From the IMG/VR virus record IMGVR_UViG_3300037805_000644, positions 158,940 to 222,939 of that record: a stretch of DNA of 64,000 nt; one strand, written 5' to 3'. The notes beneath the pieces were generated by a model. The model ran no database searches, had not been told where the DNA came from, and saw only the letters and a list, made by a program, of their open reading frames with translations. This document shows positions 1 to 64,000 of the stretch, piece after piece; positions within the stretch are counted from its first letter, which is position 1, and the number at the start of each line of letters is the position of its first letter. The position numbers were made by a program, and so were the translations under genes.

Positions 1-887
1 GCTCGGGCGAACGCCACGGCCAGATCGTGGGCCGCCTCCTGCTCAATGCAGTCGAAAGCCTGCTTGTCGATCTCGTACAGCCGGTACGTCGTGGCCCAGC
101 CGGCACCCAAGCCCCGGACGTTGATCGTCTCACTCGACCCAAGCACCTTCCGCCCACCGAGGCTCACAAACAGGACGTAGTCGGCATCGCCGATGCCCAC
201 CTCAACCGTAGGGCTCAGATCCCCAGCAAGGAGCTTCTGGGTGTCATAGAACGCCTGGTAGACCTGCTTGATGTTCTTGGCCTGGATGCAGGTGCCCGAG
301 AGCTGGTTGGCGATCCCGGCCAGGAGGTTGAAGTCCGCCCAGTCCCGGTAGGCAACCGTGTTGACGAACACGTTGGGGTGTGCCTTGAGGGTGTCCACCG
401 CTTCCTGGATGGCCCGGTTCTCTCGGCTCGGGGAGCGGTCGTTGGCGTACCCGTCCGAGTGCAGCGAGATGCAGGTGATCTCACTGTCGTCGATCATCGT
501 CTCAGCCTTGGCCAATCCCTGGCTGATGCAGGTGAGACCTCGTGTGCGGAGGTTACGGATCTCCTGAACCTGGGGAGAACCCACGCCCATGACCTGCTCA
601 ATGGGGGCACGCTCGAAGTGGACCTTGACATCCCCCATCGAACTGTACGTGACGAGGCTGACCACCAAGCCGGGGTTGTTGAACTCATCGAGGGTCAGCA
701 CCTTCTCGACGGTCGCCTTGAGGTCCTTGAGGTCGTAGTACATTGACCCCGACACGTCAAAGACGAAAATGTGGTGTGCCGGGGCTGAGACGGGGGTGCT
801 CCCTGCCTCGAACTTCTCGGACTCGACACGATAAAACTTGACCGGCTGGCCATTGAAATTGCGAAGTGCGAAACGGGTCTGGCTCAT
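1..887 (-). CDS. von Willebrand factor A (vWA) domain protein, 3' end outside window
   Basis: Absent from the ORF track because it has no stop in the window. ATG at 887 with SD AGGGG translates as MSQTRFALRNFNG...HHIFVFDVSGSMYYDL (MIDAS DxSxS)...GLTCISQGL...ISLHSDGYAND. Confidence 0.85.
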   Translation of the reverse strand, partial: MSQTRFALRNFNGQPVKFYRVESEKFEAGSTPVSAPAHHIFVFDVSGSMYYDLKDLKATVEKVLTLDEFNNPGLVVSLVTYSSMGDVKVHFERAPIEQVMGVGSPQVQEIRNLRTRGLTCISQGLAKAETMIDDSEITCISLHSDGYANDRSPSRENRAIQEAVDTLKAHPNVFVNTVAYRDWADFNLLAGIANQLSGTCIQAKNIKQVYQAFYDTQKLLAGDLSPTVEVGIGDADYVLFVSLGGRKVLGSSETINVRGLGAGWATTYRLYEIDKQAFDCIEQEAAHDLAVAFAR

Positions 888-1013
888 CTGGTTTTCCCCT
901 CATGGATGCCCTTCTTTTACTCTGCTGAGGGTTGAGGAAACCCCTCAAGGCTCAGAAAAAGGGTAACTCTGAGCCCTTTCCTAGTAGATAAAACGAACAG
1001 CTTCGGAGACGAC

Positions 1014-2189
1014 ATGGGAAACCTCGAAAACCTGACCCTCATGCGGATGCTTGCCCAGGTCACCTCCGACCTTGGAGTCAGTGAGCACACCTATGTTGTG
1101 GGGGGTGCTGTCCGGGACTTTGCCCTGGAGCGCCCCATCAAAGACATCGACGTGGTCACAGACACCGTCAGCGGCGGAATGAGCAGTGAGCAACTGGCCA
1201 AGGCTCTGGCCTCCCTTTCCCCGGGATCCGGTCTGGTCACCAACAACTATGGGGTGGCCATCCTCACCCTGGGCCGTCGTGACTGGGAGGGGGTATCCCT
1301 CAAAGGGATGGTGGTCGAGATCGCCAACGCTCGCAAGGAGAGTTACGGGGGTCATGGGGGGAAAGGATACAAACCCCACATGGTGGAACCTGCCACCATC
1401 CTGGAGGATGTGGTCCGGCGTGAGTTCCGGTTCAACACCCTCCTGCTGCGAATGTCCGATCTCCGTGAGGGCCCCCAGAGGGCAAAGGTTCTTGACCTGA
1501 CCGGAGAGGGCCTGGGGGATCTGGCACGCGGAGAGATGATCTGCCCTGCGAACCCAAACAAGGTGTTCACCGATGATCCGACTCGGATGCTTCGGGCCAT
1601 CAAGTTCGGGATGCGCTTTGGGTTCACCCTTGGTGACCAGGAGTGCCGGGCCATCCGGGCCCATGCACACGCCCTGGCCAAGGTGCCTCAGAACGCAGTC
1701 GCCACGATCCTGATCGAGAACATCTTCAAGGTGGACACGAGCCGGGGTCTGGATTGGCTGTACCAGCTTGGTCTGGTGCCCGTCATCCAGGACATGCTGG
1801 AGGATGAGCCCAACTTCAAGACAACCCTGACCAACTGGGCACGGACCAATGTCGAGGACATGCTCTGCCTGGCCATTTACGGGGGGTTTCAGGTCACGGG
1901 GGGCTTACGACACCTCCTGGGGGGAGATCCCGTCGGCAAGTCCTCGGAGGGGCTGTACCGCCTCGAAAAAGCCCTTGCAATCTTTGAGGGGGATGCTGAG
2001 AAGGCCCTGGCCCTCGTCGAAGCCATCAAGCAGCCGGGGCGGGTGATGGACACCCGAGCCCTTGCCGCCCAGCGGGGGCTCAAGGGGGCGGGGATGCGGA
2101 TTCTGATGGTGGAGGCTCGGGAGCTTCTACTGGAGAACCCGAGCCTGGTGTTCGGCGGCCTCAATGAGGCAATGGGTCTCCAGGGGTAA
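1014..2189 (+). CDS. CCA-adding enzyme / poly(A) polymerase family (class II) nucleotidyltransferase
   Basis: YVVGGAVRD..KDIDVV (motif A), EDVVRREFRFN (RRD-like motif B), FTDDPTRMLRAIKF (motif D). No HD domain. Confidence 0.88.
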   Translation: MGNLENLTLMRMLAQVTSDLGVSEHTYVVGGAVRDFALERPIKDIDVVTDTVSGGMSSEQLAKALASLSPGSGLVTNNYGVAILTLGRRDWEGVSLKGMVVEIANARKESYGGHGGKGYKPHMVEPATILEDVVRREFRFNTLLLRMSDLREGPQRAKVLDLTGEGLGDLARGEMICPANPNKVFTDDPTRMLRAIKFGMRFGFTLGDQECRAIRAHAHALAKVPQNAVATILIENIFKVDTSRGLDWLYQLGLVPVIQDMLEDEPNFKTTLTNWARTNVEDMLCLAIYGGFQVTGGLRHLLGGDPVGKSSEGLYRLEKALAIFEGDAEKALALVEAIKQPGRVMDTRALAAQRGLKGAGMRILMVEARELLLENPSLVFGGLNEAMGLQG

Positions 2190-2334
2190 CCTCCCGGGGT
2201 TGGTCTGCACGTAAGGTGGTGATCTCGGCTTCCAGCCGAGCCGTCCTGATGCGGAGCCCTGAGATGGTCCCGTACTGTGCCTGGATCTTCTCCAATTGAG
2301 CGATCCGGCCCTTCATTTCTTTTTCAGTCATCAT
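2161..2334 (-). CDS. small hypothetical coiled-coil protein
   Basis: MMTEKEMKGRIAQLEK... start overlaps the end of the upstream gene. The track start at 2466 looks over-extended. Confidence 0.45.
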   Translation of the reverse strand: MMTEKEMKGRIAQLEKIQAQYGTISGLRIRTARLEAEITTLRADQPREVTPGDPLPH

Positions 2335-2563
2335 CACCAGCACTCCCCGGAAGGTCTCCACTGAAAGCAGTGCAGTGGGGGTTCTCGCCCTTGCTGCCCT
2401 GCACCCACTCCCGGGGGTACTCGGGCTCGTGGATCTCATGAAGCATGGCACGCAGCATGATGCCACACCCCTCCTCCGGGTCGTCCTTGGCGCAACGGTC
2501 GCACCATCTCCCCTCGAAAATCATCCCCTCAGATCCATTGCTCGGTCGGTATGGCTTGGTCAT
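2324..2563 (-). CDS. small Cys-rich phage protein
   Basis: YRPSNGSEGMIFEGRWCDRC...CGI...HCTAF; ATGA overlap with the deaminase stop. Confidence 0.7.
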   Translation of the reverse strand: MTKPYRPSNGSEGMIFEGRWCDRCAKDDPEEGCGIMLRAMLHEIHEPEYPREWVQGSKGENPHCTAFSGDLPGSAGDDD

Positions 2564-3252
2564 GCTTTAATCCTTGGATCCTTGGGGCCGTCCACACGCA
2601 GGACCTCCACCCCGTTTTTCTCTAGGTACTCGATGCCGTTCTCTCCGGCATAGCCACCCTCGATGATGTAAACTCGCTGGATGCCCGAGTGGTGGATGAG
2701 CTTACTGCACATCCGGCAGGGCTCCCCAGTGCAGATGAGCCACGCCCCTTCGGTGGCCACCCCACCAGCCGCTGCGTTGCAGACCACGTTCATCTCAGCA
2801 TGGTGGCAGCCCACCTCCATACAGGTCCCCGACTTGACCCCGGGATATTTCACCAAAAGGGCAGCGGCATACTGATGGGCCTCAGCCTTTCCATCCGGCC
2901 GGGGGACTTCCTTACCCCCTGAGTGCAAGGTCGGGTAAACTTTTGGGAACGTCTTCTCGACCTCCCCCTTGACCCGGACCAGGTAACTGTCCTCCCGGCG
3001 AACAGGGATGCGGAGGGGAGGCAAACCCTCGGTGATCTCGATGTCCTCTCGCTTGAGCCCGTCCCGCTCACAGAAAGATCCGCCGCAAAGGGTGCCCTCT
3101 GCTCCCCGGGGGCCTCCGTTGTACCCGTCCATCAGGACGACGTTCCGCTTGGGGTCCAGGAGCATGGCCCCGAACTTGCGGCGGGGGCAGTTGCTGGCAT
3201 TCGAGAGGGACAGGCACTGTTCGATGCGGATGGCAAGGTGCTTAGGCTTCAC
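2560..3252 (-). CDS. dCMP deaminase (ComEB/CDA family) with internal insertion
   Basis: CPRRKFGA, GYNG, HAE(MN) and PCRMC zinc-deaminase motifs. Confidence 0.9.
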   Translation of the reverse strand: MKPKHLAIRIEQCLSLSNASNCPRRKFGAMLLDPKRNVVLMDGYNGGPRGAEGTLCGGSFCERDGLKREDIEITEGLPPLRIPVRREDSYLVRVKGEVEKTFPKVYPTLHSGGKEVPRPDGKAEAHQYAAALLVKYPGVKSGTCMEVGCHHAEMNVVCNAAAGGVATEGAWLICTGEPCRMCSKLIHHSGIQRVYIIEGGYAGENGIEYLEKNGVEVLRVDGPKDPRIKA

Positions 3253-3608
3253 GAGAATAGCTCCTCAAGGGGGTTGGGCTCAGGGGGAGGGGCAGGGTTC
3301 AGCTCACCCGCCAAACGCTCCAGGATGGAGGCGTGGCAGGGTTTAGGGGCACAGAAGCACACCAGGTTCTTGCCGTGCAGCTCAGAAACCTTCTGGCGGT
3401 ACTCGGGGTCCTCCTCTAGCCTTTGCCGGGCCCAAACCTCAAAGCAGGCAAGGGTAGTCCCCTTGCCCAAGTGGACTTCACCGCAGATCTGGCAGGTCTG
3501 GCTCCGCCGCACGGGGTTCCCGAAGTATCCGTCCACACCCCGCCCTGGGCGTCCGACATACACGTCATCGGGCCGGAGCCCCCTGCGGTGTAGGTTGAAC
3601 ACAGGCAT
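3249..3608 (-). CDS. DUF4326-like protein
   Basis: VYVGRPG..YFGNP...LHGKNLVCFCAPKPCHASIL. Start MPVF at 3608 via a TGATG overlap. Confidence 0.8.
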   Translation of the reverse strand: MPVFNLHRRGLRPDDVYVGRPGRGVDGYFGNPVRRSQTCQICGEVHLGKGTTLACFEVWARQRLEEDPEYRQKVSELHGKNLVCFCAPKPCHASILERLAGELNPAPPPEPNPLEELFS

Positions 3609-4330
3609 CAGTGCTCCTTGCGCACAAGGCCGGTGCAGGAGACCCTTTCGGACTCCGCCCACTCACGACAGGTTCGGGTGCGCTGCACATAATGGGGGGA
3701 TCCCGGTCCAGGAGCGGATAGCTCACTCAGAGCCACACAGGTCAGTGTCAGCTTGTCCTCAGGGGTAACCTCACTCCGATCATGGAGGAGCCCCACATTG
3801 CAGTAATAACCGGGCCGGGAGTCACAGTGCAGAAGGGGCACGAGATCTCCACCGTGGTGGATGAACCGGTCCACCGTTTCGCCCCGAAGCAATGCCGCCC
3901 TGTTGGGTTCTAGCCACCTTGAGGAGAGGCCCCCCAAGATGTTTTTCAGCTCGGCCTCACAAACACGGGGGCCTTCAAGGCCCTCAAACAGGGTCCCGCA
4001 ATCCCCACACACATACCGATCCACTTGTGCCTCCCCCTTGAAGGGGAAGCCCTCAAGGGAGGGCTGGGTCAGGAGGGCATCGCACTTCTTGTTGATGTGG
4101 TCGAAAACCTCGGCGAGATCGATATCGTGAGCACGGAGCATGGAGAGCAGGACGAAGAGAACGTCCCCCGCTTCGGATGCGGGGGACTCATCCCCCTTGC
4201 CCCGCAAAGCCTCGATGAACTCCGAGACCTCAAGGTGCAGGTAACAGCCGCCATTGTTCCAGGTCCGCTCCCACTCATGGAGGCGGCAGACCGCAATGGA
4301 CTTGTCAGCGAGATCGTTGATGTTGGGCAT
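3608..4330 (-). CDS. MazG-like NTP pyrophosphohydrolase fused to a Cys-containing C-terminal domain
   Basis: LHLEVSEFIEAL...SEAGDVLF (ExxE...ExxD), followed by a YVCGDCG-containing region. Confidence 0.75.
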   Translation of the reverse strand: MPNINDLADKSIAVCRLHEWERTWNNGGCYLHLEVSEFIEALRGKGDESPASEAGDVLFVLLSMLRAHDIDLAEVFDHINKKCDALLTQPSLEGFPFKGEAQVDRYVCGDCGTLFEGLEGPRVCEAELKNILGGLSSRWLEPNRAALLRGETVDRFIHHGGDLVPLLHCDSRPGYYCNVGLLHDRSEVTPEDKLTLTCVALSELSAPGPGSPHYVQRTRTCREWAESERVSCTGLVRKEH

Positions 4331-4380
4331 GAAGCTCCCCCTTTGAGGGGATTACCCGGGCCGCTGAGACAGCGACCCCC

Positions 4381-4704
4381 TCAAGCCCTAGGGAAGCCCA
4401 AGGCTTCCCGCATCGAGATAACCTCCCGACCCACCAGCTCGGACATTGAGAGAACCCGGGTCGATTTGGAGGCCCCCTTGCTCAGGAGGGCGTGAACTAC
4501 CCCCGTGTTGATCTCCTCAACCTCGGTTCGGCTCAGGCGAGGGGTCCCGTCGGGGGTGGGCCAGGGCATCACCTCACGGAGGGTAGCATACAGGTCCCGG
4601 GACCGGTGGGCGGCTTCCTGGCGGGAAGCGACTTTGGCCCGGTAGCCTGCAACAGTGCCGACCAGGTAACTGTTCACCTGGGGGGTGGGTGTGGAGTTCT
4701 GCAT
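4381..4704 (-). CDS. hypothetical protein
   Basis: Start MQNSTP at 4704 with SD GAGGAG; late motif upstream. Confidence 0.6.
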   Translation of the reverse strand: MQNSTPTPQVNSYLVGTVAGYRAKVASRQEAAHRSRDLYATLREVMPWPTPDGTPRLSRTEVEEINTGVVHALLSKGASKSTRVLSMSELVGREVISMREALGFPRA

Positions 4705-4740
4705 TGGGGTCTCTCCTCTAGGGTCTACCCGAGGAAAGAT

Positions 4741-4754
4741 ATAGGCCGAATACC
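4741..4754 (-). promoter_or_regulatory. putative late promoter motif
   Basis: Minus strand GGT-attcg-GCCTAT, about 37 nt upstream of the 4704 start. Confidence 0.6.
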
Positions 4755-4783
4755 GGGGGGAGTTTCGATTGCCACCACCCTCC

Positions 4784-5680
4784 TTACAGGAACCCTCGGG
4801 GGGAGAGCACACCCCGGCCTACATGAGGGCCGAAAGCGGATCGAATGCCCATACCAAACTTAGGCTGCTGGAGACCCCGGATGAACTTGGTGGTCCGCAC
4901 CTTGGCTTCGGCCGCTTTGTCGAGCTGACCCTCAGCGTTCTGTTTCAGGCTCTCATACTTGCTCGATTTCTCGATGGAGAGGCTAACCCCTCCGATGGAG
5001 TAATCAAATTCGTCAGCCACCCAGTTGGCTGCCACCGCAAACATGGCGTGGACGATGGCCCCCCACAGAACTGCTGTCCTCCACGAGGGCTTCTGGTTTA
5101 CCAGGCGATCAATGGAGCAGAGGCTTTCTGTGCTTGGCGGAAGGCTGTTCCAGTAATCCAGAGCCGTCTCCAGATAGCACAACAACTCTGCATCCTCCCA
5201 GATCTGCCCAAACACCCTGTCGTAATTACCCACCCGCCCGGAGTGCTCCGGGGGTCGGAAATGGTAAAACTTGTCGGGGTTCTGATCTCGGAGGAGCACC
5301 CGCAACTTGCTGATCATCGCCCGTTCCGCCGAGCTGTACTGGATCTGAGTTGCCTCCTCATCCGCAGCCACCGTGAACTCCTGGGTGACCGTCTGCTGAG
5401 GGCTGTTGGCATACTGACGGAAAGTCCAACGGATGCGGTAGGTGCCACCTGTTGCCGCCGGCGGCACCATGAGGGCGGCCCAATACTCACCCATGCTTGG
5501 GTTCACCGGCATTCGGTTGGGGTCCCCGATCAGAACCTCCATCTCCGGCGGTCCGGCATCCACAAAATAGATGGCGTAAGTGATCTCGTAAGCGTTGACG
5601 GGACTCTCATTCGAGTCCACAAGGAACATGTTGAGATCCTTGCGGGCTGTGGTGTACCCGGGGAAAAACTGGGTGGCCAT
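4784..5680 (-). CDS. putative neck / head-tail adaptor protein
   Basis: Ig-like N-terminus, LRVLLRD...WEDAELLCYL helical region and DYSIGGVSLSIEKS beta-hairpin, as seen in neck/adaptor proteins. Inference. Confidence 0.6.
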   Translation of the reverse strand: MATQFFPGYTTARKDLNMFLVDSNESPVNAYEITYAIYFVDAGPPEMEVLIGDPNRMPVNPSMGEYWAALMVPPAATGGTYRIRWTFRQYANSPQQTVTQEFTVAADEEATQIQYSSAERAMISKLRVLLRDQNPDKFYHFRPPEHSGRVGNYDRVFGQIWEDAELLCYLETALDYWNSLPPSTESLCSIDRLVNQKPSWRTAVLWGAIVHAMFAVAANWVADEFDYSIGGVSLSIEKSSKYESLKQNAEGQLDKAAEAKVRTTKFIRGLQQPKFGMGIRSAFGPHVGRGVLSPRGFL

Positions 5681-5683
5681 CGG

Positions 5684-5899
5684 TCAGACTCCTACGGTGG
5701 TGCAGCGGTCGATAAGGGAAGGGACAAACCCTCGGGCAACCCGGATACGGGCCTGGACTTGTGCCTGGGCACCGGCCACCTCCACAAAATCAAGCAAGAA
5801 ATCTGGGCCGTCAGGGAGCACACGGAAAGCGTTGGCCTCGACTGTCTGAACAGCCACACCCTCAACCACCTCCACCTCTACATCAACTCGTCCCGGCAT
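5684..5899 (-). CDS. DUF3467-like small protein (paralog of 14889..15173)
   Basis: ANAFRVL..DFLLDF...ARIRV. Confidence 0.55.
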   Translation of the reverse strand: MPGRVDVEVEVVEGVAVQTVEANAFRVLPDGPDFLLDFVEVAGAQAQVQARIRVARGFVPSLIDRCTTVGV

Positions 5900-5907
5900 A
5901 GCCTGCC

Positions 5908-6174
5908 TTACATGTGGGTCATGGCCTTGAGCATCTGGATTTCCTGGGAGTACGCCAGGGGGGAGATCTTGACCTGCTCCCGACGGAACCAGACGTTTTT
6001 CAACTCTTTGACAGTTTCGGTGTACTCAAACAGGAATTCCTTGCGGTGCCTTTCACCCTCTTTGGGGACGCAATCCACAAAGGGCACATCCGCTACCTTG
6101 AGGAAAGCGGCAAAGTACAAGTCCGTTGTTCGGTAGCACTTGCTGTGATCAATCTCAGGCATTGTTCTCTCCAT
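5908..6174 (-). CDS. DUF5659-like small protein
   Basis: YRTTDLYFAAFLK...EFLF...V.ISPLAY. Confidence 0.6.
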   Translation of the reverse strand: MERTMPEIDHSKCYRTTDLYFAAFLKVADVPFVDCVPKEGERHRKEFLFEYTETVKELKNVWFRREQVKISPLAYSQEIQMLKAMTHM

Positions 6175-6214
6175 CTGCTCCAGCCCTTGAGGGCGGTCTA
6201 CTACAGGCGAGCCT

Positions 6215-6228
6215 ATAGCCAGTCCACC
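6215..6228 (-). promoter_or_regulatory. putative late promoter motif (variant)
   Basis: Minus strand GGT-ggact-GGCTAT, directly after the terminator and about 41 nt upstream of 6174. Confidence 0.45.
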
Positions 6229-6237
6229 ATACCAACG

Positions 6238-6276
6238 AAAAAGCCCTACCGGCCGAGAGGGGCTGATAGGGCTTTT
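6238..6276 (-). terminator. intrinsic terminator (probably bidirectional)
   Basis: AAAAGCCCTA...TAGGGCTTTT stem flanked by A/T tracts, downstream of the three paralogous structural genes. Confidence 0.8.
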
Positions 6277-6297
6277 CAGAGGGTTGAGGGCTGGGGG

Positions 6298-7257
6298 TCA
6301 GTCGATGCGGATGCCCGCCTGGTCAAAGACCGTGCAGAGGGGGGCGATCCCGTTTGCCGGGATGACCACGTTGTCAAACGGGTTCTGAGCAAAGGGCCGG
6401 GCGGCGGTCGGCGTCATGCCCACACGAGAGAAGTTCGGGTTGAGCACCGCAACGCCTGTGGGGGCTGCGAACGCCGCCAGGACGCCTGCCTTGGCAGAGA
6501 GCCTAAGCGCCCCATTCGGCACCAGGCCAGGAACGGCACGGAAACCGACCTCAGCGGTGGCCAGGAAGCCACCCTGAGCATACACAGGGAACGCCAATTG
6601 GTTGCCCGTGACTCGGGTGTTGCGGTCCGTCAGACTCAGGAACGCGCCTGCCTGGTCTGCGACACAGGTGTTCTCTCGGGTTCGGTAAACCTCACCAGAG
6701 AGAATGCGGATGATGTCCTCGACCGAGCCGAACGAGTCGGAGGTCGCCCCCGCACCATCAAGGTCAGTCCCTGCACCCGCATGGGCAACCAAGAACCCGT
6801 TGATGTCGGCGAGGGCAAGGTTGTTGCTGCCGCCGGGGATGAGGTTTTGGGGATCAGCTCGGGCCGCGATGGAGTTGAACATCAGGTTCAGCTCCGCCTG
6901 GTTGAGGGTGTCATCATTGACGCCGGGGTTAACGTGTACCCGCTCTCGCAGGTACGCCTTGAGCCCGAAATCGGTGGCCTGGGTCAGCAGGGTCTCGTTG
7001 CCGCCGGGGGCGATAACGTCCGCCGCTGCGGTTGCAGCGATGGTGATCCTGTTGGGTGAGCCGCTGACCAGACCCTCAGCAGCATTCACCACCTGGTCAT
7101 CGGCCTGAGCATTGAACGAGTGGTGGAGGTAATGGGACTGACCCACACCGTCCAGGACACTGCTCTTCTGCGACCCGTTGGGCTTGAGGTCATAGACGTA
7201 CAAGCCCATCCCCGCCAAGTCGTCACGCAGAGGAACCATGTAAGCTCGATTGGCCAT
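6298..7257 (-). CDS. putative virion structural protein, paralog 1 of 3
   Basis: Shares R.D(L/I)..(L/Y)DL.PN.S...GQ..Y, GL.AYL, GSVE..RIL.GE and C-terminal TV(F/Y)...G motifs with its neighbours. Rich in Ala/Gly/Asn/Thr. Confidence 0.7.
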   Translation of the reverse strand: MANRAYMVPLRDDLAGMGLYVYDLKPNGSQKSSVLDGVGQSHYLHHSFNAQADDQVVNAAEGLVSGSPNRITIAATAAADVIAPGGNETLLTQATDFGLKAYLRERVHVNPGVNDDTLNQAELNLMFNSIAARADPQNLIPGGSNNLALADINGFLVAHAGAGTDLDGAGATSDSFGSVEDIIRILSGEVYRTRENTCVADQAGAFLSLTDRNTRVTGNQLAFPVYAQGGFLATAEVGFRAVPGLVPNGALRLSAKAGVLAAFAAPTGVAVLNPNFSRVGMTPTAARPFAQNPFDNVVIPANGIAPLCTVFDQAGIRID

Positions 7258-7269
7258 TGACCTCTCCTA

Positions 7270-8169
7270 TCAGGCGATGACGGTGCCGTCGGCGGCGTAA
7301 ACCGTCACGGCTCGATGAGCACCCGTTGCCGGGATGGCCACGCCGTCCAGGTCCGTCGCGGTACCGCCCGCACCATAGGTGAAGGCGGGGTTGAGGAACG
7401 TGAACGCGGGGGCGACCAGCTCGGACAGAACCCCGCTCAGGGCACTGAGCTGGAGGGCTCCCGTGTTCACGATGGGCAGCACCTGGTTGTGGTTGCCGTC
7501 CTGCGTTCCGGTGTTGACCACCGCAGTGGTGGGGACAACCCGGCCCGAGAAGGGGTTACGGCCACGGATGCCTGCGCCGTTGAGGGCACGAACCGATTCG
7601 GGCTGCTCGATGTTGGCGGCAGTGGTGAAGAAACCACGGACGGCGGCATCGAAAGTGCCACCGACAACCTGCACCTGGGAGTTGTCCGGGAGCTTCCAAC
7701 GCTCGCCTGCGAGGATGCGGAGGACTTCCTCCACACTCCCGGTCGAGGCGCCGAGGATGCCATCGAGGTCCGAACCACCTACACCAGCGGGGGTGTTGAT
7801 GTGGATGTTGATGGCCGCCAAGGTGAGGGCGACACCATTCGAGGCATCCTGCTCAATGAGAGCCGAAATCTGACCAGCTTCCACAGCCGTCAACGCCTGT
7901 GTGCCCAGGGTGTCCTCAACATTGTCGATGAGGTAAGCGGACAGCCCGTAGGTGTCGCCGTCCGAATCGAGAGAGGCACCGCCAGCCAGGCCCGCCTGCG
8001 TCGCGACGGCGGCATTCACCGCGTCGAGCAAGAAATGGGTCTGGTAGTGGGTCTGGCCAGCGCCGGCATAGACCGAGTTGCGCTGGGACTTGTTGGGGCT
8101 GAGATCGAGGACCTGGAGGAGGTTGTCGTCCAGGTCGTTGCGAGCCAGCACGATGTATGCACGAGCCAT
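7270..8169 (-). CDS. putative virion structural protein, paralog 2 of 3
   Basis: LARNDLDDNLLQVLDLSPNKS, GLSAYLID, TGSVEEVLRILAGE, VTVYAADG. Confidence 0.7.
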   Translation of the reverse strand: MARAYIVLARNDLDDNLLQVLDLSPNKSQRNSVYAGAGQTHYQTHFLLDAVNAAVATQAGLAGGASLDSDGDTYGLSAYLIDNVEDTLGTQALTAVEAGQISALIEQDASNGVALTLAAINIHINTPAGVGGSDLDGILGASTGSVEEVLRILAGERWKLPDNSQVQVVGGTFDAAVRGFFTTAANIEQPESVRALNGAGIRGRNPFSGRVVPTTAVVNTGTQDGNHNQVLPIVNTGALQLSALSGVLSELVAPAFTFLNPAFTYGAGGTATDLDGVAIPATGAHRAVTVYAADGTVIA

Positions 8170-8181
8170 GATGATTCTCCT

Positions 8182-9456
8182 TTAAGCCAGCGTGCCGTCG
8201 TCGTTGTAGACGGTCACGATCCGAGCCGGGGTAACGGCGGCGTTGTTGGGGCCGGGCTGGTAGTGGGTTGCCTGGAAGGGCACCAGGTCACTGTCTGGGA
8301 AAAGGGTGACGGAACCGTCCTGCATCTTGCTCAGGTAGCCGCCCAGGAGAGATTGCTGGAAGCTGCCGTCATCGACGGTGTCCCGAATCCCCTTGTGCTC
8401 AGTCTGCTCGATGTCGCCACCGTTCGTGACGGCGAGACCCTTGTGGCGGATCCAGGGGTTCACGGGACCGATCACACCGCCGACCATCTGGGTGTCAAAC
8501 ACCGTGTTGGCCCGGGTGAAAGAACCGAGCTGGGTCGAGTCCCAGACGGTGAGCGGGAGGGCCGCAGCCACCAGCTTCACGCTCCCGGAGGGAAGCTGGT
8601 AACCTCGACCGGCCATCAGCTCCAGGATGTCCAGGGCTACCCCAGTGGAGGCTGATCCACCAGCGGAGGTCAGCTCGGTCCCCGCAGCGGCTGCTGCAAG
8701 CACCGTGTTGATGTTGCCGAGGGCGAGCACCTGTCCCGCATCCACCCGAGCAAGCAAGGCTGCTGCTGCCGCTGCCACGGTGGCTGCCGTCCAGCTCTGC
8801 ACTGCCCGAGTCATCGTGGCGCCGCCAAGGGTGATTTCAACTGCACCCGAGTCCTCAGCCACAGTCGTCTGGAGGTAGTTGGTACCCGGACGCACATCGG
8901 CGACGATGGTCACCGTGTCCACGGTGCCGGCGGTGTTGTCTGCGGAGATGGTCTCCCCAGAGGCCACCCCTCCGATGCTCGTTTCCAAGAGAGCCTGAGA
9001 GGCCGCATCATTGATGGCGCCCACCAGGCTGGTGGCCGTGTTGATGGCCGAGCCCGAGTTGGCTACGTCGTTGAACTCTTGGTTCGCTGCGACGGCACCA
9101 CCGGCTACTGCCGTGAAATCCACCTGGATGCCGGAGGGGCCATCGATGGTGATGATGGTCCCTGCGGCGAGGCCGGCGAGAATCTGGATGGTCTGTGACT
9201 CCGCAGTCAGCCCACCTGCCTCAACTCGGTCCGCCAGGTAGGCAGCCAGCCCCCGAGCGGCGCTTGCGGGCTCATCGGTGCGAGTCACCTGACCCGTGGC
9301 CGCATCGAACGACAGGGCGTCGATCTGGGCACGGTTGAGGTAACGGGTTTGGCCTGGCGGGTCCAGATCGCTCCGAAGACTCGTGTTGGGCACGAGGTCG
9401 AGAACCTGGAGCACGCCGTCGGGAATGTCGGTCCGTGCAAGGCAGATGTACGGCAT
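8182..9456 (-). CDS. putative virion structural protein, paralog 3 of 3, with inserted domain
   Basis: LARTDIPDGVLQVLDLVPNTS, GLAAYLAD, TGVALDILELMAG, VTVYNDDG. Confidence 0.7.
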   Translation of the reverse strand: MPYICLARTDIPDGVLQVLDLVPNTSLRSDLDPPGQTRYLNRAQIDALSFDAATGQVTRTDEPASAARGLAAYLADRVEAGGLTAESQTIQILAGLAAGTIITIDGPSGIQVDFTAVAGGAVAANQEFNDVANSGSAINTATSLVGAINDAASQALLETSIGGVASGETISADNTAGTVDTVTIVADVRPGTNYLQTTVAEDSGAVEITLGGATMTRAVQSWTAATVAAAAAALLARVDAGQVLALGNINTVLAAAAAGTELTSAGGSASTGVALDILELMAGRGYQLPSGSVKLVAAALPLTVWDSTQLGSFTRANTVFDTQMVGGVIGPVNPWIRHKGLAVTNGGDIEQTEHKGIRDTVDDGSFQQSLLGGYLSKMQDGSVTLFPDSDLVPFQATHYQPGPNNAAVTPARIVTVYNDDGTLA

Positions 9457-9509
9457 GTCTTCGGTCTCCTATCTTCGGCAAGTCTGTACTCGCCTATCTG
9501 GGCCAGGCT

Positions 9510-9523
9510 ATAGGCTCTCTATC
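9510..9523 (-). promoter_or_regulatory. putative late promoter motif
   Basis: Minus strand GAT-agaga-GCCTAT, about 54 nt upstream of 9456. Confidence 0.6.
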
Positions 9524-10361
9524 AGACCCCGCCTGAGGCACCCTGGTCCAAGTTGGCGATGATAACGAACGTGGGGTTGCTCCCCGGGGTTACACTGGAC
9601 AGGTAAATCTCTTTCACGGACCCGAAAGTCGTGATCTCAAAGTCACCACCACCGAGGGCCCCCAGGGCCAGGTAAGGCTGGTTCCAGCCGAAACTCACGG
9701 CGAGGCCGTTGGCGGCGTCCTTGTTACGCACCGTCACCGAGGTGGTTGGCCAGGGGAGGACAACACCTGTGGGAGGACCGTTACCGGCGCCCCCGTTGTC
9801 AAGAGTCTGATCGAAACCCGAGGGGGCGTCCCCTTCGGAGACGCCGAGATCGGTGACTCCCCCGGTGATGACCACGGTGCCTTCACGGAGGCTCAATACC
9901 TCCGGGGGCGGGAGGGCCAGGATCGGACCGGTGATGTCAAACCCTGCGTTTGCCCCTGCAAGGGCCTGGGCGGGGCCCGCAGCGCGGATCTGCTGAACAG
10001 CCAAGTACACCTGGGCGTTGTTCGACAGATTCAGGGCAGGGAAATCCTGCAAGGTGAAGATGGCCCTGGTGGCCTTGCCCAGCTTTTCATCACAGGCACC
10101 CCACCCGTTGCGGCGGATGGTCGGGCTGCGGAACATGCGACCCGCCAGTACGGTGAACAGGTTCTGCCGCACGGCGGGGGCTACAACCCCCGACCCGATG
10201 GGAGCACCATACAGGCTATCCACGCTGGACGACGCCCACACCCGGTACCCGGAGGCGTCCGGGGAGTGTGGGATCTGGATGGAGATGCGGTCAGATGTCC
10301 GCAAGACGATGCCCGGGAACTGACCCCAAGGGCCCATATCAAAGTTGTGTGGCACGCTCAT
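9522..10361 (-). CDS. putative virion structural protein (beta-rich)
   Basis: Rich in Gly/Pro/Thr with beta-like patterning; located in the late block. Confidence 0.5.
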   Translation of the reverse strand: MSVPHNFDMGPWGQFPGIVLRTSDRISIQIPHSPDASGYRVWASSSVDSLYGAPIGSGVVAPAVRQNLFTVLAGRMFRSPTIRRNGWGACDEKLGKATRAIFTLQDFPALNLSNNAQVYLAVQQIRAAGPAQALAGANAGFDITGPILALPPPEVLSLREGTVVITGGVTDLGVSEGDAPSGFDQTLDNGGAGNGPPTGVVLPWPTTSVTVRNKDAANGLAVSFGWNQPYLALGALGGGDFEITTFGSVKEIYLSSVTPGSNPTFVIIANLDQGASGGV

Positions 10362-10732
10362 GCGTTCTTCTCCTCGCGGATCTTCGCATCATAGGCGGCG
10401 GTGTCTCGACCCTTTGAGGTCGCCAACTTCTTGGCGTCTGACCAAGAGTCCACACGTTCCCCGCCTACATTGGGGGCCAGGGTCAAAGCAGGAGCATCTT
10501 TCAACTTCACCTTGCCCTTGGCGGTCAGCCGGCGGTTCTTTTCCCGCATCTGCTGCTTGATCTTCATGTTCTTACCAACCCAGTCGTCTCCTCGTTGGAG
10601 GAACGACACTTGTCCGACCACCCGCTTAGCAGGCTCGCCGCAGTCGCAGGGTTGGGGCTGGGTGCATTCGGACCGATCAACGCTCTTCTCGAACGTCTCG
10701 CCGCAAGGACACTTATAGCTGTAGAGGGGCAT
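10358..10732 (-). CDS. FmdB-family zinc-ribbon protein
   Basis: MPLYSYKCPCGETFE...PCDCG..AKRV. Confidence 0.8.
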   Translation of the reverse strand: MPLYSYKCPCGETFEKSVDRSECTQPQPCDCGEPAKRVVGQVSFLQRGDDWVGKNMKIKQQMREKNRRLTAKGKVKLKDAPALTLAPNVGGERVDSWSDAKKLATSKGRDTAAYDAKIREEKNA

Positions 10733-12413
10733 GGGTACTCCTTCCTTTCAGCTCAAGATACCGAGCTGCGAGGGTCCGAATCTCGACAGACGGGATGGTG
10801 TGTACAGTCCACACCTCACCGTTGATGAGCATATCGGAGAGATACCGAGGGTCAGGCGCCTCAGACCCACGCTTGTGGCGGGGTCGGGGGATGTCCCAAT
10901 CCAGGCCGAGAGCATGATCGAGCACTGCAAGGACATGCTTGCAAACCCCATGCTCATGCACAGGATCCTTGATCACGGGGAAGCTGGCCGTGCCCCGAGG
11001 CTTCCCATACAGGTAGCCGTTCTGCTTGGCCCAGTGCTCGGGCCCCTGCCAACGCCAGTAAGGGCAGTCGCAGGAAAGAAACACGTCAGCCTTGGACAGC
11101 CGTCGGGCATTGCCCTTGGTCTTGCCCTGAACCCGGACCCTGTAAGTACCGGAATTGCCGTTCACGTCGAAAAGCCACATCCCGTTGCGCTGGTCTACCT
11201 TCTTGAGCTTCCAGGTCAGGCCGGTCACCTTCTCCCGGATGCTGTCGTCCACACCCGACATGATGTCGGAGATGCGGAAAGCGAACCTCCGACCCTCTTT
11301 ATTTTGGAAATCGTGCCCCTCGGGGATGACCTTAGCGGACCCGGGGTTGTTCGTAACCTCACCGAAATCGTTGAAGGTTTTCATCCCGGGGTTCCGCTTC
11401 TTTTTGCGCACCCGCTCTTTGCGGTCCGTGGCCCGGTCGTATGCCTGCCCTGGGGGGTCTTTGCGGTCCACCCGCTCATACAGCATCTCTGCGGTGTGCA
11501 TCGCCTCTTGGTACCCTAGGGCCTTGTCCAGGTACCCGAAAAAGTAATCATCATCGATGACGGCCTCGTCGAAAAACTCCACCAAAGGCCGGCTCTGGTA
11601 CATGCCCCCCACCTGGAAAGTCACCCACCCTGTGAGCTGGGAGACGCCCATCACCACACCCCAAGCCTGAGTGGGGAGATGGTAAAACCCAACGGGGCGG
11701 AACAGCGCCTCAGCCTTCTTCTCGCCGGGCTTGTCTTTCCGGTTCTTCAACTTCTCGCGGTACTCGGTCCCCCGCTGCTTGAGAGTGCTGGCCCCCCCAG
11801 GCTTGCGCTCGAACCTCTCAGGCTTCTCCTTTCGCCTCTCCTGGTCCCGCTGGTAGGTCCCCTTGTTCTTGGCCCGGGCATACCACCGCTCCATGCGGCT
11901 GCGTACCTTGCCCCGGTTTTTCTGGTACCACTTCTGGAAGTACCGCTTGGCCTGGCCACGCTGTTCTTTCTGTCGGTCGGACCCTGGGTAAGGCTTGCCC
12001 TGGGCCGCGCCCATGCGTTGAAGTACCGACAGGATCTCCTCCTGGGTGGGCATGATGGGATCATAAAGCTGGGACTCCTCCTCGCTCTCCCCATACACGC
12101 CAGGTCGACGGGTGTTCATCCCTGGACCCGACTGGGCTGGAGAGCCCTTAGAGCCAGGGTGTTCACCCCCGGGCTCGCTTTGGGTGCGAGCCTTGTCCTT
12201 GTGGATGGACTTGTTGCCCTCACCTGTGCCGCTCGGGCCCGGGGTGTTGAAGTTGTGGGGGCCGCTCTTGGTCGTGTTGGTCCACTGAGGGCTAGGGAGC
12301 GCAGAAGGCTTCCTCTCATCCCTCCCCGGCACCGTGGGCTTGGTTCCCGGTGACGGATTCTTGACGACGGTACGGACCCCACTCAGGTCCTGGGAGCGGC
12401 TTGATGTCTTCAT
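10713..12413 (-). CDS. SWIM zinc-finger protein with a basic, low-complexity N-terminal region
   Basis: YRVRV...LSCDCPYW...VCKHVLAVL (CxC...CxH); C-terminal RTLAARY tag. Confidence 0.75.
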   Translation of the reverse strand: MKTSSRSQDLSGVRTVVKNPSPGTKPTVPGRDERKPSALPSPQWTNTTKSGPHNFNTPGPSGTGEGNKSIHKDKARTQSEPGGEHPGSKGSPAQSGPGMNTRRPGVYGESEEESQLYDPIMPTQEEILSVLQRMGAAQGKPYPGSDRQKEQRGQAKRYFQKWYQKNRGKVRSRMERWYARAKNKGTYQRDQERRKEKPERFERKPGGASTLKQRGTEYREKLKNRKDKPGEKKAEALFRPVGFYHLPTQAWGVVMGVSQLTGWVTFQVGGMYQSRPLVEFFDEAVIDDDYFFGYLDKALGYQEAMHTAEMLYERVDRKDPPGQAYDRATDRKERVRKKKRNPGMKTFNDFGEVTNNPGSAKVIPEGHDFQNKEGRRFAFRISDIMSGVDDSIREKVTGLTWKLKKVDQRNGMWLFDVNGNSGTYRVRVQGKTKGNARRLSKADVFLSCDCPYWRWQGPEHWAKQNGYLYGKPRGTASFPVIKDPVHEHGVCKHVLAVLDHALGLDWDIPRPRHKRGSEAPDPRYLSDMLINGEVWTVHTIPSVEIRTLAARYLELKGRSTHAPLQL

Positions 12414-12416
12414 CCG

Positions 12417-13367
12417 TTACTTTCCCAGGTGTTTCTTCACGATATTCTGGATGCCGTGATTGTGGCTGTGAGGCAACACGCAGATGCCAGGGGCCTTCGG
12501 GTCAGGCATCCCTTTCCAGTACACGGTGATGATCCGGGCCGTCCTCTTGGACGGGACAGCGAACACCAGGAAGAGGTTCCATTTCTTGAAAAGGAACTCA
12601 ATGGGCTCTCCCCGGCGGATGGTCATCATGGCGTGTTCGTACTCGTAACTCTTCTGACTTTTCCAGTCATTGAGGCTCTGGCCGAACTGTTTGAGGCCGA
12701 CGCGGATATCCGGGATGCTGATCCCCCGCAGGTCCATGCGGTACTGGGCGTGGCTTGTCAGCTCGATCTGCTTGAACAACCCAGCACCTTGCTCCTTGAG
12801 CGGCTTGTAAACCACTCGGGCCTCCGGGTTGCTCAGGGACTTGCCTTCCTCTACCTTCTCTTGGAGGACATCACGCACCCGGGGTGAGCGAACCTTATCC
12901 TCGATACGGTTGACGACATAGCAGGGACCCGCCTCGGTGGGCAGACCCAAGGCGGGCATGAGGTCCGCCTGCTTGCCCACCCAAGCCGAGGATACCCTCT
13001 GAGAGGCGCTTTCCGACTCGGAGTTCCGATCCATCCCCCCGCCGAAAGCGGGGGATAGGGTCTCCTCGACGAGCTGCTTTTCGGAGAGAGGGAGACGGGC
13101 CCCCAGATAGCTCTCACCCATCTTGACGAGAGCCAGGGCAGTGCGATCCAACACCTGCTCCAGGGCATCCATGCGCTCAGGGGCGGCGATGATAATGTCG
13201 CCAGCCACCTCGAACAGGTGCTCTTTCTGATCCGAAGAGGAGATTAGCTTGCCTGCCCTGTTTACCAGGTGGCGGAGTCGGTGGGTGTCCAAACGAGCCT
13301 GGGTCACACCCTCAGTGATGAGGGCCCAGGCTGCTTGGGAACTGGCGGTTTTGTCGGTCTTGCTCAC
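12417..13367 (-). CDS. protein with a C-terminal DUF4258/BECR-fold RNase-like domain
   Basis: GTG start at 13367 with SD GGAG; LTSHAQYRMDLRGI...LFLVF...IITVYW; internal tag RVSSAWVGKQA. Confidence 0.65.
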   Translation of the reverse strand: MSKTDKTASSQAAWALITEGVTQARLDTHRLRHLVNRAGKLISSSDQKEHLFEVAGDIIIAAPERMDALEQVLDRTALALVKMGESYLGARLPLSEKQLVEETLSPAFGGGMDRNSESESASQRVSSAWVGKQADLMPALGLPTEAGPCYVVNRIEDKVRSPRVRDVLQEKVEEGKSLSNPEARVVYKPLKEQGAGLFKQIELTSHAQYRMDLRGISIPDIRVGLKQFGQSLNDWKSQKSYEYEHAMMTIRRGEPIEFLFKKWNLFLVFAVPSKRTARIITVYWKGMPDPKAPGICVLPHSHNHGIQNIVKKHLGK

Positions 13368-13412
13368 AACGGTCTCCGATGCAGACACAGAAGTCCTCAC
13401 CCAGAGTCGCTG

Positions 13413-13426
13413 ATAGGCGGGCAACC
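13413..13426 (-). promoter_or_regulatory. putative late promoter motif
   Basis: Minus strand GGT-tgccc-GCCTAT, about 46 nt upstream of 13367. Confidence 0.6.
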
Positions 13427-13429
13427 GAA

Positions 13430-14821
13430 TCAGCCGTTGAGGTTGGCGATTGCGGAGCGGATGCGCTTCACGATACCCGGACCCTCGATGGCGCAGATGG
13501 CGTCGATGATCGCAGGGGAGTCCGGGTAGCACTCCACTGCCTCAGAGACCCGGGCACGCCAGTGCTGGCTCTTGTCCCAGGTGGCCACGATCTCTTTGAT
13601 CGAGTCCTCAGGGCTCTTCCGCTGCGGGCCCGTGTGCTTGAGTCCCTGAGTCAACTCCTGAACTGCCTCCTCGGGGGGTCGTGCGGCGGCGGCGAAAAGG
13701 GAGTCACCCGGTGTTGGTGTGGAGACCGCACCCGCCCCCATGGCGTCCCCAATGGAGCGATCAATGGTCACGATCAGGTCATCGTGCTGGACGACCGGCA
13801 TCGAGGCTCGCCGCATGTGCGCGGGGTCTACCCCGTCGTCAATGGCGGCGACCTGAGGGGCCGACCCCACGGTCACAGTGGGGTTCTGCCACTGAGGGGT
13901 CCCCCCCACCTGGGCCTGTAGGTTGCGGATGGCGCCCTGATCCCGAATCAAGGTGCCCGCAGACTCACTGTTCAGGACGGCTCCCGACTGGGAGTCCACC
14001 ATGACTCCCCGGGTGTTGGTGTATTCCTTGAGCTTGGGATCACCCTCATAGCTCGCAGGGGCCGAGATGGAGCTGGTCTTGACCTGCCCGATGGAGGTGC
14101 CCTGCTGGCTATCCATCGCCTGCACGGTGAACTGCCCCTTGGCGCCGACACGGCGGCCACTGGACCCATCCGCCGAGTTGTGTCGCTCCCCCCCCATGCT
14201 GACCGGCTTCTGGATGGGCTGACCGTACGCGATCTGGTTGATCACAGCGCCATTGTACTCGTCAGTGGCAAGGCTGAACTCAGCCTCCGACTTGTACTCT
14301 TTGCGGACAGGCCAGGGCGGGATGACCCCCTCATCAAACCATGCAGGGACGACCTGCCCGTTGGGGAGCTGCTTACGGCCAGGCACGTACTGCACCTGGG
14401 CCTGACGCCCCGCAGCCTGCTGTTGGGCAGTCTGCGGCTGCTGTGGGGCAGTCTGCGGCTGCTGTGCTGCCTGCACGGAGCGAGGGGCGTGGACCTGGCC
14501 GACGACCTGCTCCTCCTCGGTGATCACTGCCGTCCGCATGGCGACCCGGTCACCCTTGGTGGTGTCCGCCTGATGAAGCTGCACGCCCGCAGGCTGCGCC
14601 CGGTAGGTCGAGGAGGTGTCCGAAACGGGCACCAACCAGCCCCCCAGGACGGCGCCCTTGAGGGTGGGCATGGGGTGGCTCTCACCGCCCATCTTGAGGG
14701 TAATGCCGTCGAACTCAACCTCCTGGTCTTTAACCAGGTCCGTTTGGATGGGGCCGAGGTGGAAGGTGGTTGTGGCACGAAGCTTATGAAAGGTGCCGTG
14801 CTTGAATTGAATCTGACTCAT
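13430..14821 (-). CDS. hypothetical protein with a Gln-rich linker
   Basis: 463-aa ORF with good SD (AAGGA); QQPQTA duplication. Confidence 0.7.
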   Translation of the reverse strand: MSQIQFKHGTFHKLRATTTFHLGPIQTDLVKDQEVEFDGITLKMGGESHPMPTLKGAVLGGWLVPVSDTSSTYRAQPAGVQLHQADTTKGDRVAMRTAVITEEEQVVGQVHAPRSVQAAQQPQTAPQQPQTAQQQAAGRQAQVQYVPGRKQLPNGQVVPAWFDEGVIPPWPVRKEYKSEAEFSLATDEYNGAVINQIAYGQPIQKPVSMGGERHNSADGSSGRRVGAKGQFTVQAMDSQQGTSIGQVKTSSISAPASYEGDPKLKEYTNTRGVMVDSQSGAVLNSESAGTLIRDQGAIRNLQAQVGGTPQWQNPTVTVGSAPQVAAIDDGVDPAHMRRASMPVVQHDDLIVTIDRSIGDAMGAGAVSTPTPGDSLFAAAARPPEEAVQELTQGLKHTGPQRKSPEDSIKEIVATWDKSQHWRARVSEAVECYPDSPAIIDAICAIEGPGIVKRIRSAIANLNG

Positions 14822-14888
14822 GTGCCTGTCCTTTAGGGTAATGGGAACCCGCGACTCGCCACAATACCCTGCGGATCTCGGGATCAGT

Positions 14889-15173
14889 TCAGTGGGCTGC
14901 GCTGGGTGTCATCTCGACCAGGGCCAGGGTCCCTCGGAGCTGGTTGATCATGACGGGCAAGAGTTTCGGGGAGACCCGCACCCGGGCTACCACCAGGGCT
15001 CGGTGCAGGGTGGGGCTGTACAGCAAGAATTCCAAGAACACCCGGGAGGGGAGATCTCCGTCGAGTACCCGAAAAGCATTGGCATAGACCCCGAGTTCCA
15101 GGGGGGGCTCGATGCTGATAGCGAGGTCCACCGTGTGGCTGTCCGTCATCCGGTGCCTTTGGAAGGGGTTCAA
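14889..15173 (-). CDS. DUF3467-like small protein
   Basis: GVYANAFRVL...FLEF...ARVRVSP. The start may be MTDSH at 15149. Confidence 0.55.
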   Translation of the reverse strand: MNPFQRHRMTDSHTVDLAISIEPPLELGVYANAFRVLDGDLPSRVFLEFLLYSPTLHRALVVARVRVSPKLLPVMINQLRGTLALVEMTPSAAH

Positions 15174-15218
15174 GGTTAAACCTTACCGGGTAAGATGGTC
15201 AGATTGATGGAGGTAACT

Positions 15219-15650
15219 ATGCAAGAATATGTCGCCGGGTTCATGTTCAACCCTTCCATGACCCAGGTCGCCCTGATCAGGAAAAACAGGCCCCCTTGGC
15301 AGGCAGGCAAGCTCAATGCTGTAGGCGGGAAAGTTGAGCCTGGGGAGGACCCTTTGAGGGCGATGGTTCGGGAGTTTGAGGAGGAGACCGGAGTTCACCA
15401 TGAGAACTGGGAACCCACGGTCATCCTGTCTAAGGATGGGGCGTTCCGGGTCCATTTCTTCCGAACTTTCTCAGAGAAAGCTTATCAGGTAAAGACCGCC
15501 ACGGATGAACCCATCGATCTCTATATGCTGGACGATCTGAATGATCTGAATGCAGGACCCTCTTCGACGACGGTCCCTAACTTGGCCTGGCTGGTTCCAA
15601 TCCAACTGGATCTCCACCTGGCTTTCCCGGTGGTGCTCGTAGAGAAGTAG
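15219..15650 (+). CDS. Nudix hydrolase
   Basis: GGKVEPGEDPLRAMVREFEEETG Nudix box; SD GGAGGT before ATG 15219. Confidence 0.92.
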   Translation: MQEYVAGFMFNPSMTQVALIRKNRPPWQAGKLNAVGGKVEPGEDPLRAMVREFEEETGVHHENWEPTVILSKDGAFRVHFFRTFSEKAYQVKTATDEPIDLYMLDDLNDLNAGPSSTTVPNLAWLVPIQLDLHLAFPVVLVEK

Positions 15651-15656
15651 TTGGGA

Positions 15657-15694
15657 AAAGAAAAACCCTCGACACACAAGGTGTCGAGGGTTTT
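15657..15694. terminator. bidirectional intrinsic terminator
   Basis: AAAACCCTCGACAC-loop-GTGTCGAGGGTTTT, a perfect stem. Confidence 0.85.
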
Positions 15695-15841
15695 AGAGGA
15701 TCCGAAATGCTGCGGACTGCACGAAAGCTTCCAGACAGCAGTGGGTATTCACGAAGGCAACGGCACCTTCCTCCCCACTCGGGAGGCTTGACGTGTCTGT
15801 CAAGCCCAACCACCTTAGATGGTTCCGTCTTTAAGGGGACT
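15657..15841 (-). ncRNA. candidate ~180-nt multi-hairpin small RNA
   Basis: Lies between a TTGACT-N17-TAGATT promoter and the terminator; carries consecutive hairpins and no convincing ORF. Confidence 0.55.
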
Positions 15842-15844
15842 GGG

Positions 15845-15873
15845 AATCTACACTGTGGTGCCCCGCCAGTCAA
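15845..15873 (-). promoter_or_regulatory. sigma70-type promoter
   Basis: -35 TTGACT (15873-15868), 17-nt spacer, -10 TAGATT (15850-15845). Confidence 0.65.
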
Positions 15874-15877
15874 GTAA

Positions 15878-17257
15878 CTAGCGGTACTTATCCGCAGTGT
15901 AAGAGATTTCGGGAACCTCCACCGAACTCTTGGGGGTGACCCCCGCCTCTGCCTCGATCCGTGCCGTCAGGTTACGCTGGGACTTGTCCGCCAAGGCGGT
16001 TCGCCGCTCATGGGCAGCCTGCACCTGCACCAACTCCAGGTGCAGCTCCTTGATGCGAATCGACTCCTGCCGCAAAATCTCCAGGCTTGCGTCCAGGTCG
16101 ATCTGCTCCTGCACATGTCGCAGACGTGCCCGCTCCAGAGCGGCCTCCTCTCGGGCTTCCTGGTCGGCGGCCAGCTTGGGCAACCATTCCTGGTTGAGGT
16201 AATAAGAGAGCGCCGCAGCATGACCCCCACTCAGCTTGAGGTGCCGGGCCTCTGCCTCCAGGACTACCTCGTACTGCGTCTCGATGTGGAACATGCTTGG
16301 GGCCTCCTCGGGCAGCAAGTCCTCGGGGATCTCCTCGGGATCCAAGCCCTCGGGGGTCAGGCTCGGAGGCTCAGGCGACGCGGAGAGGGGCCCCCACAGG
16401 GTGGGAGACGCGGAGGCCAAGGTCACCAGGGCGGGACGGGGGACCGGCTTCGGCGCGAGGCGTGCCCGCATCGGACAGGCTCCTTCAAGCAGGGCGTCAA
16501 AATCGACATCCTCATCGCCCCCACCCGTCTCTGGCTCCGAGAGGGCCTTGGTGGTGTCCGAGATCACCCTGGAGACCACCTCCTCAGTGATATCCCGCTC
16601 AGGAGCCTTGGTGGTGAGCGCATTCGCAGCCACACCCTCTGCCAGCGCAGTATCCCTCGCGATCACGGGTGTGGCCTGCCAGGCCCCTCCGATGCGCTCG
16701 ACGGCACCCGCCCAGGCCCAGGCGGCACCCGGGGGGGCGTCAGGCACCTCAAGGCCGTTGCGGAGTGCCCGGAGTGCCCGGAGTGCCTGATTCGGAGTCA
16801 GGGCACTACGCTGGGCCACCTGGAGAGGAGTCAGCAAACCATCTGCCTGCTGGAGGATGGCCATCACCAAAAGGCTGGCGGCATGATCCTTCGAGCGGGG
16901 GCTCAGCAGGAAAGATGCCCAGTCCGCAGCCTCCAGGCGGGCCCAGACCAGGGACCCATAGTGGGTGATCTTGAACAGGGGGTCCCCAACGCCGGAACCA
17001 GTCCCTTGGTAGAAGACAAGGTTGGAGCCCTCAGCCAGAAGGGCAAGGTGTGCGAACACCCGGTTGTAGCTCCCGGACGACCGGAAAGTCTTCCCCGTGT
17101 GGAGGGACACATGGCCGCCAATGGTGGCCATGTCCAGGCGTCGGCCCTGCTTAGCAAGCTGAGCAGCAGCTCCGAAAGTCAGGAGGGTGGCCCAAGAGGG
17201 CGTGTTGACCCTGCGATGGATACCGTGAATGTCGAAAATGTTGGTCGTATCGGCCAC
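15878..17257 (-). CDS. hypothetical protein (possible winged-helix region, Pro/Glu linker, coiled coil)
   Basis: AILQQADGLLTPLQVAQRSALTPNQALRALRAL is HTH-like; C-terminal heptads. Confidence 0.55.
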   Translation of the reverse strand: MADTTNIFDIHGIHRRVNTPSWATLLTFGAAAQLAKQGRRLDMATIGGHVSLHTGKTFRSSGSYNRVFAHLALLAEGSNLVFYQGTGSGVGDPLFKITHYGSLVWARLEAADWASFLLSPRSKDHAASLLVMAILQQADGLLTPLQVAQRSALTPNQALRALRALRNGLEVPDAPPGAAWAWAGAVERIGGAWQATPVIARDTALAEGVAANALTTKAPERDITEEVVSRVISDTTKALSEPETGGGDEDVDFDALLEGACPMRARLAPKPVPRPALVTLASASPTLWGPLSASPEPPSLTPEGLDPEEIPEDLLPEEAPSMFHIETQYEVVLEAEARHLKLSGGHAAALSYYLNQEWLPKLAADQEAREEAALERARLRHVQEQIDLDASLEILRQESIRIKELHLELVQVQAAHERRTALADKSQRNLTARIEAEAGVTPKSSVEVPEISYTADKYR

Positions 17258-17433
17258 AGGTTTTTTACTCCTTGTCCTGTCGAGAGAACTACCCTTTATG
17301 AGGTAGATCGTTACCCCCTATCTCCACCAGCCCGGTACTGCGGCTATCCTCAACGGGTAAAGAGTCGGTGGCGACCTGCCTCTCGGTGGTTTCTGGGCTC
17401 GCTGTTTTACCTCGACGACTCAAAGGAGTTGCC

Positions 17434-18933
17434 ATGAATCATTGGTGGGAAGAATACGCCGACCTATACTCGGACCGTATTGTCAAAGGAAGGCGATCAG
17501 CGAGCCGCATCGCCAGCATGACGGGACTCACTCTGACACATGCCTCCGCCCTGGCCGCTTTCTGTCGCCGAGGTATCACACCTTGCCCCGATCTGGACGA
17601 CCCCCGCGCCACCAGCACACCCCCGGACGCGGTGCCCCCTGTAGAAGAGGGTGATGGCGAGGTCACTGAGAAAGAGGCCAGCCAGTTTTTCCTCGACTCC
17701 GACTACTTCTACAACAAAGCTGACGACAGCTACGTCACCTGGATCCCGGGCCTCCCCAAGCCCCTGAACCTCCCCGGCGAGGTCCACCGAGAGATCGTAC
17801 GGGCCTACAGCAACTACGATGATCAGCCTGCCAGCATCAACCAGATCGCCAGGACCGTGGGCTTCCCTCGATCCTGGTTGGTCAAGTACCTGCGAGTTCA
17901 CGGTATCACCCACGACCGGGAGCCCTTCACACCCGAGGAGCTGATGGGCCGCACGGATGATGACCTCATCCAGGATGCTCTCCAGCTTCGACGCATGGCG
18001 GTCTACAAGAAACTGGAGAAAGCCAAGTGGGCAGATATCCGCAATGATGCCATGAAGTGGCGGGACCTGGAGACCCATTTTGTGCTCCCGCTCCTGTCGG
18101 CATTGGCCGACCGGGAGCCAGCGGTGGTGCGGCCCATCCCCATGAAAACTGCCCAGACCCCCTTTGCAGGGGTGGTCGGCCTCACTGACTTCCACTGGGG
18201 CAAGTACAGCGACCCGGCTGAGAACTTTGAGGCGTTTGACAAGAACATGGCGCGGGAGCGTCTGTTCGGGGCCACCGAGGACATTGCCTCCAGGCTCCAG
18301 CATCTCGGTCGGCCTGAGAAGCTGTATGTGCCCATCGGCTCGGACTTCCTGCATGTGGACACCGAGCAGGGCACCACCACCAGCGGGACTCAGCAAGATA
18401 TGGACGGGACACCTGCTGAGATGCTGGTTTCTGGTTGCCAGCTCATGGAGGAGTGGATCCTCACACTCACCCAGATCGCACCTGTTGAGCTGGTCCTCAT
18501 GAGTGGGAACCACGACCGTCTGACGGGCTTGGCTATTCTGCTGTACCTGGAGGGGGTCTTCCGCACCAATGACAAGGTGACCGTGCGGCTGGACCGGACC
18601 CCGAGGGTGTACCGGGCCTACGGGAAAAACCTGATCGGGTTCATCCACGGCGATGGTGTCAAGAAAACTACGGACATGGCAGGCCACATGAGCCGGGAGG
18701 CTTCCCGACACTGGCACGCCTGCCCGCACAAGACCGTCTACACGGGACACCTCCACCACGAGAAAACCGAGACCGACGTGGCTTTCGGGGTGACTCGCCG
18801 CCAGCTCCCCTCCCTGGCGGGCTCAGATCGTTGGCACGCCCTTAATGGGTACGTTGGGGCACCTAAGGCTCTCCCACTCTACCTGCATGATCGGGAGCGG
18901 GGCCTCCTGACGGTTCTCTACAGCCCCGCCTAA
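17434..18933 (+). CDS. calcineurin-like metallophosphoesterase with an N-terminal HTH region
   Basis: DFHWG, GSDFLH, GNHD, HGD, GHLH motifs; SINQIARTVG HTH-like; SD AAGGAG. Confidence 0.85.
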   Translation: MNHWWEEYADLYSDRIVKGRRSASRIASMTGLTLTHASALAAFCRRGITPCPDLDDPRATSTPPDAVPPVEEGDGEVTEKEASQFFLDSDYFYNKADDSYVTWIPGLPKPLNLPGEVHREIVRAYSNYDDQPASINQIARTVGFPRSWLVKYLRVHGITHDREPFTPEELMGRTDDDLIQDALQLRRMAVYKKLEKAKWADIRNDAMKWRDLETHFVLPLLSALADREPAVVRPIPMKTAQTPFAGVVGLTDFHWGKYSDPAENFEAFDKNMARERLFGATEDIASRLQHLGRPEKLYVPIGSDFLHVDTEQGTTTSGTQQDMDGTPAEMLVSGCQLMEEWILTLTQIAPVELVLMSGNHDRLTGLAILLYLEGVFRTNDKVTVRLDRTPRVYRAYGKNLIGFIHGDGVKKTTDMAGHMSREASRHWHACPHKTVYTGHLHHEKTETDVAFGVTRRQLPSLAGSDRWHALNGYVGAPKALPLYLHDRERGLLTVLYSPA

Positions 18934-19199
18934 TCGGCATCGTGGTAAGCCTCCTCCCGGGTGAGCACATTGAAGCACCGGGGGGCAGTCCCGTCGGCCA
19001 ACATCGCCTCCCGCACCTTCTGAGGGACGTAGCTGTTCATGAGCTGCATGTCGGCCCGAGAAAGCAACACACCCCCTTCGATGTCGATGACCTCAGGCAC
19101 CGTGCCCTTGAGGCGCATCTCCTGCCGGGCCTCTTCCGAGAGGAGGCCCAGCAGGAGGTTGATGTCGTTGGTGCTCATGTAAACGGTAGCGGTGCTCAC
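18930..19199 (-). CDS. hypothetical protein
   Basis: GTG start with SD AAGGGG; contains an internal two-fold repeat (MS.ND..LL / LS.ADM.LM). Confidence 0.6.
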   Translation of the reverse strand: MSTATVYMSTNDINLLLGLLSEEARQEMRLKGTVPEVIDIEGGVLLSRADMQLMNSYVPQKVREAMLADGTAPRCFNVLTREEAYHDAD

Positions 19200-19273
19200 A
19201 GTGTCCCCTTTGTCCCTGTTTTCTCTCTCACCTCACCTACTACCGAGGCGCCGAGAGTTACCTTTTTCCGGGG

Positions 19274-20464
19274 TTACCGCAGGAACTTCTTGATGCGGAT
19301 CACCGCCTCAGGGGGGATTCGGTACTCCTTCTCCCCGGGATGGTAACTGATGCTGGGGTGGGTCATGTCCACCTCCACCGCCAGCACCCCGATATCCCCG
19401 GGGCGCTTCGCCAGATACTCCGCCGTCCTACGGATGTGTAGGAAAAAGGGGTTGAAGCGGCTTGTCGTTGTGCTGAGGTATGCCTTGTACAGCTTGACCC
19501 TGTCCCTGGGCGTGGAGAACACCTTATCGGGGTCACGGTATCGACGGGTCCGCTCCACAGGGTCTGGCTCAAACAGGTGCCACTTGCCGCCTTCAAAGCT
19601 GAAAATGAGTGCGTAGTCACGCCACTCTGTGTCAAGGAAGCTGAGGAACCCTTTTGGATTCCCCTCCCGCCGGACCCAATCAAGGATCTGAGCAGGCTTC
19701 ACCCCGCCTTTGTACACCAGTGCCAGCTCCTTATACACCCGAGCAATGCCGAAAGCAGCCTTTTGGTCATAGGTCATGGAGATGGCACGGCCCCCCGATT
19801 TGTCCTCCTGAGATCCCCCCAACCCCATCCCCAAAGCCTCATCGGGGACCGAGCTAGAGAACCCTGTGGAGTACAGCTTCCGAGCATTCGCTGAGGCGTG
19901 GTAAAGGGTCTCAACAGCCCCAGGCTTCACATCCTTGGTGCGTGTTGCCTCATACCGGGCTAGATGTACTGCCAGTGCCTTATGCAGCCCTGAGAGAGCA
20001 TCCTTGAGCCGTGCGGGGCCCGCCAGGACCTGGGGCGGCACACCCTCTTTCCACTCGGCATCCCACAGGTACCCCTCCTCCTCCGCAGCTCCTTCAAGAG
20101 CCCTGAGTGTGACCTTGCGGAAGGAAGGGACGTGCTTGGACAGGGTGTCCTGAATGCTCTGAACATCCCCAGCGTAGTCCTGCAACCAAGTGTCGTAAGG
20201 GCCGGTGCCCATGTACTCCAGGTGGCTGAGCCTGTACTGGATTTTCCGGTAAACCTCACCCTGGGGGTTGAGTTCAAACCAGAGCTGGGCCTCACCTGTC
20301 AGAGCTTCGAGGAGGTTCCTCAGCTCATAGTCAAAATCGCCAGCACCCTCGTACGCCTGTGCCCACTCTTGCAAGGCTTTGGACACTGCGGCTTGGGTCT
20401 TCTTAACGAACAGGCGTTCGCTGCGGATGGGCTGGGTAAGGGCAACCCGGTCTTGGTTCTGCAT
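19274..20464 (-). CDS. ADP-ribosyltransferase-fold protein (standalone)
   Basis: LYHAS...GF, AISMT, GEKEYRI (ExE) in ART strand order; N-terminal DRVA. Confidence 0.65.
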   Translation of the reverse strand: MQNQDRVALTQPIRSERLFVKKTQAAVSKALQEWAQAYEGAGDFDYELRNLLEALTGEAQLWFELNPQGEVYRKIQYRLSHLEYMGTGPYDTWLQDYAGDVQSIQDTLSKHVPSFRKVTLRALEGAAEEEGYLWDAEWKEGVPPQVLAGPARLKDALSGLHKALAVHLARYEATRTKDVKPGAVETLYHASANARKLYSTGFSSSVPDEALGMGLGGSQEDKSGGRAISMTYDQKAAFGIARVYKELALVYKGGVKPAQILDWVRREGNPKGFLSFLDTEWRDYALIFSFEGGKWHLFEPDPVERTRRYRDPDKVFSTPRDRVKLYKAYLSTTTSRFNPFFLHIRRTAEYLAKRPGDIGVLAVEVDMTHPSISYHPGEKEYRIPPEAVIRIKKFLR

Positions 20465-20488
20465 GTTTCACCTCACCAGGTGAGGGGT

Positions 20489-20502
20489 ATAAACAAAAAA
20501 CC
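20489..20502 (-). promoter_or_regulatory. putative late promoter motif (variant, overlapping the terminator tail)
   Basis: Minus strand GGT-ttttt-GTTTAT, 25 nt upstream of 20464. Confidence 0.45.
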
Positions 20503-20529
20503 CTGGCAGGTTGCCCTGCCAGGGGTTTT
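20495..20529 (-). terminator. intrinsic terminator after the major capsid gene
   Basis: CCCTGGCAGG-loop-CCTGCCAGGG with a T6 tail on the minus strand. Confidence 0.85.
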
Positions 20530-20573
20530 AATGGGTGTGCTCATCAGAGCCGCTGTCTAGCCTCTAAGGGCTA

Positions 20574-21446
20574 TTAGCGGGTGACGGTGAGGCGGGCCAA
20601 CCCACGGGGGTTGTAGGCGCCGATACCCAGGTTCTCGAAGACCGAGAAACCGATGGTACGTGCCTTGGGGTCGTCGGCGCTGAGCACGGTCAGCTCGGTG
20701 CGGACCGGGATCCGACCGAAGTGCTCGGGCTCGCAGCACAGGTAGACCGTGCCGACGGGAACCAGGCGGCTCACGACGATCTGGGCACCGTAGATGACGC
20801 CCATGAGACCAGTCTTGAGCAGGGTGCCCTGGGACTCGATGTCCAAGATGTCACGACCGAACTTACGGATGTCCGCGTAGTCACGGGCGTTCATGTAGAC
20901 ACGAGCAACGCGGAGGTCCCAACGCTCGATGAGAGCGAAGGCATCAGCCAGGACCGCACCCGAGATGGGGGCGATGACCGGGATGTCCGGGTTGAGCTGA
21001 CCAGGCAGCGAGTCGAAGCCCGCAGTGGCGATGGAGTCGAGCACGGCAAAGACGCGCTCATCCTCGGCAGCCTGCACCTGGGCACGGGCCAGGTCCTGAG
21101 CACGCTCAATCAGATCGAAGCGGCGCTCCTTGATCTGGGTGAGCGGGATCTCCGGGTTCGAGGCAATCTCGAACAGGGGGAAGATCACACGACGAGGCTT
21201 GGTGATGGCCAGGATGTTCTGACCTTCCTCACCAATCACGAATGCGGTCACATCCGGGTCTTTGTCGTAGATCGGCAGGGCCCCGTCAGGAAGCTGCTCG
21301 ACCAGGAAGGTCTTGCGGCCGACTGCGGCGTAGTCACGCCGGGTACGGAGGGGCTGCGTCATACTGGCAGCGAGCTTGGCCCGTCCCTGGGGGGACTGGA
21401 TCAGCTCGCCGATGAGGCGTTGCTTGACGGCGTTTGTAACGGCCAT
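20574..21446 (-). CDS. major capsid protein (HK97 fold)
   Basis: GRAKLAASMTQPL, FEIASNPEI, AEDERVF, VPVGTVYL..EPE.FG, NPRGL. From memory this resembles Bxz1/E3-type myovirus MCPs. It follows the protease, scaffold and decoration genes and ends in a strong terminator. Confidence 0.9.
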   Translation of the reverse strand: MAVTNAVKQRLIGELIQSPQGRAKLAASMTQPLRTRRDYAAVGRKTFLVEQLPDGALPIYDKDPDVTAFVIGEEGQNILAITKPRRVIFPLFEIASNPEIPLTQIKERRFDLIERAQDLARAQVQAAEDERVFAVLDSIATAGFDSLPGQLNPDIPVIAPISGAVLADAFALIERWDLRVARVYMNARDYADIRKFGRDILDIESQGTLLKTGLMGVIYGAQIVVSRLVPVGTVYLCCEPEHFGRIPVRTELTVLSADDPKARTIGFSVFENLGIGAYNPRGLARLTVTR

Positions 21447-21474
21447 GATTTTATCTCCTTGAACCCGTCAGGGA

Positions 21475-22182
21475 TCAGACGCGCTGGTCGTAGACCAGCT
21501 CGTTCTGGGTTGCGTCAGGTGCCATCTTGAGCACCGCGAGGGTGGTCACGGCGGCGGCACCGAGGCCACCTGCGTGGACGAAGCCTTCGGCACTCTCGGC
21601 GGCAACGGCATCCAACGCCTGGAGGGCGGCGGCGCCATCGACGATGCGACGGGGCTGGAGGTAACCATTGCGGCTGGCCATGAGGCGCATACCGGCGATG
21701 TACGTCAGGGCAGCACCCTGGGCATCCGCACCGATGGCGTTCTGGAGCTGCGTCTCAAACAGGCCGTTGGCATGGGTGCCCTGGCTGCTGAGGTAGGTGT
21801 TCTTACCGCTGGCGGTACCAGGGGTGTTCTCGAAGGCATTGCCGTTCACCGAGTTGATGAACACACCCAGAGCGCGGTAGCCGATCTCCTGGGCGTTGGC
21901 TGCCGCGATGGCGGTCTGCGTGGCCGCATCACCCGGGCCGCCGATCATGTTCTCGCCAGCATCGGGGCGCACAAAGGCGACCGAGCCAGAGAGGACACCG
22001 ACGAGGGTGCTGTCGACCTGCTGAGAGGTGGTGGTCCCAGCGACGGGATCCACAACGGGGTTGGCCTGGATGAACGAGTCGGCTGTCATGACGCCGGTTG
22101 CGTTCCGTACACCAATGTGCAACGGGCGCAGCGCCGAAGACGACTCGGTCCAACCACCACTGGCCTGTCCGAGAAGGGGCAT
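21475..22182 (-). CDS. putative head decoration protein
   Basis: Located between scaffold and MCP; Ala/Gly-rich; start MPLLG with SD GGAGG. Confidence 0.65.
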   Translation of the reverse strand: MPLLGQASGGWTESSSALRPLHIGVRNATGVMTADSFIQANPVVDPVAGTTTSQQVDSTLVGVLSGSVAFVRPDAGENMIGGPGDAATQTAIAAANAQEIGYRALGVFINSVNGNAFENTPGTASGKNTYLSSQGTHANGLFETQLQNAIGADAQGAALTYIAGMRLMASRNGYLQPRRIVDGAAALQALDAVAAESAEGFVHAGGLGAAAVTTLAVLKMAPDATQNELVYDQRV

Positions 22183-22302
22183 AGTGTCCTCCATTCTCCT
22201 GTTTACAGGAGGGTGAGTCTCAAAGGGCTACCCCCCAACAAGGAGGACAGCGGCAAGCTGGAAGGGCTCCCAGACCGGGGCCTTCACTGAATAGGGGGAG
22301 GG

Positions 22303-22316
22303 ATAGACGCTCTATT
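22303..22316 (-). promoter_or_regulatory. putative late promoter motif (decoration-MCP unit)
   Basis: Minus strand AAT-agagc-GTCTAT, directly after a terminator. Confidence 0.6.
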
Positions 22317-22330
22317 GAGAACCCCCCCCT

Positions 22331-22368
22331 AAAAAAGTAAAGCCCACCCGATTTCTCGGATGGGCTTT
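22331..22368 (-). terminator. intrinsic terminator after the scaffold gene
   Basis: AAAGCCCA.CCGA-GAAA-TCGG.TGGGCTTT followed by a T tract. Confidence 0.75.
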
Positions 22369-22404
22369 AGAGGCCGAAACGGGGTTAGAACCCCCGGCTG
22401 GGGG

Positions 22405-23889
22405 TCAGACGCCGAACACCTTGCTCACGTCGGGGGCGGACTTCCAGAGCTTTTCCAGCATATCCACCGAACCCGGGGCCGCCGAGGCGACGCGAGTCTG
22501 GTTCCCAAGGGCGGTGACGCCGTTGCTGGCCTGGCGGGGCTGAGGGGACAGCTCCAGCTCTTCACCGGCCGTGTGGCCAGGGAGACCGGCGGAGAAAATC
22601 TCCTCCAGCAGCTCTTCGTCGGCAGCGGAGAGGGACATGCTGCTGCCCCCACTCAGGCCCATGGGGTCATGGCCAGCCGTGTCGAACAGGTTGGCAGCCT
22701 TGTCGGCACCATCCTCGTCGTCGTCCTCGTCGCCGTCGTCAGTGGCCTTCTTGCCAGCTTCGACCGCGTCGTCGTCCTCATCCTCGTCGTCGCCTGCCTT
22801 CTTCTTCTTGAGGAAGTCGGGGAACTTGTCGTCCTTCTTGTCGTCCTTCTTGTCGTCCTTCTTGTCGTCCTTCTTGTCGCCCTTGTCCCACTGCTTCTTG
22901 AAAGCTTCGGGGACCTCACCGGCCAGGACCATCTCGCCACAGGCGCTCATCATCCCGACTTCATCGTCCATGAAGTCGTCAGCCATGCCCATCATCTCAT
23001 CCGAGGGGTCGAACATGGCGGTGATCAGCTCACCCGAGGTGACCACACCGTCAGAGTCGGTGTCCACGGCGGCGAAGAGCGCCTTCGATCCGGTCCAATC
23101 GTCGGCCAGGGCAAACCCGTCCTCACCACCACCATGGGTGGCGAAGTAGCTGGCAACTCGCCCCTGGAGGCTGGCGAAACGGGCCGAACCCTTCTTCTCG
23201 CCCTTGGCGGTGGAAGACGCCTCAGCACGCTCCTGCTCCTTCGGATCGTTCTGGCTGGCGGTGATCTGAGCCTTGAGGCCACGGATCTCGGAGGCCATGT
23301 GCTGCATCATGGACATCATGTCGTCGCCGGGGGCGCCAACATCGAGATCGTCATCCATGCCGAACATGTCGTCATCCATGCCGAACATCTCGTCGCCCAT
23401 GTCGTCCATGTCGTCGCCGAGGAACATGTCATCATCCATGGCCAGGAAGCCGCCACCGACGCGCTTGAGGCTGGCCGCAAGGTACGAGTTGGGCAGATCC
23501 ATCATGTCGAGGGCCTGCGACTCAACCAGATCCTGCGTCGCATTCTTGCCGAGCTGATGCTTGGCGAGAACGAGGCACTTGGCGGCCTTGCGCTGGATCC
23601 CAGCAGACAGCTTGGCATCCTTCTGAACCCGGGGGTTCCGCTTGTGCGCCGGGTGGTCACCATCCTCGGTGTCGTAGCCGGGAACTGCCGGGGGGTTACC
23701 CTCGGGGTACGGGCCCTGGTGGACATCCTCGGCCCAAGCCGAGGTGTCGCCCTTTTGGTACTTCTCGTAGGCAGGATCGGCCTGGTGGGCCGGGTGGCCC
23801 TGGTCTTCCTTGCCGTAACCGGGAACTGCGGGTGCGGCAGACGCCTTACGGTCCGTCTTGCTCCACGTCGTGCGAGTGCGATTGCTCAT
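22405..23889 (-). CDS. putative capsid scaffolding protein
   Basis: Start MSNRTR (SD GAGGAG); highly acidic and low-complexity; between protease and MCP; many K/R-x-A sites. Confidence 0.7.
   Translation of the reverse strand: MSNRTRTTWSKTDRKASAAPAVPGYGKEDQGHPAHQADPAYEKYQKGDTSAWAEDVHQGPYPEGNPPAVPGYDTEDGDHPAHKRNPRVQKDAKLSAGIQRKAAKCLVLAKHQLGKNATQDLVESQALDMMDLPNSYLAASLKRVGGGFLAMDDDMFLGDDMDDMGDEMFGMDDDMFGMDDDLDVGAPGDDMMSMMQHMASEIRGLKAQITASQNDPKEQERAEASSTAKGEKKGSARFASLQGRVASYFATHGGGEDGFALADDWTGSKALFAAVDTDSDGVVTSGELITAMFDPSDEMMGMADDFMDDEVGMMSACGEMVLAGEVPEAFKKQWDKGDKKDDKKDDKKDDKKDDKFPDFLKKKKAGDDEDEDDDAVEAGKKATDDGDEDDDEDGADKAANLFDTAGHDPMGLSGGSSMSLSAADEELLEEIFSAGLPGHTAGEELELSPQPRQASNGVTALGNQTRVASAAPGSVDMLEKLWKSAPDVSKVFGV
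22826..22879 (-). repeat. 12-bp tandem repeat (about 4.5 copies, DKKD)
   Basis: ttgtcgtccttc x4 plus a partial copy, in frame within the scaffold gene. Confidence 0.9.
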
Positions 23890-23920
23890 CGTGGTTCTCC
23901 TCTGGCGCTCTGCCAGGTCT

Positions 23921-25378
23921 TTACTGTTGTCCCCGAAGGGCCTGGCCCCTTCGGGACATGATAGAGCCGAGCCGCAGGAACTTCCTGGCCTCAACTGGAT
24001 TGGGCTGACGCCCAAAGGCGGAGGCGCAAGCCCCCAGAAAATCTCTGCCGGTACTGTACCGACTGGTCGGGCCTGCACTCAGTGCTGCCCGGTATAGGTC
24101 TCGATCAACACTAATGCCGGCTGCCTTATCCAGAGCCGCCACGCCCTCAACGAGGGCGATATCGGTGCTGGCAATGCGAGTGAGGACACCTACGGCGGCC
24201 TCACGCTGGATGGTGTCATTCGGGGCGGTCGAGTCGCCAACGGACTTGGACAGGTCTCGGCCCCGCATCTCATCTTTGATGCGCTTTTTCACACGCTGCT
24301 GCATGTGCTCGGTCAACTCATCCTCGGTCTCATCGAGCGGGGATTTCTTCTCCGCAGGGGGGGCTTCACCACCCTCCTCAGCAGCGGGGGCATCCCCTTC
24401 TTCATCATCCCAGCCGGCGAGGAAAGCATCACCGCCCAGGGAGGCGCCTGTGTGCGTCGCACGAGCAGCACGCTGCATCTGGTCCGCATTCCACTCCGGC
24501 GGTGGGGTGTTCAGCACCTTGGCAGCCTTGTCGAGCATGGCCTGAGTCGGCTCCAACACATTCCGCAGGACTGCTCCCGTGAACGCGGGAGTCTCTACCC
24601 AGCTCGCCTCGATGAACCGGACACCGCCCGTGGGGTCGATGCTCTCATGGCCACACAGCTCTGCAATCCGATGCTGGCGACCCAGCTCATCGAAAAATGC
24701 GGTGCCTTTGGCGTACTTGATGTGAGAACACATCTCGGTTTCGTCAGCGGCCCAGTGCCCGCAACGGGTGCAGACCGTGCCGTCCACGGTGCAACCCATG
24801 GACATCGTGGCCATCTTGCCGGACGTGATGGCCTTAACCAACTCGGTGTGCTTGCGGTCCGTGGCCACCAGAATGTCGATGTAGATCGAATCCCCGATGT
24901 CCCGAGCCACTGCATCAATGATGCGGCCCTTGGACTGCTCCTCAATCTGTACGTGCTCGACGAAATTGTGCCCACCCACAAACGTCTCAAATGCCTTGAG
25001 CAGGACGGGCCGGCTCCAGGCATCGAGGTTGTTGTTGATGAATTTGTCGCAGCTCTGGCGGATACGGTACTCGGCGTAACGGCGGTTGACCCGGAAGCCC
25101 CCCTCCATGACATGACCGAGCCTCACCCCTTGCGGAGACTCCACATCCACCGAGGCCACGATAGTGGCATGGGTGAGCAGGAAGTTCTCAGGGTTGAAGG
25201 GCTTGCCCAAGATTTGGGTAGCCCGCTCCACCAGGTTGGAGGACATCGCCACCTTGGTCGGGCGAAAGGATGAGGCAACCTTCCCGTGCTGCTTAGCGGC
25301 GGCTCGGACATTGCCCCATTGCTCTTTCCTGATGGAAGGGGTGGCAACACTGGCGTATGCATACTTCATCAAAGGCAT
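23921..25378 (-). CDS. prohead (capsid maturation) protease
   Basis: NNNLDAW, FVEH (His), KGRIIDA, MSMGC (Ser), CTRCG...CSH zinc insert, FIEASWVETPAF; upstream of scaffold and MCP. Confidence 0.8.
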   Translation of the reverse strand: MPLMKYAYASVATPSIRKEQWGNVRAAAKQHGKVASSFRPTKVAMSSNLVERATQILGKPFNPENFLLTHATIVASVDVESPQGVRLGHVMEGGFRVNRRYAEYRIRQSCDKFINNNLDAWSRPVLLKAFETFVGGHNFVEHVQIEEQSKGRIIDAVARDIGDSIYIDILVATDRKHTELVKAITSGKMATMSMGCTVDGTVCTRCGHWAADETEMCSHIKYAKGTAFFDELGRQHRIAELCGHESIDPTGGVRFIEASWVETPAFTGAVLRNVLEPTQAMLDKAAKVLNTPPPEWNADQMQRAARATHTGASLGGDAFLAGWDDEEGDAPAAEEGGEAPPAEKKSPLDETEDELTEHMQQRVKKRIKDEMRGRDLSKSVGDSTAPNDTIQREAAVGVLTRIASTDIALVEGVAALDKAAGISVDRDLYRAALSAGPTSRYSTGRDFLGACASAFGRQPNPVEARKFLRLGSIMSRRGQALRGQQ

Positions 25379-25380
25379 GA

Positions 25381-26001
25381 TTACATCCCCCCCATCATGC
25401 GCTGGCGGGCCAGCCGGATGCCGGAGAACGGCTGAGGGGCAGGCCCCGCAGCATCCGCATCGAAGTAATCAGGGTGACCCATGATATCGCACTTCTTCAC
25501 CAGGAACATGCACTCAGGGCACCCGAGTAGCTTCTCCCGGGCTCCATCACGCATCTTGTAAGCAGCAGGGCGGAGACACCCCATCTTGCATTTGGGGCAG
25601 GTGTAACTGCCCGTATCAAGCTCTGCTTTTGTAGCCCTGTAATTGCGGTTCTTGGCCGCCCAATACAGAGACTTTTTGACAAAAGCCTGGGCAACTCGAA
25701 GAGAGCTGGCTGCCTTCGGCCCACCGGGGACAGACACGGTTCCGGCCCCACCGGGGACGTTGTCGTGCTCTGCCTTTGGCGGGATAAGATCTTTGGGTTC
25801 GTAACGCCCCAGCTCTTCAACTGGGTAACGCTCACTCCCGTGAGGCCACTCAACATCGACCATGCCGATAGCAGGGTAAACCGCCACGACACGACCGCTG
25901 TTTTCGTAGTTGCCGCTCATGAAAGGATACACCAGGTCACCGACCCCAAACTCTGAGGCCCGCTGCTGAAAATCCACGTATGCCGAGCGGTCTTTACTCA
26001 C
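25381..26001 (-). CDS. SH3-like plus zinc-ribbon head-associated protein
   Basis: VGDLV...GRVVAV...VDVEW; tag RVAQAFVKKS; CPKC...CPEC. Confidence 0.6.
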   Translation of the reverse strand: MSKDRSAYVDFQQRASEFGVGDLVYPFMSGNYENSGRVVAVYPAIGMVDVEWPHGSERYPVEELGRYEPKDLIPPKAEHDNVPGGAGTVSVPGGPKAASSLRVAQAFVKKSLYWAAKNRNYRATKAELDTGSYTCPKCKMGCLRPAAYKMRDGAREKLLGCPECMFLVKKCDIMGHPDYFDADAAGPAPQPFSGIRLARQRMMGGM

Positions 26002-26015
26002 GTCAGTTCTCCGAA

Positions 26016-26594
26016 TCAGGCGTACAGGTTGAAGCCGTGGGCCTTCTTGCCGGACTCTTTCTCGTCGCCCTCATCCTCATCCTCATCATCCTCAGCAGAC
26101 TTGACGATCTGGGAGGCAAGGCGTAGAGCTTTGGCAACCCGGGCCTCCTCGGCGAAGCTGAGGTTGGTGCTCTGGAGAGCAGCCACGAGGCTCAGGAAGC
26201 TGGCTTGGACGCCGGCCCGTGCGGGCTGCTCCGCCATGCTCGGAGCAGCAAGGTTGCCACCCTCCACTTCCTCGCGAAGCTCCCGGTTCTCCTGCTGGGA
26301 GAACTGGCCGCCCATGTAACCGGACTCGTCGCCGTCACCCTCAAGAGGACCGCCATCCTCCCGGCCGATCTCCGAGGGATCGAAGTCAGCGTTCTTGACC
26401 TCACCCCCCTCGTCACGCTCAAGGCCAGCGGTGACCTCAATGCGGTCCGAGAGGAGGTCGCAGCGGTGGGCGAAGTCAGCAGCGATTTTCTCGGGGATCC
26501 CGAGTGCTGCGTGCTCTGCCTGAATGAGGGTGGCAACGCGATCCAAAGCGGTAGAAGCCTGGAAAGCGCCCTTCTTGGTGATACGGTTGGGCAT
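26016..26594 (-). CDS. putative internal head / core protein
   Basis: Acidic; DRVATL, KNA, RVAKALRLA, KSA and KKA sites; own late motif upstream. Confidence 0.55.
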   Translation of the reverse strand: MPNRITKKGAFQASTALDRVATLIQAEHAALGIPEKIAADFAHRCDLLSDRIEVTAGLERDEGGEVKNADFDPSEIGREDGGPLEGDGDESGYMGGQFSQQENRELREEVEGGNLAAPSMAEQPARAGVQASFLSLVAALQSTNLSFAEEARVAKALRLASQIVKSAEDDEDEDEGDEKESGKKAHGFNLYA

Positions 26595-26675
26595 GTCTTC
26601 GTTCTCCTGTTCCGTCAGGGCCTCAGCGGGATGACAGCTCGGGCGTTGAATGCCCTTCGCTGATATGGGCTGGGT

Positions 26676-26689
26676 ATAGACGAACGATT
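26676..26689 (-). promoter_or_regulatory. putative late promoter motif
   Basis: Minus strand AAT-cgttc-GTCTAT, about 82 nt upstream of 26594. Confidence 0.6.
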
Positions 26690-26732
26690 GAAAATCGGTG
26701 GTTGTAACCCGGTTTACCAGGTCGGTTAAAGT

Positions 26733-29700
26733 TCACGACTTCTTACCTTTACCCTTACCGCCCGGCCCCACCTTTCTGCCGTCGTTGTGGGCCTCAACCT
26801 TCTGGTCAAGGACATCCACCTCGCCTGTCTCACAGACGTGGCGCACACGGGCGACCTGGGGGTTCAGCTTGTCCGGCGCCTTACCTGTCACCTTCTCGGC
26901 GGCGGCGTATGTAGCGCACATGTCCGTCACCTGGAGAGAGTCTGCACCGCCCTTGCATTTCTCCAGCTCTGCCTGAGTGGTTGCCTTGGCAATGCAGCCT
27001 GCCAGCTTGTCGACCGCGTCCTTGAGGGTGCGGTCATTGCCTTTCTCGGCACGTACACGCTCCGCCAAATCCTCAGGCTTTGTGGTGGGGGCTCCCTTTT
27101 CGGGCTCGTCTCCACCACCGCCAAGAGAGTTGAGGAAACCTTGCATGGTGGTCATGTCGTTGACTGCCAGCATCTTGAGCAGATCTCGGGCGAAAGCTCT
27201 CTGCTCTCCGCCCATCAGGTTGTCCTCCCCCTCATCCAGGAGGGCGGCCCCGATGGGCCCATATGCGGTGTCCTTGCTGGCGACCACCTCTACCAGATCG
27301 GCGTCCGGTAGCGAGTCCAGCGCCTCACGCACCCTAGAGCGTCCCTCAGGCCCGTAAATCTCAGACCCACCCCGGAGTAGCAGACTATGGTCCCCCTGGG
27401 CTGCTAGGGCCTGTGAGAGCACCTGGAAGCTCTTGGAGACCTCATCGGCACCGGGGAGTTGGCGACCTTGCACTGAGGCAGCTAGAACCATCCCAGACTT
27501 GATGGCGTCCAGCTCAATGAACTCGTCGGACTCTGGGTCCAGGTTGCTCAACTGATCTTCAAGCTTCCGGGCAGCGACATCCATCAGCTCTGTGCCAGCC
27601 TTGAGGAACTGCCGGAAAGCATCCTCAGCGCGAGATTGGAGCTGATCAGCGGACTTGGTGCTGTCGTTGATTGGCACCCCACCCACCAAAGAGGGATCGG
27701 ACACCACCTGCCGGGCGAACACGTACTCGGCCAGCATCTCTGCCTGAGCCTCTAGGCTCCTGTCCCCTAGGCCCTTGAGATCCTGCTTGAGTGCCTTGTT
27801 GGCGGCCTTGAACGCCTCGGCCCGGAGCCCGTCAGCAGTGAACCGACCTTCCCGAAGCTGGCTCATATGGGCAGTGTATGCCTCCGCCAGAGCAGCGGCT
27901 CCCTTCTCATCCAAATCTCGAATCAGTCGATCTGCGTCCCGAGGGAGATCCTTGGTGACCTTGCTGAAATCGTCGAGCTGACGCTCATGTTTGGCCCGCT
28001 GTTTCTCCCGAGCCTTGCCTCGGTCAGCTTTTTCCTGCTCGGCAGCGGCCTCAGGGTCGGGCTCCTCTTCCTCAGACTTGCGGTTGCCCTCGGCCATCCG
28101 CTTGGCGGCGGGCTCATCCGTGGCAGAGGTGGGCTGCTTGGCGCCCGGAGGCCAGACCCCCCACCCGTTTCGGGTTTGCCAGTAATCGCCCTCTTTCTTG
28201 TCAGCGTCTGGGGCGACCCGAGCTGCGATCCTGGTGGCCGTGGCACTGCCCCACCCGCCGACCCGCACGGCTGCGTCCTGGGCCTTCAAGTGCGTGTGGA
28301 CCCCCTTGAGGATGATCTGCTTGTTCCTCGGGGTCAGGTACGGCTCGATGTCTGGCCACTTGGAGTCCTTCAACGCCTCCCTGACGGCCATATTGAAACC
28401 CATGCCGTAACCCATGAACTCTTGAACGGAGTCCCCCACCTGGGTCACCACATCGCGCATCAGCGCCCGGACCTCTGCGGGGTGGTTGTGGTGGTGCCGC
28501 TTCAAATCTTCCATTGACCCGGAGAGATCACCCGCCGAACCCTTGCCAGACCAAACGTCTGCCGCGTGGGTCAACTCATGGGCGAGGAGACGGTACAGCT
28601 CATCCTCGATGATCCGAGTGGGACGTTGCTCGAACGACCGAAGGTAAGGGTTGACGAACACCCTCATCAGCGGACCCTCCCCACGGCGCTTGAGGAAGCC
28701 CCCGTGAAGCAATTCGTTGTTGAACGGGTCAGGGTGCCTGCGTGGGGATCCCGTCAACAGGATCTCCACATCAATCTCATTGCCCAGGACGTTGGTGATG
28801 TACAGATACTCCTGAGCAACCACCTGACCTGGCCTGGGGAGCCCCCGCTGGCGGAGTTGTAGGGCCAGCTTCTTGGAGAGGGCCTTGATCTCCCGAGTGG
28901 GCAACCGGATGGGACGGGCCGCCTGTTTGGTGGAGGCGAGATCTCGGCCCTTGGGGGCGTCGTCAGGGTTGACCACACGCACGACTTCAAGGGCACGAGG
29001 GTCGTAGGTCTGGTTGCCCACTGTGGACTGCCAACCCTCCATCCAGAAACCCACAGCGCCCTTGGCCTGCACCTCACCAGCCCAGCGGTCCACCGCCTGC
29101 ACCAACGACTCGCCCCGCTTCATCTTGCGGGGCGACCTTTTCAGATACTTGAAGCCCGGCTTAACCCGAAGCTCCAGCAACGCCCCGTGCGGGAAATAGA
29201 TCGAGGCGTCTTCTGGCTTGTCCGCCGTGGAGATCGACGGCACGCCGTGCATGAACGTGGACACATCTCCAGAGCCTCGGGGGAGCTGGAGCCCTTTCCG
29301 CAGGATCGAAGGCACCCTGTCCCACGGCGTCGCGTGGTACTGCACCCTCGGCATCTTGGCCTGTTTGGCAGCGGCCGTGCGCTCGTTGGGCAGGCAGGCA
29401 CCCACCAAAGACATCAGGAGGCTGTCTCCGGCAGCCTCGATAGCAGCGACCTTCTTGAAGTTCAGGCTGAGGTCTGAATCCTGGTCGACCCCACCACCCG
29501 CCATATCGGGGTCATCCACCTTCATCTTGTTCCGGCGGAGGTCCTGACGAGGAGGCTTCTTGGAAGGCTTCTTGCGGTTCATCCGCTCAACCTCTTCCTT
29601 CTCTTTCTCGCCCTTGTCCTTGGTGGCGGTGACCTGCTTACCCAAGCGGGCCGCCATATCCGCATACTTGAGGGGTGCCCTCTGCTTGAGGCGCCGGGGC

Positions 29701-32700
29701 TCCTCTACGAATGCCCTGAAACACTCGGCGAAATCCTCGCTGGCGTTGGTCTCCGCGTAAGCCGACACGTAAGGTTCGATGCCGTAAACCTTGAAATAAG
29801 CGTCAACACCCCGGGTCTTCTCGTCAAAAGCATGACCCAGCTCGTGGGTGAGGTACGACCGGAGAATAGGGATTGAGGTCTTACGACCTGTGCCCACCAC
29901 CAGGGCCATCACCCCCCGGGACTCCCAGGAGGCGTCCTCCGACCCTCGGCCGACACCAAACCGCACCTTCCTGACCTCTGAGGCCCACAGCTTAGCTGAG
30001 TGGCCCTTGAGAGAACCTGCGGCCCTTGTCCAGGCGTGGATATCGAGGCTCCCCTCGGAGCTGTCCAGATCCAAACCTCGGGTTTGCCAACCCTTGCCGG
30101 TGGCACTTTCAAATGCAGCCAGGGCCTCATAGTGGGTCCGCAGCTTGCGCTCCTGCTTGCGGGGCGTCCTGGGGGTTTTCACCCCCTGGATGAGGCCCAA
30201 CTCCTCAGCCGGCACCTCTGCCCTGCCCAGCCACCCCACCAACTCGACTGTGGTCATCGGCTCCTCACCCATGACCGGGTCACTCATGCGGCGGATCTTC
30301 CGCTGGAGGAGACGCACGGTCGGGCTCGAAGAACCCCACCCTGTCGGGTCGGCCAAGATGGCTTTGATGATAGCCTTGAGGTAAGGCACCGTGACCGGAG
30401 ACCCGATCCCGGCCTGCTTTGTCAGGTCCTTCAACCCGGAACAGTAAGTGGGCACCGCATAAAGGATCTGGTCGTTGTCCTGGAGCTTCACAGGAGCCCT
30501 AGACAACAGGCGCACACCTTTTGCGAAGCTGACCACCTGGGGGTTGCGGAGCACCACATCTTGCTTCCAGACAATTTCCTCGGCGTACCCATACTGGGGC
30601 AGGGTCGCTGTCTGGAACACGATCCCCACCAGCTCATCCCCGGCATCCCACCTCGTGTGGTTGGTCTGGACTCGGGGGCGGTGCTGCCCCCAAACCAGAG
30701 AGACACCACTTACGGCGTCGATCCCCATTTTCTTGTAGGGGGGCCTCATCAGGAGCTTGCCTCCTTGGATGATCTGAACGGCCCTGCTGCGGAGGGTGAA
30801 ATGGATGAACCTGTCTTTCTTGATGTCCATCAAGAAAAACCTATCCCCATACTGCTCTGCCTCCCCACACTCCAACTGCCTCAGGGGGTTGCCTTGATCC
30901 GCGTACTTCTTAGCAGGGGTTGCCTCAAACACCTCCCCATAAGGGGTGAGGATCGAACCTCTCCGCCCTCGGCGAGGGTACACGAGGCCCAGCACAGCCA
31001 GCATCCTATGGCCCTCACCTAGGTGGACAGGGTTCGGGTGTGCCGCTTGCAGCTCCAGCAACAGATTATGCATGTGCCGGGTCAGGCGCGGGGCCACCCT
31101 GGCGGTGAGCAATCCCGCCTGGGGCCCCTTAGGGTTTACCGAAGCCACACGATCACCAATCATCTTGAGGCCCTGAGGGTCGGGGCTGCTGCCGATTTTC
31201 CCCAACCACCGAGAGGCCACCCGGTGGGCCGCACCTTTCACGGGGCCATTGTCGTACACGAGCCCTAGGTGCTTCGGCTGGGCCGAAAGGCGTAGGATGA
31301 CCTCACTCTCGTGTCCGAAAGCACGGCTGTTCAGGGGGGTGTCCGGCACGCCAGGGTGTAGGAACACGTCTCCTCGCTTGACCTCGAAAGCATGTACCTG
31401 TCCCATCATCGGGTGTTCCGTGGTCAGGGAGGCCCCGCCCATCTTGGCGGCCGACTGACCGGGCTTCATGCGGCGGTACATCACCGCAGAGGGCCCGTGA
31501 GCCTTGGTGAAAGCAGCGGACACCGCCTGGTCGAAAGCTCGTTTCAGCGTGGGGTCCATCCCTGCATAGCGGCGGAAAGCCTCGGCCTTCCCCTTAGGGT
31601 CATTATAAAACACCCAGTCGGACAAGCCAGGCCACAGCTCTTCAAGGGCATCGTCCTGGGCACCGCTGGCAGCTTTGGGCACGGGGCCACCCCACACGGC
31701 ATCACCCACCGAGAAAAAGCGACGCTTCAAGGACACCCACACACCATCGGCAGCCATAGGGCTGGTCATGCCCCTGTGCCAGCAATGCTCAGGGACAAGG
31801 GCGCACCCTTGGCTGGCGGCTTTCTGCACCGCCTGGTCATAGAGCGCCTTACCCCAACCCTCACCACGGTGGTCCTCATCCACGTAAGAGCTGGTGACCA
31901 TGTACAGGCCCTTGAGGGAGGGCACCCGGGCACGCAGGTCCTCGACATCCGCTGAGCAATGCTTGGCCCTCTCGAAGGGCAGGCGCTCCATCTTCACCCC
32001 ACCAAGGATGCCTCGCTCATTCACCTCTTCCCCGTAGTCGCTGTACTCCACCACGCGCCCACGGATGAGGAAAAGAAACCCGCCGGCAGAGGACTTCACC
32101 TCGATCTTGGGCATCGCGGCCTTCTTGCTCTGGCTCAGGCTGTCGGACACCTCACCCTTGGAAAGGTACTTGTCTGCCAGACCAGGCACCAGGTACTGAC
32201 TCTTGAGGGTCGCAGGCTCATGGCCTACTGCCGCTGCGGACTCCTTGAGGGCCTGCTCAAACTCTTTCTTGAGCTTTTCCCCACGCTCTTTCTTGTCTGA
32301 GGGCAGCTTCCCGCCCTTGCTGCGGATCGCCTTGAGGCGGCTCTGCATCTCTGAGTTGGCGTGGAAGCCCCGCATGTCCTTGGCGGTGATGCCGAAAGGC
32401 TTGAGGTACGTGTTCACGTCAGAGGCGCCCACGGAACCGGTGAGGCTGTCGTTTGCACCCTTGCCCTCCTTAGCCGCCTTGAGGGCAGAGACCAGGCCCG
32501 CGTCCGTCACGACCTTGTCGTGGGACACGCCTGACTTGCCGACGTACTTGAGGGTCGCCTTGCCTCCTGAGAGGGTCAGGTGCTTGACCTTCCACCCGGT
32601 GACCCCGAAATGCCCGTCCTTGGCAGAGGAGTCGTTACCGATCCGCTCATAGGTCTCATCCATCAGCCCGACCACCAGGGCCTTGAGCCGGGTGCCTTCG

Positions 32701-33773
32701 TCCTTGGACTTGAGATCCTTCTTGACCTGGCTGCGGAGCTTGCCGATGGAGCCACGTAGTTTCTCGACCCGCTTGGCTTTCTCCCGGTTCCTGTGCTGGA
32801 CCTGACCCTCGGTGTACTCGTAAACGGTCGTGGTCCCCTTGCCGTCGGCCTTAGGGACTTCTTTTTTCTTCTGGAACTTGGCAGCGATTCGTGAAATGGC
32901 GCTCATGCTTGCTTCCTTGGCGTCTGCCTTACGGACGAAATTGATGGGGCAGGCTGGGGCCTCTGACGCGTTAGGCTCGTAGTAACCAGCGGCGGCCCCG
33001 AGGATCTTACCCCGATGACCAGCCTGCCGGAACCGGGCGGCCACTGCCTTGATCGTGGTGCCCGTCGTCACGATGTCGTCGATGATGAGCACGTCCTCGT
33101 TGGGGTCGATCCCTGCCACCGCAATAGACTGAATATGATCGTCCAGGGTGACTCCGGGGAGACCCCTCTGCCGGCGCATCCGGGAGGATTCCACGGGGGC
33201 GACTCGGGATGCCGCCGTTTCGGCGCGGGTCCCCACACCTTGGGCCACCAGGGCCTCTGCAAACCTCATCAGAGGGGGGCTTGTGCCCTTGGAGCGAGGG
33301 GCAGGTACCACCACCCCCCGAAACCCCCGCAATGCAGGGTGACTGCTCAGATGGGCTGCACACTTCCGGGCTGCTTTCGGGTCCCCATCCTTGAGTTTCT
33401 GGATCAGGTCTTGAACGCCATCGCAGTCCGGGCTGATGCCTCGGTGGTGCGTGCGGGACAGATACACAAAAGCAGCATACACCGGGACTGACCCCGCCCC
33501 TCGGGTGCGCATCTGAGATGAGACCGTCTGTACCGCTGCGGCTTTCTCAACCTGCTCCAGCTTGTCATAGTAATGAGGGTCCTCCGTCAGGTGGTCCACG
33601 GCCACCTCCCGGGCAATATCCTTGTTGTCCGTGTGCTCCATCTCGACCTTGATCCCTTTCGCCAACTGAGGAGGGTCGAAATCAGAAGGCACGCGATCAT
33701 CGCCGATCCCACCGGGCATCTGGTCCCGGTACCTGGCGGCCACCCTATCCTCTGGGCTCTTAGGACCTTTCAT
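26733..33773 (-). CDS. 2346-aa polyvalent protein: DUF5661, PRTase, topoisomerase IB, GNAT, ART (R-S-E), ART (H-type), zincin, ART (H-type), zincin, helical C-terminal region
   Basis: GIKVEMEHT..DHLTEDPHYY; VLIIDDIVTTGTT; ERIGN/GKSG/KDMR/GHEP..KSQY; VDEDHRGEGWGKALY; MYRR/ASLTT/HESEVIL; FIHFT..IIQGGKL..EEIVW; HELGH..EDFAE; YHAT..SILRKGL; HELTH..EVRA. Confidence 0.85.
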   Translation of the reverse strand: MKGPKSPEDRVAARYRDQMPGGIGDDRVPSDFDPPQLAKGIKVEMEHTDNKDIAREVAVDHLTEDPHYYDKLEQVEKAAAVQTVSSQMRTRGAGSVPVYAAFVYLSRTHHRGISPDCDGVQDLIQKLKDGDPKAARKCAAHLSSHPALRGFRGVVVPAPRSKGTSPPLMRFAEALVAQGVGTRAETAASRVAPVESSRMRRQRGLPGVTLDDHIQSIAVAGIDPNEDVLIIDDIVTTGTTIKAVAARFRQAGHRGKILGAAAGYYEPNASEAPACPINFVRKADAKEASMSAISRIAAKFQKKKEVPKADGKGTTTVYEYTEGQVQHRNREKAKRVEKLRGSIGKLRSQVKKDLKSKDEGTRLKALVVGLMDETYERIGNDSSAKDGHFGVTGWKVKHLTLSGGKATLKYVGKSGVSHDKVVTDAGLVSALKAAKEGKGANDSLTGSVGASDVNTYLKPFGITAKDMRGFHANSEMQSRLKAIRSKGGKLPSDKKERGEKLKKEFEQALKESAAAVGHEPATLKSQYLVPGLADKYLSKGEVSDSLSQSKKAAMPKIEVKSSAGGFLFLIRGRVVEYSDYGEEVNERGILGGVKMERLPFERAKHCSADVEDLRARVPSLKGLYMVTSSYVDEDHRGEGWGKALYDQAVQKAASQGCALVPEHCWHRGMTSPMAADGVWVSLKRRFFSVGDAVWGGPVPKAASGAQDDALEELWPGLSDWVFYNDPKGKAEAFRRYAGMDPTLKRAFDQAVSAAFTKAHGPSAVMYRRMKPGQSAAKMGGASLTTEHPMMGQVHAFEVKRGDVFLHPGVPDTPLNSRAFGHESEVILRLSAQPKHLGLVYDNGPVKGAAHRVASRWLGKIGSSPDPQGLKMIGDRVASVNPKGPQAGLLTARVAPRLTRHMHNLLLELQAAHPNPVHLGEGHRMLAVLGLVYPRRGRRGSILTPYGEVFEATPAKKYADQGNPLRQLECGEAEQYGDRFFLMDIKKDRFIHFTLRSRAVQIIQGGKLLMRPPYKKMGIDAVSGVSLVWGQHRPRVQTNHTRWDAGDELVGIVFQTATLPQYGYAEEIVWKQDVVLRNPQVVSFAKGVRLLSRAPVKLQDNDQILYAVPTYCSGLKDLTKQAGIGSPVTVPYLKAIIKAILADPTGWGSSSPTVRLLQRKIRRMSDPVMGEEPMTTVELVGWLGRAEVPAEELGLIQGVKTPRTPRKQERKLRTHYEALAAFESATGKGWQTRGLDLDSSEGSLDIHAWTRAAGSLKGHSAKLWASEVRKVRFGVGRGSEDASWESRGVMALVVGTGRKTSIPILRSYLTHELGHAFDEKTRGVDAYFKVYGIEPYVSAYAETNASEDFAECFRAFVEEPRRLKQRAPLKYADMAARLGKQVTATKDKGEKEKEEVERMNRKKPSKKPPRQDLRRNKMKVDDPDMAGGGVDQDSDLSLNFKKVAAIEAAGDSLLMSLVGACLPNERTAAAKQAKMPRVQYHATPWDRVPSILRKGLQLPRGSGDVSTFMHGVPSISTADKPEDASIYFPHGALLELRVKPGFKYLKRSPRKMKRGESLVQAVDRWAGEVQAKGAVGFWMEGWQSTVGNQTYDPRALEVVRVVNPDDAPKGRDLASTKQAARPIRLPTREIKALSKKLALQLRQRGLPRPGQVVAQEYLYITNVLGNEIDVEILLTGSPRRHPDPFNNELLHGGFLKRRGEGPLMRVFVNPYLRSFEQRPTRIIEDELYRLLAHELTHAADVWSGKGSAGDLSGSMEDLKRHHHNHPAEVRALMRDVVTQVGDSVQEFMGYGMGFNMAVREALKDSKWPDIEPYLTPRNKQIILKGVHTHLKAQDAAVRVGGWGSATATRIAARVAPDADKKEGDYWQTRNGWGVWPPGAKQPTSATDEPAAKRMAEGNRKSEEEEPDPEAAAEQEKADRGKAREKQRAKHERQLDDFSKVTKDLPRDADRLIRDLDEKGAAALAEAYTAHMSQLREGRFTADGLRAEAFKAANKALKQDLKGLGDRSLEAQAEMLAEYVFARQVVSDPSLVGGVPINDSTKSADQLQSRAEDAFRQFLKAGTELMDVAARKLEDQLSNLDPESDEFIELDAIKSGMVLAASVQGRQLPGADEVSKSFQVLSQALAAQGDHSLLLRGGSEIYGPEGRSRVREALDSLPDADLVEVVASKDTAYGPIGAALLDEGEDNLMGGEQRAFARDLLKMLAVNDMTTMQGFLNSLGGGGDEPEKGAPTTKPEDLAERVRAEKGNDRTLKDAVDKLAGCIAKATTQAELEKCKGGADSLQVTDMCATYAAAEKVTGKAPDKLNPQVARVRHVCETGEVDVLDQKVEAHNDGRKVGPGGKGKGKKS

Positions 33774-36700
33774 ACTGGCTCCACCTTGAGGATCTTGACT
33801 TTGCGGGGATCGAACAGAGCCACCTCAGGGACACCGTCGACAAGGCCAGAGCCGTGGAAAACCACGCAATCATAGCCGTTCTTCCGGGCCTTGCGGGCCT
33901 GCTCTTTGCGGGCGGTGACCAAGACGTTCTGTGCCTTCACCATTACGGTGTACACCTTGGGTCGGTATTTCGCAGAGTCGAGGCCCAAGGTGTCCAGGGA
34001 GTCATAAACGTACTCGGGCAACCCAGTGCCCTGGCTGAACAGGGAGCCCCCAGCGGGGGGCGGCTCAACCTTACTGCCCAGAATGTATCCTGCAATGTCG
34101 TTCAGATCGTTGGGGTCCATGTCGCCCATGAGAGCGTCGATGTCCTCTCCGGTCGTGAGGTTGTTGGTGGCCATCCAGTGGTCCCACCCTTTCCCGTGCC
34201 CCAAGTCGAACATGCTTTGGAGTAGGCTCCCCCCGCCCTTGTTCAGCCTCGCCAGCTCAGCAATGATCGAGACGGGGAACCCAATGTTCCTGTTTGCATC
34301 GGCATACCGGACAGCGACCCGCTTTGAGGGGGTCAGGAAAATGCCCTTGCCGTAAAACTTGGACACCAGGTCATCCCGGGATTGCGCCATGTCGAAGGCC
34401 CGGAACGACCGGGTGGTGCCGTGGTAAAGGATCGTGCCCGCCCCCGACACAAGCCCTTCCAAGCCTTCCTGTTTGAGATCGATATTGGCAACACGGGTCA
34501 GGTACTGACTCGCCACACGGGCGGCGGCCTTTTTCCTGGCGCGGCCCTCGTCAAAGCGAAGCTTGAACAGCCTCACATCTTTCTTCTTGGTCTTGCCGTC
34601 CTTGTCAGGCTCGGTCTCGACCACCACCATCGGGTCACCCTTGGGTCCCTTCTTGAAATCGACGATGTAACCCTTGCTGTTGAGATATTTCCCGGTAAGA
34701 ACGGGGTCACCGAGGTTCAACGTGAACGACTTGGCTACCCGGGCTGCCGCCACTTTCTCATCACGGGACAGCCTCATGAGGGGCTTCCCATAAAGACCCG
34801 ACAGGCTCAGGGCTCGCTGCATCCGAAACTTCCCCATTTCGGACAGGCGTCCGGGAGCTGCCATGAAGGCAACGAAAGACTCCGCGAAATCCTCCCTCTC
34901 GTTGGTCTTGGCATACTCAGTCGGAACCTGGAGGGCTTCGAGAGCCTGGGCCACGGCACTATCATCTTGGGCGTAAGCAGCCACCTGCTCCTTGGTGAGT
35001 GTGGGGTGGGTGAAAGACTCCACCCCTGTTGCACCCAATGTGCTCTTCACCTGGCGAAACACTCGGTCCATTCTTCTCTGATAATCACTTTCCCCCGGGG
35101 AAGTCCCATAATCTTCGGACAGGAGTCTCACAGGATCGGATAGGAGTCGGTGCATGCGCACCCCACGATCTCGGTTCCAGCGGAGTTGTTTCGGCGTAAC
35201 AAAAGGGCCTCCTGCTAGAGGCTCATGCAGCCAGGCGTGGAACTTCATCCTGTCGAGCCCCCGAAGGCGGATACCCCGCAGGTTACCCTCGGATTCCTCC
35301 AACAGGCCCCAGAACCTCATACGTTCCGGGAGGGAGACCCCTCGGATGTCCTTTTCGGTCTGTGCATCGACCTTCTCTGCCTCCTGGACAGGAATCCACC
35401 CGGAGTCCCACTCCTTGCGGGCTTCGGGGTGCATGAGGGTCAGGTGAAAGTGATGACCCACCTCATGGAGAAAGATCTCGTGGATCCACTCCCGGAGCAT
35501 CCGCCCATCCACCCTTCCCGCAGCCGCAGTGAGGAGCTGGATACGCCCCCGGTCGCCATACCACCCGTGAGCAGTCTCTCCCTCAGAGCTGTGTCGGATG
35601 ATGATGGTGTGTACCGTCTCGTGGAGCAGAGGGGTTACACCCCTCTGCTTGAACAGGCCCACCACATAATCCACACCGGATAGGAACTTTCGGATCGTGG
35701 GTTCGGGAAGGCGGTCGGGGTTCTGAACGGAAAAACCCTGGTATTTGAAACGCCGCACTCCCGCCTGCCTGGCAAAGCTATTGAGCTGATCAGCATAAGA
35801 ATCAAGGGCAGTGAGGAGCACCTGAACCCGGTAAGTCAGGGTCACCCCCTCTCCCACCACAAGGCTGGTGTGGAATTTGACAGACTTGAAAAGGTCTCCT
35901 GCCGCATCCCGAACACGCCTACGGATGCTGTAATCGATGGCATCCCGTCCAAGGGATCGAAGAACCCAGCCGCCAAAAGGCCGCCCAAAATGCAGGGGGT
36001 GTGCTCCAGGCTGGCTGAGGGCGTGGGGGAACCCATCCTCTTGCAGTTTCTCCCGCAGCTTTCCCTCAGGGACGCGGCTCAGGCCCTTGAACCGTGCGTG
36101 AATCTTACTGAAAGCAACCAGCTCTTTGGAGATCTCTTTCCAATCAGCATCCGCCTGTGCCGGACCTTTCCAGACATAGCGAAGAGCCTCCCGTGCCACC
36201 TTTGCCGATCCAGCCTTGAGCTTGTGGGTCTTGGGCATCCCCCAGATCTCGATCTCGTCGAAAGTCCAGCTCCCCGTGGGGGTGACGCCACCGAACTCAG
36301 CCTCCAGGCCATCCAGGTAATCCAGGGTGGTGTGGGGGCGGTAAACCGTATAGCTGTCCCCTACCTCAATGCCCAAGTCTTGTACGGCGCTCTTGAGGCG
36401 GTCCCGCAGCTCTGCCATCCGGTGGCTGAACCGGATAGGCAGGATGGCCACACGACGCTCTTCGGCCGGGTGGGTGAAGTAATCGAGACCTTCAAGGTTC
36501 GCAGTGACCGGCTCACGCAGCTCCTCCGACACCACCCGCTGACAGGTGGAGACGAACTCAGCCTCCCTGCCCTTGACGTTCCCGACATAGAGCAGCGTGA
36601 TGTGGGGCGGCGACTTATCGTTGCCGGATTGCTTCTTGGGAAACTGATCGGCCAGGTGGCGGGGGAGAGGGATGAACAGACCTGTCCACTCGGTGGAGTC

Positions 36701-36808
36701 ACCGGTGGTCTTGCCGTCACTGGGTCCGGCGGACCTGTCCGCCCAGGCCGCAGCTACCTGCTTGACCGCCAAACGCCTTACCTGTGCTCGAAGGATGGGG
36801 TGATCCAC
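33770..36808 (-). CDS. 1012-aa polyvalent protein: 2H phosphoesterase, zincin, SH3-like barrel, ART-PolyVal-like
   Basis: PHITLLY and YRPHTTLDY; HEVGH...YAKTNEREDFAE; GDPVLTGKY..KGYI; LYHGT..F..F, GKGIFLT, GYDCV, EVALFDP. ATGA overlap with the 2346-aa gene. Confidence 0.85.
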   Translation of the reverse strand: MDHPILRAQVRRLAVKQVAAAWADRSAGPSDGKTTGDSTEWTGLFIPLPRHLADQFPKKQSGNDKSPPHITLLYVGNVKGREAEFVSTCQRVVSEELREPVTANLEGLDYFTHPAEERRVAILPIRFSHRMAELRDRLKSAVQDLGIEVGDSYTVYRPHTTLDYLDGLEAEFGGVTPTGSWTFDEIEIWGMPKTHKLKAGSAKVAREALRYVWKGPAQADADWKEISKELVAFSKIHARFKGLSRVPEGKLREKLQEDGFPHALSQPGAHPLHFGRPFGGWVLRSLGRDAIDYSIRRRVRDAAGDLFKSVKFHTSLVVGEGVTLTYRVQVLLTALDSYADQLNSFARQAGVRRFKYQGFSVQNPDRLPEPTIRKFLSGVDYVVGLFKQRGVTPLLHETVHTIIIRHSSEGETAHGWYGDRGRIQLLTAAAGRVDGRMLREWIHEIFLHEVGHHFHLTLMHPEARKEWDSGWIPVQEAEKVDAQTEKDIRGVSLPERMRFWGLLEESEGNLRGIRLRGLDRMKFHAWLHEPLAGGPFVTPKQLRWNRDRGVRMHRLLSDPVRLLSEDYGTSPGESDYQRRMDRVFRQVKSTLGATGVESFTHPTLTKEQVAAYAQDDSAVAQALEALQVPTEYAKTNEREDFAESFVAFMAAPGRLSEMGKFRMQRALSLSGLYGKPLMRLSRDEKVAAARVAKSFTLNLGDPVLTGKYLNSKGYIVDFKKGPKGDPMVVVETEPDKDGKTKKKDVRLFKLRFDEGRARKKAAARVASQYLTRVANIDLKQEGLEGLVSGAGTILYHGTTRSFRAFDMAQSRDDLVSKFYGKGIFLTPSKRVAVRYADANRNIGFPVSIIAELARLNKGGGSLLQSMFDLGHGKGWDHWMATNNLTTGEDIDALMGDMDPNDLNDIAGYILGSKVEPPPAGGSLFSQGTGLPEYVYDSLDTLGLDSAKYRPKVYTVMVKAQNVLVTARKEQARKARKNGYDCVVFHGSGLVDGVPEVALFDPRKVKILKVEPV

Positions 36809-36845
36809 CGGGTGTGCTCCTACAGCCTATACCCTCAACGGGGGT

Positions 36846-36859
36846 ATAGGCTGATCACA
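36846..36859 (-). promoter_or_regulatory. putative late promoter motif within an inverted repeat
   Basis: Minus strand TGT-gatca-GCCTAT, about 38 nt upstream of 36808; part of the CAGCCTATACCC/GGGTATAGGCTG inverted repeat (36823-36853). Confidence 0.55.
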
Positions 36860-38810
36860 GCACTGCGGGCTTGAAACCCTTGAGCCGGGCCTCCAGGCTC
36901 GCAAGCCTGGAGGACATCTCTTGCCACTCATCCCGCAGCTTACCCTCAGTGCTTGCCAGGGCAGCCTTCTTGTGGGGGATGTCGGACTCAAGCTTGGACT
37001 GGAGGTCTCGGTCGAGGTACCCGTCGGAGGACAGAGCCTCGGAGGCTGTCTCTCGAATGGCCTCCTTGAGGAGGACCTTGAAGTTCTCCTGCACCTCCGG
37101 CGTGATGCCCTTGGAGGCGAAGCGGGACATGCCCTCTTCTTTCGGCTTGGCGTAGTTGAGCCCCAAGACCTCAGCAGCCCTCTGGGTGGCGTCCGTGGAC
37201 TCTGCCAGGGCATCTCCCACGCGGCTGTAAACCGAGCGCAGCACCTCATTGAAGGTGGCGTCCTGGAGGGTGAACGTGTCCCGCTCCAGCTTCTCCCGGA
37301 CCGTGTCTGCGTCCAGGTTGAGCAGGTCCAGGATGGTCTCGATATCCAACGAGCCCTTCTGGTACAGGTTGAACAGGGCGTCAAAGGTCTCCTGGTTGTC
37401 CCGCAAGGCAAGGCGGGTGAACGACAGGCGGGGATGCACCACAACCTCAAGGCCGTCTTCGTCAACCTCCATGAAGCCCATACGGCGACACATCGGCTCC
37501 AGAAGCTGCTTGTCCACGAAATCCTGGAGGAGTTCCCGCAAGAGCATGTACCGGACGTTGATCACCTCCAGGTGGATGCGGTCGCCGCTGTAGCTCGACT
37601 CACCGGAGAGCAAAGACTCTGTCACACCGAGGCCCGCATAGAGCTGGCGGTCTGTGAGATCGTACTCACCCGACAGGTCCAGGAGGCGGTTGTCTGCACC
37701 CATCTCCTCCCAGTTGACCTGGAAGTTGGTGATGACGCTGTGGTCAGGATCCTGGAGGGCCAGGTCTACCTGGTCCCGTAGCTCCTCGGTGTCGTTGGCG
37801 TCCATATCCTCAGCCCAGATGAGCCGGTAAGGGGTCATGTGGCGAGAGGCGATGGAGGTCTGGGCCTGCCGGAGCTTGTCTCGGTACACCAGGGTGCGGA
37901 GGCACCGCTGGAGGATCGACTTGCCCCGAGGCTCGTACTGGCTTTTCTTACGGGCCATGAAATGACAAAAGCTGCCGGCATTCGGGTTCGTGTTGAGAGG
38001 GATCTCCTCGCCTCGGAGAACGTAATCAACGACCTCAACAGGCATCGTCTCCACAACCTCGCGGGCCCTCATGTCGCCCTGAGCGGCGCGGTCGATAACG
38101 TCCTTGGTCAGGGAGTCTGGGATGAGGCTTAGGAGCACCTGATCTGTGAAAGGGAAAGCCTCCATCACGACCTGCTCAGGAGGAAGCACCCGAAGGGCTG
38201 TCCAGCCCTGGTAGTTCTCCTTGACCCACTGAACCATGCGTTTCTGTGCGTCGGGGTACTCCCGCTCTTCTTCCTTCAAAGAGCCGTCGGCTGCGATTTC
38301 GCGGTACGTCTCGTGCGTCACGCTCCGAGGCATGTCAGGGCTTGTGTCCTCGGCGAAAATGTTCACCTCACCGATGAGGAAATACTCGTGGACAATCTCC
38401 AATAGGCGGTGAAGCAAGCCCACCTCCCGAGCCCACCGCTCAACGAACCGCATGGCGGCATCCGCCATTTTCTTGTTCTTGGTCCGGGGCTTGCGGAATC
38501 GAAGCTTGCTCAGTGGCAGCTCGCCATGGAGATCGATGGCCTGGCCTACGAAAGGATCATTGTCGTAGAAAAAGCGGAAATAGTTCCGCATCTCGGCAGT
38601 GGACTGGGGCAGCTCCAGGAAGTCCGGGCTCAGCTCAGGGCTGTAAAAGTTACCGCCCGAGCCCGTCATCGTCCCCCCCGCCTGGGGGAACGCCATCTTC
38701 ATCATCTTTGAGGTGCCTGTGACCGTGCGGCGAGGCTTACCCGTCTTGACGTTAGCCCTCTCGGGGAGAGTCGCCACTCGTACGGTGTGTTTGGGATTGT
38801 TCTTCTTCAT
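36855..38810 (-). CDS. portal protein
   Basis: FFYDNDPFVGQAIDLH, EYFLIGEV, RGKSILQRC..LVYRDKLRQAQ; downstream of the terminase. Confidence 0.85.
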   Translation of the reverse strand: MKKNNPKHTVRVATLPERANVKTGKPRRTVTGTSKMMKMAFPQAGGTMTGSGGNFYSPELSPDFLELPQSTAEMRNYFRFFYDNDPFVGQAIDLHGELPLSKLRFRKPRTKNKKMADAAMRFVERWAREVGLLHRLLEIVHEYFLIGEVNIFAEDTSPDMPRSVTHETYREIAADGSLKEEEREYPDAQKRMVQWVKENYQGWTALRVLPPEQVVMEAFPFTDQVLLSLIPDSLTKDVIDRAAQGDMRAREVVETMPVEVVDYVLRGEEIPLNTNPNAGSFCHFMARKKSQYEPRGKSILQRCLRTLVYRDKLRQAQTSIASRHMTPYRLIWAEDMDANDTEELRDQVDLALQDPDHSVITNFQVNWEEMGADNRLLDLSGEYDLTDRQLYAGLGVTESLLSGESSYSGDRIHLEVINVRYMLLRELLQDFVDKQLLEPMCRRMGFMEVDEDGLEVVVHPRLSFTRLALRDNQETFDALFNLYQKGSLDIETILDLLNLDADTVREKLERDTFTLQDATFNEVLRSVYSRVGDALAESTDATQRAAEVLGLNYAKPKEEGMSRFASKGITPEVQENFKVLLKEAIRETASEALSSDGYLDRDLQSKLESDIPHKKAALASTEGKLRDEWQEMSSRLASLEARLKGFKPAVL

Positions 38811-39187
38811 TGCTTCCACCCCAACTGTGTCAGGAGTCGTTGATCCGCCCTCTTGCCTGCCCTCTTGGCGGCTCTGGCGTCCTCACGAGCCTTCTCCCGA
38901 GCGGCACGAGCTGCCGGGACTTTGGTGTTCTCGGGAGCCAGGTCGGGATCTGAGCCCTTTCCGGGATTCAGGTACCCCAGTGAGTTAACCTCACCGAGCA
39001 TCTTCCTGAGCACCCTCTCCTGGGCCTTAGCGGCACCCTTGGTTGAGGTACTAGCCTTGCGGTCACGGGACACTCGGCGGCACACGTCGAGTGCTCGATC
39101 CAAGCCCCGCCGGACATCTGCCAGATGCCCGTGAAGGTCTCGATCAGCCTCGCTCTCTGCAAGAGCAGCCTTGGTCCGGCTCGCCAT
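38807..39187 (-). CDS. hypothetical basic protein
   Basis: Overlaps both flanking genes (translational coupling). Confidence 0.6.
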   Translation of the reverse strand: MASRTKAALAESEADRDLHGHLADVRRGLDRALDVCRRVSRDRKASTSTKGAAKAQERVLRKMLGEVNSLGYLNPGKGSDPDLAPENTKVPAARAAREKAREDARAAKRAGKRADQRLLTQLGWKQ

Positions 39188-39441
39188 CAGTTCCACTTCT
39201 CTTTCTTGGTCAGGAATCCGTGTTTGGCGGCGGCCTTGATGATCCGCTTAACCAAACCCACGTCCTCCGGGGACCCCCGGAACAAACGCTCCCAGGATCC
39301 ACCCATATGAGAGAATACCCGGGAAATCCGGTCGAGTTCCGACGGCAGCACCTCAACCTTGCCCCCGACAGTCACGTCGAGCAGCTTCATGAGAAATCGG
39401 TGGTTGGCTTTCAAAGGCGTATCGGGTGTTGGGTTTGCCAC
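39187..39441 (-). CDS. hypothetical protein
   Basis: 84 aa, between terminase and portal. Confidence 0.6.
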   Translation of the reverse strand: MANPTPDTPLKANHRFLMKLLDVTVGGKVEVLPSELDRISRVFSHMGGSWERLFRGSPEDVGLVKRIIKAAAKHGFLTKKEKWN

Positions 39442-39444
39442 TGG

Positions 39445-41397
39445 TCATCTCCCTCGGATCCTTCCACGCATAACGCTGGAAGGCTGTCGATCTGGGCTTG
39501 AGCCGCCTGGGCGCTTGGACCGTAGCCGGGCCTTGCGGACCTGCTTTGCGGTCGCTGCCCTGGTGTTGTTCCCAGGGTGGTGAGACCTCCGGCGGCCTGC
39601 GATATGCTTGGGCTTGACCAAGTGCTGGCTGGCTGCCCACACCATACGGACCAGTGCATCCGACATGTCGTCGTGCTTGCCCTTGAGGTTGGGTGCTTCC
39701 ACCGTCACCAGATACTTGCTGTGGTACTCAGCCTGGAGTTCCAGCAGCTCAGTGATGTAGTTGCAGTGGGAACCCTCGGACTCTGTGCCGCTGGGCACAG
39801 GCCAGTCGTACAGCCTCAACTTCTTGTCCCACATCATGTCCTTGAAGTTGCGGAACATTTGGGAGGTGAGCTGCCGGGTGAAGTGCTCGGACTTGAGCAT
39901 CTTGAGGCCCCGCTTATGCAGTGCCTGCTCAAACACGATCCCGGCCCACTGGTCGAAGACGCCCTCGGCAAACAGGTACTTCTTACTCAGCCGGTACACC
40001 CAGTCAGCAACCTCATCGAACTCCAGCCGCTCCAGGTGCTCATACTCCCCCACCCCTGCCCGGATCTCCTCATGGTAATCCAGCTCTATCTCACCGTCTG
40101 CATTCAGATGACCGATGGCAATGGCGCTACCATCCCCCACGAGCGCAAAGTCGAGCCCGACATAATGGGAGGTCCGCACCAGGCCACGCATCTTGGGCCG
40201 GAGGCCCGGGATCACGCAGGCCATGAGGTCGTCCTCGTCCTCGATCCAGCCTCGGGTACGGTCCGTGAAATGGCCCCCATACTCGGTGAAAAACACCACG
40301 GGGTCGGCCCGGTATGCCTGCTCCAGCTCATCACCCTCAACCGAGGGGTTCACCTCCCAGGTGGGGGCTTGGATGGCCAGCATGTTGGGGGCGCCACTCA
40401 TGGCGAGCTGGAATTGCTTGTAAAACTCACCCTGCCGGCCAAGGGGGCTGGAGATGCCGATCATGCGGCCTTCCACAGGCCCGATAGCTTCGGTGTTATC
40501 GATGGGGTTCTTCTGAGAGAACGCCGACATCGAGGGCTTTACGGCCGTCCAGACCTCCGAGGCAGAGGACTGGCCTGCATCTGTAAAGTGAGCCATCTCA
40601 TCAAGGATGATGACGATGTTACCAGCGCCTCGGAGACCCTTGGCTCGACAAGGTCGGAAGGTCACCCGGATGGTGGCGTTCGCCTTGTCATCATCGGCAT
40701 ACCGGCCATAACGCTCAATGTCTTTGGGCGTTTGGAACCGGGCATAGGACATCGTGTTGTTCGCCGTATACGGGGCGAAAAATCCACAGTCCTTGTAATA
40801 GCCGGCCACCTTTGAGTACAGGATGCCGGCCTGGACCTGGTCGGTGGCCACAGAGATGAGCTGGATAGGCTCGCCTGAGGGCAGCCCATAGTAGGACTGG
40901 GGGTCTCCCTTGAGGATGAGCTTGTAAGTCTCATAGGCACTGATGATGGACGCCATCTGGGTCTTGCCCGAGCGGCGCCCAACGGACAGCAGCATCACCC
41001 GCAGCTCCTCCCCGGGAGCCTCACGGATGTTGGCCTGTCCTTTGTCGTACAGGTACCGGAGGTAATCCGCCTCCGACATGTACTCCCACTCTGTCCGCTT
41101 CCAGTTGGAAATGGGCACCACGTATTTGTAGTAGCCCTTCCACTGTCCAGTGGGCAGTGAGATCTCGTCGTACTTGGGGTGTGTCTCAGGGACAGGCTGG
41201 GAGAGGTCGAGCCCGTAAGGGTTGTCGTCTAGCTTCAACCCATAGTGCAGTTTGAGGATGACTCGCTGTACGGGGTACAGCTTCATCCCCAGGCCCCACT
41301 TGGCCTCCGCGAACGTGATGATGTCCGCAGCGGCATTTACCTGGCTCGGGTCCTTCTGGGCGGAACCGATATCCAGTGCCATGTTGGCAAGGCTCAT
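39445..41397 (-). CDS. terL: terminase large subunit
   Basis: LYPVQ Q-motif, GRRSGKT Walker A, IILDEMAH Walker B, ISSP, VGLDFAL..GD and HDDMSDAL RNase-H-like nuclease motifs. Confidence 0.93.
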   Translation of the reverse strand: MSLANMALDIGSAQKDPSQVNAAADIITFAEAKWGLGMKLYPVQRVILKLHYGLKLDDNPYGLDLSQPVPETHPKYDEISLPTGQWKGYYKYVVPISNWKRTEWEYMSEADYLRYLYDKGQANIREAPGEELRVMLLSVGRRSGKTQMASIISAYETYKLILKGDPQSYYGLPSGEPIQLISVATDQVQAGILYSKVAGYYKDCGFFAPYTANNTMSYARFQTPKDIERYGRYADDDKANATIRVTFRPCRAKGLRGAGNIVIILDEMAHFTDAGQSSASEVWTAVKPSMSAFSQKNPIDNTEAIGPVEGRMIGISSPLGRQGEFYKQFQLAMSGAPNMLAIQAPTWEVNPSVEGDELEQAYRADPVVFFTEYGGHFTDRTRGWIEDEDDLMACVIPGLRPKMRGLVRTSHYVGLDFALVGDGSAIAIGHLNADGEIELDYHEEIRAGVGEYEHLERLEFDEVADWVYRLSKKYLFAEGVFDQWAGIVFEQALHKRGLKMLKSEHFTRQLTSQMFRNFKDMMWDKKLRLYDWPVPSGTESEGSHCNYITELLELQAEYHSKYLVTVEAPNLKGKHDDMSDALVRMVWAASQHLVKPKHIAGRRRSHHPGNNTRAATAKQVRKARLRSKRPGGSSPDRQPSSVMRGRIRGR

Positions 41398-41405
41398 AAG
41401 ATCTC

Positions 41406-42077
41406 CTAAACGGCGCTACGGATCCGAGCCCTGGCCTCTGCCTCCCACGCAGGATCGCTCGACATTGCCGCGAACTTGGAAAACACAGTCTCGATCATCT
41501 CGGGTCGGGATCCCACGGCCGCCATCGCCTCTTTGAAAGTGCCCATGACGTGTGAGAAATAGGCACGGAAGGCAGGGCTGTCCGTGTTGAGGGAACGCTC
41601 CCTATTGCGGTCCATCTTCTTCTGGAGGGTGTCTGCCATGGTCTTGAGACCCTGGACCCGACGTGTGGAGATGCTGGCCGTATCTGCCAGCTTCCCGCTC
41701 CGCTCCAGCTCCTGGCGGACATAGGCGAGGGACGCCTGCTCCTCACCCAAGGCGAGGATGATGGCACCCATCAACTCCTCCTCGGTGTCGTTTCGAGCAG
41801 CAGTCAGCACCCCGTCTGAGGACAGGGCGGCCTCCCGCTTCTTGAGGATGGCGGCCACCTTGTCGTTAGCCGGCTCAACCGCGATTTTCTTTTTGCGGCC
41901 AGGCTTGCCCCTCATCGTGATGGGCGTGTTGTCCGACTTGAGCTGGATCTCATCTGTGTCGGCCAGCTCACCGATGGCCTTGTACTTCAAATCACCCAGC
42001 TCGTTGCGGACAAGCGCCCGACGGGCTCCCGCAGGAGCCTTAGCCAGGATGGCCTCACGATCTTGCGGGGTGCCCAT
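41406..42077 (-). CDS. candidate terminase small subunit
   Basis: Directly upstream of terL; helical; GKPGRK basic motif. Positional inference. Confidence 0.45.
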   Translation of the reverse strand: MGTPQDREAILAKAPAGARRALVRNELGDLKYKAIGELADTDEIQLKSDNTPITMRGKPGRKKKIAVEPANDKVAAILKKREAALSSDGVLTAARNDTEEELMGAIILALGEEQASLAYVRQELERSGKLADTASISTRRVQGLKTMADTLQKKMDRNRERSLNTDSPAFRAYFSHVMGTFKEAMAAVGSRPEMIETVFSKFAAMSSDPAWEAEARARIRSAV

Positions 42078-42916
42078 CAGGACACCACCGGAGCCTGGAA
42101 GCTGGGGGAACCCGCCGCCATGAACCCATTCGCAGGAGAGGCTGCCGTAAGTGCCGTCAGAAACGCGGTGGCAGTTGAGGCGGTGAGGTCGTTAACCGAT
42201 GCGGTCAGGGTCTCGGCCAGGTCGAGCGTCAAGACGCCTGCGGCAACCCCCGCAGCACCGATGACGAAACTCCCATCATTGGCAGGGTTGGTTGCATTGG
42301 CGACGGTGATCACCATCCCTGGGGTGTACCCCTCAGCGACGAAATCACCACCGTCATTTCGGGTAATGGTGTCCGGGTTGGCATCGGCGAAAGAGAGGTC
42401 CGTTCCTGCGGGGAGGGTCAACACCGGCAGGGCCTGGTTGGTCAGGCTGAATCGAACATCCTGCATCGAGCCGCTGTTGGTGATAGTCACCACAGGACCC
42501 AACCGGGAAGCGGACCAGGACCCGCCCAAGGCGATCACCGCATCAACAATAGCCTGTGCGGTGTCTCCGGCAGTTGCCCCCGGGGCCCAGTCCACATGAA
42601 GCTGGAGACGGTGGTCCCCCAGCAAGATCTGCCAGTTGGATCCAGTGAACAGGTTGGAGCTGACCGTCAGTGTAGCACTCAGGCCCGTGACCGTGTTGGC
42701 AGGGTCCTGCCGAACCTGGAGACCAGCAGAAAGCGGCATCGAGCCGTTCAGGGAGTCCTGACGGGAATGCGTCCGGGCGCCCCGGTTGGTGGGAGGCCCC
42801 CCGACAACCGCAGGATCCTCACCGTGCGTGATGCGGCCCACCAGGGTGGTGAATGAGGGTCCGACGGTCCTCTTGTGGGTTACCCCCGCTTGAGGTCGGA
42901 ACGTGGGCTTAGCCAT
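42077..42916 (-). CDS. putative virion structural protein
   Basis: Thr/Gly/Ala-rich beta modules (DTITRNDGGDF.AEGY.PG..ITV). Confidence 0.55.
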   Translation of the reverse strand: MAKPTFRPQAGVTHKRTVGPSFTTLVGRITHGEDPAVVGGPPTNRGARTHSRQDSLNGSMPLSAGLQVRQDPANTVTGLSATLTVSSNLFTGSNWQILLGDHRLQLHVDWAPGATAGDTAQAIVDAVIALGGSWSASRLGPVVTITNSGSMQDVRFSLTNQALPVLTLPAGTDLSFADANPDTITRNDGGDFVAEGYTPGMVITVANATNPANDGSFVIGAAGVAAGVLTLDLAETLTASVNDLTASTATAFLTALTAASPANGFMAAGSPSFQAPVVS

Positions 42917-44865
42917 CAGCCATCCTCCCGGGTGTTCACGTAAAGGCCATCAAACAGCAGCTCACCCAGCTTCTCCACAGTGGGCGTGTCGTTGAGAGAC
43001 ACGTCCATACTCGCCTGGAGCCCGAACTCGGACACGAGACTCGTGTGGCGGCTTGTGAACAGCGAGCCGGTGATCTCAGCATCTGATGCGTTGGACAGCT
43101 TGATGGCCTCATCCTGGATGACCTTGAGGCGGTCGGGGCCCAGGTCGGATGCCTTGATCAGAGGCTTGTTGTACACCGAGCAGTGGCCGGTGCCGTCAAG
43201 CATGGCCTGGCGGTGGACACAAGAACCACAACGGCTCATCGCCAGGACACGCCGCACCTGGTTGGTGCGGTGCGTTGCAGACGCTGCCTTGCAGCCCTGG
43301 GTGCCTGTTGTGGAGGCGTAAGCGGCAGCGTCGACATAGACGTTGCCTGCCAGCCCCTCATGCCTTGCACGCAGCTCTCGCAGCTCAGGGGCGGCTTCCC
43401 GAAGCACCTCACTGCTCCAGCGGGCGTTGAGGAGCTGATCGAGGTCTCCCCCCATCCAGCCTTCATTCATGGCCTTGCGGGTCCAGCTCGCCAACCGCTG
43501 GAACTCAGCGGTTTTGGTGAGGACCCCCTGGCTGGCCTGACGCTCCATCTGAGCGTTCAGGGTGTGGCTCACACCAGCACCCTCGTAAGTGCCTTCCTTG
43601 GGGGCGTTGACCATCTCACCGGCCCGGATGAGCATGTCATCCGTCTGGAGCTTCCGCAGATCGAACACCTGCTCGGCGCTCAGCGACCCTGCGGACATCC
43701 ACTTGGCCAGCTTCCCTAGTGCCTTGGCCCTGCGAGCCTGGGAACCGTCTCGGCTGGGCAGCGTGGGCAGAGCCTTGGGAGCCGCTGCATGGAACTGTGC
43801 AAGGGCCTCCTTGGCGGTGATGGTGTCCGCAGGTCGGACCTCCACCGGCTTCGGTCGCTGGAGGGGGACCTCCGCAGCGGCAGGGCCTGTTTGGAAAGCA
43901 GCACGCAGTGCAGCACGAGGATCCCCGGCCATGTCCACGGAGTACCCGGCGGCACGAAGCCTCGGAGCATAGTGGTTGCGGGCCCCTTTCCAGGGAACCT
44001 CGGAGACAGCGATCATGCCAAGCTTGGTGCCTACGGTCGGGTCATCCGTGATGACGTACCGGGCCCCTCGGGCTTTCCGCTTGATGTCCTGAACCCACTT
44101 CCCGTTCTTGATTCCGGGGAAAGCACTGGCACGGACAAACACGTTGCCCACCAACCCGGCATCCTGCTTGAGGTGCGAGACCACCCCTCGGGTGTGAGCG
44201 GCCTTATCCCCCAGAGAGGCAACCAGATCCCGCTTGATCTCAGCCACGGACTTCCCAAAGTGGGCGTCCCGGACAGCCTTCTGGGCAGCCCGGCGGACGG
44301 CGCTCATGTCCTCTGCCGCCAGCTTGGGTCCAGGGGTTGCGGGCTGAGGGCTCTTGTTCATCCGCTGATGATAACGCTCGGCAGCCAGGTCCTTGGTGGG
44401 TACCCGGTTAACCCCGTCAGTGCGGCGACCGAAGCCCCAGGCACCTTCCAGCTCCTCAAGCCCCTTGTCGTCAGGGCCCACAGGCAAGCGGTCAGGGTCC
44501 TGGCCTTGAGTGGGGTCAAGCCAAGACAGATCCACGGCGGCGGCATCCCTCTCGAAAAACTCGCCGAGCTGGAGGCCCGAGGAGAAATCGTTCATCAGGG
44601 CAGCCTCGTCGAGAGGGGCCTGTACAGAGGCCATCAGGCCCCCTGGGAGGCTCTGCATCCCGTTGGATCCGGCACTGCTCCCCGGAGGGGGTCCCGGGGT
44701 TGCCCCGGGCTGAGCCGGGCGGTCTTTCCCCTGGGTCTGCTCGAAATGGTGACCATCGAGCCCATAGTTGGAGCCCTGGCCCCACTGAAAATCATCCCCG
44801 TCTGGGGTGCCGGAGTCGGCCAGGATCTCTGCGGCCCAATCGAGGGCCTTCTTCTTGTCGCTCAT
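42916..44865 (-). CDS. hypothetical head-associated protein with a Cys cluster
   Basis: 649 aa; CGSCVH...CSVYNK; K/R-x-A sites (KLAAE, KTAE). Confidence 0.6.
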   Translation of the reverse strand: MSDKKKALDWAAEILADSGTPDGDDFQWGQGSNYGLDGHHFEQTQGKDRPAQPGATPGPPPGSSAGSNGMQSLPGGLMASVQAPLDEAALMNDFSSGLQLGEFFERDAAAVDLSWLDPTQGQDPDRLPVGPDDKGLEELEGAWGFGRRTDGVNRVPTKDLAAERYHQRMNKSPQPATPGPKLAAEDMSAVRRAAQKAVRDAHFGKSVAEIKRDLVASLGDKAAHTRGVVSHLKQDAGLVGNVFVRASAFPGIKNGKWVQDIKRKARGARYVITDDPTVGTKLGMIAVSEVPWKGARNHYAPRLRAAGYSVDMAGDPRAALRAAFQTGPAAAEVPLQRPKPVEVRPADTITAKEALAQFHAAAPKALPTLPSRDGSQARRAKALGKLAKWMSAGSLSAEQVFDLRKLQTDDMLIRAGEMVNAPKEGTYEGAGVSHTLNAQMERQASQGVLTKTAEFQRLASWTRKAMNEGWMGGDLDQLLNARWSSEVLREAAPELRELRARHEGLAGNVYVDAAAYASTTGTQGCKAASATHRTNQVRRVLAMSRCGSCVHRQAMLDGTGHCSVYNKPLIKASDLGPDRLKVIQDEAIKLSNASDAEITGSLFTSRHTSLVSEFGLQASMDVSLNDTPTVEKLGELLFDGLYVNTREDG

Positions 44866-45560
44866 GCCGTTCTCCCTGAGTAGCGTGCCGCCAGGCGTGC
44901 CGCCTGGTCCCGAATGGTTCGGGCAGCCAGCTTGGGCATACCGCTGTCGCCGTCGCCCTTCATGCCATTGCCCCCGCCGGAGTCCCCGGACTCTTCCTCA
45001 CCCTCGGCCCACTCCTCGGGGTCCTCTCGGATCTCTTCCACATCGTCCATGATCTCCTTGACCTCCTCACGGGACCGAGGGTCGCCGCCGGAGTCAGTGA
45101 CATCAGGGTGCCAGTGGACTGCGTTGATCTCGTCGTAGACGGTGTCTGTGATCGCAGACAGGGCCTCACAGCAGTTCATGAGCATTTTCCTCATGTCCTT
45201 GATGGGCATGATGTAGCCCTTACCGCCGAGGTTCCCGTCCGGGCTGACCCTCTGAGACTTGATCTTGGTGAAGGTGGCGTAAGCACTCTGGGAGTGGCCC
45301 AAGGCCATGAGGGATGCCCTCAGGACCTTGGCCAGAGGCTCCAGGTTCTTGGCGTTGAACTCGTAGTCGGGGTCGATCTCTCGGGCGGAGGCACCAGGGG
45401 GGTTCCAGGCCCACTCGTTGTGGTCCCCTCCCCTGTCCTTAATGAAGCGAACCTCACCGGCCATCTTCGAGGTAGGCGCACCCGCCCCCTGACGCTTCTG
45501 GAACGCCTGAGCCACCCGCTCGGTGGCCTGGGGGTCTTTCTGTGTGGTCCTCTTGGACAT
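44862..45560 (-). CDS. tagged late protein
   Basis: N-terminal RVAQAFQKRQG and C-terminal RLAARYSGRTA* tags. Confidence 0.7.
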   Translation of the reverse strand: MSKRTTQKDPQATERVAQAFQKRQGAGAPTSKMAGEVRFIKDRGGDHNEWAWNPPGASAREIDPDYEFNAKNLEPLAKVLRASLMALGHSQSAYATFTKIKSQRVSPDGNLGGKGYIMPIKDMRKMLMNCCEALSAITDTVYDEINAVHWHPDVTDSGGDPRSREEVKEIMDDVEEIREDPEEWAEGEEESGDSGGGNGMKGDGDSGMPKLAARTIRDQAARLAARYSGRTA

Positions 45561-45595
45561 GCTGCGGTTACCTCCGGTCCTATTGGACAGGGCTT

Positions 45596-45609
45596 ATAGA
45601 CCAAGTACC
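45596..45609 (-). promoter_or_regulatory. putative late promoter motif
   Basis: Minus strand GGT-acttg-GTCTAT, about 36 nt upstream of 45560. Confidence 0.6.
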
Positions 45610-45649
45610 CGTGTCACCTGGTCGGAGACACGAACTTCATGGTTGGCCC

Positions 45650-46243
45650 CTACTTCTCCTTGAGGGGATCACCTGCGGTATCAAACAGGCGTTCGATAAC
45701 GAAACCACCGGAATCCTGCCGGAAAGACCACAGGTCTTTCGTGGCCATATGCACCAGCTCATCCTCGGTGTTGACTGAGGCTGCTTGGGTGAAAAACCCT
45801 GCAAGGCTGCTCAGCTCTGCGGTGCGCAGCACCACACTGTTGGCCATCCGCTTGCTGCCCTTGGCGGGCTCCAGGTGCGAGGCCAGTACCGGGCGGAAGG
45901 CCCCATCATCCCACTTCACGAAAACGAGGCCGTCCTCAGAGGCGGTGACCTTACCCTCAGCCGACTTCACCTTGACAACCACGCCCTCCACGCCTTCGGC
46001 GGGGATGTCATCGTAAGTGAGTACGGAGCCGGTGTTGTACCGGAAAGACACCCGAGTACCCGCCTCCACAGGAAGGCCCAATCCGGCGGCGAAACGCCCT
46101 CGGTCGGTCAAGCCAATCATGATGGACTGCTCGGGGCCTTCCATGTTCTTGGCCTGGAGGATGCGGTCAATAGCAGAAGGCACCTCAGGGTTGGCGTTGA
46201 GGTGGCCGTTGCTGCTGCCCCACTTGTCCCAGAAATCATTCAT
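45650..46243 (-). CDS. SH3-like hypothetical late protein
   Basis: Start MNDFW via ATGA overlap; GTRV...GVVV...VFVKWDDG; ATKDLWSF...IERLFD. Confidence 0.65.
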   Translation of the reverse strand: MNDFWDKWGSSNGHLNANPEVPSAIDRILQAKNMEGPEQSIMIGLTDRGRFAAGLGLPVEAGTRVSFRYNTGSVLTYDDIPAEGVEGVVVKVKSAEGKVTASEDGLVFVKWDDGAFRPVLASHLEPAKGSKRMANSVVLRTAELSSLAGFFTQAASVNTEDELVHMATKDLWSFRQDSGGFVIERLFDTAGDPLKEK

Positions 46244-47487
46244 CGACGGATCCTCCAGCGTGCATTTAGGGTTTGGGCGCTGTTGAACTCGATGTCGAAC
46301 GAGGCAGCCCCCTTGTTGGTCACCCAAGCGGTCTCATCACTTGCAGGGCGATCATCCAGCTCCAGGTTCACCTGGTACTCCGCATCCGGCTGGGGGATGT
46401 CAAAGGTGACCGTCTCGGTGAGAGAGGCTGCAAAGGCTGTGGTCCCGCTTTGGGTGTCCACCTTGAAGACAGCTCCGGCGTTGGGGGCCAGGATGCTCTC
46501 CACGTAAGTGTTCTCAGCATTGACTGTGGGGGTTTCCAAGATGGAAACCTCCCCGAGGCGGCAGTGGGAGGCCCTGTGGTTGAGCCCACCTGAGAACTGA
46601 ATGCGTGTTCCTGGGGCCATGGTGCAAGACCACAACTCGGCCGCACCGGCACCATCACAGTCGATGGCCACACTCGGGCTCAAAGCAGTGCCTGCCCCGA
46701 TGCTCCCGCAGGACTCCATCGTGAGATAACCGCTGCCACCGGCAGGCTCGGGCTGCCCGACCTCGTACCGGAAATCGAAAGCATTGGCGATGTCACATCG
46801 GAAAAACTTCGCCCAATCCATCTCCCGCACCAGGAGCAAGCACTGGTTGTTGCCCCCAAAGGTGCAATCATGGAAAGTCATTTGACCACAGGCTTCTGCC
46901 CACAGTGTGCGGTTACCTCCGCCGGCGTTGCCCTCCAGCTTGAGGTTGCGGGCAAAGAGCCCTTGGCTGTTGCCCAGCACGGTAGAGGCAGCGCCGCCCG
47001 TGAGTCGAAGGGCGGCCTTGTTGTTGTGCTCGTTGGTGATGCGGAGGTTCTGGAGCACCACCAACTGGGGGATGGTCCCGAGCTGAGCCGACACAACCAC
47101 CGTGTGGTCATCATTGGCGACACCCTCCTGGATGACGGGCTCGCCGATCCCGATAAGCATCACGCCATCACGGACGATGTTGAGGGTTTCCTCGTACACA
47201 CCGGGCATCACCAGGATGCAATAAGGGTTGGTTGGGCTCGCCGTCGCAGGGACAGCATCGAGAGCAGACTGGATGGTGGTGTACTCAGCACCTACCCCAG
47301 ACTTGCCGACAACGAACACGTTGCCGATGGCCTGGAGACCTGCGAGCTGGTTGAGGAAGATCCCACCACCTACGACATTGTCCGTGAACTTGAGCGCACC
47401 TGTCCCAGCGTCCCGCTCAATGAGCAGGGTCTGGCCGGATCCAGGTTCAAACTGGAGAGCGTCTACCTTGAGGGGGGGCTGTGCCAT
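46240..47487 (-). CDS. pectin-lyase-like beta-helix virion protein
   Basis: YTTIQSALDA...ILVMPGVYEE cap motif, beta-helix repeats, and a C-terminal module shared with 47490..48173. Confidence 0.7.
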   Translation of the reverse strand: MAQPPLKVDALQFEPGSGQTLLIERDAGTGALKFTDNVVGGGIFLNQLAGLQAIGNVFVVGKSGVGAEYTTIQSALDAVPATASPTNPYCILVMPGVYEETLNIVRDGVMLIGIGEPVIQEGVANDDHTVVVSAQLGTIPQLVVLQNLRITNEHNNKAALRLTGGAASTVLGNSQGLFARNLKLEGNAGGGNRTLWAEACGQMTFHDCTFGGNNQCLLLVREMDWAKFFRCDIANAFDFRYEVGQPEPAGGSGYLTMESCGSIGAGTALSPSVAIDCDGAGAAELWSCTMAPGTRIQFSGGLNHRASHCRLGEVSILETPTVNAENTYVESILAPNAGAVFKVDTQSGTTAFAASLTETVTFDIPQPDAEYQVNLELDDRPASDETAWVTNKGAASFDIEFNSAQTLNARWRIRR

Positions 47488-47489
47488 GT

Positions 47490-48173
47490 CTACACCACCA
47501 CGTCGTATCCGACATCAGCGGTCTCAGCGACCTGCAACTCGATGCCGAGGGCTACGGTGAACCCTGTCTTGGTCTTGTTGAGGACCCGGACAGGGAAAAA
47601 GTCTTCGGGCTCCAGCAGGACCCTGTAATTGGCCGTGGGCAGTGCATCTGCGAAGACCACTGCTTTTTGACTGGCGTCGGCCTGGGAGAACGTCAGAGTC
47701 CCGCCCATGGCGCTCGCGGTTGCGGTCGAGGCGTAAACCACCCAGTCCACCCCCCGCACATCACCTGCGCCGCCGTAAGCTGAGGCCACCACCAGGTCAA
47801 ACCCCGTGGTGGTCTTGTTCTCCACCCGGACGGGTGTCCCGTCCGGGCTCGTGACCTGGACACGGTAGCTGATGTTGTTCAACAACCCCCCGGCGAGAGC
47901 CACGGCTCGGGTGGTCTGGCCGGAGAAATTCTCGGTGCCGTTGGCAACTGAGGACTCACTGACCAGCAAGGCGGCCTGGTCCATCGCATCGTTGATGTCC
48001 TGAACCACTTCCTCGGAGAGTCCGGTGATCGAGTCGGTGATCAAACCCCTCGGCCCACGGATGTTGCGGACCGAGGTGGAAGACTGCTCATCAATGACGA
48101 TGTCGAACAGGTACGCTTGCCCGCCACGGGCGGACTTGTACGTGAACACCGTCTGGACTCGGGAGAGGGCCAC
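47490..48173 (-). CDS. virion protein with two repeated beta-sandwich modules
   Basis: YRV...VRV.NKT.TGF occurs twice. Confidence 0.65.
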   Translation of the reverse strand: MALSRVQTVFTYKSARGGQAYLFDIVIDEQSSTSVRNIRGPRGLITDSITGLSEEVVQDINDAMDQAALLVSESSVANGTENFSGQTTRAVALAGGLLNNISYRVQVTSPDGTPVRVENKTTTGFDLVVASAYGGAGDVRGVDWVVYASTATASAMGGTLTFSQADASQKAVVFADALPTANYRVLLEPEDFFPVRVLNKTKTGFTVALGIELQVAETADVGYDVVV

Positions 48174-48183
48174 GGTTTACCCC

Positions 48184-49002
48184 TTAACGCCAGACTGAGG
48201 ACTGGTACTTGGTGCGGATCTTGCCCCGCTTGAGGGCTTCCTCCAGAGCGCCACTCTTCATCTTCTTAACGGCTTCCTCGTTGGCTTTGAGCCACTTGAA
48301 AAACTTCCGTGCGCCCGCAGGGGCCGTGGATACCAGCTTGGTGTAGTAAGAATCACCGCTGTGCCCATAACCCCTCAACTGCTCATCGGTGTACCCGTTG
48401 TTCAGGGTAATGGAGAACCCCGTCCACTTGGCGTCGATGAAAAACTCATCCTTGACCGCGATCTCGATGGGGGCGTAGTCCACGGGCTCCACGTTCAGGT
48501 AAAACACCTCGTCCACCCGAGGCATCTGCCGCTCATCAAAGCTATGCCGGAACCAGTCAGGGATGATGTCCCCCTTACCTGCCGCGATGTCTTTCTCCCA
48601 GTCCTTGAAAGCCTTGTCGATGGCCTTTCGGAGAGCTTGGGAAGCTTTCTCCGGGGTCATTGAAGCCGTGGGCTTCCAATCCCTCTTCAAGTTCTCCAGC
48701 ATCAGGTGATTGGAGTGGATCGGGTTCAGCTTCGAGCCGATATCAAAAGTGTACCTCTTGAGCCTCTTCCTGCCCTTCTGGGGCAGCTCCTCGATCACAG
48801 CGTAAGATTGGGGGTGCCCTTTCCAACGGATGCGGACCTTGTCCCCGACCAGGATCTCATCCCAGCCAGACCGGGAATCGATCCCACCCACACCGGCGGC
48901 CTTACCTGGAGCGTGCTTCTTGAGGAGAGGCACCAGGTGCTTGCGGGTGCTGGGCACCTCAGTGGCGAGCTTTTGGAGCTTGCTGTACAGGTTGGTGGGC
49001 AT
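48184..49002 (-). CDS. hypothetical late protein with an N-terminal leader helix
   Basis: Start MPTNL (SD AAGGAGG); LYSKLQKLA..PSTRKHLVPLLKKHA..KAA. Confidence 0.65.
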   Translation of the reverse strand: MPTNLYSKLQKLATEVPSTRKHLVPLLKKHAPGKAAGVGGIDSRSGWDEILVGDKVRIRWKGHPQSYAVIEELPQKGRKRLKRYTFDIGSKLNPIHSNHLMLENLKRDWKPTASMTPEKASQALRKAIDKAFKDWEKDIAAGKGDIIPDWFRHSFDERQMPRVDEVFYLNVEPVDYAPIEIAVKDEFFIDAKWTGFSITLNNGYTDEQLRGYGHSGDSYYTKLVSTAPAGARKFFKWLKANEEAVKKMKSGALEEALKRGKIRTKYQSSVWR

Positions 49003-49039
49003 GGGCCCCTCCTTTGTCTCTCTTGGGTTGAGGCTCATA

Positions 49040-49348
49040 TCACCAAACCCCGGTGGTCTCGTAACCACGTTTTTCAAACCAGTCCTTGAGGGCGACCATC
49101 GCCTCTCGATTGGCGGACCACAGGGTCACACTGTCGAAATTTTCCCGGATACCGAGATCAGGGATGGTGGGCACGCTCTCCATGGCCACCCTGCCGTCCC
49201 GTTGGCTGCGGAGCAGCCCTGGGACATAACGGTGATCACGGACGCCGTACAGGACTGAGAAACGGTGCTCTGCGTGCGCCAGCCGGCGAACCCACTTACG
49301 AGCCACCCTTCTGGCCATCACCACACGTCTCTCATTCTGGTCGGACAT
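49040..49348 (-). CDS. small tagged late protein
   Basis: RRVARKWVRRLA tag near the N-terminus. Confidence 0.7.
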   Translation of the reverse strand: MSDQNERRVVMARRVARKWVRRLAHAEHRFSVLYGVRDHRYVPGLLRSQRDGRVAMESVPTIPDLGIRENFDSVTLWSANREAMVALKDWFEKRGYETTGVW

Positions 49349-49393
49349 GCTTACTCCACCAAAGCCGTATCCACGCTCTACCGGGGCGAGGGG

Positions 49394-49407
49394 ATAGGCG
49401 ATCTACC
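49394..49407 (-). promoter_or_regulatory. putative late promoter motif (first of the late block)
   Basis: Minus strand GGT-agatc-GCCTAT, about 46 nt upstream of 49348. Confidence 0.6.
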
Positions 49408-49414
49408 GGAGGCT

Positions 49415-50044
49415 CTAATCCAGGATCGAGATGGAGGGTGAGACCTCTGGGGTGGGAGTCCGCTTGACTTCCCGGAGGATGTTCAGGTTGGAGGAGATGA
49501 ACTCAAACAGGCGGATGTACAGCCCATAAGGCTCAACCTGAGGACCACCTAGCTCAACGGCCTCCCGGAGCTTTTTGATGGTGCGCAGGAACCGGTGGCG
49601 TACAAGACCCTGGCTGACCCCCAGACCCTTGGCGACCTCCGACTGACAGGTGGACTTCCACATGCCGATCATGATCTTCACGTCAAGGGGGTCAGGCAGG
49701 AATTCTGTGAGGTCTGTCAGGAGGGAATCCCCCTCTACCTGAGGTAGTTGGAGGAGGAACTGAATTCGGGCGGTCGCCCTCTGGAGCCGGTAATGGACTG
49801 TGGGTTGGGACACCGAGAACAGACCGGCAATCTCTGTCTGCTTGAGCTTCTTGAAGAAATAGAGGTCCACAAAGTCCGCCTCCAAGGCGGGCAGAAACTC
49901 CATGTACTCCTTAACCACCTCAATCTGAACCCGCATCTCTTTGGTAGGTTCCGTGAAAATGGAGTCCAGAAATCCGATACCATCCTCAATGGCGAACCGG
50001 GTCTCAATTTCATTTGGATCGATCATATGTCCAGACCATGCCAT
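49415..50044 (-). CDS. sigma70 region-4-like double-HTH transcription factor
   Basis: LPALEADFVDLYF..KQTEIAGLFSVSQPTVHYRLQRA and QSEVAKGLGVSQGLVRHR. Confidence 0.75.
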   Translation of the reverse strand: MAWSGHMIDPNEIETRFAIEDGIGFLDSIFTEPTKEMRVQIEVVKEYMEFLPALEADFVDLYFFKKLKQTEIAGLFSVSQPTVHYRLQRATARIQFLLQLPQVEGDSLLTDLTEFLPDPLDVKIMIGMWKSTCQSEVAKGLGVSQGLVRHRFLRTIKKLREAVELGGPQVEPYGLYIRLFEFISSNLNILREVKRTPTPEVSPSISILD

Positions 50045-50138
50045 GCGTCACGTCCCCAGGCGGCGCCCCTTTCGGGGCGGTTTGCACAGCTCAAGCCAAT
50101 TCAACACCCCACACTACCCATCTCAGGGTCTCAGGCCG

Positions 50139-50684
50139 TTAAGCGGGGGCGGGCTCTAGCTGTTCCAGGAAAACGCGAGGGACAGAGGCGATCCGACGCC
50201 AGGAACGAAGATCGAACCGGATGAATGCGTTATCCCCATCCAGGCCAATGACACGCCCATCCATGCGGCGGAATTTCCCCTCAGTCACGGTGACGGTGGA
50301 TCCTACCTCTACCTCGGCGGCGAGCATTTCCTGGAGCTGGGTGCGGAGAGCTTCAATCTCAACCTCGGGCAGGACTGCCAAGGTTCTCATCCGGTGGGGG
50401 CCGGACTGGGTGGACATCACGGAGCTGACATAGGCCAGCCTCTCCAGGGCAAAGTAACTGCCCTCAGGCAATCCTGAGGCGACAAATACATACCCCTCCA
50501 TCAGGTGGATGGTGATGATCCTGGTGTGCTTGCGGTAAATCGCGGTTGGGACGAAGACGGGGAACGCGTCGCCCACCTTGAGATCGGATCGCAAGGTGGA
50601 GGTGATCGTCCCCTCCTCCACCTTCTGCTCGCCGAGCCTGCTCAGCTCAACCGCGATCCATGTGGTTTCGTCCCGTGTGTCCAC
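50139..50684 (-). CDS. NusG/RfaH-like transcription factor (NGN + KOW)
   Basis: VFVP...LMEGYVFV; VGSTVTVTEGKFRRMDGRV. Confidence 0.8.
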   Translation of the reverse strand: MDTRDETTWIAVELSRLGEQKVEEGTITSTLRSDLKVGDAFPVFVPTAIYRKHTRIITIHLMEGYVFVASGLPEGSYFALERLAYVSSVMSTQSGPHRMRTLAVLPEVEIEALRTQLQEMLAAEVEVGSTVTVTEGKFRRMDGRVIGLDGDNAFIRFDLRSWRRIASVPRVFLEQLEPAPA

Positions 50685-50699
50685 CCGTGACCACTCCGT

Positions 50700-52109
50700 C
50701 TATCCATCTAGCTCGGTAATCCGAAGCACAAGAAGTCGAGCGAACAGGGCGGCGTCGAAAGAAACTTTGCTTGTTTGCAAAGTTTGGGCCTGGGGCCCCT
50801 TACTTTTTGCCACTGCACGGTGATCAATGTGAACACCGTTCCCTGTCAACTCAGATGACCGAGAAAGTTTACCACTCGACCCTGAACTTTTAGCAGGTTT
50901 CGGCGGAGTTTGGGAAGTTTCTGTGGTCGAAGTGGGTGTATGAGCTGAAACAGAGGCTCCCGTCGGGTGCCCAGAGGCCACTTGCTGGACGATCACCGTG
51001 GTTGCCCCAGCAGCAGTTACCCCATGATGCAGGGCTGCGATGTCGCACTTGAGCATCGCCCCTGTGGGCCGCCCCGGCTTAGCTGAGAAACGGCTGGCAT
51101 AACCCAAGAGGACATCCCCCCGCTCTGCCAACTCCTTGATTTTCTCAGGTTGCCAGTACACCACCGCCTTGGCGGCCCCCAGGTACACCTGATAGGCCAC
51201 CATACTGGCCTCGGCCAACCTCTGGTACACAGAGGTAGGGCTGACTTTCTCCAGGAGGAGATCGGCTGCCTGGTACGCCATGGCCAACCCCCAGTTAGGG
51301 CTGGCCTCCCCCTCCGGGTTGAGCTTGATACCCAGACTCTTGAGGATCGTCAGGTAGAGCCCTATCTGGTCAAGCTGGAGATACTGGGCGACATTTGCCT
51401 GGGTGACTCCGCCCAGCATCGAGACCCCCTCGACTGCCTTGAGGGCATCCCGGATGTGGCACTCAGTCACCGTGGCGATGGTCTGGAGGGCGCCCTCTTC
51501 GGTCTCGATGCCCTCTTGCTCACAGATGTAAGCGAGGCGCTCCGCGATGACCTCTGGCGGAAGGGTGTCAATGGTGAATGCGGGCGCACACCGGGACAAC
51601 ACGGTATCCCGCATCTTCTCCGGCTCAGTGGTGCAGAAAATGCACACCAGCTTCTTATCACTGGACCCCCGGATATTGTCCTCAAGGGGCTTGAGAAGGG
51701 CGTCTAGGGCATCCTTGCTAAGCTGGTGGGCCTCGTCGAAAAGGTAAATGCGACGCTTCCCTGAGAAGGTGTCGTAGTCGATATCCCCCGTCAGCCTCTT
51801 AATCTCAGACTTCCCACTGTTCGTAGCGGCGTCCACCTCAGTGAAACAATCGGAGGATCCACTTTCAAGGATGGAGGCGCATGAGGAGCACTCATTGCAG
51901 GGGGCCCCTTCTTGCGGGTTGTCGCAGAGAAGAGCCCGGACCAGGATGCGGCCCAAGGTGGTTTTCCCTGACCCCCACTGCCCGGCAAGCAGATACGACT
52001 GCTGGAAGCCCTTACCGCTGGACACATACCGGCGCAGGATGGTCTTGGTTGCCTCTTGACCCAAGACTTCGTCATAGGTCGTTGGGCGGTACTTGATGTC
52101 GAGGCTCAC
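50700..52109 (-). CDS. dnaX: DNA polymerase III gamma/tau-like clamp loader
   Basis: KYRP, GQWGSGKTT, CDN...PCNECSSC, DEAH, SRC. Confidence 0.92.
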   Translation of the reverse strand: MSLDIKYRPTTYDEVLGQEATKTILRRYVSSGKGFQQSYLLAGQWGSGKTTLGRILVRALLCDNPQEGAPCNECSSCASILESGSSDCFTEVDAATNSGKSEIKRLTGDIDYDTFSGKRRIYLFDEAHQLSKDALDALLKPLEDNIRGSSDKKLVCIFCTTEPEKMRDTVLSRCAPAFTIDTLPPEVIAERLAYICEQEGIETEEGALQTIATVTECHIRDALKAVEGVSMLGGVTQANVAQYLQLDQIGLYLTILKSLGIKLNPEGEASPNWGLAMAYQAADLLLEKVSPTSVYQRLAEASMVAYQVYLGAAKAVVYWQPEKIKELAERGDVLLGYASRFSAKPGRPTGAMLKCDIAALHHGVTAAGATTVIVQQVASGHPTGASVSAHTPTSTTETSQTPPKPAKSSGSSGKLSRSSELTGNGVHIDHRAVAKSKGPQAQTLQTSKVSFDAALFARLLVLRITELDG

Positions 52110-52116
52110 GAGTTCC

Positions 52117-52404
52117 CTACGCCTTCTCGGCCCAGAGAGGGCTCCAACAGATCAGGGTTCCTTCTGACTGGGCAGCCAGGAGGGGCCCGTGGGCCTGGAA
52201 CAGGTCCTTGAGGGTCATGTGATCCCACTCGGCAACTGTCGCCAGCCGGGAGCGGTGCCGGTCGTGCCTCTCCGGGCTGTGGGCAAGCCCCGGTACGGGC
52301 CTCTCCAGGTCCGCCTCCACCTGATAAAGGATCGGGTAGGAGGAGGCGTGGTGACGCACTCCTCCCCGGGCATTCATGCTCTTGAGGGTTTCAAGGGGCC
52401 ACAT
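52117..52404 (-). CDS. hypothetical protein
   Basis: ORF in an operon-like array with SD GGAG. Confidence 0.45.
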   Translation of the reverse strand: MWPLETLKSMNARGGVRHHASSYPILYQVEADLERPVPGLAHSPERHDRHRSRLATVAEWDHMTLKDLFQAHGPLLAAQSEGTLICWSPLWAEKA

Positions 52405-52418
52405 GGTCGTCTCCGGGC

Positions 52419-52628
52419 TCAGGGAGTAACGGGGTCACAGCGGACGCCCAGTACCCCTTGTTCGGTGGTGAAAGGGTCCTCAAGGGCGACGCAGAGGCCC
52501 CCGTCATCGACAGGGGTCCCATCCGCCTCGAACAGGCGGAACTGGTCACCCTTTCGGAGGTTCTGGAAAGGGCCTCGATCTGCCCGGCCCACAATCTCAA
52601 CCAGGCGGGTGTTCTCCACGACCACCAC
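52419..52628 (-). CDS. hypothetical protein
   Basis: FQNLRKGDQFRLFEADG; coupled to the upstream stop. Confidence 0.5.
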   Translation of the reverse strand: MVVVENTRLVEIVGRADRGPFQNLRKGDQFRLFEADGTPVDDGGLCVALEDPFTTEQGVLGVRCDPVTP

Positions 52629-53110
52629 TACTCGGTCTCCGGCTCATCCTCACCGAAGAGGTCCGCGATGATGTCATCAGCAGGCTGCTCACCCGAGGTG
52701 CGCCAGAAGCCGTGCCGCTCAACTTCCTCCCGGAAAAAGGACACGTCCGGGGGGCTGATGTAGAACCGGCAGTCACCACCGGGCTCTTTCTCCTCCGCCC
52801 GGCACCAGCAGAGCTGGTGATCCAGGAAAGCGATCTGCTTCTTGTTGGTGCCCAGGTCTTCCCAGGCGTCGTGGCCGATGGTGATGATGAACTTGTAATC
52901 CACATCGCCCAGGATGCCCAGGAGCTTGTTGGCCTTGGAGGTCCGACCCGGGATGAGGGTGTCCCCGCTCTTGCTGGCCTTCTCCTTGAAGATCACGGCA
53001 ATCTCGTCCACGCAGAGGGCGAGATTGGGGTGGAAGTTCGCGACGAGCTGACGGACGGTGTCGTAAACCTCGGGAGGGGCATTCCAGGTGGTTGCTGTTT
53101 CTTCGGACAT
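52628..53110 (-). CDS. phage metallopeptidase-like protein with a degenerate HExxH (HQLCW)
   Basis: KFIITI..DAWEDL..KQIAFLDHQLCWC...PPDVSFF.EEV.RHG.W. Confidence 0.7.
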   Translation of the reverse strand: MSEETATTWNAPPEVYDTVRQLVANFHPNLALCVDEIAVIFKEKASKSGDTLIPGRTSKANKLLGILGDVDYKFIITIGHDAWEDLGTNKKQIAFLDHQLCWCRAEEKEPGGDCRFYISPPDVSFFREEVERHGFWRTSGEQPADDIIADLFGEDEPETE

Positions 53111-53121
53111 GATGATCTCCT

Positions 53122-53865
53122 TTAGATGGTCTTGAAAGTGGCCCTCATCCCCGAGGGTCCGTGTTTATCCCAAATCTCGCCGGGGTCTTTCACCCCGGCA
53201 TATGGGACGTGTCGGTTATCAATACCCGCCTTGCTGAGCTTTCTGAGCGCCCCCCAACGCTCCTTTCCCGTCTTTTCATCCACATACCCGTGGGTGGCCT
53301 TCCGACCGGTCTCGTCATTGTCGTACGCCATGTGGACTTTCGGGTACAGGGTGTTCTTCGCCAAGAACCGGCAAAGGAACTGCAAATGCTTGTCCCCCAA
53401 GCGGGCTCGGGCGGTCGCCATGGAGACATCCCCCTCGGGGATGGCCCACTCCAGGGGGAACGCGTCGAAGTAACCTTCTGAGACCCAGATGGCCCCACCA
53501 TCCCAAATCTTCTGCATGACCGAAGGGCGCATCCCCAGCCAGATGGGGTTCCAAGATGCCTCGGGCAGATAGAAGTGGCTGGCCTTCAACCCCTTGTCTG
53601 GGTTCGGGTTACGGCCCTCGAACCCGAGAAGGCGGCCTCGGGGGCTGTAGATGGGGAGGATGGCCCACCCCTTGATCCACTCACCGCGACCATCGGGGCC
53701 GTAACGCTCTCTCCAGAGCTTGTCATCATGTGGGGTGGGGAGAGGAGTCCAGGTCTTGATACCCAGCTCCTCGATGGTTTCCTCCTTGGCCCCCCGGCCC
53801 AGGAGATAACCCTCGGTATCAGGCGCCAGCGCCATGTTGGCTAGGGCTGTCTCCAGGAACGACAT
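53122..53865 (-). CDS. DnaG-like primase catalytic/TOPRIM domain (no zinc-binding domain)
   Basis: YLLGRG, ILPI...LLGFEGR, VSEGYFDA, AYDNDETG, KDPGE. Confidence 0.85.
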   Translation of the reverse strand: MSFLETALANMALAPDTEGYLLGRGAKEETIEELGIKTWTPLPTPHDDKLWRERYGPDGRGEWIKGWAILPIYSPRGRLLGFEGRNPNPDKGLKASHFYLPEASWNPIWLGMRPSVMQKIWDGGAIWVSEGYFDAFPLEWAIPEGDVSMATARARLGDKHLQFLCRFLAKNTLYPKVHMAYDNDETGRKATHGYVDEKTGKERWGALRKLSKAGIDNRHVPYAGVKDPGEIWDKHGPSGMRATFKTI

Positions 53866-54403
53866 CAGGACCTCCGGCGATAGCCATCGTGCGTGCGGCG
53901 TTTTGGACAACCGCCACGACTGTCCGACGGGATACCCTTCCCCACACCCCGAGGTACCGCCTCTCCGTGGGGATAATCACCACGGTTTTCTCGGGGAGCC
54001 AGCTCACAGAGACCACAGGGGTGCCGTCGCTGAGGGTGATATTGAGATCTTTAGAGGTGAGCGCGGTCACCTCTTCCTCAGGCACGTAAGACCTGACATG
54101 GGCGATGGCGGCCCGGATGCCCTCACCGTTGAGCGGGTGGGTGTTACCCCAACTGTAACTCCGCCCTGCGTTGAGTACCGAAAGCACCACCTCCTGGAAC
54201 AGGTGGGGTGGGGTGGTTTCCGTGCGGAAGGCAGCGTTCACTGTCCCATCCGCACCCGACTTGGTCACCCAGGTAAGCCCCCGGCTGGAGGTGACCAAAT
54301 AAGGATCTGCCTCCGGCTGAACATCAAAGCTCAGCAGGCCCACTCGGCCTTCGGGCGGGAGAGTACCTTTGGGGAACTTGAGGCGTTGCAGCAAATCAAT
54401 CAT
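53819..54403 (-). CDS. hypothetical protein
   Basis: Likely start MIDLLQ at 54403; the track start at 54799 overlaps another gene. Confidence 0.6.
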   Translation of the reverse strand: MIDLLQRLKFPKGTLPPEGRVGLLSFDVQPEADPYLVTSSRGLTWVTKSGADGTVNAAFRTETTPPHLFQEVVLSVLNAGRSYSWGNTHPLNGEGIRAAIAHVRSYVPEEEVTALTSKDLNITLSDGTPVVSVSWLPEKTVVIIPTERRYLGVWGRVSRRTVVAVVQNAARTMAIAGGPDVVPGDSPSQHGAGA

Positions 54404-54935
54404 TGAACCAATTCCAGGGCCAGGCGGGATGATCCCAGAGGGATCTCTCCCTGAGTTCGCGGGGTGGGTCGCTTTCCTCATCATCCCCATCATCTTCCTC
54501 GGGGGTCTCACCCTCCTCGGAAGTTGGGGTCTCTGGGAGTTCGGGTCCCGGGGTCTCTCCCCCGAGAACCCACATGAGAGTGGAAGCAACAGGGAATGCA
54601 GGATCCTTGTGGCCCAATTTCGCCCTGACCGCCATCTCGCGGTACCCTGCGGCGAACTCCTCTCTAACCGCGTCACTGCTCCTGAGGGGGGCCCACAGGG
54701 GGCACCCCTTGGCTTGCTCAACACCCCCGTGCCGCTCATCGCAGACCTGACCACCCTGCTTGGCGTGGATGCACACTGCGGGGCAAGGCGCACGGCCATC
54801 CTTGTTGATGTGGTAAGGGCGACGGTTATGGGTGCAGGTGTCGGGTTTCTGCTTGAAGTTAGCCTTCAACCTCTTCTGGAGGTTTCGATGCAGGGCCTGC
54901 TTGAGCCGCTGCCGGATCTGCCCTTCGGTCCTCAT
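54396..54935 (-). CDS. Cys-rich hypothetical protein
   Basis: CTHN...CPAVC...VCD...CPLW. Confidence 0.65.
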   Translation of the reverse strand: MRTEGQIRQRLKQALHRNLQKRLKANFKQKPDTCTHNRRPYHINKDGRAPCPAVCIHAKQGGQVCDERHGGVEQAKGCPLWAPLRSSDAVREEFAAGYREMAVRAKLGHKDPAFPVASTLMWVLGGETPGPELPETPTSEEGETPEEDDGDDEESDPPRELRERSLWDHPAWPWNWFND

Positions 54936-55288
54936 GTGCTCTCGACCTCCGTGTCGGCCCGCAGAATCTTGGGGGTCTTGTGGATCTTGGGGTGCTTAGG
55001 GACCAGCCAGAGGTCCCTCTCCTGAGGCTCCCCTGTCCCGACCCCCCAGAAAATCCCCAAGGGGGTCGTGACCCGGAGGAGGAAATGATCGGCTGCCCTG
55101 TCCTGAGCCCACTGTAGGAGATTAGGCTGATCCTCATCCCCGTCAGCGACGAACGGGTGTATCCAGTCGAACCCCACGGGGGCCTCGTCTTGGGTGTGGA
55201 CTAGGCCCGCCCCCGGCTTGGAGTACACCGCCATAGTGTGGAACGGGATATCGATGTTGATCTGGGTCAGGGTGTTGATCTGGGCCAT
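54932..55288 (-). CDS. hypothetical protein
   Basis: ATGA coupling to the next gene. Confidence 0.55.
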   Translation of the reverse strand: MAQINTLTQINIDIPFHTMAVYSKPGAGLVHTQDEAPVGFDWIHPFVADGDEDQPNLLQWAQDRAADHFLLRVTTPLGIFWGVGTGEPQERDLWLVPKHPKIHKTPKILRADTEVEST

Positions 55289-55309
55289 AAATCCTCCGGG
55301 CTTTCTTCC

Positions 55310-55948
55310 TCACCGTACCCGGTCAAACGTGGCTTCACCACCGCGCTGGACAATCCGGTAAGAGCGGTCAGCAGACTCGAACAGGACGGGGTTGTGTGTG
55401 ACCATCAGGATATCGATGCCCAACCGCTTGCACAGCTCCGACAGGAATGCCCCCATGTTGGAGATGTAGTTGGAGTCGAAAGCGGGCAAAGTCTCATCCA
55501 GGAGGATGAACCGCCTGAGGTCTCGGCGCATCATGACGATAATGCGGAGCAGGATGCTCTGCACCGTCAGCACGGAGCCCCCAAAAGCGTCTACAGGGCT
55601 GCCCTCAGTGATGCTCCCATCCTCGTGCTTCTGCACCGTCAGGAGGTCCACAGAAACCTTGCCGCGCTGGATGTCGACGTTGGCCTTAACCGAGAGGTCC
55701 TGGTCGTCAAACACGGCCCGGAGACCTTCGGTCTGGAGGGCTTCAACCGCCTTAACCCCGGCCTCCACCTCCCTGTCGATGAGAGTGCGCAGCAAGGATC
55801 CTGTCAGCTCCAGCAGTTCCTCCTCATCCTCCAGGGCCTGGATGCGCACCTGGAGGCTGAGACGGGCTCGAATGAGCCCATCCCGAAGGCCCTTGACCTC
55901 GGCGGCCTTGGTTCGGAGGTGGTCGATCTCGGGGAGGTCTGCCAGCAT
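55310..55948 (-). CDS. SbcC/Rad50 C-terminal ABC-ATPase half
   Basis: Coiled coil, then FGGSV signature variant, FILLDETL Walker B and MVTHN H-loop; no Walker A. Confidence 0.8.
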   Translation of the reverse strand: MLADLPEIDHLRTKAAEVKGLRDGLIRARLSLQVRIQALEDEEELLELTGSLLRTLIDREVEAGVKAVEALQTEGLRAVFDDQDLSVKANVDIQRGKVSVDLLTVQKHEDGSITEGSPVDAFGGSVLTVQSILLRIIVMMRRDLRRFILLDETLPAFDSNYISNMGAFLSELCKRLGIDILMVTHNPVLFESADRSYRIVQRGGEATFDRVR

Positions 55949-57150
55949 CAGTTCCGCAGCCAGGCCATCACCGTGAGGAACTGATCACCCTCACGATCTT
56001 CACGGAACCGGACAAACCCACTCCCCTTGCGCTGGCTGACACCAAATCGGATGGCGTCCCTGTTCGAGCTGCTGATGACTTTTTGGAGGCAGGTCACCGA
56101 GAGCTGGAACTCTGGCGTGGCCTCGCTCGCTTCGATCTCACTCTCGGCGTCCTCAGGATCCGGGATCAGATGCTGACCCGAGTCAAGGGGCTTGATCTCC
56201 AAGGTCTTGAGCTTGCCCGTCATGGAGACCATGCCCAGGATTACAGGCCCCTTGTTGTCGGGCCTGGAGAAATAAAGACGGTTGTCCTCCCGGCTTGCGC
56301 CCGCCAGCAGGAACGGGATGGCCGTCCTGAGTTCGTCTTTGGGGAGACCCCACCACCACTGGTCATCCAGCTCCATCGGGAGCCGCATGGCCGGGAAAGC
56401 CGCCATGTACTTGGTCTCCCCGAACACGGCACCATCAGCACGGCGGAAAAGGAAGCCCTTAGAGTGCTCCAGGATCTCCACCATGGAGTCCGAGGGCAAG
56501 GTCCCGAGGAACTTGAGGATGCCCCCCATGTCCCCTGTGAACACCCGGATCCCGCATTTCTCCAGCCCTGCAACAAGGGCCATGCTCCCCGCCCGCTTGT
56601 CATTGGACAAGAAAGCGCCGCCCCGCACCTCAGTCACACAGAACTGAGGCCCGGTGCTCTCCATCTTGGTGTCTGCCATGAAAAGCCGGGCAAACTCCAG
56701 GGCCTGGGTCAGCCGTCCCGCCTCCAGGGATGCCGTGATCTCAACCTCATCAAGCAGGTCGTCCCAGTATGGGAACGCTTTCGGGTCCAGGGACTTGAAC
56801 TCCTGGGATCCCTTGGGGGCGACAGCCGTGACGACTTTGGTGTCGGGGTCGGAGTGGAACTCCAGGGGGGCATCGGACACCGAACGGAGCCACTGCTTGA
56901 GCCGAGCACCCTCCACGGTGAACGCCTGATCGGGGTCACCCTCCAAGCCCTCCACGGTGGCCTGGAAAGGGCACGAGCTGAACAGGCGTCCCGCAAAAGT
57001 CAGGACTTCTGCCTTATCCGTGGATCCCGCCAGGGGACGAAACACGAACTGAGAAGACAACTCCAAGTCCGTCCCCGACATGGAGTTGGAGACCACCTGG
57101 AGGGCCGCGTATAGGTCCCGTTTATTGACACTGATCTTCATATTATCCAT
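55948..57150 (-). CDS. DNA polymerase III beta-clamp-like protein
   Basis: MKISVNKRDLYAAL start, three-domain clamp pattern (~400 aa), AFP motifs; near dnaX. Confidence 0.7.
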   Translation of the reverse strand: MDNMKISVNKRDLYAALQVVSNSMSGTDLELSSQFVFRPLAGSTDKAEVLTFAGRLFSSCPFQATVEGLEGDPDQAFTVEGARLKQWLRSVSDAPLEFHSDPDTKVVTAVAPKGSQEFKSLDPKAFPYWDDLLDEVEITASLEAGRLTQALEFARLFMADTKMESTGPQFCVTEVRGGAFLSNDKRAGSMALVAGLEKCGIRVFTGDMGGILKFLGTLPSDSMVEILEHSKGFLFRRADGAVFGETKYMAAFPAMRLPMELDDQWWWGLPKDELRTAIPFLLAGASREDNRLYFSRPDNKGPVILGMVSMTGKLKTLEIKPLDSGQHLIPDPEDAESEIEASEATPEFQLSVTCLQKVISSSNRDAIRFGVSQRKGSGFVRFREDREGDQFLTVMAWLRN

Positions 57151-57427
57151 CCTCCCGGAGGAACGGCGCCAGGTCTTGCTCGGCCTGGTTTACTTGAGAC
57201 TCGAATTCTGAGATAGCGGACTCGTACCGCTCTTGTAGCTTCGCGATGCTAGATTCCAGCTTGTCGGGGTCAAGCCCCTTGGCCCGGCACTCGCCCTCGA
57301 TGCGGGCTACTTCTTCTTTGGCAGCCTCATACCGCCCCTGGAGCCGCTGGGCATCCTTCTGGGCGGCATCCCGGCGGGCGATGGCCTGCCCCAAGCGGTT
57401 GCGTTGATCTGTCACAGTAATCCCCAT
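57143..57427 (-). CDS. small coiled-coil protein
   Basis: Heptads around CRAKGLDPDKL. Confidence 0.65.
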   Translation of the reverse strand: MGITVTDQRNRLGQAIARRDAAQKDAQRLQGRYEAAKEEVARIEGECRAKGLDPDKLESSIAKLQERYESAISEFESQVNQAEQDLAPFLREDG

Positions 57428-57441
57428 GGTGGTCTGAGGGA

Positions 57442-58542
57442 CTACCCTTTGACAGCCACTGCACGACCCCCCTTGCCGAGGGTGAACAGCTTACGGCCGT
57501 TCTTGCTCGGGAGGGCGGCAAGAACCCCCGGGGCCTTCTTGTTCCGGTTCTCTTCTTTCTGAGCCTGGCGGGCTGGGCACACCGACTCATAGTCGCAAAG
57601 GCCGCAGTTGCTCGGGGCGGGGCGGGCGGCAAACTCCTCCCGATCCATACCTTGCCGGGCACTCTTGGCCCGGTGAGCCAAGCCCTTGAGGTCTTCCATG
57701 GTGAAAGGGACCCAGGTCACACCCGAGGCAGGGGCCTTAGCCTCATAGTGGGCCAGGGCCTTCCGCTTGATCGCCCGGGTCTCCTCCTGGACCCCCATGT
57801 CCTCCGCCTCTTCCCCGTACTTCTTGACCTCCTCGGACCAGTCGTACCCCTCGGGGTACCTGAAATACACGAAGCCCAGCTTGTCCGGCATCACCTTGTG
57901 GAAAAGGAAGAAACAGAGGGCGTACCACCGAAGCTGGTCAGGGTTCGTGTACCTCTTGGGGTGGTTCCGGTCCCAATACTCCCGACCGTTCTTCCCATCC
58001 AGGATCATGATCCCCTTGCCAGGATCCGTGTCCCGGCGGATCACAAAGTCAAGGCGACCCCCAACAGGGATCTGATAGGGGTTGCCCGCCTTGCTGCGGG
58101 TCTTGAGGACACCCTTGTAATTGACCTCGGATTGGGCGTAAGGGCCGATCAGCTTGTGCTTCTTGAACGTGCGCAGGTATCCACGCACCCCGTTGCTGAC
58201 GATGCGGTACATGTCCTCGCGAGACATATCGGAGACGCGCCAATCCACGTACCTTTGGGAGAGAGCCAGCTTGAATTGTTTTTCGGTCTCAGCCTCCAAC
58301 CAAGATCGCAGCTCGCGGGGGAACTTCCAGCGGTACTCGTTGTAAAACAACTCCAGCACGCCCTGGATAGCATCACCCATGAGGGCATGATGCTCTGACT
58401 TCTTAACGGGAAGGGGCTTCTTACGTCCGGGGCCCCCACCCACATCGAGGTTCCCCCACCCTCGGGACCAGAGGAACTTCTGAGGGCACTTCTCGTACGC
58501 GTCGAGACTGCTCCAGTAAAGCGTAAACGGTCGTCGAGCCAT
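57442..58542 (-). CDS. PD-(D/E)XK nuclease (RecB/AddB/Cas4-like) with Fe-S cysteines
   Basis: SSLDAYEKCP, GRLD, ILDGK, QLRWYA, CGLCDYESVC. Confidence 0.85.
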   Translation of the reverse strand: MARRPFTLYWSSLDAYEKCPQKFLWSRGWGNLDVGGGPGRKKPLPVKKSEHHALMGDAIQGVLELFYNEYRWKFPRELRSWLEAETEKQFKLALSQRYVDWRVSDMSREDMYRIVSNGVRGYLRTFKKHKLIGPYAQSEVNYKGVLKTRSKAGNPYQIPVGGRLDFVIRRDTDPGKGIMILDGKNGREYWDRNHPKRYTNPDQLRWYALCFFLFHKVMPDKLGFVYFRYPEGYDWSEEVKKYGEEAEDMGVQEETRAIKRKALAHYEAKAPASGVTWVPFTMEDLKGLAHRAKSARQGMDREEFAARPAPSNCGLCDYESVCPARQAQKEENRNKKAPGVLAALPSKNGRKLFTLGKGGRAVAVKG

Positions 58543-58543
58543 C

Positions 58544-59371
58544 TCAGCTCTCCTTGGAAACGTCGAGCAAGACGGGCCCACGGCCAGCCTTAGTGCCCTT
58601 GATGATGTGGTTCCCATCCCCGTCCCGGAAAGGGTTGTGGAGGGTGATATCTTTGGATTTCTTGGTCATCGCCATCAAGGTGTTCTGGTGTGGGACTGAG
58701 ATCGGGTACTTCCCGATCTCGGACACCACCTCATACTCAAGCTCTTGGGGGTCGATGTCACCCAGCCGGGTCACCTGGCGGAACTCCATACGCACCTGAA
58801 ATCCGCTGCCCATGAGGGGTTCCGCAGTCACTGGGAGGTGGCAGTACGTCATGAGGGTAACCCCAGAACCTGCCGCCGCTGCCTGGTTGTCTGAGAGGGT
58901 GCGGAACTCCACCAGGAGTGCTTCGGCCGCCTTCATGAATGCCTGCTCGGCGTCCGCTGTGGACTGACCCTCCCGCCACTCTGCCTGGCGCACCAAAGAC
59001 CTCGGGCGGGGAGGCGTCCCGCCTAGGATCAGGTGATCCTTGAACTCATCCTCATCAAAGGAGGGGCGAACCCGACCGATGATGATTGCGTCAGGGATGT
59101 TCATATCAGCAGGGAACGGGATCTCCCCATTTTCCATCTGCTTGACCATGCTCTCCCCGTACACCGCCCGGAGAGTCCTAAGACTTACGGACTGGGTGAG
59201 GTACGGGAGGAGGTCCGCAGGGATGTCTTTGATTTGAGGAGGTTTACCGGGGCGGTCCCACAGCGCCCGCAAGAGCTGCCGCAGTTCCCGTAGCTTTGTT
59301 ACGGGGTTGTGCTGGACCAGGGTCCAGAGGGCCACGATGTGAGGGTACGTCAGGGTCTGTTCTGTGGACAA
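58544..59371 (-). CDS. hypothetical protein
   Basis: TTG start at 59371 with SD GGAGG. Confidence 0.55.
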   Translation of the reverse strand: MSTEQTLTYPHIVALWTLVQHNPVTKLRELRQLLRALWDRPGKPPQIKDIPADLLPYLTQSVSLRTLRAVYGESMVKQMENGEIPFPADMNIPDAIIIGRVRPSFDEDEFKDHLILGGTPPRPRSLVRQAEWREGQSTADAEQAFMKAAEALLVEFRTLSDNQAAAAGSGVTLMTYCHLPVTAEPLMGSGFQVRMEFRQVTRLGDIDPQELEYEVVSEIGKYPISVPHQNTLMAMTKKSKDITLHNPFRDGDGNHIIKGTKAGRGPVLLDVSKES

Positions 59372-59417
59372 GAGGCAGCCTCCATTTCTGGAGTACCTAC
59401 CCTTTGGGGCCGAGGAA

Positions 59418-59657
59418 CTAGGCCCCCTTAGGGGGGAGGGTGCAGTATGTCTGATCGAAAACCGCAACTGCGGTGCCTGCACACGGCATAGGTTCACCGC
59501 ATGAGGTGCAGCGATCACGGAAGCCTCGGATGCAGTCGGGGCAGCTACGGGTGCGCTTCTTCGGATCCACCCCCGTCGCCTTGCAGGTCGAGCACGGGAG
59601 GTCTGCAACTACATCCATGCGACCCATCATCCGACCATCTCCGTGATCTCCTGGCAC
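59418..59657 (-). CDS. small CxxC-repeat zinc-finger protein
   Basis: CSTCKATG...CPDC..G...CTSC. Confidence 0.55.
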   Translation of the reverse strand: MPGDHGDGRMMGRMDVVADLPCSTCKATGVDPKKRTRSCPDCIRGFRDRCTSCGEPMPCAGTAVAVFDQTYCTLPPKGA

Positions 59658-60703
59658 AGCAGGTCCAGCTTCTTGCGGTTGGGGGCCCGAGGCAGCTCAG
59701 AAACCAGACCGATGGCCTTGAGATCGGCATCCTCCGCCACCGCCCACTCCATCAGCTTGTCGTAGCTCCAGTCACCATTGCGGATCGCCAACAGCTCCTC
59801 GGCATCCGGGCGGCGGACATGGACCACACCCTCCTCCAGGATCTCGCGGCACATCCGCATGAGGCGCACCAGATGCATCCCATGCTTGGTGTCGTAGCCG
59901 AACTCGGCCTCCAGCTTGGCCCGCTTCGCGTTCCTGTTGTTCTTCCAGTCCTGGTACGACTTGAAATGATCCATCGCGGACTTGTAACGGCGTTCACGGG
60001 CCAGCAGCTCGATGAAGTTCTCCTCCAAACCCGTCAGGCGGGCAGCGGCCATGAACCGCTCATCCTGCCCGATCACCAGCTCCGCAAGATACTGCTCAAT
60101 CTGCTCCCGGATGTGGAGTCGCTGGGCGTACCCCAGGTCCTCGAAATCGATGGACCAACCATCCATCTTCCGGTTGATCTCCGACATCGCCGCCGTGATC
60201 TGAGCAGTGGGTAGATCCGCCTTGGGGAGGAGATCATAGTCCTCCCGCACGGGCTTCTTTGCCGGGGGGTTTAGGAGCCAAGCCCGATGGCGCTGGATGC
60301 GCTTGAGCTGTTGCATGGCGTACCCACGGAACGTGTGCAGCGCCTTCTTCGACAGGAACTCCGTCCGGTGATCCCGGAGCAAGGCACCAGCCTCCGAGGT
60401 GACGCGCACCCCCGCCTCGTCGATGAACAACATCTCCAGCAGGGTGGGGTTGCAATCCGCCGCCAGCTTCATGAACTTGGGGAGGTTGTAGATCACGGCA
60501 TCCGCCGTGTCCTTGATCTCCGCCTGCTGGAACGTATTGATGAAACCCGTCCGGTAATGGACCGGGGCCACCGCCACACCCTTGTAATCGTAGTCGCTGT
60601 CCGGGCGGTGCGTCCCGTATGCACGAGACCCATGGTCCAGAAGAAGGATGGTCCGCTCAGGGAGCCAGGTGAGATTTCCGGTGTACTTGAAGGGCCAGGT
60701 CAT
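59627..60703 (-). CDS. Pol-beta superfamily nucleotidyltransferase (YcgL/RlaP-like)
   Basis: HGSRAYG..PDSDYDYKGV, CNPT.LE.LF, GYDTKHGMHLVRL, LLAIRNG. Confidence 0.85.
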   Translation of the reverse strand: MTWPFKYTGNLTWLPERTILLLDHGSRAYGTHRPDSDYDYKGVAVAPVHYRTGFINTFQQAEIKDTADAVIYNLPKFMKLAADCNPTLLEMLFIDEAGVRVTSEAGALLRDHRTEFLSKKALHTFRGYAMQQLKRIQRHRAWLLNPPAKKPVREDYDLLPKADLPTAQITAAMSEINRKMDGWSIDFEDLGYAQRLHIREQIEQYLAELVIGQDERFMAAARLTGLEENFIELLARERRYKSAMDHFKSYQDWKNNRNAKRAKLEAEFGYDTKHGMHLVRLMRMCREILEEGVVHVRRPDAEELLAIRNGDWSYDKLMEWAVAEDADLKAIGLVSELPRAPNRKKLDLLCQEITEMVG

Positions 60704-60860
60704 GGCGTCCTCTTTTCTCTGAAAGGGAAAACCCAACGCACCACCCGGGGGTGGTCCACCATGCCACCTCGAAAGTGAGGCTGCTGGATTTATTCCGCCG
60801 CCCCGGGTTGGCAACACCCGGGGTCCGTTTTGAGGGGCTTACTCGAAGGCAGGGTTTCGA

Positions 60861-61208
60861 CTACCCCCTGAGCGGGCGGTAATAGCAGAAGTCGGGCATA
60901 GCCGTGGGCACCCGGAGGTAACCCCGCCCCTCCCAAAATTCGCGAAACCTGGGGGTCATCACGTTCTCGATGAACGGAATACACCCAAACTTATCGGCGG
61001 CTTCCTCGAATGCGGGCAACCACTCGGTGAAAGCACCGGTGCCCGGTTTCGCCGCCTCCACACTGCCGATCTCTAGGGTGGAGACGAACTCTTTGCTGAG
61101 AAACCGCTGAGTCCGTCGGATGTAGACGGACAAACCTGGCGGGTACACCCACTGCCTGTGCCGGGGTTTGTCGAAGACCCCGAAACCCACCCAATCAACC
61201 GGGATCAT
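60861..61208 (-). CDS. GNAT-fold-like small protein
   Basis: LEIGSVE..KPGTGAF...FIENV.TPRF..FW..RGY. Start MIPVD at 61208. Confidence 0.55.
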
Positions 61209-61635
61209 AGGTGTTCCCCTTAGCCTCATTGCAGGGGGCACAGGCTGTCTGCATGTTCTCCAGGCTGTCAGGGCCTCCGAGGGACTTGGGGATCTTGTGA
61301 TCTTTCGTGAGCTGAACCTCATTGCCCTCGGCATCGAAACCGTACAGGTTGACGTGCCAGGGGTGTTCTGGGAGGTGCCGCTCTTTGGCGAAATGGGTGC
61401 CCTCAACCCCGCAAAAGCAGCACCGGGTGCCTTTCTCCTTGAAGCACAGGAGGCGGATGCTGTGTACCTTGACCAGATCACCCCTGATGTCTTCCTTAGG
61501 TCGCCGCTCTCCCGGGGTGGAGGGGCGGACATGAGGCAGGATCTCACCGAGGGGTAGCAAGGGGAGTTTCCGCCAGTTGCAGCTCCCCTCGGGGGTGGCG
61601 ACAATCACCGCCAGCTCACTTCCTGGCCGTGCCAC
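61195..61635 (-). CDS. HNH endonuclease
   Basis: CCFCG...[12 protein letters not shown]....[14 protein letters not shown]. Confidence 0.88.
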
Positions 61636-61847
61636 TCACAAGGGACAGGGGTGGCCACCTCCCTGTTGAAACGAACACAGGTCAGCGAGCAGAGAGGTTC
61701 CTCAGTCGGGACCGAAAACTCCACTACCCGGCAGATCCAGTCGTCGTCCTGGCCTTCTCCGGCCGAGCGGATTTTGTTTGGGTTCTGGTTGTCGGGGCCA
61801 CACGCCGCGAGGGCGAGCACCATCATCAGGGGAATAAGGTACTTCAT
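61605..61847 (-). CDS. small lipoprotein
   Basis: [16 protein letters not shown] lipobox. Confidence 0.65.
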
Positions 61848-61854
61848 ACCCCAA

Positions 61855-62283
61855 CTACCCCTGACCCCCCATGGCGTTACCCGGGATGTCGGGCACCCGA
61901 TGGAAAACATCACAGCCAGGGCAGTACCGGTTTCGGAAATGTTGGGGGTGGTAGGAGAGGGTGTCGCAGGCTCGGCAGATGATCACGGGGGCCCCGAACT
62001 TCGTGCCCAGGTCAAACCCGGTGGATGCCAGGGGGGCTGAGCGACCAGCTCGGGTCACCATCTCAGGGAGGGGTCCTGATTGCCACCCCTCGTCACCCCT
62101 GAACCAGGTGTCCGAAGAGTGCGCCGCGTCCAGCTCGCCCAAAACCTCTCGGGCTGCCATGACCGCCCCCCGGGCAATCACCTGGGCCATCACTGCGGGG
62201 TTGTTGAGGTCAGTCTCGGGGTACTGGTCGCGGAGGATTTCCTCCAAGTCCTTGGCTACCCTTTTTGTGGCCTCGTCACACAC
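61855..62283 (-). CDS. hypothetical protein with a C-terminal zinc finger
   Basis: ICRAC...RYCPGCDVFH. Confidence 0.6.
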   Translation of the reverse strand: MCDEATKRVAKDLEEILRDQYPETDLNNPAVMAQVIARGAVMAAREVLGELDAAHSSDTWFRGDEGWQSGPLPEMVTRAGRSAPLASTGFDLGTKFGAPVIICRACDTLSYHPQHFRNRYCPGCDVFHRVPDIPGNAMGGQG

Positions 62284-62337
62284 CTGCCTTGCTCCCGGTG
62301 GGGGTATTCACGGGGGCAGGGTACCACAAAAGAAAGG

Positions 62338-63336
62338 CTAGCTCGCGTCTTCAAGAAGGGAGATCGCTTTCTCTTTGACCTCGTCAGGAATCCCCGCCAT
62401 GTCCCGGACGATGTCGATGAGACCTTTCTGCTCTGTGCGGAGCAAGGCGTCCTCAATGTTCTTGACAAACGCCTCCATGGTGGACTCCCGGACCTCGCGG
62501 CGAACTCGCCCCTCGACGTTGAACACCGCCTTGGCGTCCTCCACCTCAAGGGGGATCTGACGGATCTGTAGGCCCTTGTGCCCAAACTCCATGAGAACCA
62601 CCTCAGGGATCCTCTCCATTTCATCTTGCGTCAAGGCACCCCGAGTGAGGCTCCCCACATTGACGACGTAACGCAGCCGCTCAACACCGCCTCGTTGGGT
62701 GGGGGGCAATGTGTGGACCCCTTGGTTCTTGTGCCAGTGCCCAAAACACCACACATCTACCTCGGAGAGAGAATCCAAGAACTCATACTTGATGATGTCC
62801 TCGGACCCGAACATCTCCCCACCATCCTTCGAGGCGAGGCAGTGTGCCACTACAACCAGGTAATCCTCATCTCCACGCGTGATGGCCTTGAACCGGTCCA
62901 GATCGTAGGTGGTCCCGTGGTAAGGGATGCCGACCACCCTGACCTTGAAACCGCCCTGCTCAAACACCGCTTCGTGTTCATCGTACAGGCGGCCGAACAC
63001 CCCTGACTCGTACAGAACCCCCAGAGGCTGCTCGGGGAGGTTTTCGATATCCCCGTATTTGCAGTCATGGTTCCCGATGTTGGCGTGGACGGACACCCCC
63101 TTATGCACCTCAGCCACCTGGCGGACCAGACGGTGGCTGTTGCGGGAGGGGGACTTTACGTGGAAAAAATCCCCCCCATCGATGATGTGAGCCGAATGCT
63201 TCTTGGCAATGTCCACGGTCTGCCGAAGCTTCCCCAGGACCGTTGCGGCCCAATCATCGGTGCGGCTCCGGGGGGCCTGGTCGGACAAATGCACATCCGA
63301 ACGCCAAAGCAAGCGGATGTCGTGTTCTGGGCTCAT
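62338..63336 (-). CDS. SbcD/Mre11-like metallophosphoesterase nuclease
   Basis: SDVH, GGDFFH, GNHD, AH, GHWH, NVGSL; adjacent to the Rad50-like half gene. Confidence 0.85.
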   Translation of the reverse strand: MSPEHDIRLLWRSDVHLSDQAPRSRTDDWAATVLGKLRQTVDIAKKHSAHIIDGGDFFHVKSPSRNSHRLVRQVAEVHKGVSVHANIGNHDCKYGDIENLPEQPLGVLYESGVFGRLYDEHEAVFEQGGFKVRVVGIPYHGTTYDLDRFKAITRGDEDYLVVVAHCLASKDGGEMFGSEDIIKYEFLDSLSEVDVWCFGHWHKNQGVHTLPPTQRGGVERLRYVVNVGSLTRGALTQDEMERIPEVVLMEFGHKGLQIRQIPLEVEDAKAVFNVEGRVRREVRESTMEAFVKNIEDALLRTEQKGLIDIVRDMAGIPDEVKEKAISLLEDAS

Positions 63337-64000
63337 GTGTGCTCCTTACCACAGGTGGGGCAGACCCCCAGCTCTTCAATGAGCCTCTGTACCTCAGAGG
63401 CGAGTGACTGAGCCTCCAGATCTGCCTCTGCCAGCTCCACAGCTACCACCTCCAGATCTGCCTCAGCCCGGCCTAGCTGCTCTGCCATCCCGGAGACCTT
63501 GACCACAGCACGACTCAACTTAGACGCGGTGATCTCGGAGGGGTTCCCCACCTCTCCGAGGGTGGAGAGGCGGGCCACCTGGACCCTCGCTGCGGTCAAG
63601 CGACCTTGGGTGGTCTCTGCCTCATCCAGGTCTCTCAGCAGTCGGGCTGCATCCGTCTGAGGGGTGGCAACCTGGGCGACACCCTCCAGGGCGGCTAGAG
63701 CGCCCTTAGCGGCACGGAGACGCCGATACAGGGCCTCTGCCATCCCCAGCTCGGACAAGGCCCCCTGGGCCTGCTGAGGGCCCGGGACGACCACCTCCTC
63801 CACGGGAGCCAGGAAAGTGGCAACCTTCCTGTGACCCACCAGTTGGTCCCGCATCCCGGTGAGCCGCTGGTGGGTTCGGGACACCCTCTGGATTTTGGCC
63901 CTCTTCTCTGCCAGAAGCTCTAGGCCCCCCAGGACACCGTCCAGGCCATCAAACAGGCTCAATCCGTCCTCTGCCTTGGTCATGTCTTTACAACAAATCC
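63333..64000 (-). CDS. SbcC/Rad50 N-terminal-half-like coiled coil ending in a zinc hook (5' end outside window)
   Basis: The frame stays open to the window edge; the coiled coil ends GVCPTCGKEHT*. Confidence 0.7.
   Translation of the reverse strand, partial: ICCKDMTKAEDGLSLFDGLDGVLGGLELLAEKRAKIQRVSRTHQRLTGMRDQLVGHRKVATFLAPVEEVVVPGPQQAQGALSELGMAEALYRRLRAAKGALAALEGVAQVATPQTDAARLLRDLDEAETTQGRLTAARVQVARLSTLGEVGNPSEITASKLSRAVVKVSGMAEQLGRAEADLEVVAVELAEADLEAQSLASEVQRLIEELGVCPTCGKEHT

What the first reader, a model, noticed from the sequence alone, without database searches (positions are those of the whole stretch)
26733..33773. 2346-aa polyvalent arsenal polyprotein between portal and prohead protease
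Approximate domain order: DUF5661 (33773-33535), PRTase (33530-32940), topoisomerase IB (32906-32120), GNAT (32114-31670), R-S-E ART (31665-31230), small unknown domain, H-type ART (30900-30415), zincin HELGH/EDFAE (30410-29625), KKPPR segment, H-type ART (29355-28920), zincin HELTH (28915-28270), helical C-terminal region. Junctions read EKAAA, RKA/KEA, KKAA, PKAA, KGAA, KKYA, TKQA, KKVAA, RTAAAKQA, TKQAA. Polyvalent proteins are a known class in phages and conjugative elements. Here the protein occupies the slot where MuF/gp7 minor head proteins usually lie, I recognise no MuF domain, and the linkers look like regular protease sites. Inference: a packaged, proteolytically released set of host-takeover or anti-defence enzymes.
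Basis: partly seen in the sequence, partly recalled or inferred. Interest (0 to 1): 0.88.

Follow-up and report, generated by a model that had tools for sequence, protein, structure and literature searches.

The report
Giant multi-enzyme phage head protein
A 2346-residue phage protein encoded among the head-assembly genes strings about ten enzyme modules around a short conserved charged segment, and it belongs to a previously undescribed family found in more than 80 huge-phage contigs that probably loads enzymes into the capsid for delivery with the DNA.

Summary
The ORF is real: 26733-33773, minus strand, 2346 aa, with the same protein seen on two contigs. It is a polyvalent (multi-effector) protein.

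Domain calls:
- Confirmed: DUF5661, a type IB topoisomerase with an intact R-K-R-H-Y pentad, and GNAT.
- Sub-threshold: PRTase, and a zincin of the MPTase kind.
- ART fold, weak to moderate support from structure: the two 'H-type ARTs'.
- No support: the 'R-S-E ART'.

The KKPPR segment defines the family. IMG/VR holds 87 relatives and 56 distinct proteins of 134-3098 aa. In the loci long enough to show it, they all sit in one slot: portal, KKPPR protein, two small ORFs, prohead protease, MCP. 32 of the 56 carry Topo IB; the other modules vary.

A junction motif, R-[VI]-A-x-[RK]-aromatic, marks module boundaries. It occurs 60 times against 0.8 expected, and it also sits at residues 6-8 of stand-alone homologues.

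A separate 1012-aa polyvalent ORF lies between the portal gene and this ORF. No MuF domain was detected.

Packaging, cleavage and injection are inferred, not shown. Verdict: a new variant of a known kind. Interest 0.64.

The parts
26733..33773 (-). pv2346: 2346-aa polyvalent protein (whole ORF including stop)
33540..33773 (-). aa 1-78: N-terminal leader with junction motif (RVAARY at aa 10-15) followed by DUF5661
   Evidence: Pfam PF18905 E 1.3e-10; motif
32919..33539 (-). aa 79-285: phosphoribosyltransferase-like module with PRPP loop VLIIDDIVTTGTT
   Evidence: PF00156 20.6 bits, below cut-off; NCBIfam PRTase models E 0.002-0.09; homologue in P0003 at E 7e-90
32121..32918 (-). aa 286-551: type IB topoisomerase, catalytic R377 K413 R468 H518 Y527; preceded by junction SRIAAKF
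   Evidence: PF01028 E 5.5e-26; alignment to 2h7f; residue positions; present in 36/36 first-round relatives
31674..32120 (-). aa 552-700: GNAT acetyltransferase module
   Evidence: PF00583 22.1 bits against cut-off 20.7, aa 626-657; 12 family homologues
   Evidence: alignment A3; no Pfam or PDB hit; only two homologues
30906..31232 (-). aa 848-956: linker-like stretch with three junction-type motifs (HRVASRW, DRVASV, ARVAPRL); no homologues found
30417..30905 (-). aa 957-1119: abundant module family (invariant H-F-T, S, E-E-x-x-W); ART-like fold, weak support
   Evidence: alignment A1; AF2 pLDDT 91.7; Foldseek top hits DarT/TreTu/PARP13, E 0.056 or worse
29619..30416 (-). aa 1120-1385: zincin-like metallopeptidase (MPTase kind), HELGH at 1310 and EDFAE at 1346
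   Evidence: alignment A4 invariants; sub-threshold Pfam zincins; profile against PDB zincin core E 0.0016
29376..29618 (-). aa 1386-1466: KKPPR segment, the family-defining charged segment (17 basic and 16 acidic residues), bracketed by junction motifs
28923..29375 (-). aa 1467-1617: ART-superfamily fold module (RES/Tpt1-like), Q-Y-H-A-T ... S-I-S-T
   Evidence: alignment A2; profile against Tpt1 E 0.046; AF2 pLDDT about 90; Foldseek RES probability 0.98, TM 0.5
28269..28922 (-). aa 1618-1835: second zincin-like module, HELTH at 1732; preceded by junction TKQAAR in a low-confidence linker
26736..28268 (-). aa 1836-2346: GDYWQ motif plus a helical C-terminal region of about 400 aa, conserved in about half of the family
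33770..36808 (-). pv1012: upstream 1012-aa polyvalent ORF (2H phosphoesterase, zincin HEVGH..EDFAE, small beta domain, junction KKAAARVASQY, ART-PolyVal). Its stop overlaps the start of pv2346. P0002 and P0004 carry its 2H phosphoesterase module and the Topo IB protein in one polypeptide
36855..38819 (-). portal protein
   Evidence: phrog_16240 E 1.4e-25
26016..26594 (-). orf192, conserved directly downstream of the KKPPR protein in most related loci
25381..26001 (-). orf206, conserved between orf192 and the protease in related loci
23921..25378 (-). prohead (head maturation) protease, class unknown
   Evidence: phrog_18299 E 4.6e-14; no Pfam or PDB hit
20574..21446 (-). major capsid protein
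   Evidence: phrog_2522 E 1.4e-50; 49.5% identical to Tunturi_5 and 38.5% to phage G gp27

Best explanation
pv2346, together with the overlapping upstream pv1012, is the cargo-carrying minor head protein of an uncultured jumbo phage whose capsid genes are related to those of phage G.

What is shown:
- Its conserved core is a short charged KKPPR segment, often accompanied by a helical C-terminal region.
- This core fills the same gene slot, between portal and prohead protease, in every related locus.
- Enzyme modules have been added to the core in ever-changing combinations. Here they are a DUF5661 domain, a PRTase, a type IB topoisomerase, a GNAT, three small modules (two with an ART-type NAD-using fold) and two zincin peptidases.
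- Each module is preceded by a short basic motif, R-[VI]-A-x-[RK]-aromatic or more loosely [KR]-x-A-[AS]-[KR], lying in a flexible linker.
- The same motif sits a few residues from the N-terminus of stand-alone homologues of these modules.

What is inferred:
- The protein is built into the prohead through its KKPPR/C-terminal core.
- It is cut at the junction motifs into separate enzymes. My first choice for the cutting enzyme is the prohead protease encoded two genes downstream.
- The pieces leave with the DNA and act on the host early. Topoisomerase handles the incoming genome, while the NAD-using, acetylating and proteolytic modules modify host or defence components.

The confidence of 0.5 is for the whole chain. 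I put about 0.75 on a virion-associated polyvalent cargo protein, and about 0.35-0.4 on the prohead protease specifically being the enzyme that cuts at the motifs.
For: Intact ORF and domains.

Synteny: the order TerL, portal, slot protein, orf192, orf206, protease, X, orf239, MCP is kept in 16 of 17 Topo-IB loci. It is also kept in all KKPPR loci from IMG/VR that are long enough to show it, and in MAG contigs.

Family: there are 56 distinct KKPPR proteins of 134-3098 aa. 32 carry Topo IB and 28 the C-terminal region. Minimal forms of 213-298 aa hold little beyond the KKPPR segment.

Variable modules: Pfam content differs from relative to relative.

Junction motif:
- Strict form: 60 observed against 0.8 in shuffles.
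- Strict form: 47 against 0.7 in the independent set.
- Strict form: 28 against 0.5 after masking the inherited copies next to Topo IB and KKPPR.
- Loose [KR]-x-A-[AS]-[KRH] form: 65% of copies lie in the zone from -25 to +5 around homology-block starts, a zone that covers 27% of the sequence (p = 5e-18; two control motifs show no enrichment).
- In 15 of 65 stand-alone homologues the motif sits at residues 6-8 or at the extreme C-terminus.

Other points:
- The junction before zincin 2 falls in a stretch with pLDDT below 50, between two folded modules.
- 30 of the 42 family members without any HExxH still carry junction motifs, which favours a protease acting in trans.
- Precedent: packaged and processed phage effectors such as T4 Alt and P1 DarA/DdrB, as reviewed in PMC5512222.
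Against: - There are no proteomic data for this phage or any relative. The nearest cultured phages, Tunturi_5 and phage G, lack a detectable homologue.
- The junction motif is absent from the MCP, orf239, orf192 and orf206. Nothing therefore links it to known substrates of the prohead protease.
- The protease has no Pfam or PDB relative, so its specificity cannot be guessed.
- The protein carries two zincins of the kind proposed to self-process polyvalent proteins.
- Several module identities are weak: ART folds at E 0.01-0.06, zincin 2 at low pLDDT, and module 701-847 unknown.
- No KKPPR relative was found in the genome collection. Related capsid genes sit in MAGs of many different phyla, so the host is unknown.
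Confidence: 0.5

Rival explanations
1. Self-processing. The internal zincin (MPTase) modules, two here and one in pv1012, cut the polyprotein at the junction motifs, either in the capsid or after injection. The prohead protease plays no part.
For: This is the published model for the class (PMC5512222). Zincin 1 links to the same zincin core as that paper's MPTases. Zincins recur beside ART-type modules; P0028, for example, carries an ART-PolyVal domain and two copies of the zincin 2 module.
Against: 42 of 56 KKPPR proteins have no HExxH, and 30 of those still carry the junction motif. Minimal proteins of 213-298 aa keep motif-bracketed KKPPR segments with no peptidase. A zincin encoded in a neighbouring polyvalent ORF could still act in trans.
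Confidence: 0.22
2. No cleavage. The motif is a targeting or docking element: a short basic amphipathic tag that binds the scaffold, portal or DNA and loads each module or stand-alone protein into the prohead. The giant protein stays whole, as N4 vRNAP does.
For: The motif lies at residues 6-8 of stand-alone homologues and at the N-terminus of pv2346, like a capsid-targeting leader. N4 vRNAP is packaged unprocessed (PMC5512222).
Against: One tag per protein would be enough for targeting, yet the motif recurs at nearly every module boundary. A folded 2346-aa chain of about ten modules would need to unfold module by module to pass through the tail.
Confidence: 0.15
3. Assembly or packaging helper rather than host-takeover arsenal. 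The conserved parts (KKPPR, C-terminal region, Topo IB) serve head assembly or the topology of a genome longer than 200 kb during packaging and ejection. The other modules are passengers.
For: Topo IB is the commonest module (32 of 56) and is encoded separately nearby when not fused. The KKPPR core exists without any enzyme. From my own knowledge, poxviruses package a type IB topoisomerase in the core.
Against: 24 of 56 family members lack Topo IB in the slot protein. The slot protein diverges far faster than the capsid (32% against 91% identity), which is typical of conflict genes. This reading partly overlaps with the best explanation.
Confidence: 0.15
4. Not a virion protein. It is a late cytoplasmic multi-enzyme that merely sits in the head gene cluster.
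For: There is no direct evidence of packaging, and no MuF or other known head-incorporation domain.
Against: The position between portal and protease is invariant across about 80 loci, with occasional fusion to the neighbouring orf192 or orf206. Enzymes of the classes known from packaged effectors are present.
Confidence: 0.08

Closest known systems
Polyvalent proteins of phages and conjugative elements (Iyer, Burroughs, Anand, de Souza, Aravind 2017, PMC5512222)
   Same: There are many unrelated effector domains in one polypeptide, and the gene sits among virion genes. The domain classes match: zincin MPTase, ART, GNAT, PRTase and 2H.
   Different: There is no MuF, portal, N4-RNAP or ArdC-N anchor. 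The anchor is the KKPPR segment with or without a helical C-terminal region. Topoisomerase IB does not appear as a polyvalent-protein domain in that paper; the word occurs only in its reference list. A regular junction motif is not described there; 'linker' occurs 0 times. Most modules here fall outside the Pfam models derived from that work.
MuF / SPP1 gp7 minor head proteins with fused effectors
   Same: The gene lies just after the portal gene, and a conserved head-associated part carries variable C- or N-terminal enzymes.
   Different: No Phage_Mu_F hit in Pfam or PHROGs, and the conserved part is unrelated in sequence.
T4 Alt and internal proteins (capsid-targeting leader removed by the gp21 prohead protease)
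   Same: A packaged NAD-using enzyme is released with the DNA. A short N-terminal leader on stand-alone cargo proteins is mirrored by the motif at residues 6-8.
   Different: From my own knowledge, the T4 leaders end in L/I-x-E; the motif here is basic and has no Glu. Here many modules sit on one chain. Cleavage is not shown.
Poxvirus type IB topoisomerase (PDB 2h7f, 1a41)
   Same: It is the best PDB sequence match, with all five catalytic residues aligned. From my own knowledge, the poxvirus enzyme is packaged in the virion core.
   Different: The phage domain is one module of a giant protein. Identity is low (E about 1e-11). Activity is untested.
Stand-alone Topo I with tyrosine-recombinase fold in jumbo phages (Iyer et al. 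2021, PMC7824862)
   Same: Same enzyme class in jumbo phages. The Xanthomonas and Erwinia jumbo phage 'topoisomerase' genes match at 31.6% identity.
   Different: Those are treated as replication or recombination genes, not as parts of a head-module polyvalent protein.

Membership tests
Polyvalent proteins (Iyer et al. 2017) | Two to fifteen unrelated, mostly enzymatic domains in one polypeptide | tested here: met
   At least four domains have Pfam support (DUF5661, Topo IB, GNAT, PRTase sub-threshold). Five further modules each have stand-alone homologues.
Polyvalent proteins (Iyer et al. 2017) | Encoded among phage late/virion genes or in a conjugation locus | tested here: met
   It lies between portal and prohead protease, and the synteny holds across about 80 loci.
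Polyvalent proteins (Iyer et al. 2017) | Hub domains of the class: zincin MPTase, ART | tested here: inconclusive
   The HExxH+E motifs are invariant, and the zincin profile link is sub-threshold. ART-PolyVal (PF18760) hits pv1012 but not pv2346. ART-fold matches have E 0.01-0.06.
Polyvalent proteins (Iyer et al. 2017) | Delivered into the recipient cell with the DNA | not testable with these tools
   This needs virion proteomics or an injection assay. There is no cultured relative with a homologue.
MuF / gp7 minor head protein | Phage_Mu_F domain | tested here: not met
   No such hit at E up to 0.1 in Pfam, and none in PHROGs.
Type IB topoisomerase | Topoisom_I catalytic core above the Pfam gathering score | tested here: met
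   91.8 bits against a cut-off of 23.7, aa 326-525.
Type IB topoisomerase | Catalytic pentad Arg-Lys-Arg-His-Tyr | tested here: met
   R377, K413, R468, H518 and Y527 align with R130, K167, R223, H265 and Y274 of 2h7f.
Type IB topoisomerase | DNA relaxation through a 3'-phosphotyrosyl intermediate | not testable with these tools
   Needs a biochemical assay.
ADP-ribosyltransferase superfamily, module 1467-1617 | ART fold with NAD-binding strand-helix motif | tested here: inconclusive
   AF2 pLDDT about 90. Foldseek gives RES toxin at probability 0.98, TM 0.5, E 0.011, then Tpt1. A sequence profile reaches Tpt1 at E 0.046. No hit has E at or below 0.001.
ADP-ribosyltransferase superfamily, module 957-1119 | ART fold with H / Y-or-S / E triad | tested here: inconclusive
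   pLDDT 91.7. The top seven PDB hits are ART-fold proteins, but E is 0.056 or worse and TM is 0.3-0.46. H, S and E are invariant in 28 sequences.
R-S-E ADP-ribosyltransferases (Alt/VIP2-like), module 701-847 | Detectable similarity to any ART profile or structure | tested here: not met
   No Pfam hit at E up to 1, no PDB profile hit, hhalign against the other modules is not significant, and only two homologues exist. The structure was not predicted.
Zincin-like MPTase | HExxH helix followed by a helix with the third-ligand Glu, after an N-terminal helix and three strands | tested here: inconclusive
   Zincin 1: HExGH and EDFAE are invariant in 14 sequences, with sub-threshold profile hits. 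Zincin 2: the secondary-structure order fits, but pLDDT is 40-60.
GNAT acetyltransferase | Pfam Acetyltransf_1 above the gathering score | tested here: met
   22.1 bits against 20.7, but only profile positions 62-93 of 116.
Phosphoribosyltransferase | Pribosyltran above the gathering score; PRPP-binding loop | tested here: inconclusive
   20.6 bits against 26.3. The PRPP loop is matched by 18 NCBIfam models, all far below their cut-offs.

The most novel reading that the evidence does not exclude
The junction motif and the KKPPR core together form a general cargo system. Any module preceded by the R-V-A-x-R-aromatic tag would be loaded into the prohead and set free by the maturation protease. 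This would apply whether the module sits inside the giant slot protein or is encoded as a separate small gene elsewhere in the genome. The phage could then swap its injected enzyme set simply by recombination at the tags. A type IB topoisomerase would be the near-constant passenger that prepares the huge genome on entry. This would be a MuF-independent, sequence-addressable packaging-and-release code for phage effectors.
Probability: 0.3. Interest if true: 0.82.

Novelty: new variant of a known kind. Interest (0 to 1): 0.64.

Why it matters
Polyvalent proteins are thought to be how phages deliver many counter-defence and takeover enzymes at the moment of DNA entry. How they are anchored in the capsid and how they are cut into working units is largely unknown.

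This family offers three things:
- A compact, recognisable anchor: the KKPPR segment.
- A regular junction motif that can be mutated or used as a peptide substrate.
- A natural series from 213 to 3098 aa in one fixed gene slot.

The anchoring and processing questions therefore become directly testable. The family also puts a type IB topoisomerase among candidate virion-delivered phage proteins. Finally, it provides a catalogue of small module families, unknown to Pfam, that are good candidates for new anti-defence activities.

Tried and rejected
- PHROGs on the whole protein: 0 families.
- tblastn of the C-terminal region against cultured phages: no match.
- Family HMMs (C-terminal region, KKPPR, orf192, orf206) against the head regions of Tunturi_5 and phage G: nothing. 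The annotated 'DNA ejection protein' gp328 of Tunturi_5 is not a detectable homologue.
- Word-indexed search with the C-terminal region: only P0002 and P0004.
- Word-indexed search with module 701-847: only two proteins.
- Pfam scans of 28, 10 and 3 homologues of the three 'ART' modules: no ART family.
- Pairwise hhalign among the three modules: not significant.
- BFVD fold search with module 957-1119: no hit at E 0.001 or below.
- Genome-collection scans. A single KKPPR segment found nothing. The MCP found contigs binned into MAGs of many phyla, so there is no host inference.
- Protease class: no Pfam or PDB match for it or four relatives.
- Junction motif in other head proteins: absent from MCP, orf239, orf192 and orf206.
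- Boundaries of slot proteins fused to orf192 or orf206: no motif there, and some 'fusions' may be artefacts of my ORF calling.
- DNA repeats at junctions: only a 17-nt pair flanking module 1467-1617, which could be chance.
- Literature: no paper in the library describes a virion or polyvalent phage Topo IB. The phage G multi-omics paper has nothing on cleavage sites.
- Ten further window ORFs: no PHROG hit. tRNAs: none.
Full report
**1. The observation**

The ORF exists exactly as stated: 26733..33773 on the minus strand, 2346 aa, ATG start. Its ATG overlaps the TGA of an upstream 1012-aa ORF as ATGA. The identical protein is recorded from two contigs, the longest 240,846 bp. The window is 100% identical to IMG/VR contig 3300037805_000644, 222,939 bp. 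G+C content is even across the region. I saw no sign of misassembly, but reads were not available.

The minus-strand gene order is:
- large terminase, 39445-41397
- a 129-aa ORF
- portal, 36855-38819
- pv1012, 33770-36808
- pv2346
- orf192
- orf206
- prohead protease, 23921-25378
- an unnamed gene
- orf239
- major capsid protein, 20574-21446

'Between portal and prohead protease' is therefore right only loosely. A second polyvalent ORF separates pv2346 from the portal gene. It holds a 2H phosphoesterase, a zincin HEVGH..EDFAE, a small beta domain and ART-PolyVal. In the closest relatives, P0002 and P0004, the 2H phosphoesterase module of pv1012 lies in the same polypeptide as the Topo IB protein. 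The phage thus splits one arsenal of 3358 aa into two translationally coupled ORFs.

**2. Domain calls**

A full HMMER pass of aa 701-1835 over 1.84 billion representative proteins gave 748 hits. Stand-alone proteins match aa 707-842, 958-1116, 1121-1384, 1467-1612 and 1614-1832.

The identities are uneven.

Firm:
- DUF5661 (41.8 bits against a cut-off of 27).
- Type IB topoisomerase (E 5.5e-26). R377, K413, R468, H518 and Y527 align to the catalytic pentad of the poxvirus enzyme 2h7f.
- GNAT, which just passes the PF00583 cut-off over the acetyl-CoA motif.

Sub-threshold but consistent:
- PRTase, through its PRPP loop.
- Zincin 1. HExGH and EDFAE are invariant in 14 sequences. There are weak Peptidase_Mx/M90/ATLF hits, and a profile hit to the zincin core of lethal factor at E 0.0016. 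This is the same remote link by which Iyer et al. defined the MPTase of polyvalent proteins. The similarity is limited to the zinc-binding helices.

Supported by structure only:
- Module 957-1119 folds with pLDDT 91.7. Its seven best PDB matches are all ART-fold proteins (DarT, TreTu, PARP13), but E is 0.056 or worse and TM is 0.3-0.46. BFVD adds nothing significant.
- Module 1467-1617 folds with pLDDT about 90. It matches RES toxin at probability 0.98 and TM 0.5, then Tpt1/KptA. A sequence profile independently reaches Tpt1 at E 0.046.
- Zincin 2 has the helix, three strands, HExxH helix and Glu helix order of a zincin, but pLDDT is only 40-60.

Unsupported:
- The 'R-S-E ART' (701-847) is a real conserved module. 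It has no Pfam, PDB or profile relative and only two homologues in 5.8 billion proteins.
- The 'small unknown domain' (848-956) has no homologues. It holds three junction-type motifs, so it may be linker rather than domain.

**3. What it belongs to**

A word-indexed search found 36 large proteins (1345-3381 aa). All share the Topo IB module, and their other Pfam domains differ: PF01743, PF13563, PF18760, inteins, PF09414, PF04752, PF02195, PF00856 and others.

Mapping our segments onto them shows which parts are shared:
- Topo IB: 36 of 36
- KKPPR segment: 30 of 36
- helical C-terminal region: 20 of 36
- every other module: 0 to 5

In pv2346 the pair of modules at 1467-1835 is inserted between KKPPR and the C-terminal region. 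In P0002 and P0004 those two parts are adjacent.

I then scanned IMG/VR with an alignment of the KKPPR segment alone (A7). This gave 87 relatives, of which 80 loci were kept, on contigs up to 618 kb. They encode 56 distinct KKPPR proteins of 134-3098 aa. In the loci long enough to show it, the protein lies in one slot: portal, KKPPR protein, orf192, orf206, protease, X, orf239, MCP. 32 carry Topo IB and 28 the C-terminal region. In five loci Topo IB is a separate gene nearby. The smallest members (213-298 aa) are a small Cys-containing domain plus KKPPR.

The KKPPR segment, not Topo IB, defines the family. It is the functional analogue of MuF in this clade. No MuF domain is detectable.

The capsid protein is 49.5% identical to that of Tunturiibacter phage Tunturi_5 and 38.5% to phage G gp27. 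Family HMMs find no slot-protein homologue in either cultured phage. A MAG contig whose MCP is 91% identical has a slot protein whose C-terminal region is only 32% identical. This gene evolves far faster than the capsid.

**4. The junction motif**

Counts:
- Strict form: 60 in 37 proteins against 0.8 in shuffles.
- Strict form: 47 against 0.7 in the independent 56-protein set.
- Strict form: 28 against 0.5 after masking the copies next to Topo IB and KKPPR, which are inherited by homology.
- Loose form: 115 against 31.6 ± 5.5. 65% lie within -25 to +5 of the start of a homology block, a zone that covers 27% of the sequence (p = 5e-18). Two control motifs show no enrichment.

Placement:
- The KKPPR segment is itself bracketed by R-V-A-T-K-[TS] and K-R-V-A-x-R-[YW].
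- Among 65 stand-alone homologues of the modules, 15 carry the strict motif, nearly always at residues 6-8 or at the extreme C-terminus.
- pv2346 itself starts MKGPKSPEDRVAARY.
- In the AF2 model the junction TKQAAR lies in a stretch with pLDDT below 50, between two folded modules.
- Within the window the strict motif is confined to the two polyvalent ORFs, one small ORF at 49040-49348 and one other site.

**5. Mechanism**

Shown: a multi-enzyme protein, a fixed place in the head module, a conserved core with variable modules, and a regular boundary motif in a flexible linker.

Inferred: incorporation into the prohead through the core, cleavage at the motifs, and release with the DNA.

I favour the prohead protease as the cutting enzyme, because 42 of 56 family members lack any HExxH and 30 of those keep the motif. 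This is not proof. The motif is missing from the MCP, orf239, orf192 and orf206. The protease has no classifiable relative. The published model for the class is zincin self-processing. A non-cleaved targeting tag also remains possible, given the position at residues 6-8 in stand-alone proteins.

The near-constant Topo IB suggests a role on the incoming genome. From my own knowledge, this would be analogous to the packaged poxvirus enzyme. A role in packaging topology cannot be excluded.

**6. Comparison and novelty**

The class is known (PMC5512222). PRTase, GNAT, ART, 2H and MPTase modules and the virion-gene context are all described there.

New here:
- The anchor. KKPPR with or without the C-terminal region takes the place of MuF, portal, N4-RNAP or ArdC-N.
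- Topo IB as the dominant module. In that paper the word occurs only in the reference list. Jumbo-phage Topo I is mentioned elsewhere only as a stand-alone replication gene.
- The regular junction motif shared with stand-alone genes.
- The spread of the family through more than 80 huge-phage contigs.
- Several abundant module families with no Pfam model.

I found no paper describing any of this. I rate it a new variant of a known kind, with interest 0.64.

Noticed in passing
window 49040-49348 (-) and 44862-45560 (-): Two other ORFs carry the junction-type motif at a terminus. One reads MARRVARKWVRRL just after an internal Met. The other ends ...ARLAARYSGRTA. They could be separately encoded tagged cargo. 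Neither has a PHROG hit.
   Followed up: partly
window 33770-36808 (-): The upstream 1012-aa ORF is itself a polyvalent protein (2H phosphoesterase, zincin, small beta domain, ART-PolyVal). Its stop overlaps the start of pv2346 (ATGA). The closest relatives, P0002 and P0004, carry the 2H phosphoesterase module in the same polypeptide as the Topo IB protein.
   Followed up: yes
window 29689-29759 and 34845-34915: A 71-nt direct repeat at 72% identity covers the EDFAE helices of zincin 1 and of the pv1012 zincin, so the two peptidase modules are paralogues. A 17-nt repeat (28921-28937 / 29359-29375) marks the two KQA junctions flanking module 1467-1617; this could be chance.
   Followed up: partly
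L027, L035, L039, L043, L049, L050, L062, L066, L075, L085, L091, L096; P0009, P0011, P0029: Relatives have greatly enlarged terminase (about 950-1110 aa), portal (about 980-1100 aa) and protease (about 890-1474 aa) genes. They also have inteins (PF14528/PF14890) inside a PolyA_pol module. Inteins or further fusions seem common in this clade.
   Followed up: no
L099 (MAG contig CALEMP010000021.1): Its capsid protein is 91% identical to the window's, but the C-terminal region of its KKPPR protein is only 32% identical. The slot protein diverges far faster than the capsid.
   Followed up: partly
L099-L107: Related capsid genes sit on contigs binned into MAGs of Actinomycetota, Altiarchaeales, Legionellales, Methylobacter, Anaerolineaceae and Nitrospirae. 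This is almost certainly binning noise, so the host stays unknown.
   Followed up: no
L054:9360-10001, L070:9542-10189, L081, L090, L092; also P0018 and P0113: The minimal KKPPR proteins share an N-terminal domain of about 130 aa with a conserved LLPIMSPLFNLRE ... CPDCIRKH motif of unknown function. It has no Pfam hit.
   Followed up: partly
pv1012 aa about 690-750 and many relatives: A small domain (SFTLNLGDPVL.GKY.N..G.I..F ... KLFK.R.D) and a short H-K-P-G-D-V-W-x-T motif recur, sometimes repeated, across the family. Neither was identified.
   Followed up: no
window, ten ORFs between 10713 and 49348; whole window: None of ten further ORFs has a PHROG family, and there are no tRNA genes. Outside the head module this phage is almost entirely unannotatable.
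   Followed up: no

What the first reader, a model, noticed from the sequence alone, without database searches (positions are those of the whole stretch)
32120..32906. Type IB topoisomerase catalytic core embedded in a phage head polyprotein
The full vaccinia/bacterial TopIB pentad is visible: ERIGN (Arg), GKSG (Lys), KDMR (Arg), VGHEP (His), KSQY (Tyr, codon at 32195-32193). TopIB is established in eukaryotes, poxviruses, mimiviruses and some bacteria, and the vaccinia enzyme is packaged to support early transcription. I regard it as unusual in a tailed phage head module. The domain starts with its own Met preceded by AAGGAAG, so it may be a once-independent gene or have an internal start. 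Inference: it relaxes DNA during packaging or straight after injection.
Basis: partly seen in the sequence, partly recalled or inferred. Interest (0 to 1): 0.75.

Follow-up and report, generated by a model that had tools for sequence, protein, structure and literature searches.

The report
Topoisomerase IB inside huge-phage head protein
A real, apparently active type IB DNA topoisomerase domain sits inside a 2,346-residue multi-enzyme protein encoded between the portal and prohead-protease genes of a marine huge phage; hundreds of related huge phages carry the same domain, mostly in this packaging/head gene block, which suggests an undescribed virion- or packaging-linked DNA swivel.

Summary
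Residues ~290-551 of a 2,346-aa ORF (26733-33773, minus strand) match Pfam Topoisom_I at E 5.5e-26. All five catalytic residues (R377, K413, R468, H518, Y527) align with poxvirus TopIB. An AlphaFold model (pLDDT 87) hits only TopIB structures first; tyrosine recombinases and telomere resolvase score far worse.

The host protein is best called a polyvalent protein: DUF5661, a PRTase-like region, TopIB, GNAT, two HExxH zincin motifs and a conserved C-terminal helical domain. The gene order is terminase, portal, polyvalent protein 1, this protein, two small genes, prohead protease.

It is not a one-off. About 563 clusters (50% identity) share this TopIB at E<=1e-30. At least 224 are giant proteins with shuffled partner domains. 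63 of 80 IMG/VR loci place the gene beside head genes, and in some lineages a solo gene overlaps the terminase stop codon.

The domain is as conserved as portal and terminase, so it looks like a core function. Most likely it is an ATP-independent swivel acting on the phage genome at packaging or entry. Packaging into virions, proteolytic processing and an internal start are not shown. I found no description of TopIB in polyvalent or head-module proteins, so I rate it a new variant of a known kind.

The parts
26733..33773 (-). Single 2,346-aa ORF (P0002), a polyvalent protein that holds the TopIB domain. Its ATG overlaps the TGA of the upstream 1,012-aa gene (ATGA).
32130..32894 (-). TopIB domain as conserved across the family (aa 294-548).
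   Evidence: Pfam PF01028 E 5.5e-26; PDB sequence hits; 49-sequence alignment at 53-76% identity; AF2 model pLDDT 86.8; Foldseek top 22 hits all TopIB
32643..32645 (-). Arg377 (ERIGN), equivalent to vaccinia R130
32535..32537 (-). Lys413 (VGKSG), equivalent to vaccinia K167
32370..32372 (-). Arg468 (KDMRG), equivalent to vaccinia R223
32220..32222 (-). His518 (VGHEP), equivalent to vaccinia H265
32193..32195 (-). Tyr527 (KSQY), the predicted nucleophile, equivalent to vaccinia Y274
32814..32822 (-). Y318-E-Y320 in the beta-hairpin that is all that remains of the N-terminal domain. It aligns with variola Y70/Y72 and is invariant in the family.
33543..33671 (-). DUF5661 domain (aa 35-77)
   Evidence: Pfam E 1.3e-10, above cut-off
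33015..33119 (-). PRTase-like core (aa 219-253). The match is just under the cut-off. The whole region aa ~90-285 is contiguous with TopIB in several relatives.
31791..31907 (-). GNAT acetyltransferase core (aa 623-661)
   Evidence: PF00583 24.2 bits vs cut-off 20.7 when scanned as a segment
29832..29846 (-). First HExxH zincin motif (HELGH, aa 1310-1314), with weak metallopeptidase matches
29442..29627 (-). Conserved charged linear motif (aa 1383-1444, KKKPPRxDLRR...DKDLSLNYK), shared by 64 relatives
28566..28580 (-). Second HExxH motif (HELTH, aa 1732-1736)
26769..28241 (-). Conserved C-terminal all-helical domain (aa 1845-2335). It lies at or near the C-terminus in the 39 relatives aligned. 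No structural relative was found. It is a candidate capsid-incorporation module (inference).
33770..36808 (-). Upstream 1,012-aa polyvalent protein: 2H/2'-5' RNA-ligase-like phosphoesterase plus ART-PolyVal
36855..38819 (-). Portal protein
   Evidence: phrog_16240 E 1.4e-25; 57-70% identity to syntenic genes in relatives
39445..41397 (-). Large terminase
   Evidence: phrog_2 E 1.4e-22
23921..25378 (-). Prohead maturation protease
   Evidence: phrog_18299 E 4.6e-14
25381..26594 (-). Two small conserved genes (206 aa and 192 aa) that always follow the polyvalent gene in relatives

Best explanation
Residues ~290-551 of the 2,346-aa protein are a catalytically competent type IB topoisomerase, that is, an ATP- and Mg-independent nicking-closing swivel that works through a 3'-phosphotyrosyl intermediate at Tyr527. 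Its N-terminal DNA-binding domain is reduced to a single beta-hairpin.

The domain is built into a polyvalent protein of the head gene block of a marine huge phage. The record is 223 kb and about 42% complete by CheckV.

I infer four further steps. The protein enters the procapsid, probably through its conserved C-terminal helical domain and/or the conserved charged motif. It may be cut into pieces by its own zincin-like domains or by the prohead protease. The TopIB part then acts on the phage's own very long genome, releasing torsional stress while DNA is packaged and/or as it enters the cell. That would allow early transcription and replication to start without waiting for host topoisomerases, much as the virion-packaged vaccinia TopIB does.

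Shown: domain identity, intact active site, fold, gene position, family-wide conservation and linkage to head genes. Inferred: enzyme activity, packaging, processing and the stage at which it acts.
For: Identity: Pfam E 5.5e-26. The pentad aligns to variola and D. radiodurans TopIB and is invariant in 49 homologues. The AF2 model has pLDDT 86.8. The top 22 Foldseek PDB hits are all TopIB, led by variola at E 7e-13, TMq 0.70.

Head context: the order is TerL, small gene, portal, polyvalent 1, this gene, two small genes, protease. The same order occurs in LR745208.1 and in three contigs of 332-531 kb.

Family: 2,671 representative clusters at E<=1e-3 and 563 at E<=1e-30. At least 224 proteins of 1.3-3.4 kaa carry this TopIB alongside varying partners such as PolyA_pol, 2H, RNA ligase, ART-PolyVal, NUDIX, PAP2, InPase and inteins.

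Linkage: in 63 of 80 IMG/VR loci the TopIB ORF lies beside head genes. Large ORFs lie between portal and protease. Solo ORFs of ~349 aa lie directly after TerL and before portal, with a 4-nt overlap with the TerL stop in L068. In 10 of 15 portal-anchored loci that show both portal and protease, TopIB lies between them.

Rate of change: TopIB is 50-82% identical between phages whose portal is 57-70% and TerL 52-56% identical. The C-terminal domain is only 20-32% identical and the partner domains are swapped. That pattern fits a core function better than a fast-evolving anti-defence effector.

Literature: Iyer et al. 2017 (PMC5512222) inferred that phage polyvalent proteins next to portal/terminase genes are packaged and injected, and that they help to 'jump-start transcription or replication'.

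From my own knowledge, not checked here: vaccinia TopIB is packaged in virions and its loss lowers early transcription.
Against: There is no direct evidence that the protein is in virions; gene position is only circumstantial.

17 of 80 IMG/VR loci have the TopIB gene (272-1,118 aa) with no head gene within 10 kb (L006 and L007). One portal subclade lacks TopIB between portal and protease. The head linkage is therefore frequent but not universal.

Iyer et al. 2021 (PMC7824862) treat solo jumbo-phage TopIB as an ordinary DNA-topology enzyme.

The C-terminal domain has no detectable similarity to MuF or to any known head-incorporation module.

The reduced N-terminal domain could weaken DNA clamping.

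No other topoisomerase was found in the record, but only 42% of the genome is present.
Confidence: 0.55

Rival explanations
1. It is an ordinary intracellular replication/transcription/recombination topoisomerase that merely happens to be encoded in the late region and fused to other enzymes. It is not packaged and acts in the cytoplasm on replicating phage DNA.
For: Solo genes of the same clade sit among small non-structural genes in L006 and L007. 17 of 80 loci have no head gene nearby. Iyer et al. 2021 list solo TopIB of phiRSL1, Lu11, PaBG, Motura and NCTB under DNA topology functions.
Against: 63 of 80 loci keep the gene inside the TerL-portal-protease block, even when it is solo and overlapping the TerL stop. 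The fusion partners are typical injected-effector domains: ART-PolyVal, 2H, GNAT and PRTase. A conserved C-terminal module accompanies it in about 70% of the giant relatives.
Confidence: 0.2
2. It is an anti-host or tethering device and not a genome swivel. After injection it would nick or relax host DNA to shut down host transcription or defence. Alternatively it would clamp, perhaps covalently, onto the phage DNA so that the attached effector domains travel into the cell with the genome.
For: Polyvalent proteins are viewed as arrays of conflict effectors that often include a DNA-binding handle such as ArdC-N. TopIB chemistry makes a covalent protein-DNA link. TopIB is the one constant domain among shuffled effectors.
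Against: Conservation is as slow as for portal and TerL, and the complete religation-competent pentad is kept. Neither feature is typical of toxins. Solo 260-350 aa versions have nothing to tether. CCCTT sites are neither depleted nor notably enriched in the phage genome.
Confidence: 0.15
3. The TopIB part is made as a separate protein from an internal start at Met290 (32906), so it is not functionally part of the large protein.
For: AAGGAAG lies 5 nt upstream of the ATG. Met290 coincides with the domain boundary and with the N-terminus of relatives that begin with TopIB, such as P0080, P0087 and P0120. In L008 the domain is a separate 288-aa gene in the same slot.
Against: 19 of 56 in-frame ATGs have SD-like 4-mers, and four have stronger motifs. 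No Met is conserved at this alignment column (consensus). The PRTase-TopIB junction is contiguous in independent relatives such as P0036, P0013, P0016 and P0098. No RNA run was listed.
Confidence: 0.1
4. It is a tyrosine recombinase or telomere resolvase and not a topoisomerase.
For: The catalytic fold and chemistry are shared. Weak Foldseek hits to XerH, lambda Int, Cre and TelK exist.
Against: All 22 hits at E<=1e-3 are TopIB, at E 7e-13 to 1e-6 and TMq up to 0.70. Recombinases begin at E 7e-3 with TMq <=0.40, TelK is at E 0.23 and ResT at 0.73. The Pfam and PDB sequence matches are to TopIB only.
Confidence: 0.02

Closest known systems
Poxvirus TopIB (vaccinia/variola; PDB 2h7f, 2h7g, 3igc, 1a41)
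   Same: It is the best sequence and fold match, at E 5.9e-12 and TMq 0.70. It has the same R-K-R-H-Y pentad. The Y-x-Y of the N-domain hairpin aligns with Y70/Y72. The catalytic domain is similarly small. From my own knowledge, the pox enzyme is packaged in the virion, which parallels the function proposed here.
   Different: Identity is only ~21-22%. The five-stranded N-terminal domain is reduced to one hairpin plus a low-confidence helix. The domain is embedded in a 2,346-aa multi-enzyme protein instead of standing as a 314-aa enzyme. The host virus is a tailed phage.
Bacterial poxvirus-like TopIB (Deinococcus radiodurans, PDB 2f4q/3m4a; P. aeruginosa enzyme, PMC2666729)
   Same: Same family and same pentad, with E 1.7e-9 and Foldseek E 1.8e-10. 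It is prokaryotic.
   Different: It is a cellular stand-alone enzyme with a full N-domain. It is not linked to virion genes, and the match is weaker than to the pox enzyme.
Solo TopIB of cultured jumbo phages (phiRSL1, Lu11, PaBG, Motura, NCTB in Iyer et al. 2021, PMC7824862; 668-aa 'topoisomerase' of Xanthomonas phages PhiXhv-12/15/16 and Erwinia phage Ep032)
   Same: These are phage-encoded TopIB. The PhiXhv/Ep032 proteins match at ~32% identity and lie near a connector gene.
   Different: They are much more distant than the metagenomic clade, which is 53-82% identical. They are described as DNA-topology enzymes, not as head-module or polyvalent components. phiRSL1, Lu11 and PaBG were not even recovered by tblastn at E<=1e-5.
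Polyvalent proteins of phages and conjugative elements (Iyer et al. 2017, PMC5512222)
   Same: Many unrelated enzymatic domains sit in one giant polypeptide, encoded next to portal and terminase. The hallmark domains occur in this protein or its neighbour: ART-PolyVal, 2H, PRTase, GNAT and zincin-like peptidases. The predicted role is to be packaged and injected to jump-start infection.
   Different: TopIB and the tyrosine-recombinase superfamily are not among the domains named in that paper's main text. No MuF domain was detected here. In its place there is a clade-specific C-terminal helical domain and a charged linear motif.

Membership tests
Type IB topoisomerase (Pfam PF01028 Topoisom_I) | Significant match to the family profile above the curated cut-off | tested here: met
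   91.8 bits vs cut-off 23.7, E 5.5e-26; 97.3 bits on the six-frame genome search
Type IB topoisomerase (Pfam PF01028 Topoisom_I) | Catalytic pentad Arg-Lys-Arg-His-Tyr in register with vaccinia R130/K167/R223/H265/Y274 | tested here: met
   The phmmer alignment to variola TopIB places R377, K413, R468, H518 and Y527 on those residues. All five are invariant in 49 homologues.
Type IB topoisomerase (Pfam PF01028 Topoisom_I) | TopIB catalytic-domain fold, distinguishable from tyrosine recombinases and telomere resolvases | tested here: met
   The model has pLDDT 86.8. The top 22 Foldseek hits are all TopIB. Recombinases score E>=7e-3 and TelK 0.23.
Type IB topoisomerase (Pfam PF01028 Topoisom_I) | N-terminal beta-sheet domain that completes the C-shaped clamp around duplex DNA | tested here: inconclusive
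   Only one beta-hairpin (aa ~302-319) plus a low-confidence helix precedes the catalytic domain. The alignment to variola starts at its residue 62. The Y-x-Y DNA-contact motif is kept and invariant.
Type IB topoisomerase (Pfam PF01028 Topoisom_I) | ATP/Mg-independent relaxation through a covalent 3'-phosphotyrosyl intermediate | not testable with these tools
   This needs a biochemical assay. The attempt to model a DNA complex was not folded by the tool.
Polyvalent proteins (Iyer et al. 2017) | Two or more unrelated enzymatic or effector domains in one polypeptide of a phage or conjugative element | tested here: met
   DUF5661, TopIB and GNAT are above cut-offs. The PRTase-like region and two zincin-like regions are sub-threshold. 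The record is an IMG/VR virus record.
Polyvalent proteins (Iyer et al. 2017) | In phages: encoded with the portal-terminase packaging and head genes | tested here: met
   The gene lies between portal and prohead protease. The same holds in most related loci.
Polyvalent proteins (Iyer et al. 2017) | Presence of family-typical domains (ART-PolyVal, 2H, PRTase, GNAT, MPTase, MuF) | tested here: inconclusive
   ART-PolyVal and 2H are above cut-off in the adjacent gene. GNAT is above cut-off in this protein. The PRTase and MPTase matches are weak. No MuF was detected.
Polyvalent proteins (Iyer et al. 2017) | Packaged in the virion and delivered into the host with the DNA | not testable with these tools
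   No virion proteome exists for this uncultured clade, and no RNA run was listed.
Tyrosine recombinase / telomere resolvase | Best sequence and fold match to integrase, Xer, Cre or TelK/ResT families | tested here: not met
   There are no Pfam integrase hits. The Foldseek matches are weak, with TMq <=0.40.

The most novel reading that the evidence does not exclude
TopIB is a core, portal-proximal part of the packaging and ejection apparatus of a large lineage of huge phages (contigs up to ~620 kb). On this reading it is a built-in DNA swivel, carried either as a terminase-coupled solo protein or as the constant domain of the head-internal polyvalent protein. It would make spooling and ejecting a 400-700 kb genome topologically feasible. 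Possibly it also holds the effector array on the leading DNA through its covalent intermediate. That would be a new class of phage virion enzyme and a bacterial-virus counterpart of the poxvirus core topoisomerase.
Probability: 0.22. Interest if true: 0.85.

Novelty: new variant of a known kind. Interest (0 to 1): 0.62.

Why it matters
TopIB is textbook for eukaryotes, poxviruses, mimivirus and some bacteria. In phages it has been mentioned only as a sporadic solo DNA-topology gene. Here it turns out to be the constant, slowly evolving domain of a very large family of huge-phage proteins, and it is tied to the terminase-portal-protease block.

If these enzymes are packaged, three things follow. 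First, phages would have a virion topoisomerase that parallels vaccinia's. Second, there would be a concrete answer to how torsional stress is handled when half-megabase genomes are packaged and ejected. Third, the catalogue of domains delivered by polyvalent proteins would gain a DNA-topology activity.

The hypothesis is directly testable: a relaxation assay with a Y527F control, and virion proteomics on any cultured relative. The family would also supply compact (~260 aa) TopIB enzymes with a minimal N-domain.

Tried and rejected
- **DNA complex.** Complex prediction of the TopIB domain with a 28-bp CCCTT duplex from the window was not folded by the tool, so it gives no evidence either way.
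- **C-terminal domain.** I found no Pfam match, no ESM Atlas hit, and no Foldseek match in PDB or BFVD at E<0.1 despite pLDDT 90. Its role as a capsid-targeting module stays an inference.
- **ART-like look of aa 1465-1615.** It shows no similarity to the neighbour's ART-PolyVal region and no Pfam hit, so I left it unassigned.
- **CCCTT frequency.** The observed/expected ratio is 1.4-1.5, which is within the 5-95% range of 5-mers of the same composition. This is uninformative.
- **Other topoisomerases.** The 223-kb record has no hit for type IA, GyrA/ParC or GyrB families, but it is only ~42% complete.
- **RNA evidence for an internal start.** No RNA run was listed.
- **Independent read support.** Apart from the probable source run, the seawater DNA runs hold only short identical contig pieces, and none bridges 32906. 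Independent support for the PRTase-TopIB junction therefore comes only from relatives with the same contiguous junction.
- **Bacterial genomes.** Only 3 MAG contigs matched, and I take these to be probably mis-binned phage. There is no clear host signal.
- **Prohead-protease cleavage motifs.** I considered searching for them at domain borders. I did not pursue it because the protease specificity in this clade is unknown and short A/S/G-x-E-type motifs are expected by chance.
- **PHROGs.** The scan of the whole protein and of the TopIB part gave nothing useful.
Full report

Yes. The stretch 32120-32906 (minus strand) translates without stops into 262 residues that contain ERIGN, GKSG, KDMRG, VGHEP and KSQY. 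These are residues 290-551 of one continuous 2,346-aa ORF, 26733-33773 minus.

Pfam Topoisom_I (PF01028) matches residues 326-525 at E 5.5e-26, with 91.8 bits against a curated cut-off of 23.7. Against PDB sequences the best matches are variola TopIB (E 5.9e-12), Deinococcus radiodurans TopIB (1.7e-9) and human Top1 (~1e-7). The printed alignments put R377, K413, R468, H518 and Y527 on variola R130, K167, R223, H265 and Y274.

**2. Fold**

An AlphaFold2 model built on a 49-sequence family alignment has mean pLDDT 86.8. In Foldseek against the PDB, the 22 matches at E<=1e-3 are all TopIB, with variola at E 7e-13 and TMq 0.70. Tyrosine recombinases begin only at E 7e-3 with TMq <=0.40. TelK scores 0.23 and ResT 0.73.

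There is one structural difference from the known enzymes. Before the catalytic domain the model has only a low-confidence helix and a single beta-hairpin, and the alignment to variola starts at its residue 62. The usual five-stranded N-domain is thus reduced. The Y-x-Y of that hairpin, which aligns with variola Y70/Y72, is invariant.

**3. What the protein and its surroundings are**

The window is the last 64 kb of a 222,939-bp IMG/VR virus record that CheckV estimates to be 42% complete. GC content is 61%. The sequence occurs in seawater metagenomes.

On the minus strand the gene order is:
- large terminase (39445-41397);
- a small gene;
- portal (36855-38819);
- a 1,012-aa protein with a 2H phosphoesterase and ART-PolyVal (33770-36808);
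- the TopIB protein;
- two small genes;
- prohead protease (23921-25378).

Besides TopIB, the protein carries the following:
- DUF5661;
- a PRTase-like region just under the cut-off;
- a GNAT core;
- two HExxH motifs with weak zincin matches;
- a conserved charged linear motif at aa 1383-1444;
- a conserved C-terminal helical domain at aa ~1845-2335.

This is the architecture and genomic context that Iyer et al. 2017 (PMC5512222) call polyvalent proteins. They infer that such proteins are packaged and injected, possibly after processing by embedded zincin-like peptidases. 'Polyprotein' is therefore a reasonable guess, but it is not shown.

**4. It is a big family**

A full HMMER scan of 1.84 billion cluster representatives gives 2,671 hits at E<=1e-3 and 563 at E<=1e-30. 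The top 150 are 53-82% identical to this domain and range from 272 to 3,381 aa.

Restricting candidates to giant proteins finds at least 224, on contigs up to 531 kb. TopIB is the constant domain. The partners vary and include PolyA_pol in roughly 49 of the 120 listed, plus 2H, RNA ligase, cREC_REC, DUF5661, ART-PolyVal, NUDIX, PAP2, GGACT, InPase and inteins.

Mapping all 119 relatives onto this protein shows three shared blocks:
- TopIB, present in all by selection;
- the charged motif, in up to about 70;
- the C-terminal domain, in up to about 88. It lies at or near the C-terminus in the 39 relatives aligned and is only 20-32% identical outside the two closest relatives.

The same TopIB clade also exists as solo genes of 260-460 aa on contigs of 200-570 kb.

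**5. Linkage to the packaging/head module**

The TerL-portal-(polyvalent)-small-small-protease order, followed further on by a 290-aa protein that is 83-90% identical, recurs in LR745208.1 and in three metagenomic contigs of 332-531 kb. In LR745208.1, a 485-kb uncultured phage, TopIB lies in a 508-aa ORF just downstream of the portal gene.

An IMG/VR scan found 148 relatives, and I examined the best 80.
- In 63 of them the TopIB ORF lies beside head genes.
- ORFs of roughly 690-3,100 aa lie between portal and protease.
- A group of ~344-356-aa solo ORFs lies directly after TerL and before portal. In L068 the solo gene overlaps the TerL stop codon by 4 nt.
- In L008 a 288-aa solo TopIB occupies the polyvalent slot, next to a NUMOD3 homing-endonuclease-like gene. 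This looks like a split version of the large gene.
- Seventeen loci have no head gene within 10 kb.

When I anchored on the portal instead, 10 of the 15 loci that show both portal and protease have TopIB between them. One subclade does not.

**6. Solo versus fused**

I built a FastTree of 47 solo and 61 fused domains. It splits into a mainly solo group (41 solo, 6 fused) and a mainly fused group (55 fused, 6 solo). Parsimony needs 9 changes of state, at least 6 of them forced by well-supported branches, against a shuffled mean of 35. The window's domain sits in a supported set of 31 fused and 1 solo.

So fusion and fission happened repeatedly. The caveats are that this is FastTree only, with a midpoint root, and that the rows were chosen by similarity to the query.

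**7. Internal start**

AAGGAAG does precede Met290. However, 19 of the 56 in-frame ATGs have SD-like 4-mers, and four have stronger motifs. No Met is conserved at that alignment column. The PRTase-TopIB junction is contiguous in independent relatives. No RNA run was listed. The idea is therefore untested and carries no special support.

**8. Mechanism**

Three things are shown: the active site is intact and invariant, the fold is TopIB, and the gene sits in the head module in most relatives. The domain is also as conserved as portal and terminase. TopIB is 50-82% identical between phages whose portal is 57-70% and TerL 52-56% identical, while the neighbouring domains are swapped.

This pattern argues for a core function on the phage's own DNA and against a fast-evolving anti-defence effector. 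I therefore favour an ATP-independent swivel that is incorporated into the head, or that works with the packaging machinery. It would relieve torsional stress during packaging and/or on entry, giving the very long genome immediate topological competence. This parallels the virion TopIB of vaccinia; that parallel is from my own knowledge and was not checked here.

Packaging, processing and timing are all inferences. The rivals are an ordinary cytoplasmic topoisomerase, an anti-host or tethering role, a separate internal-start product, and a recombinase or resolvase. Each is weighed in its own section of this report.

**9. Novelty**

The polyvalent-protein paper names no TopIB or tyrosine-recombinase-fold domain in its main text, and its supplements were not available. 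The jumbo-phage survey mentions solo TopIB in five phages as a DNA-topology enzyme. Searches for TopIB with terminase and portal, for DUF5661, and for huge phages with polyvalent proteins found nothing relevant. JGI automatic annotation does label some of these proteins 'DNA topoisomerase IB', so the domain call itself is not new. What appears undescribed is its role as the constant domain of a huge-phage polyvalent family and its tie to the packaging/head block. I rate this a new variant of a known kind.

**10. Limits**

- All relatives are uncultured.
- The record is partial.
- The C-terminal domain has no recognisable relative.
- The DNA-complex modelling was not run by the tool.
- Independent read support for the exact junction is lacking.
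- No phylogeny against pox, mimivirus and bacterial enzymes could be built with the sequences available.

Noticed in passing
window 33770-36808 (-): A second polyvalent protein (1,012 aa) lies immediately upstream, with a 2H/2'-5' RNA-ligase-like phosphoesterase (E 1.5e-11) and ART-PolyVal (E 1.6e-8). Its TGA overlaps the ATG of the TopIB gene (ATGA), which suggests translational coupling.
   Followed up: partly
window 29442-29627 (-), aa 1383-1444 of the TopIB protein: A conserved charged linear motif (consensus about KKKPPRxDLRR...DxD...DKDLSLNYKxVA) is present in 64 giant relatives. It usually lies just before the C-terminal domain. In this protein a ~390-aa insert separates the two. Its function is unknown; it is a candidate targeting or cleavage signal.
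   Followed up: partly
window 26769-28241 (-), aa 1845-2335: The C-terminal domain is predicted with high confidence (pLDDT 90) and is almost all-helical with a small N-terminal beta unit. It has no match in PDB, BFVD, Pfam or the ESM Atlas. It lies at or near the C-terminus in the 39 relatives aligned.
   Followed up: yes
window 20574-21446 (-): This 290-aa protein is 83-90% identical across huge phages whose portal and terminase are only 52-70% identical. A relative carries a weak Phage_capsid_4 mark. That is unusually strong conservation for a head-module protein.
   Followed up: no
L004 6650-9928 and 20951-24289; L005 15515-18520; L003 844-3477: In related huge phages, inteins or LAGLIDADG elements interrupt the portal, the prohead protease and polyvalent proteins. 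Seven of the 120 listed TopIB giants carry Intein_splicing/LAGLIDADG_3. No such Pfam match was seen in the window's own portal, protease or TopIB protein.
   Followed up: no
L068 7965-11017; also L045-47, L061, L067, L069, L070, L075, L082, L084, L088, L090: In one lineage a solo TopIB of ~349 aa follows the large terminase gene directly and precedes four small ORFs and the portal. In L068, the only locus where I listed the ORFs, its start overlaps the terminase stop by 4 nt.
   Followed up: partly
L008 6604-15185: The polyvalent slot appears split into a 1,134-aa protein (2H plus PolyA_pol), a 288-aa solo TopIB, a 255-aa NUMOD3 homing-endonuclease-like gene and a 1,186-aa protein. This may be gene fission linked to a homing endonuclease.
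   Followed up: no
window 50700-52109 and 55948-57150 (-): Clamp-loader (phrog_5846, E 4.9e-50) and sliding-clamp-like (phrog_947) genes lie here, so a replication module follows the head/packaging block in the window.
   Followed up: no
window 46240-47487 (-): This 415-aa ORF has a borderline Pectinesterase match (27.9 bits vs cut-off 27). It may be a beta-helix depolymerase or fibre-like protein.
   Followed up: no
L124 (Xanthomonas phage PhiXhv-15, record 191173-193179): Cultured jumbo phages of ~228 kb (PhiXhv-12/15/16, Erwinia Ep032, Xanthomonas Ep026) encode a 668-aa 'topoisomerase' with a distant TopIB domain (~32% identity). In PhiXhv-15 it lies about 2.7 kb upstream of a head-tail connector gene. 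This is a possible experimental model for virion proteomics.
   Followed up: partly
L006 15446-17659: A 737-aa ORF with a weak Cas12f1-like_TNB (TnpB-type) mark lies about 5 kb from a solo TopIB gene in a 246-kb phage contig.
   Followed up: no
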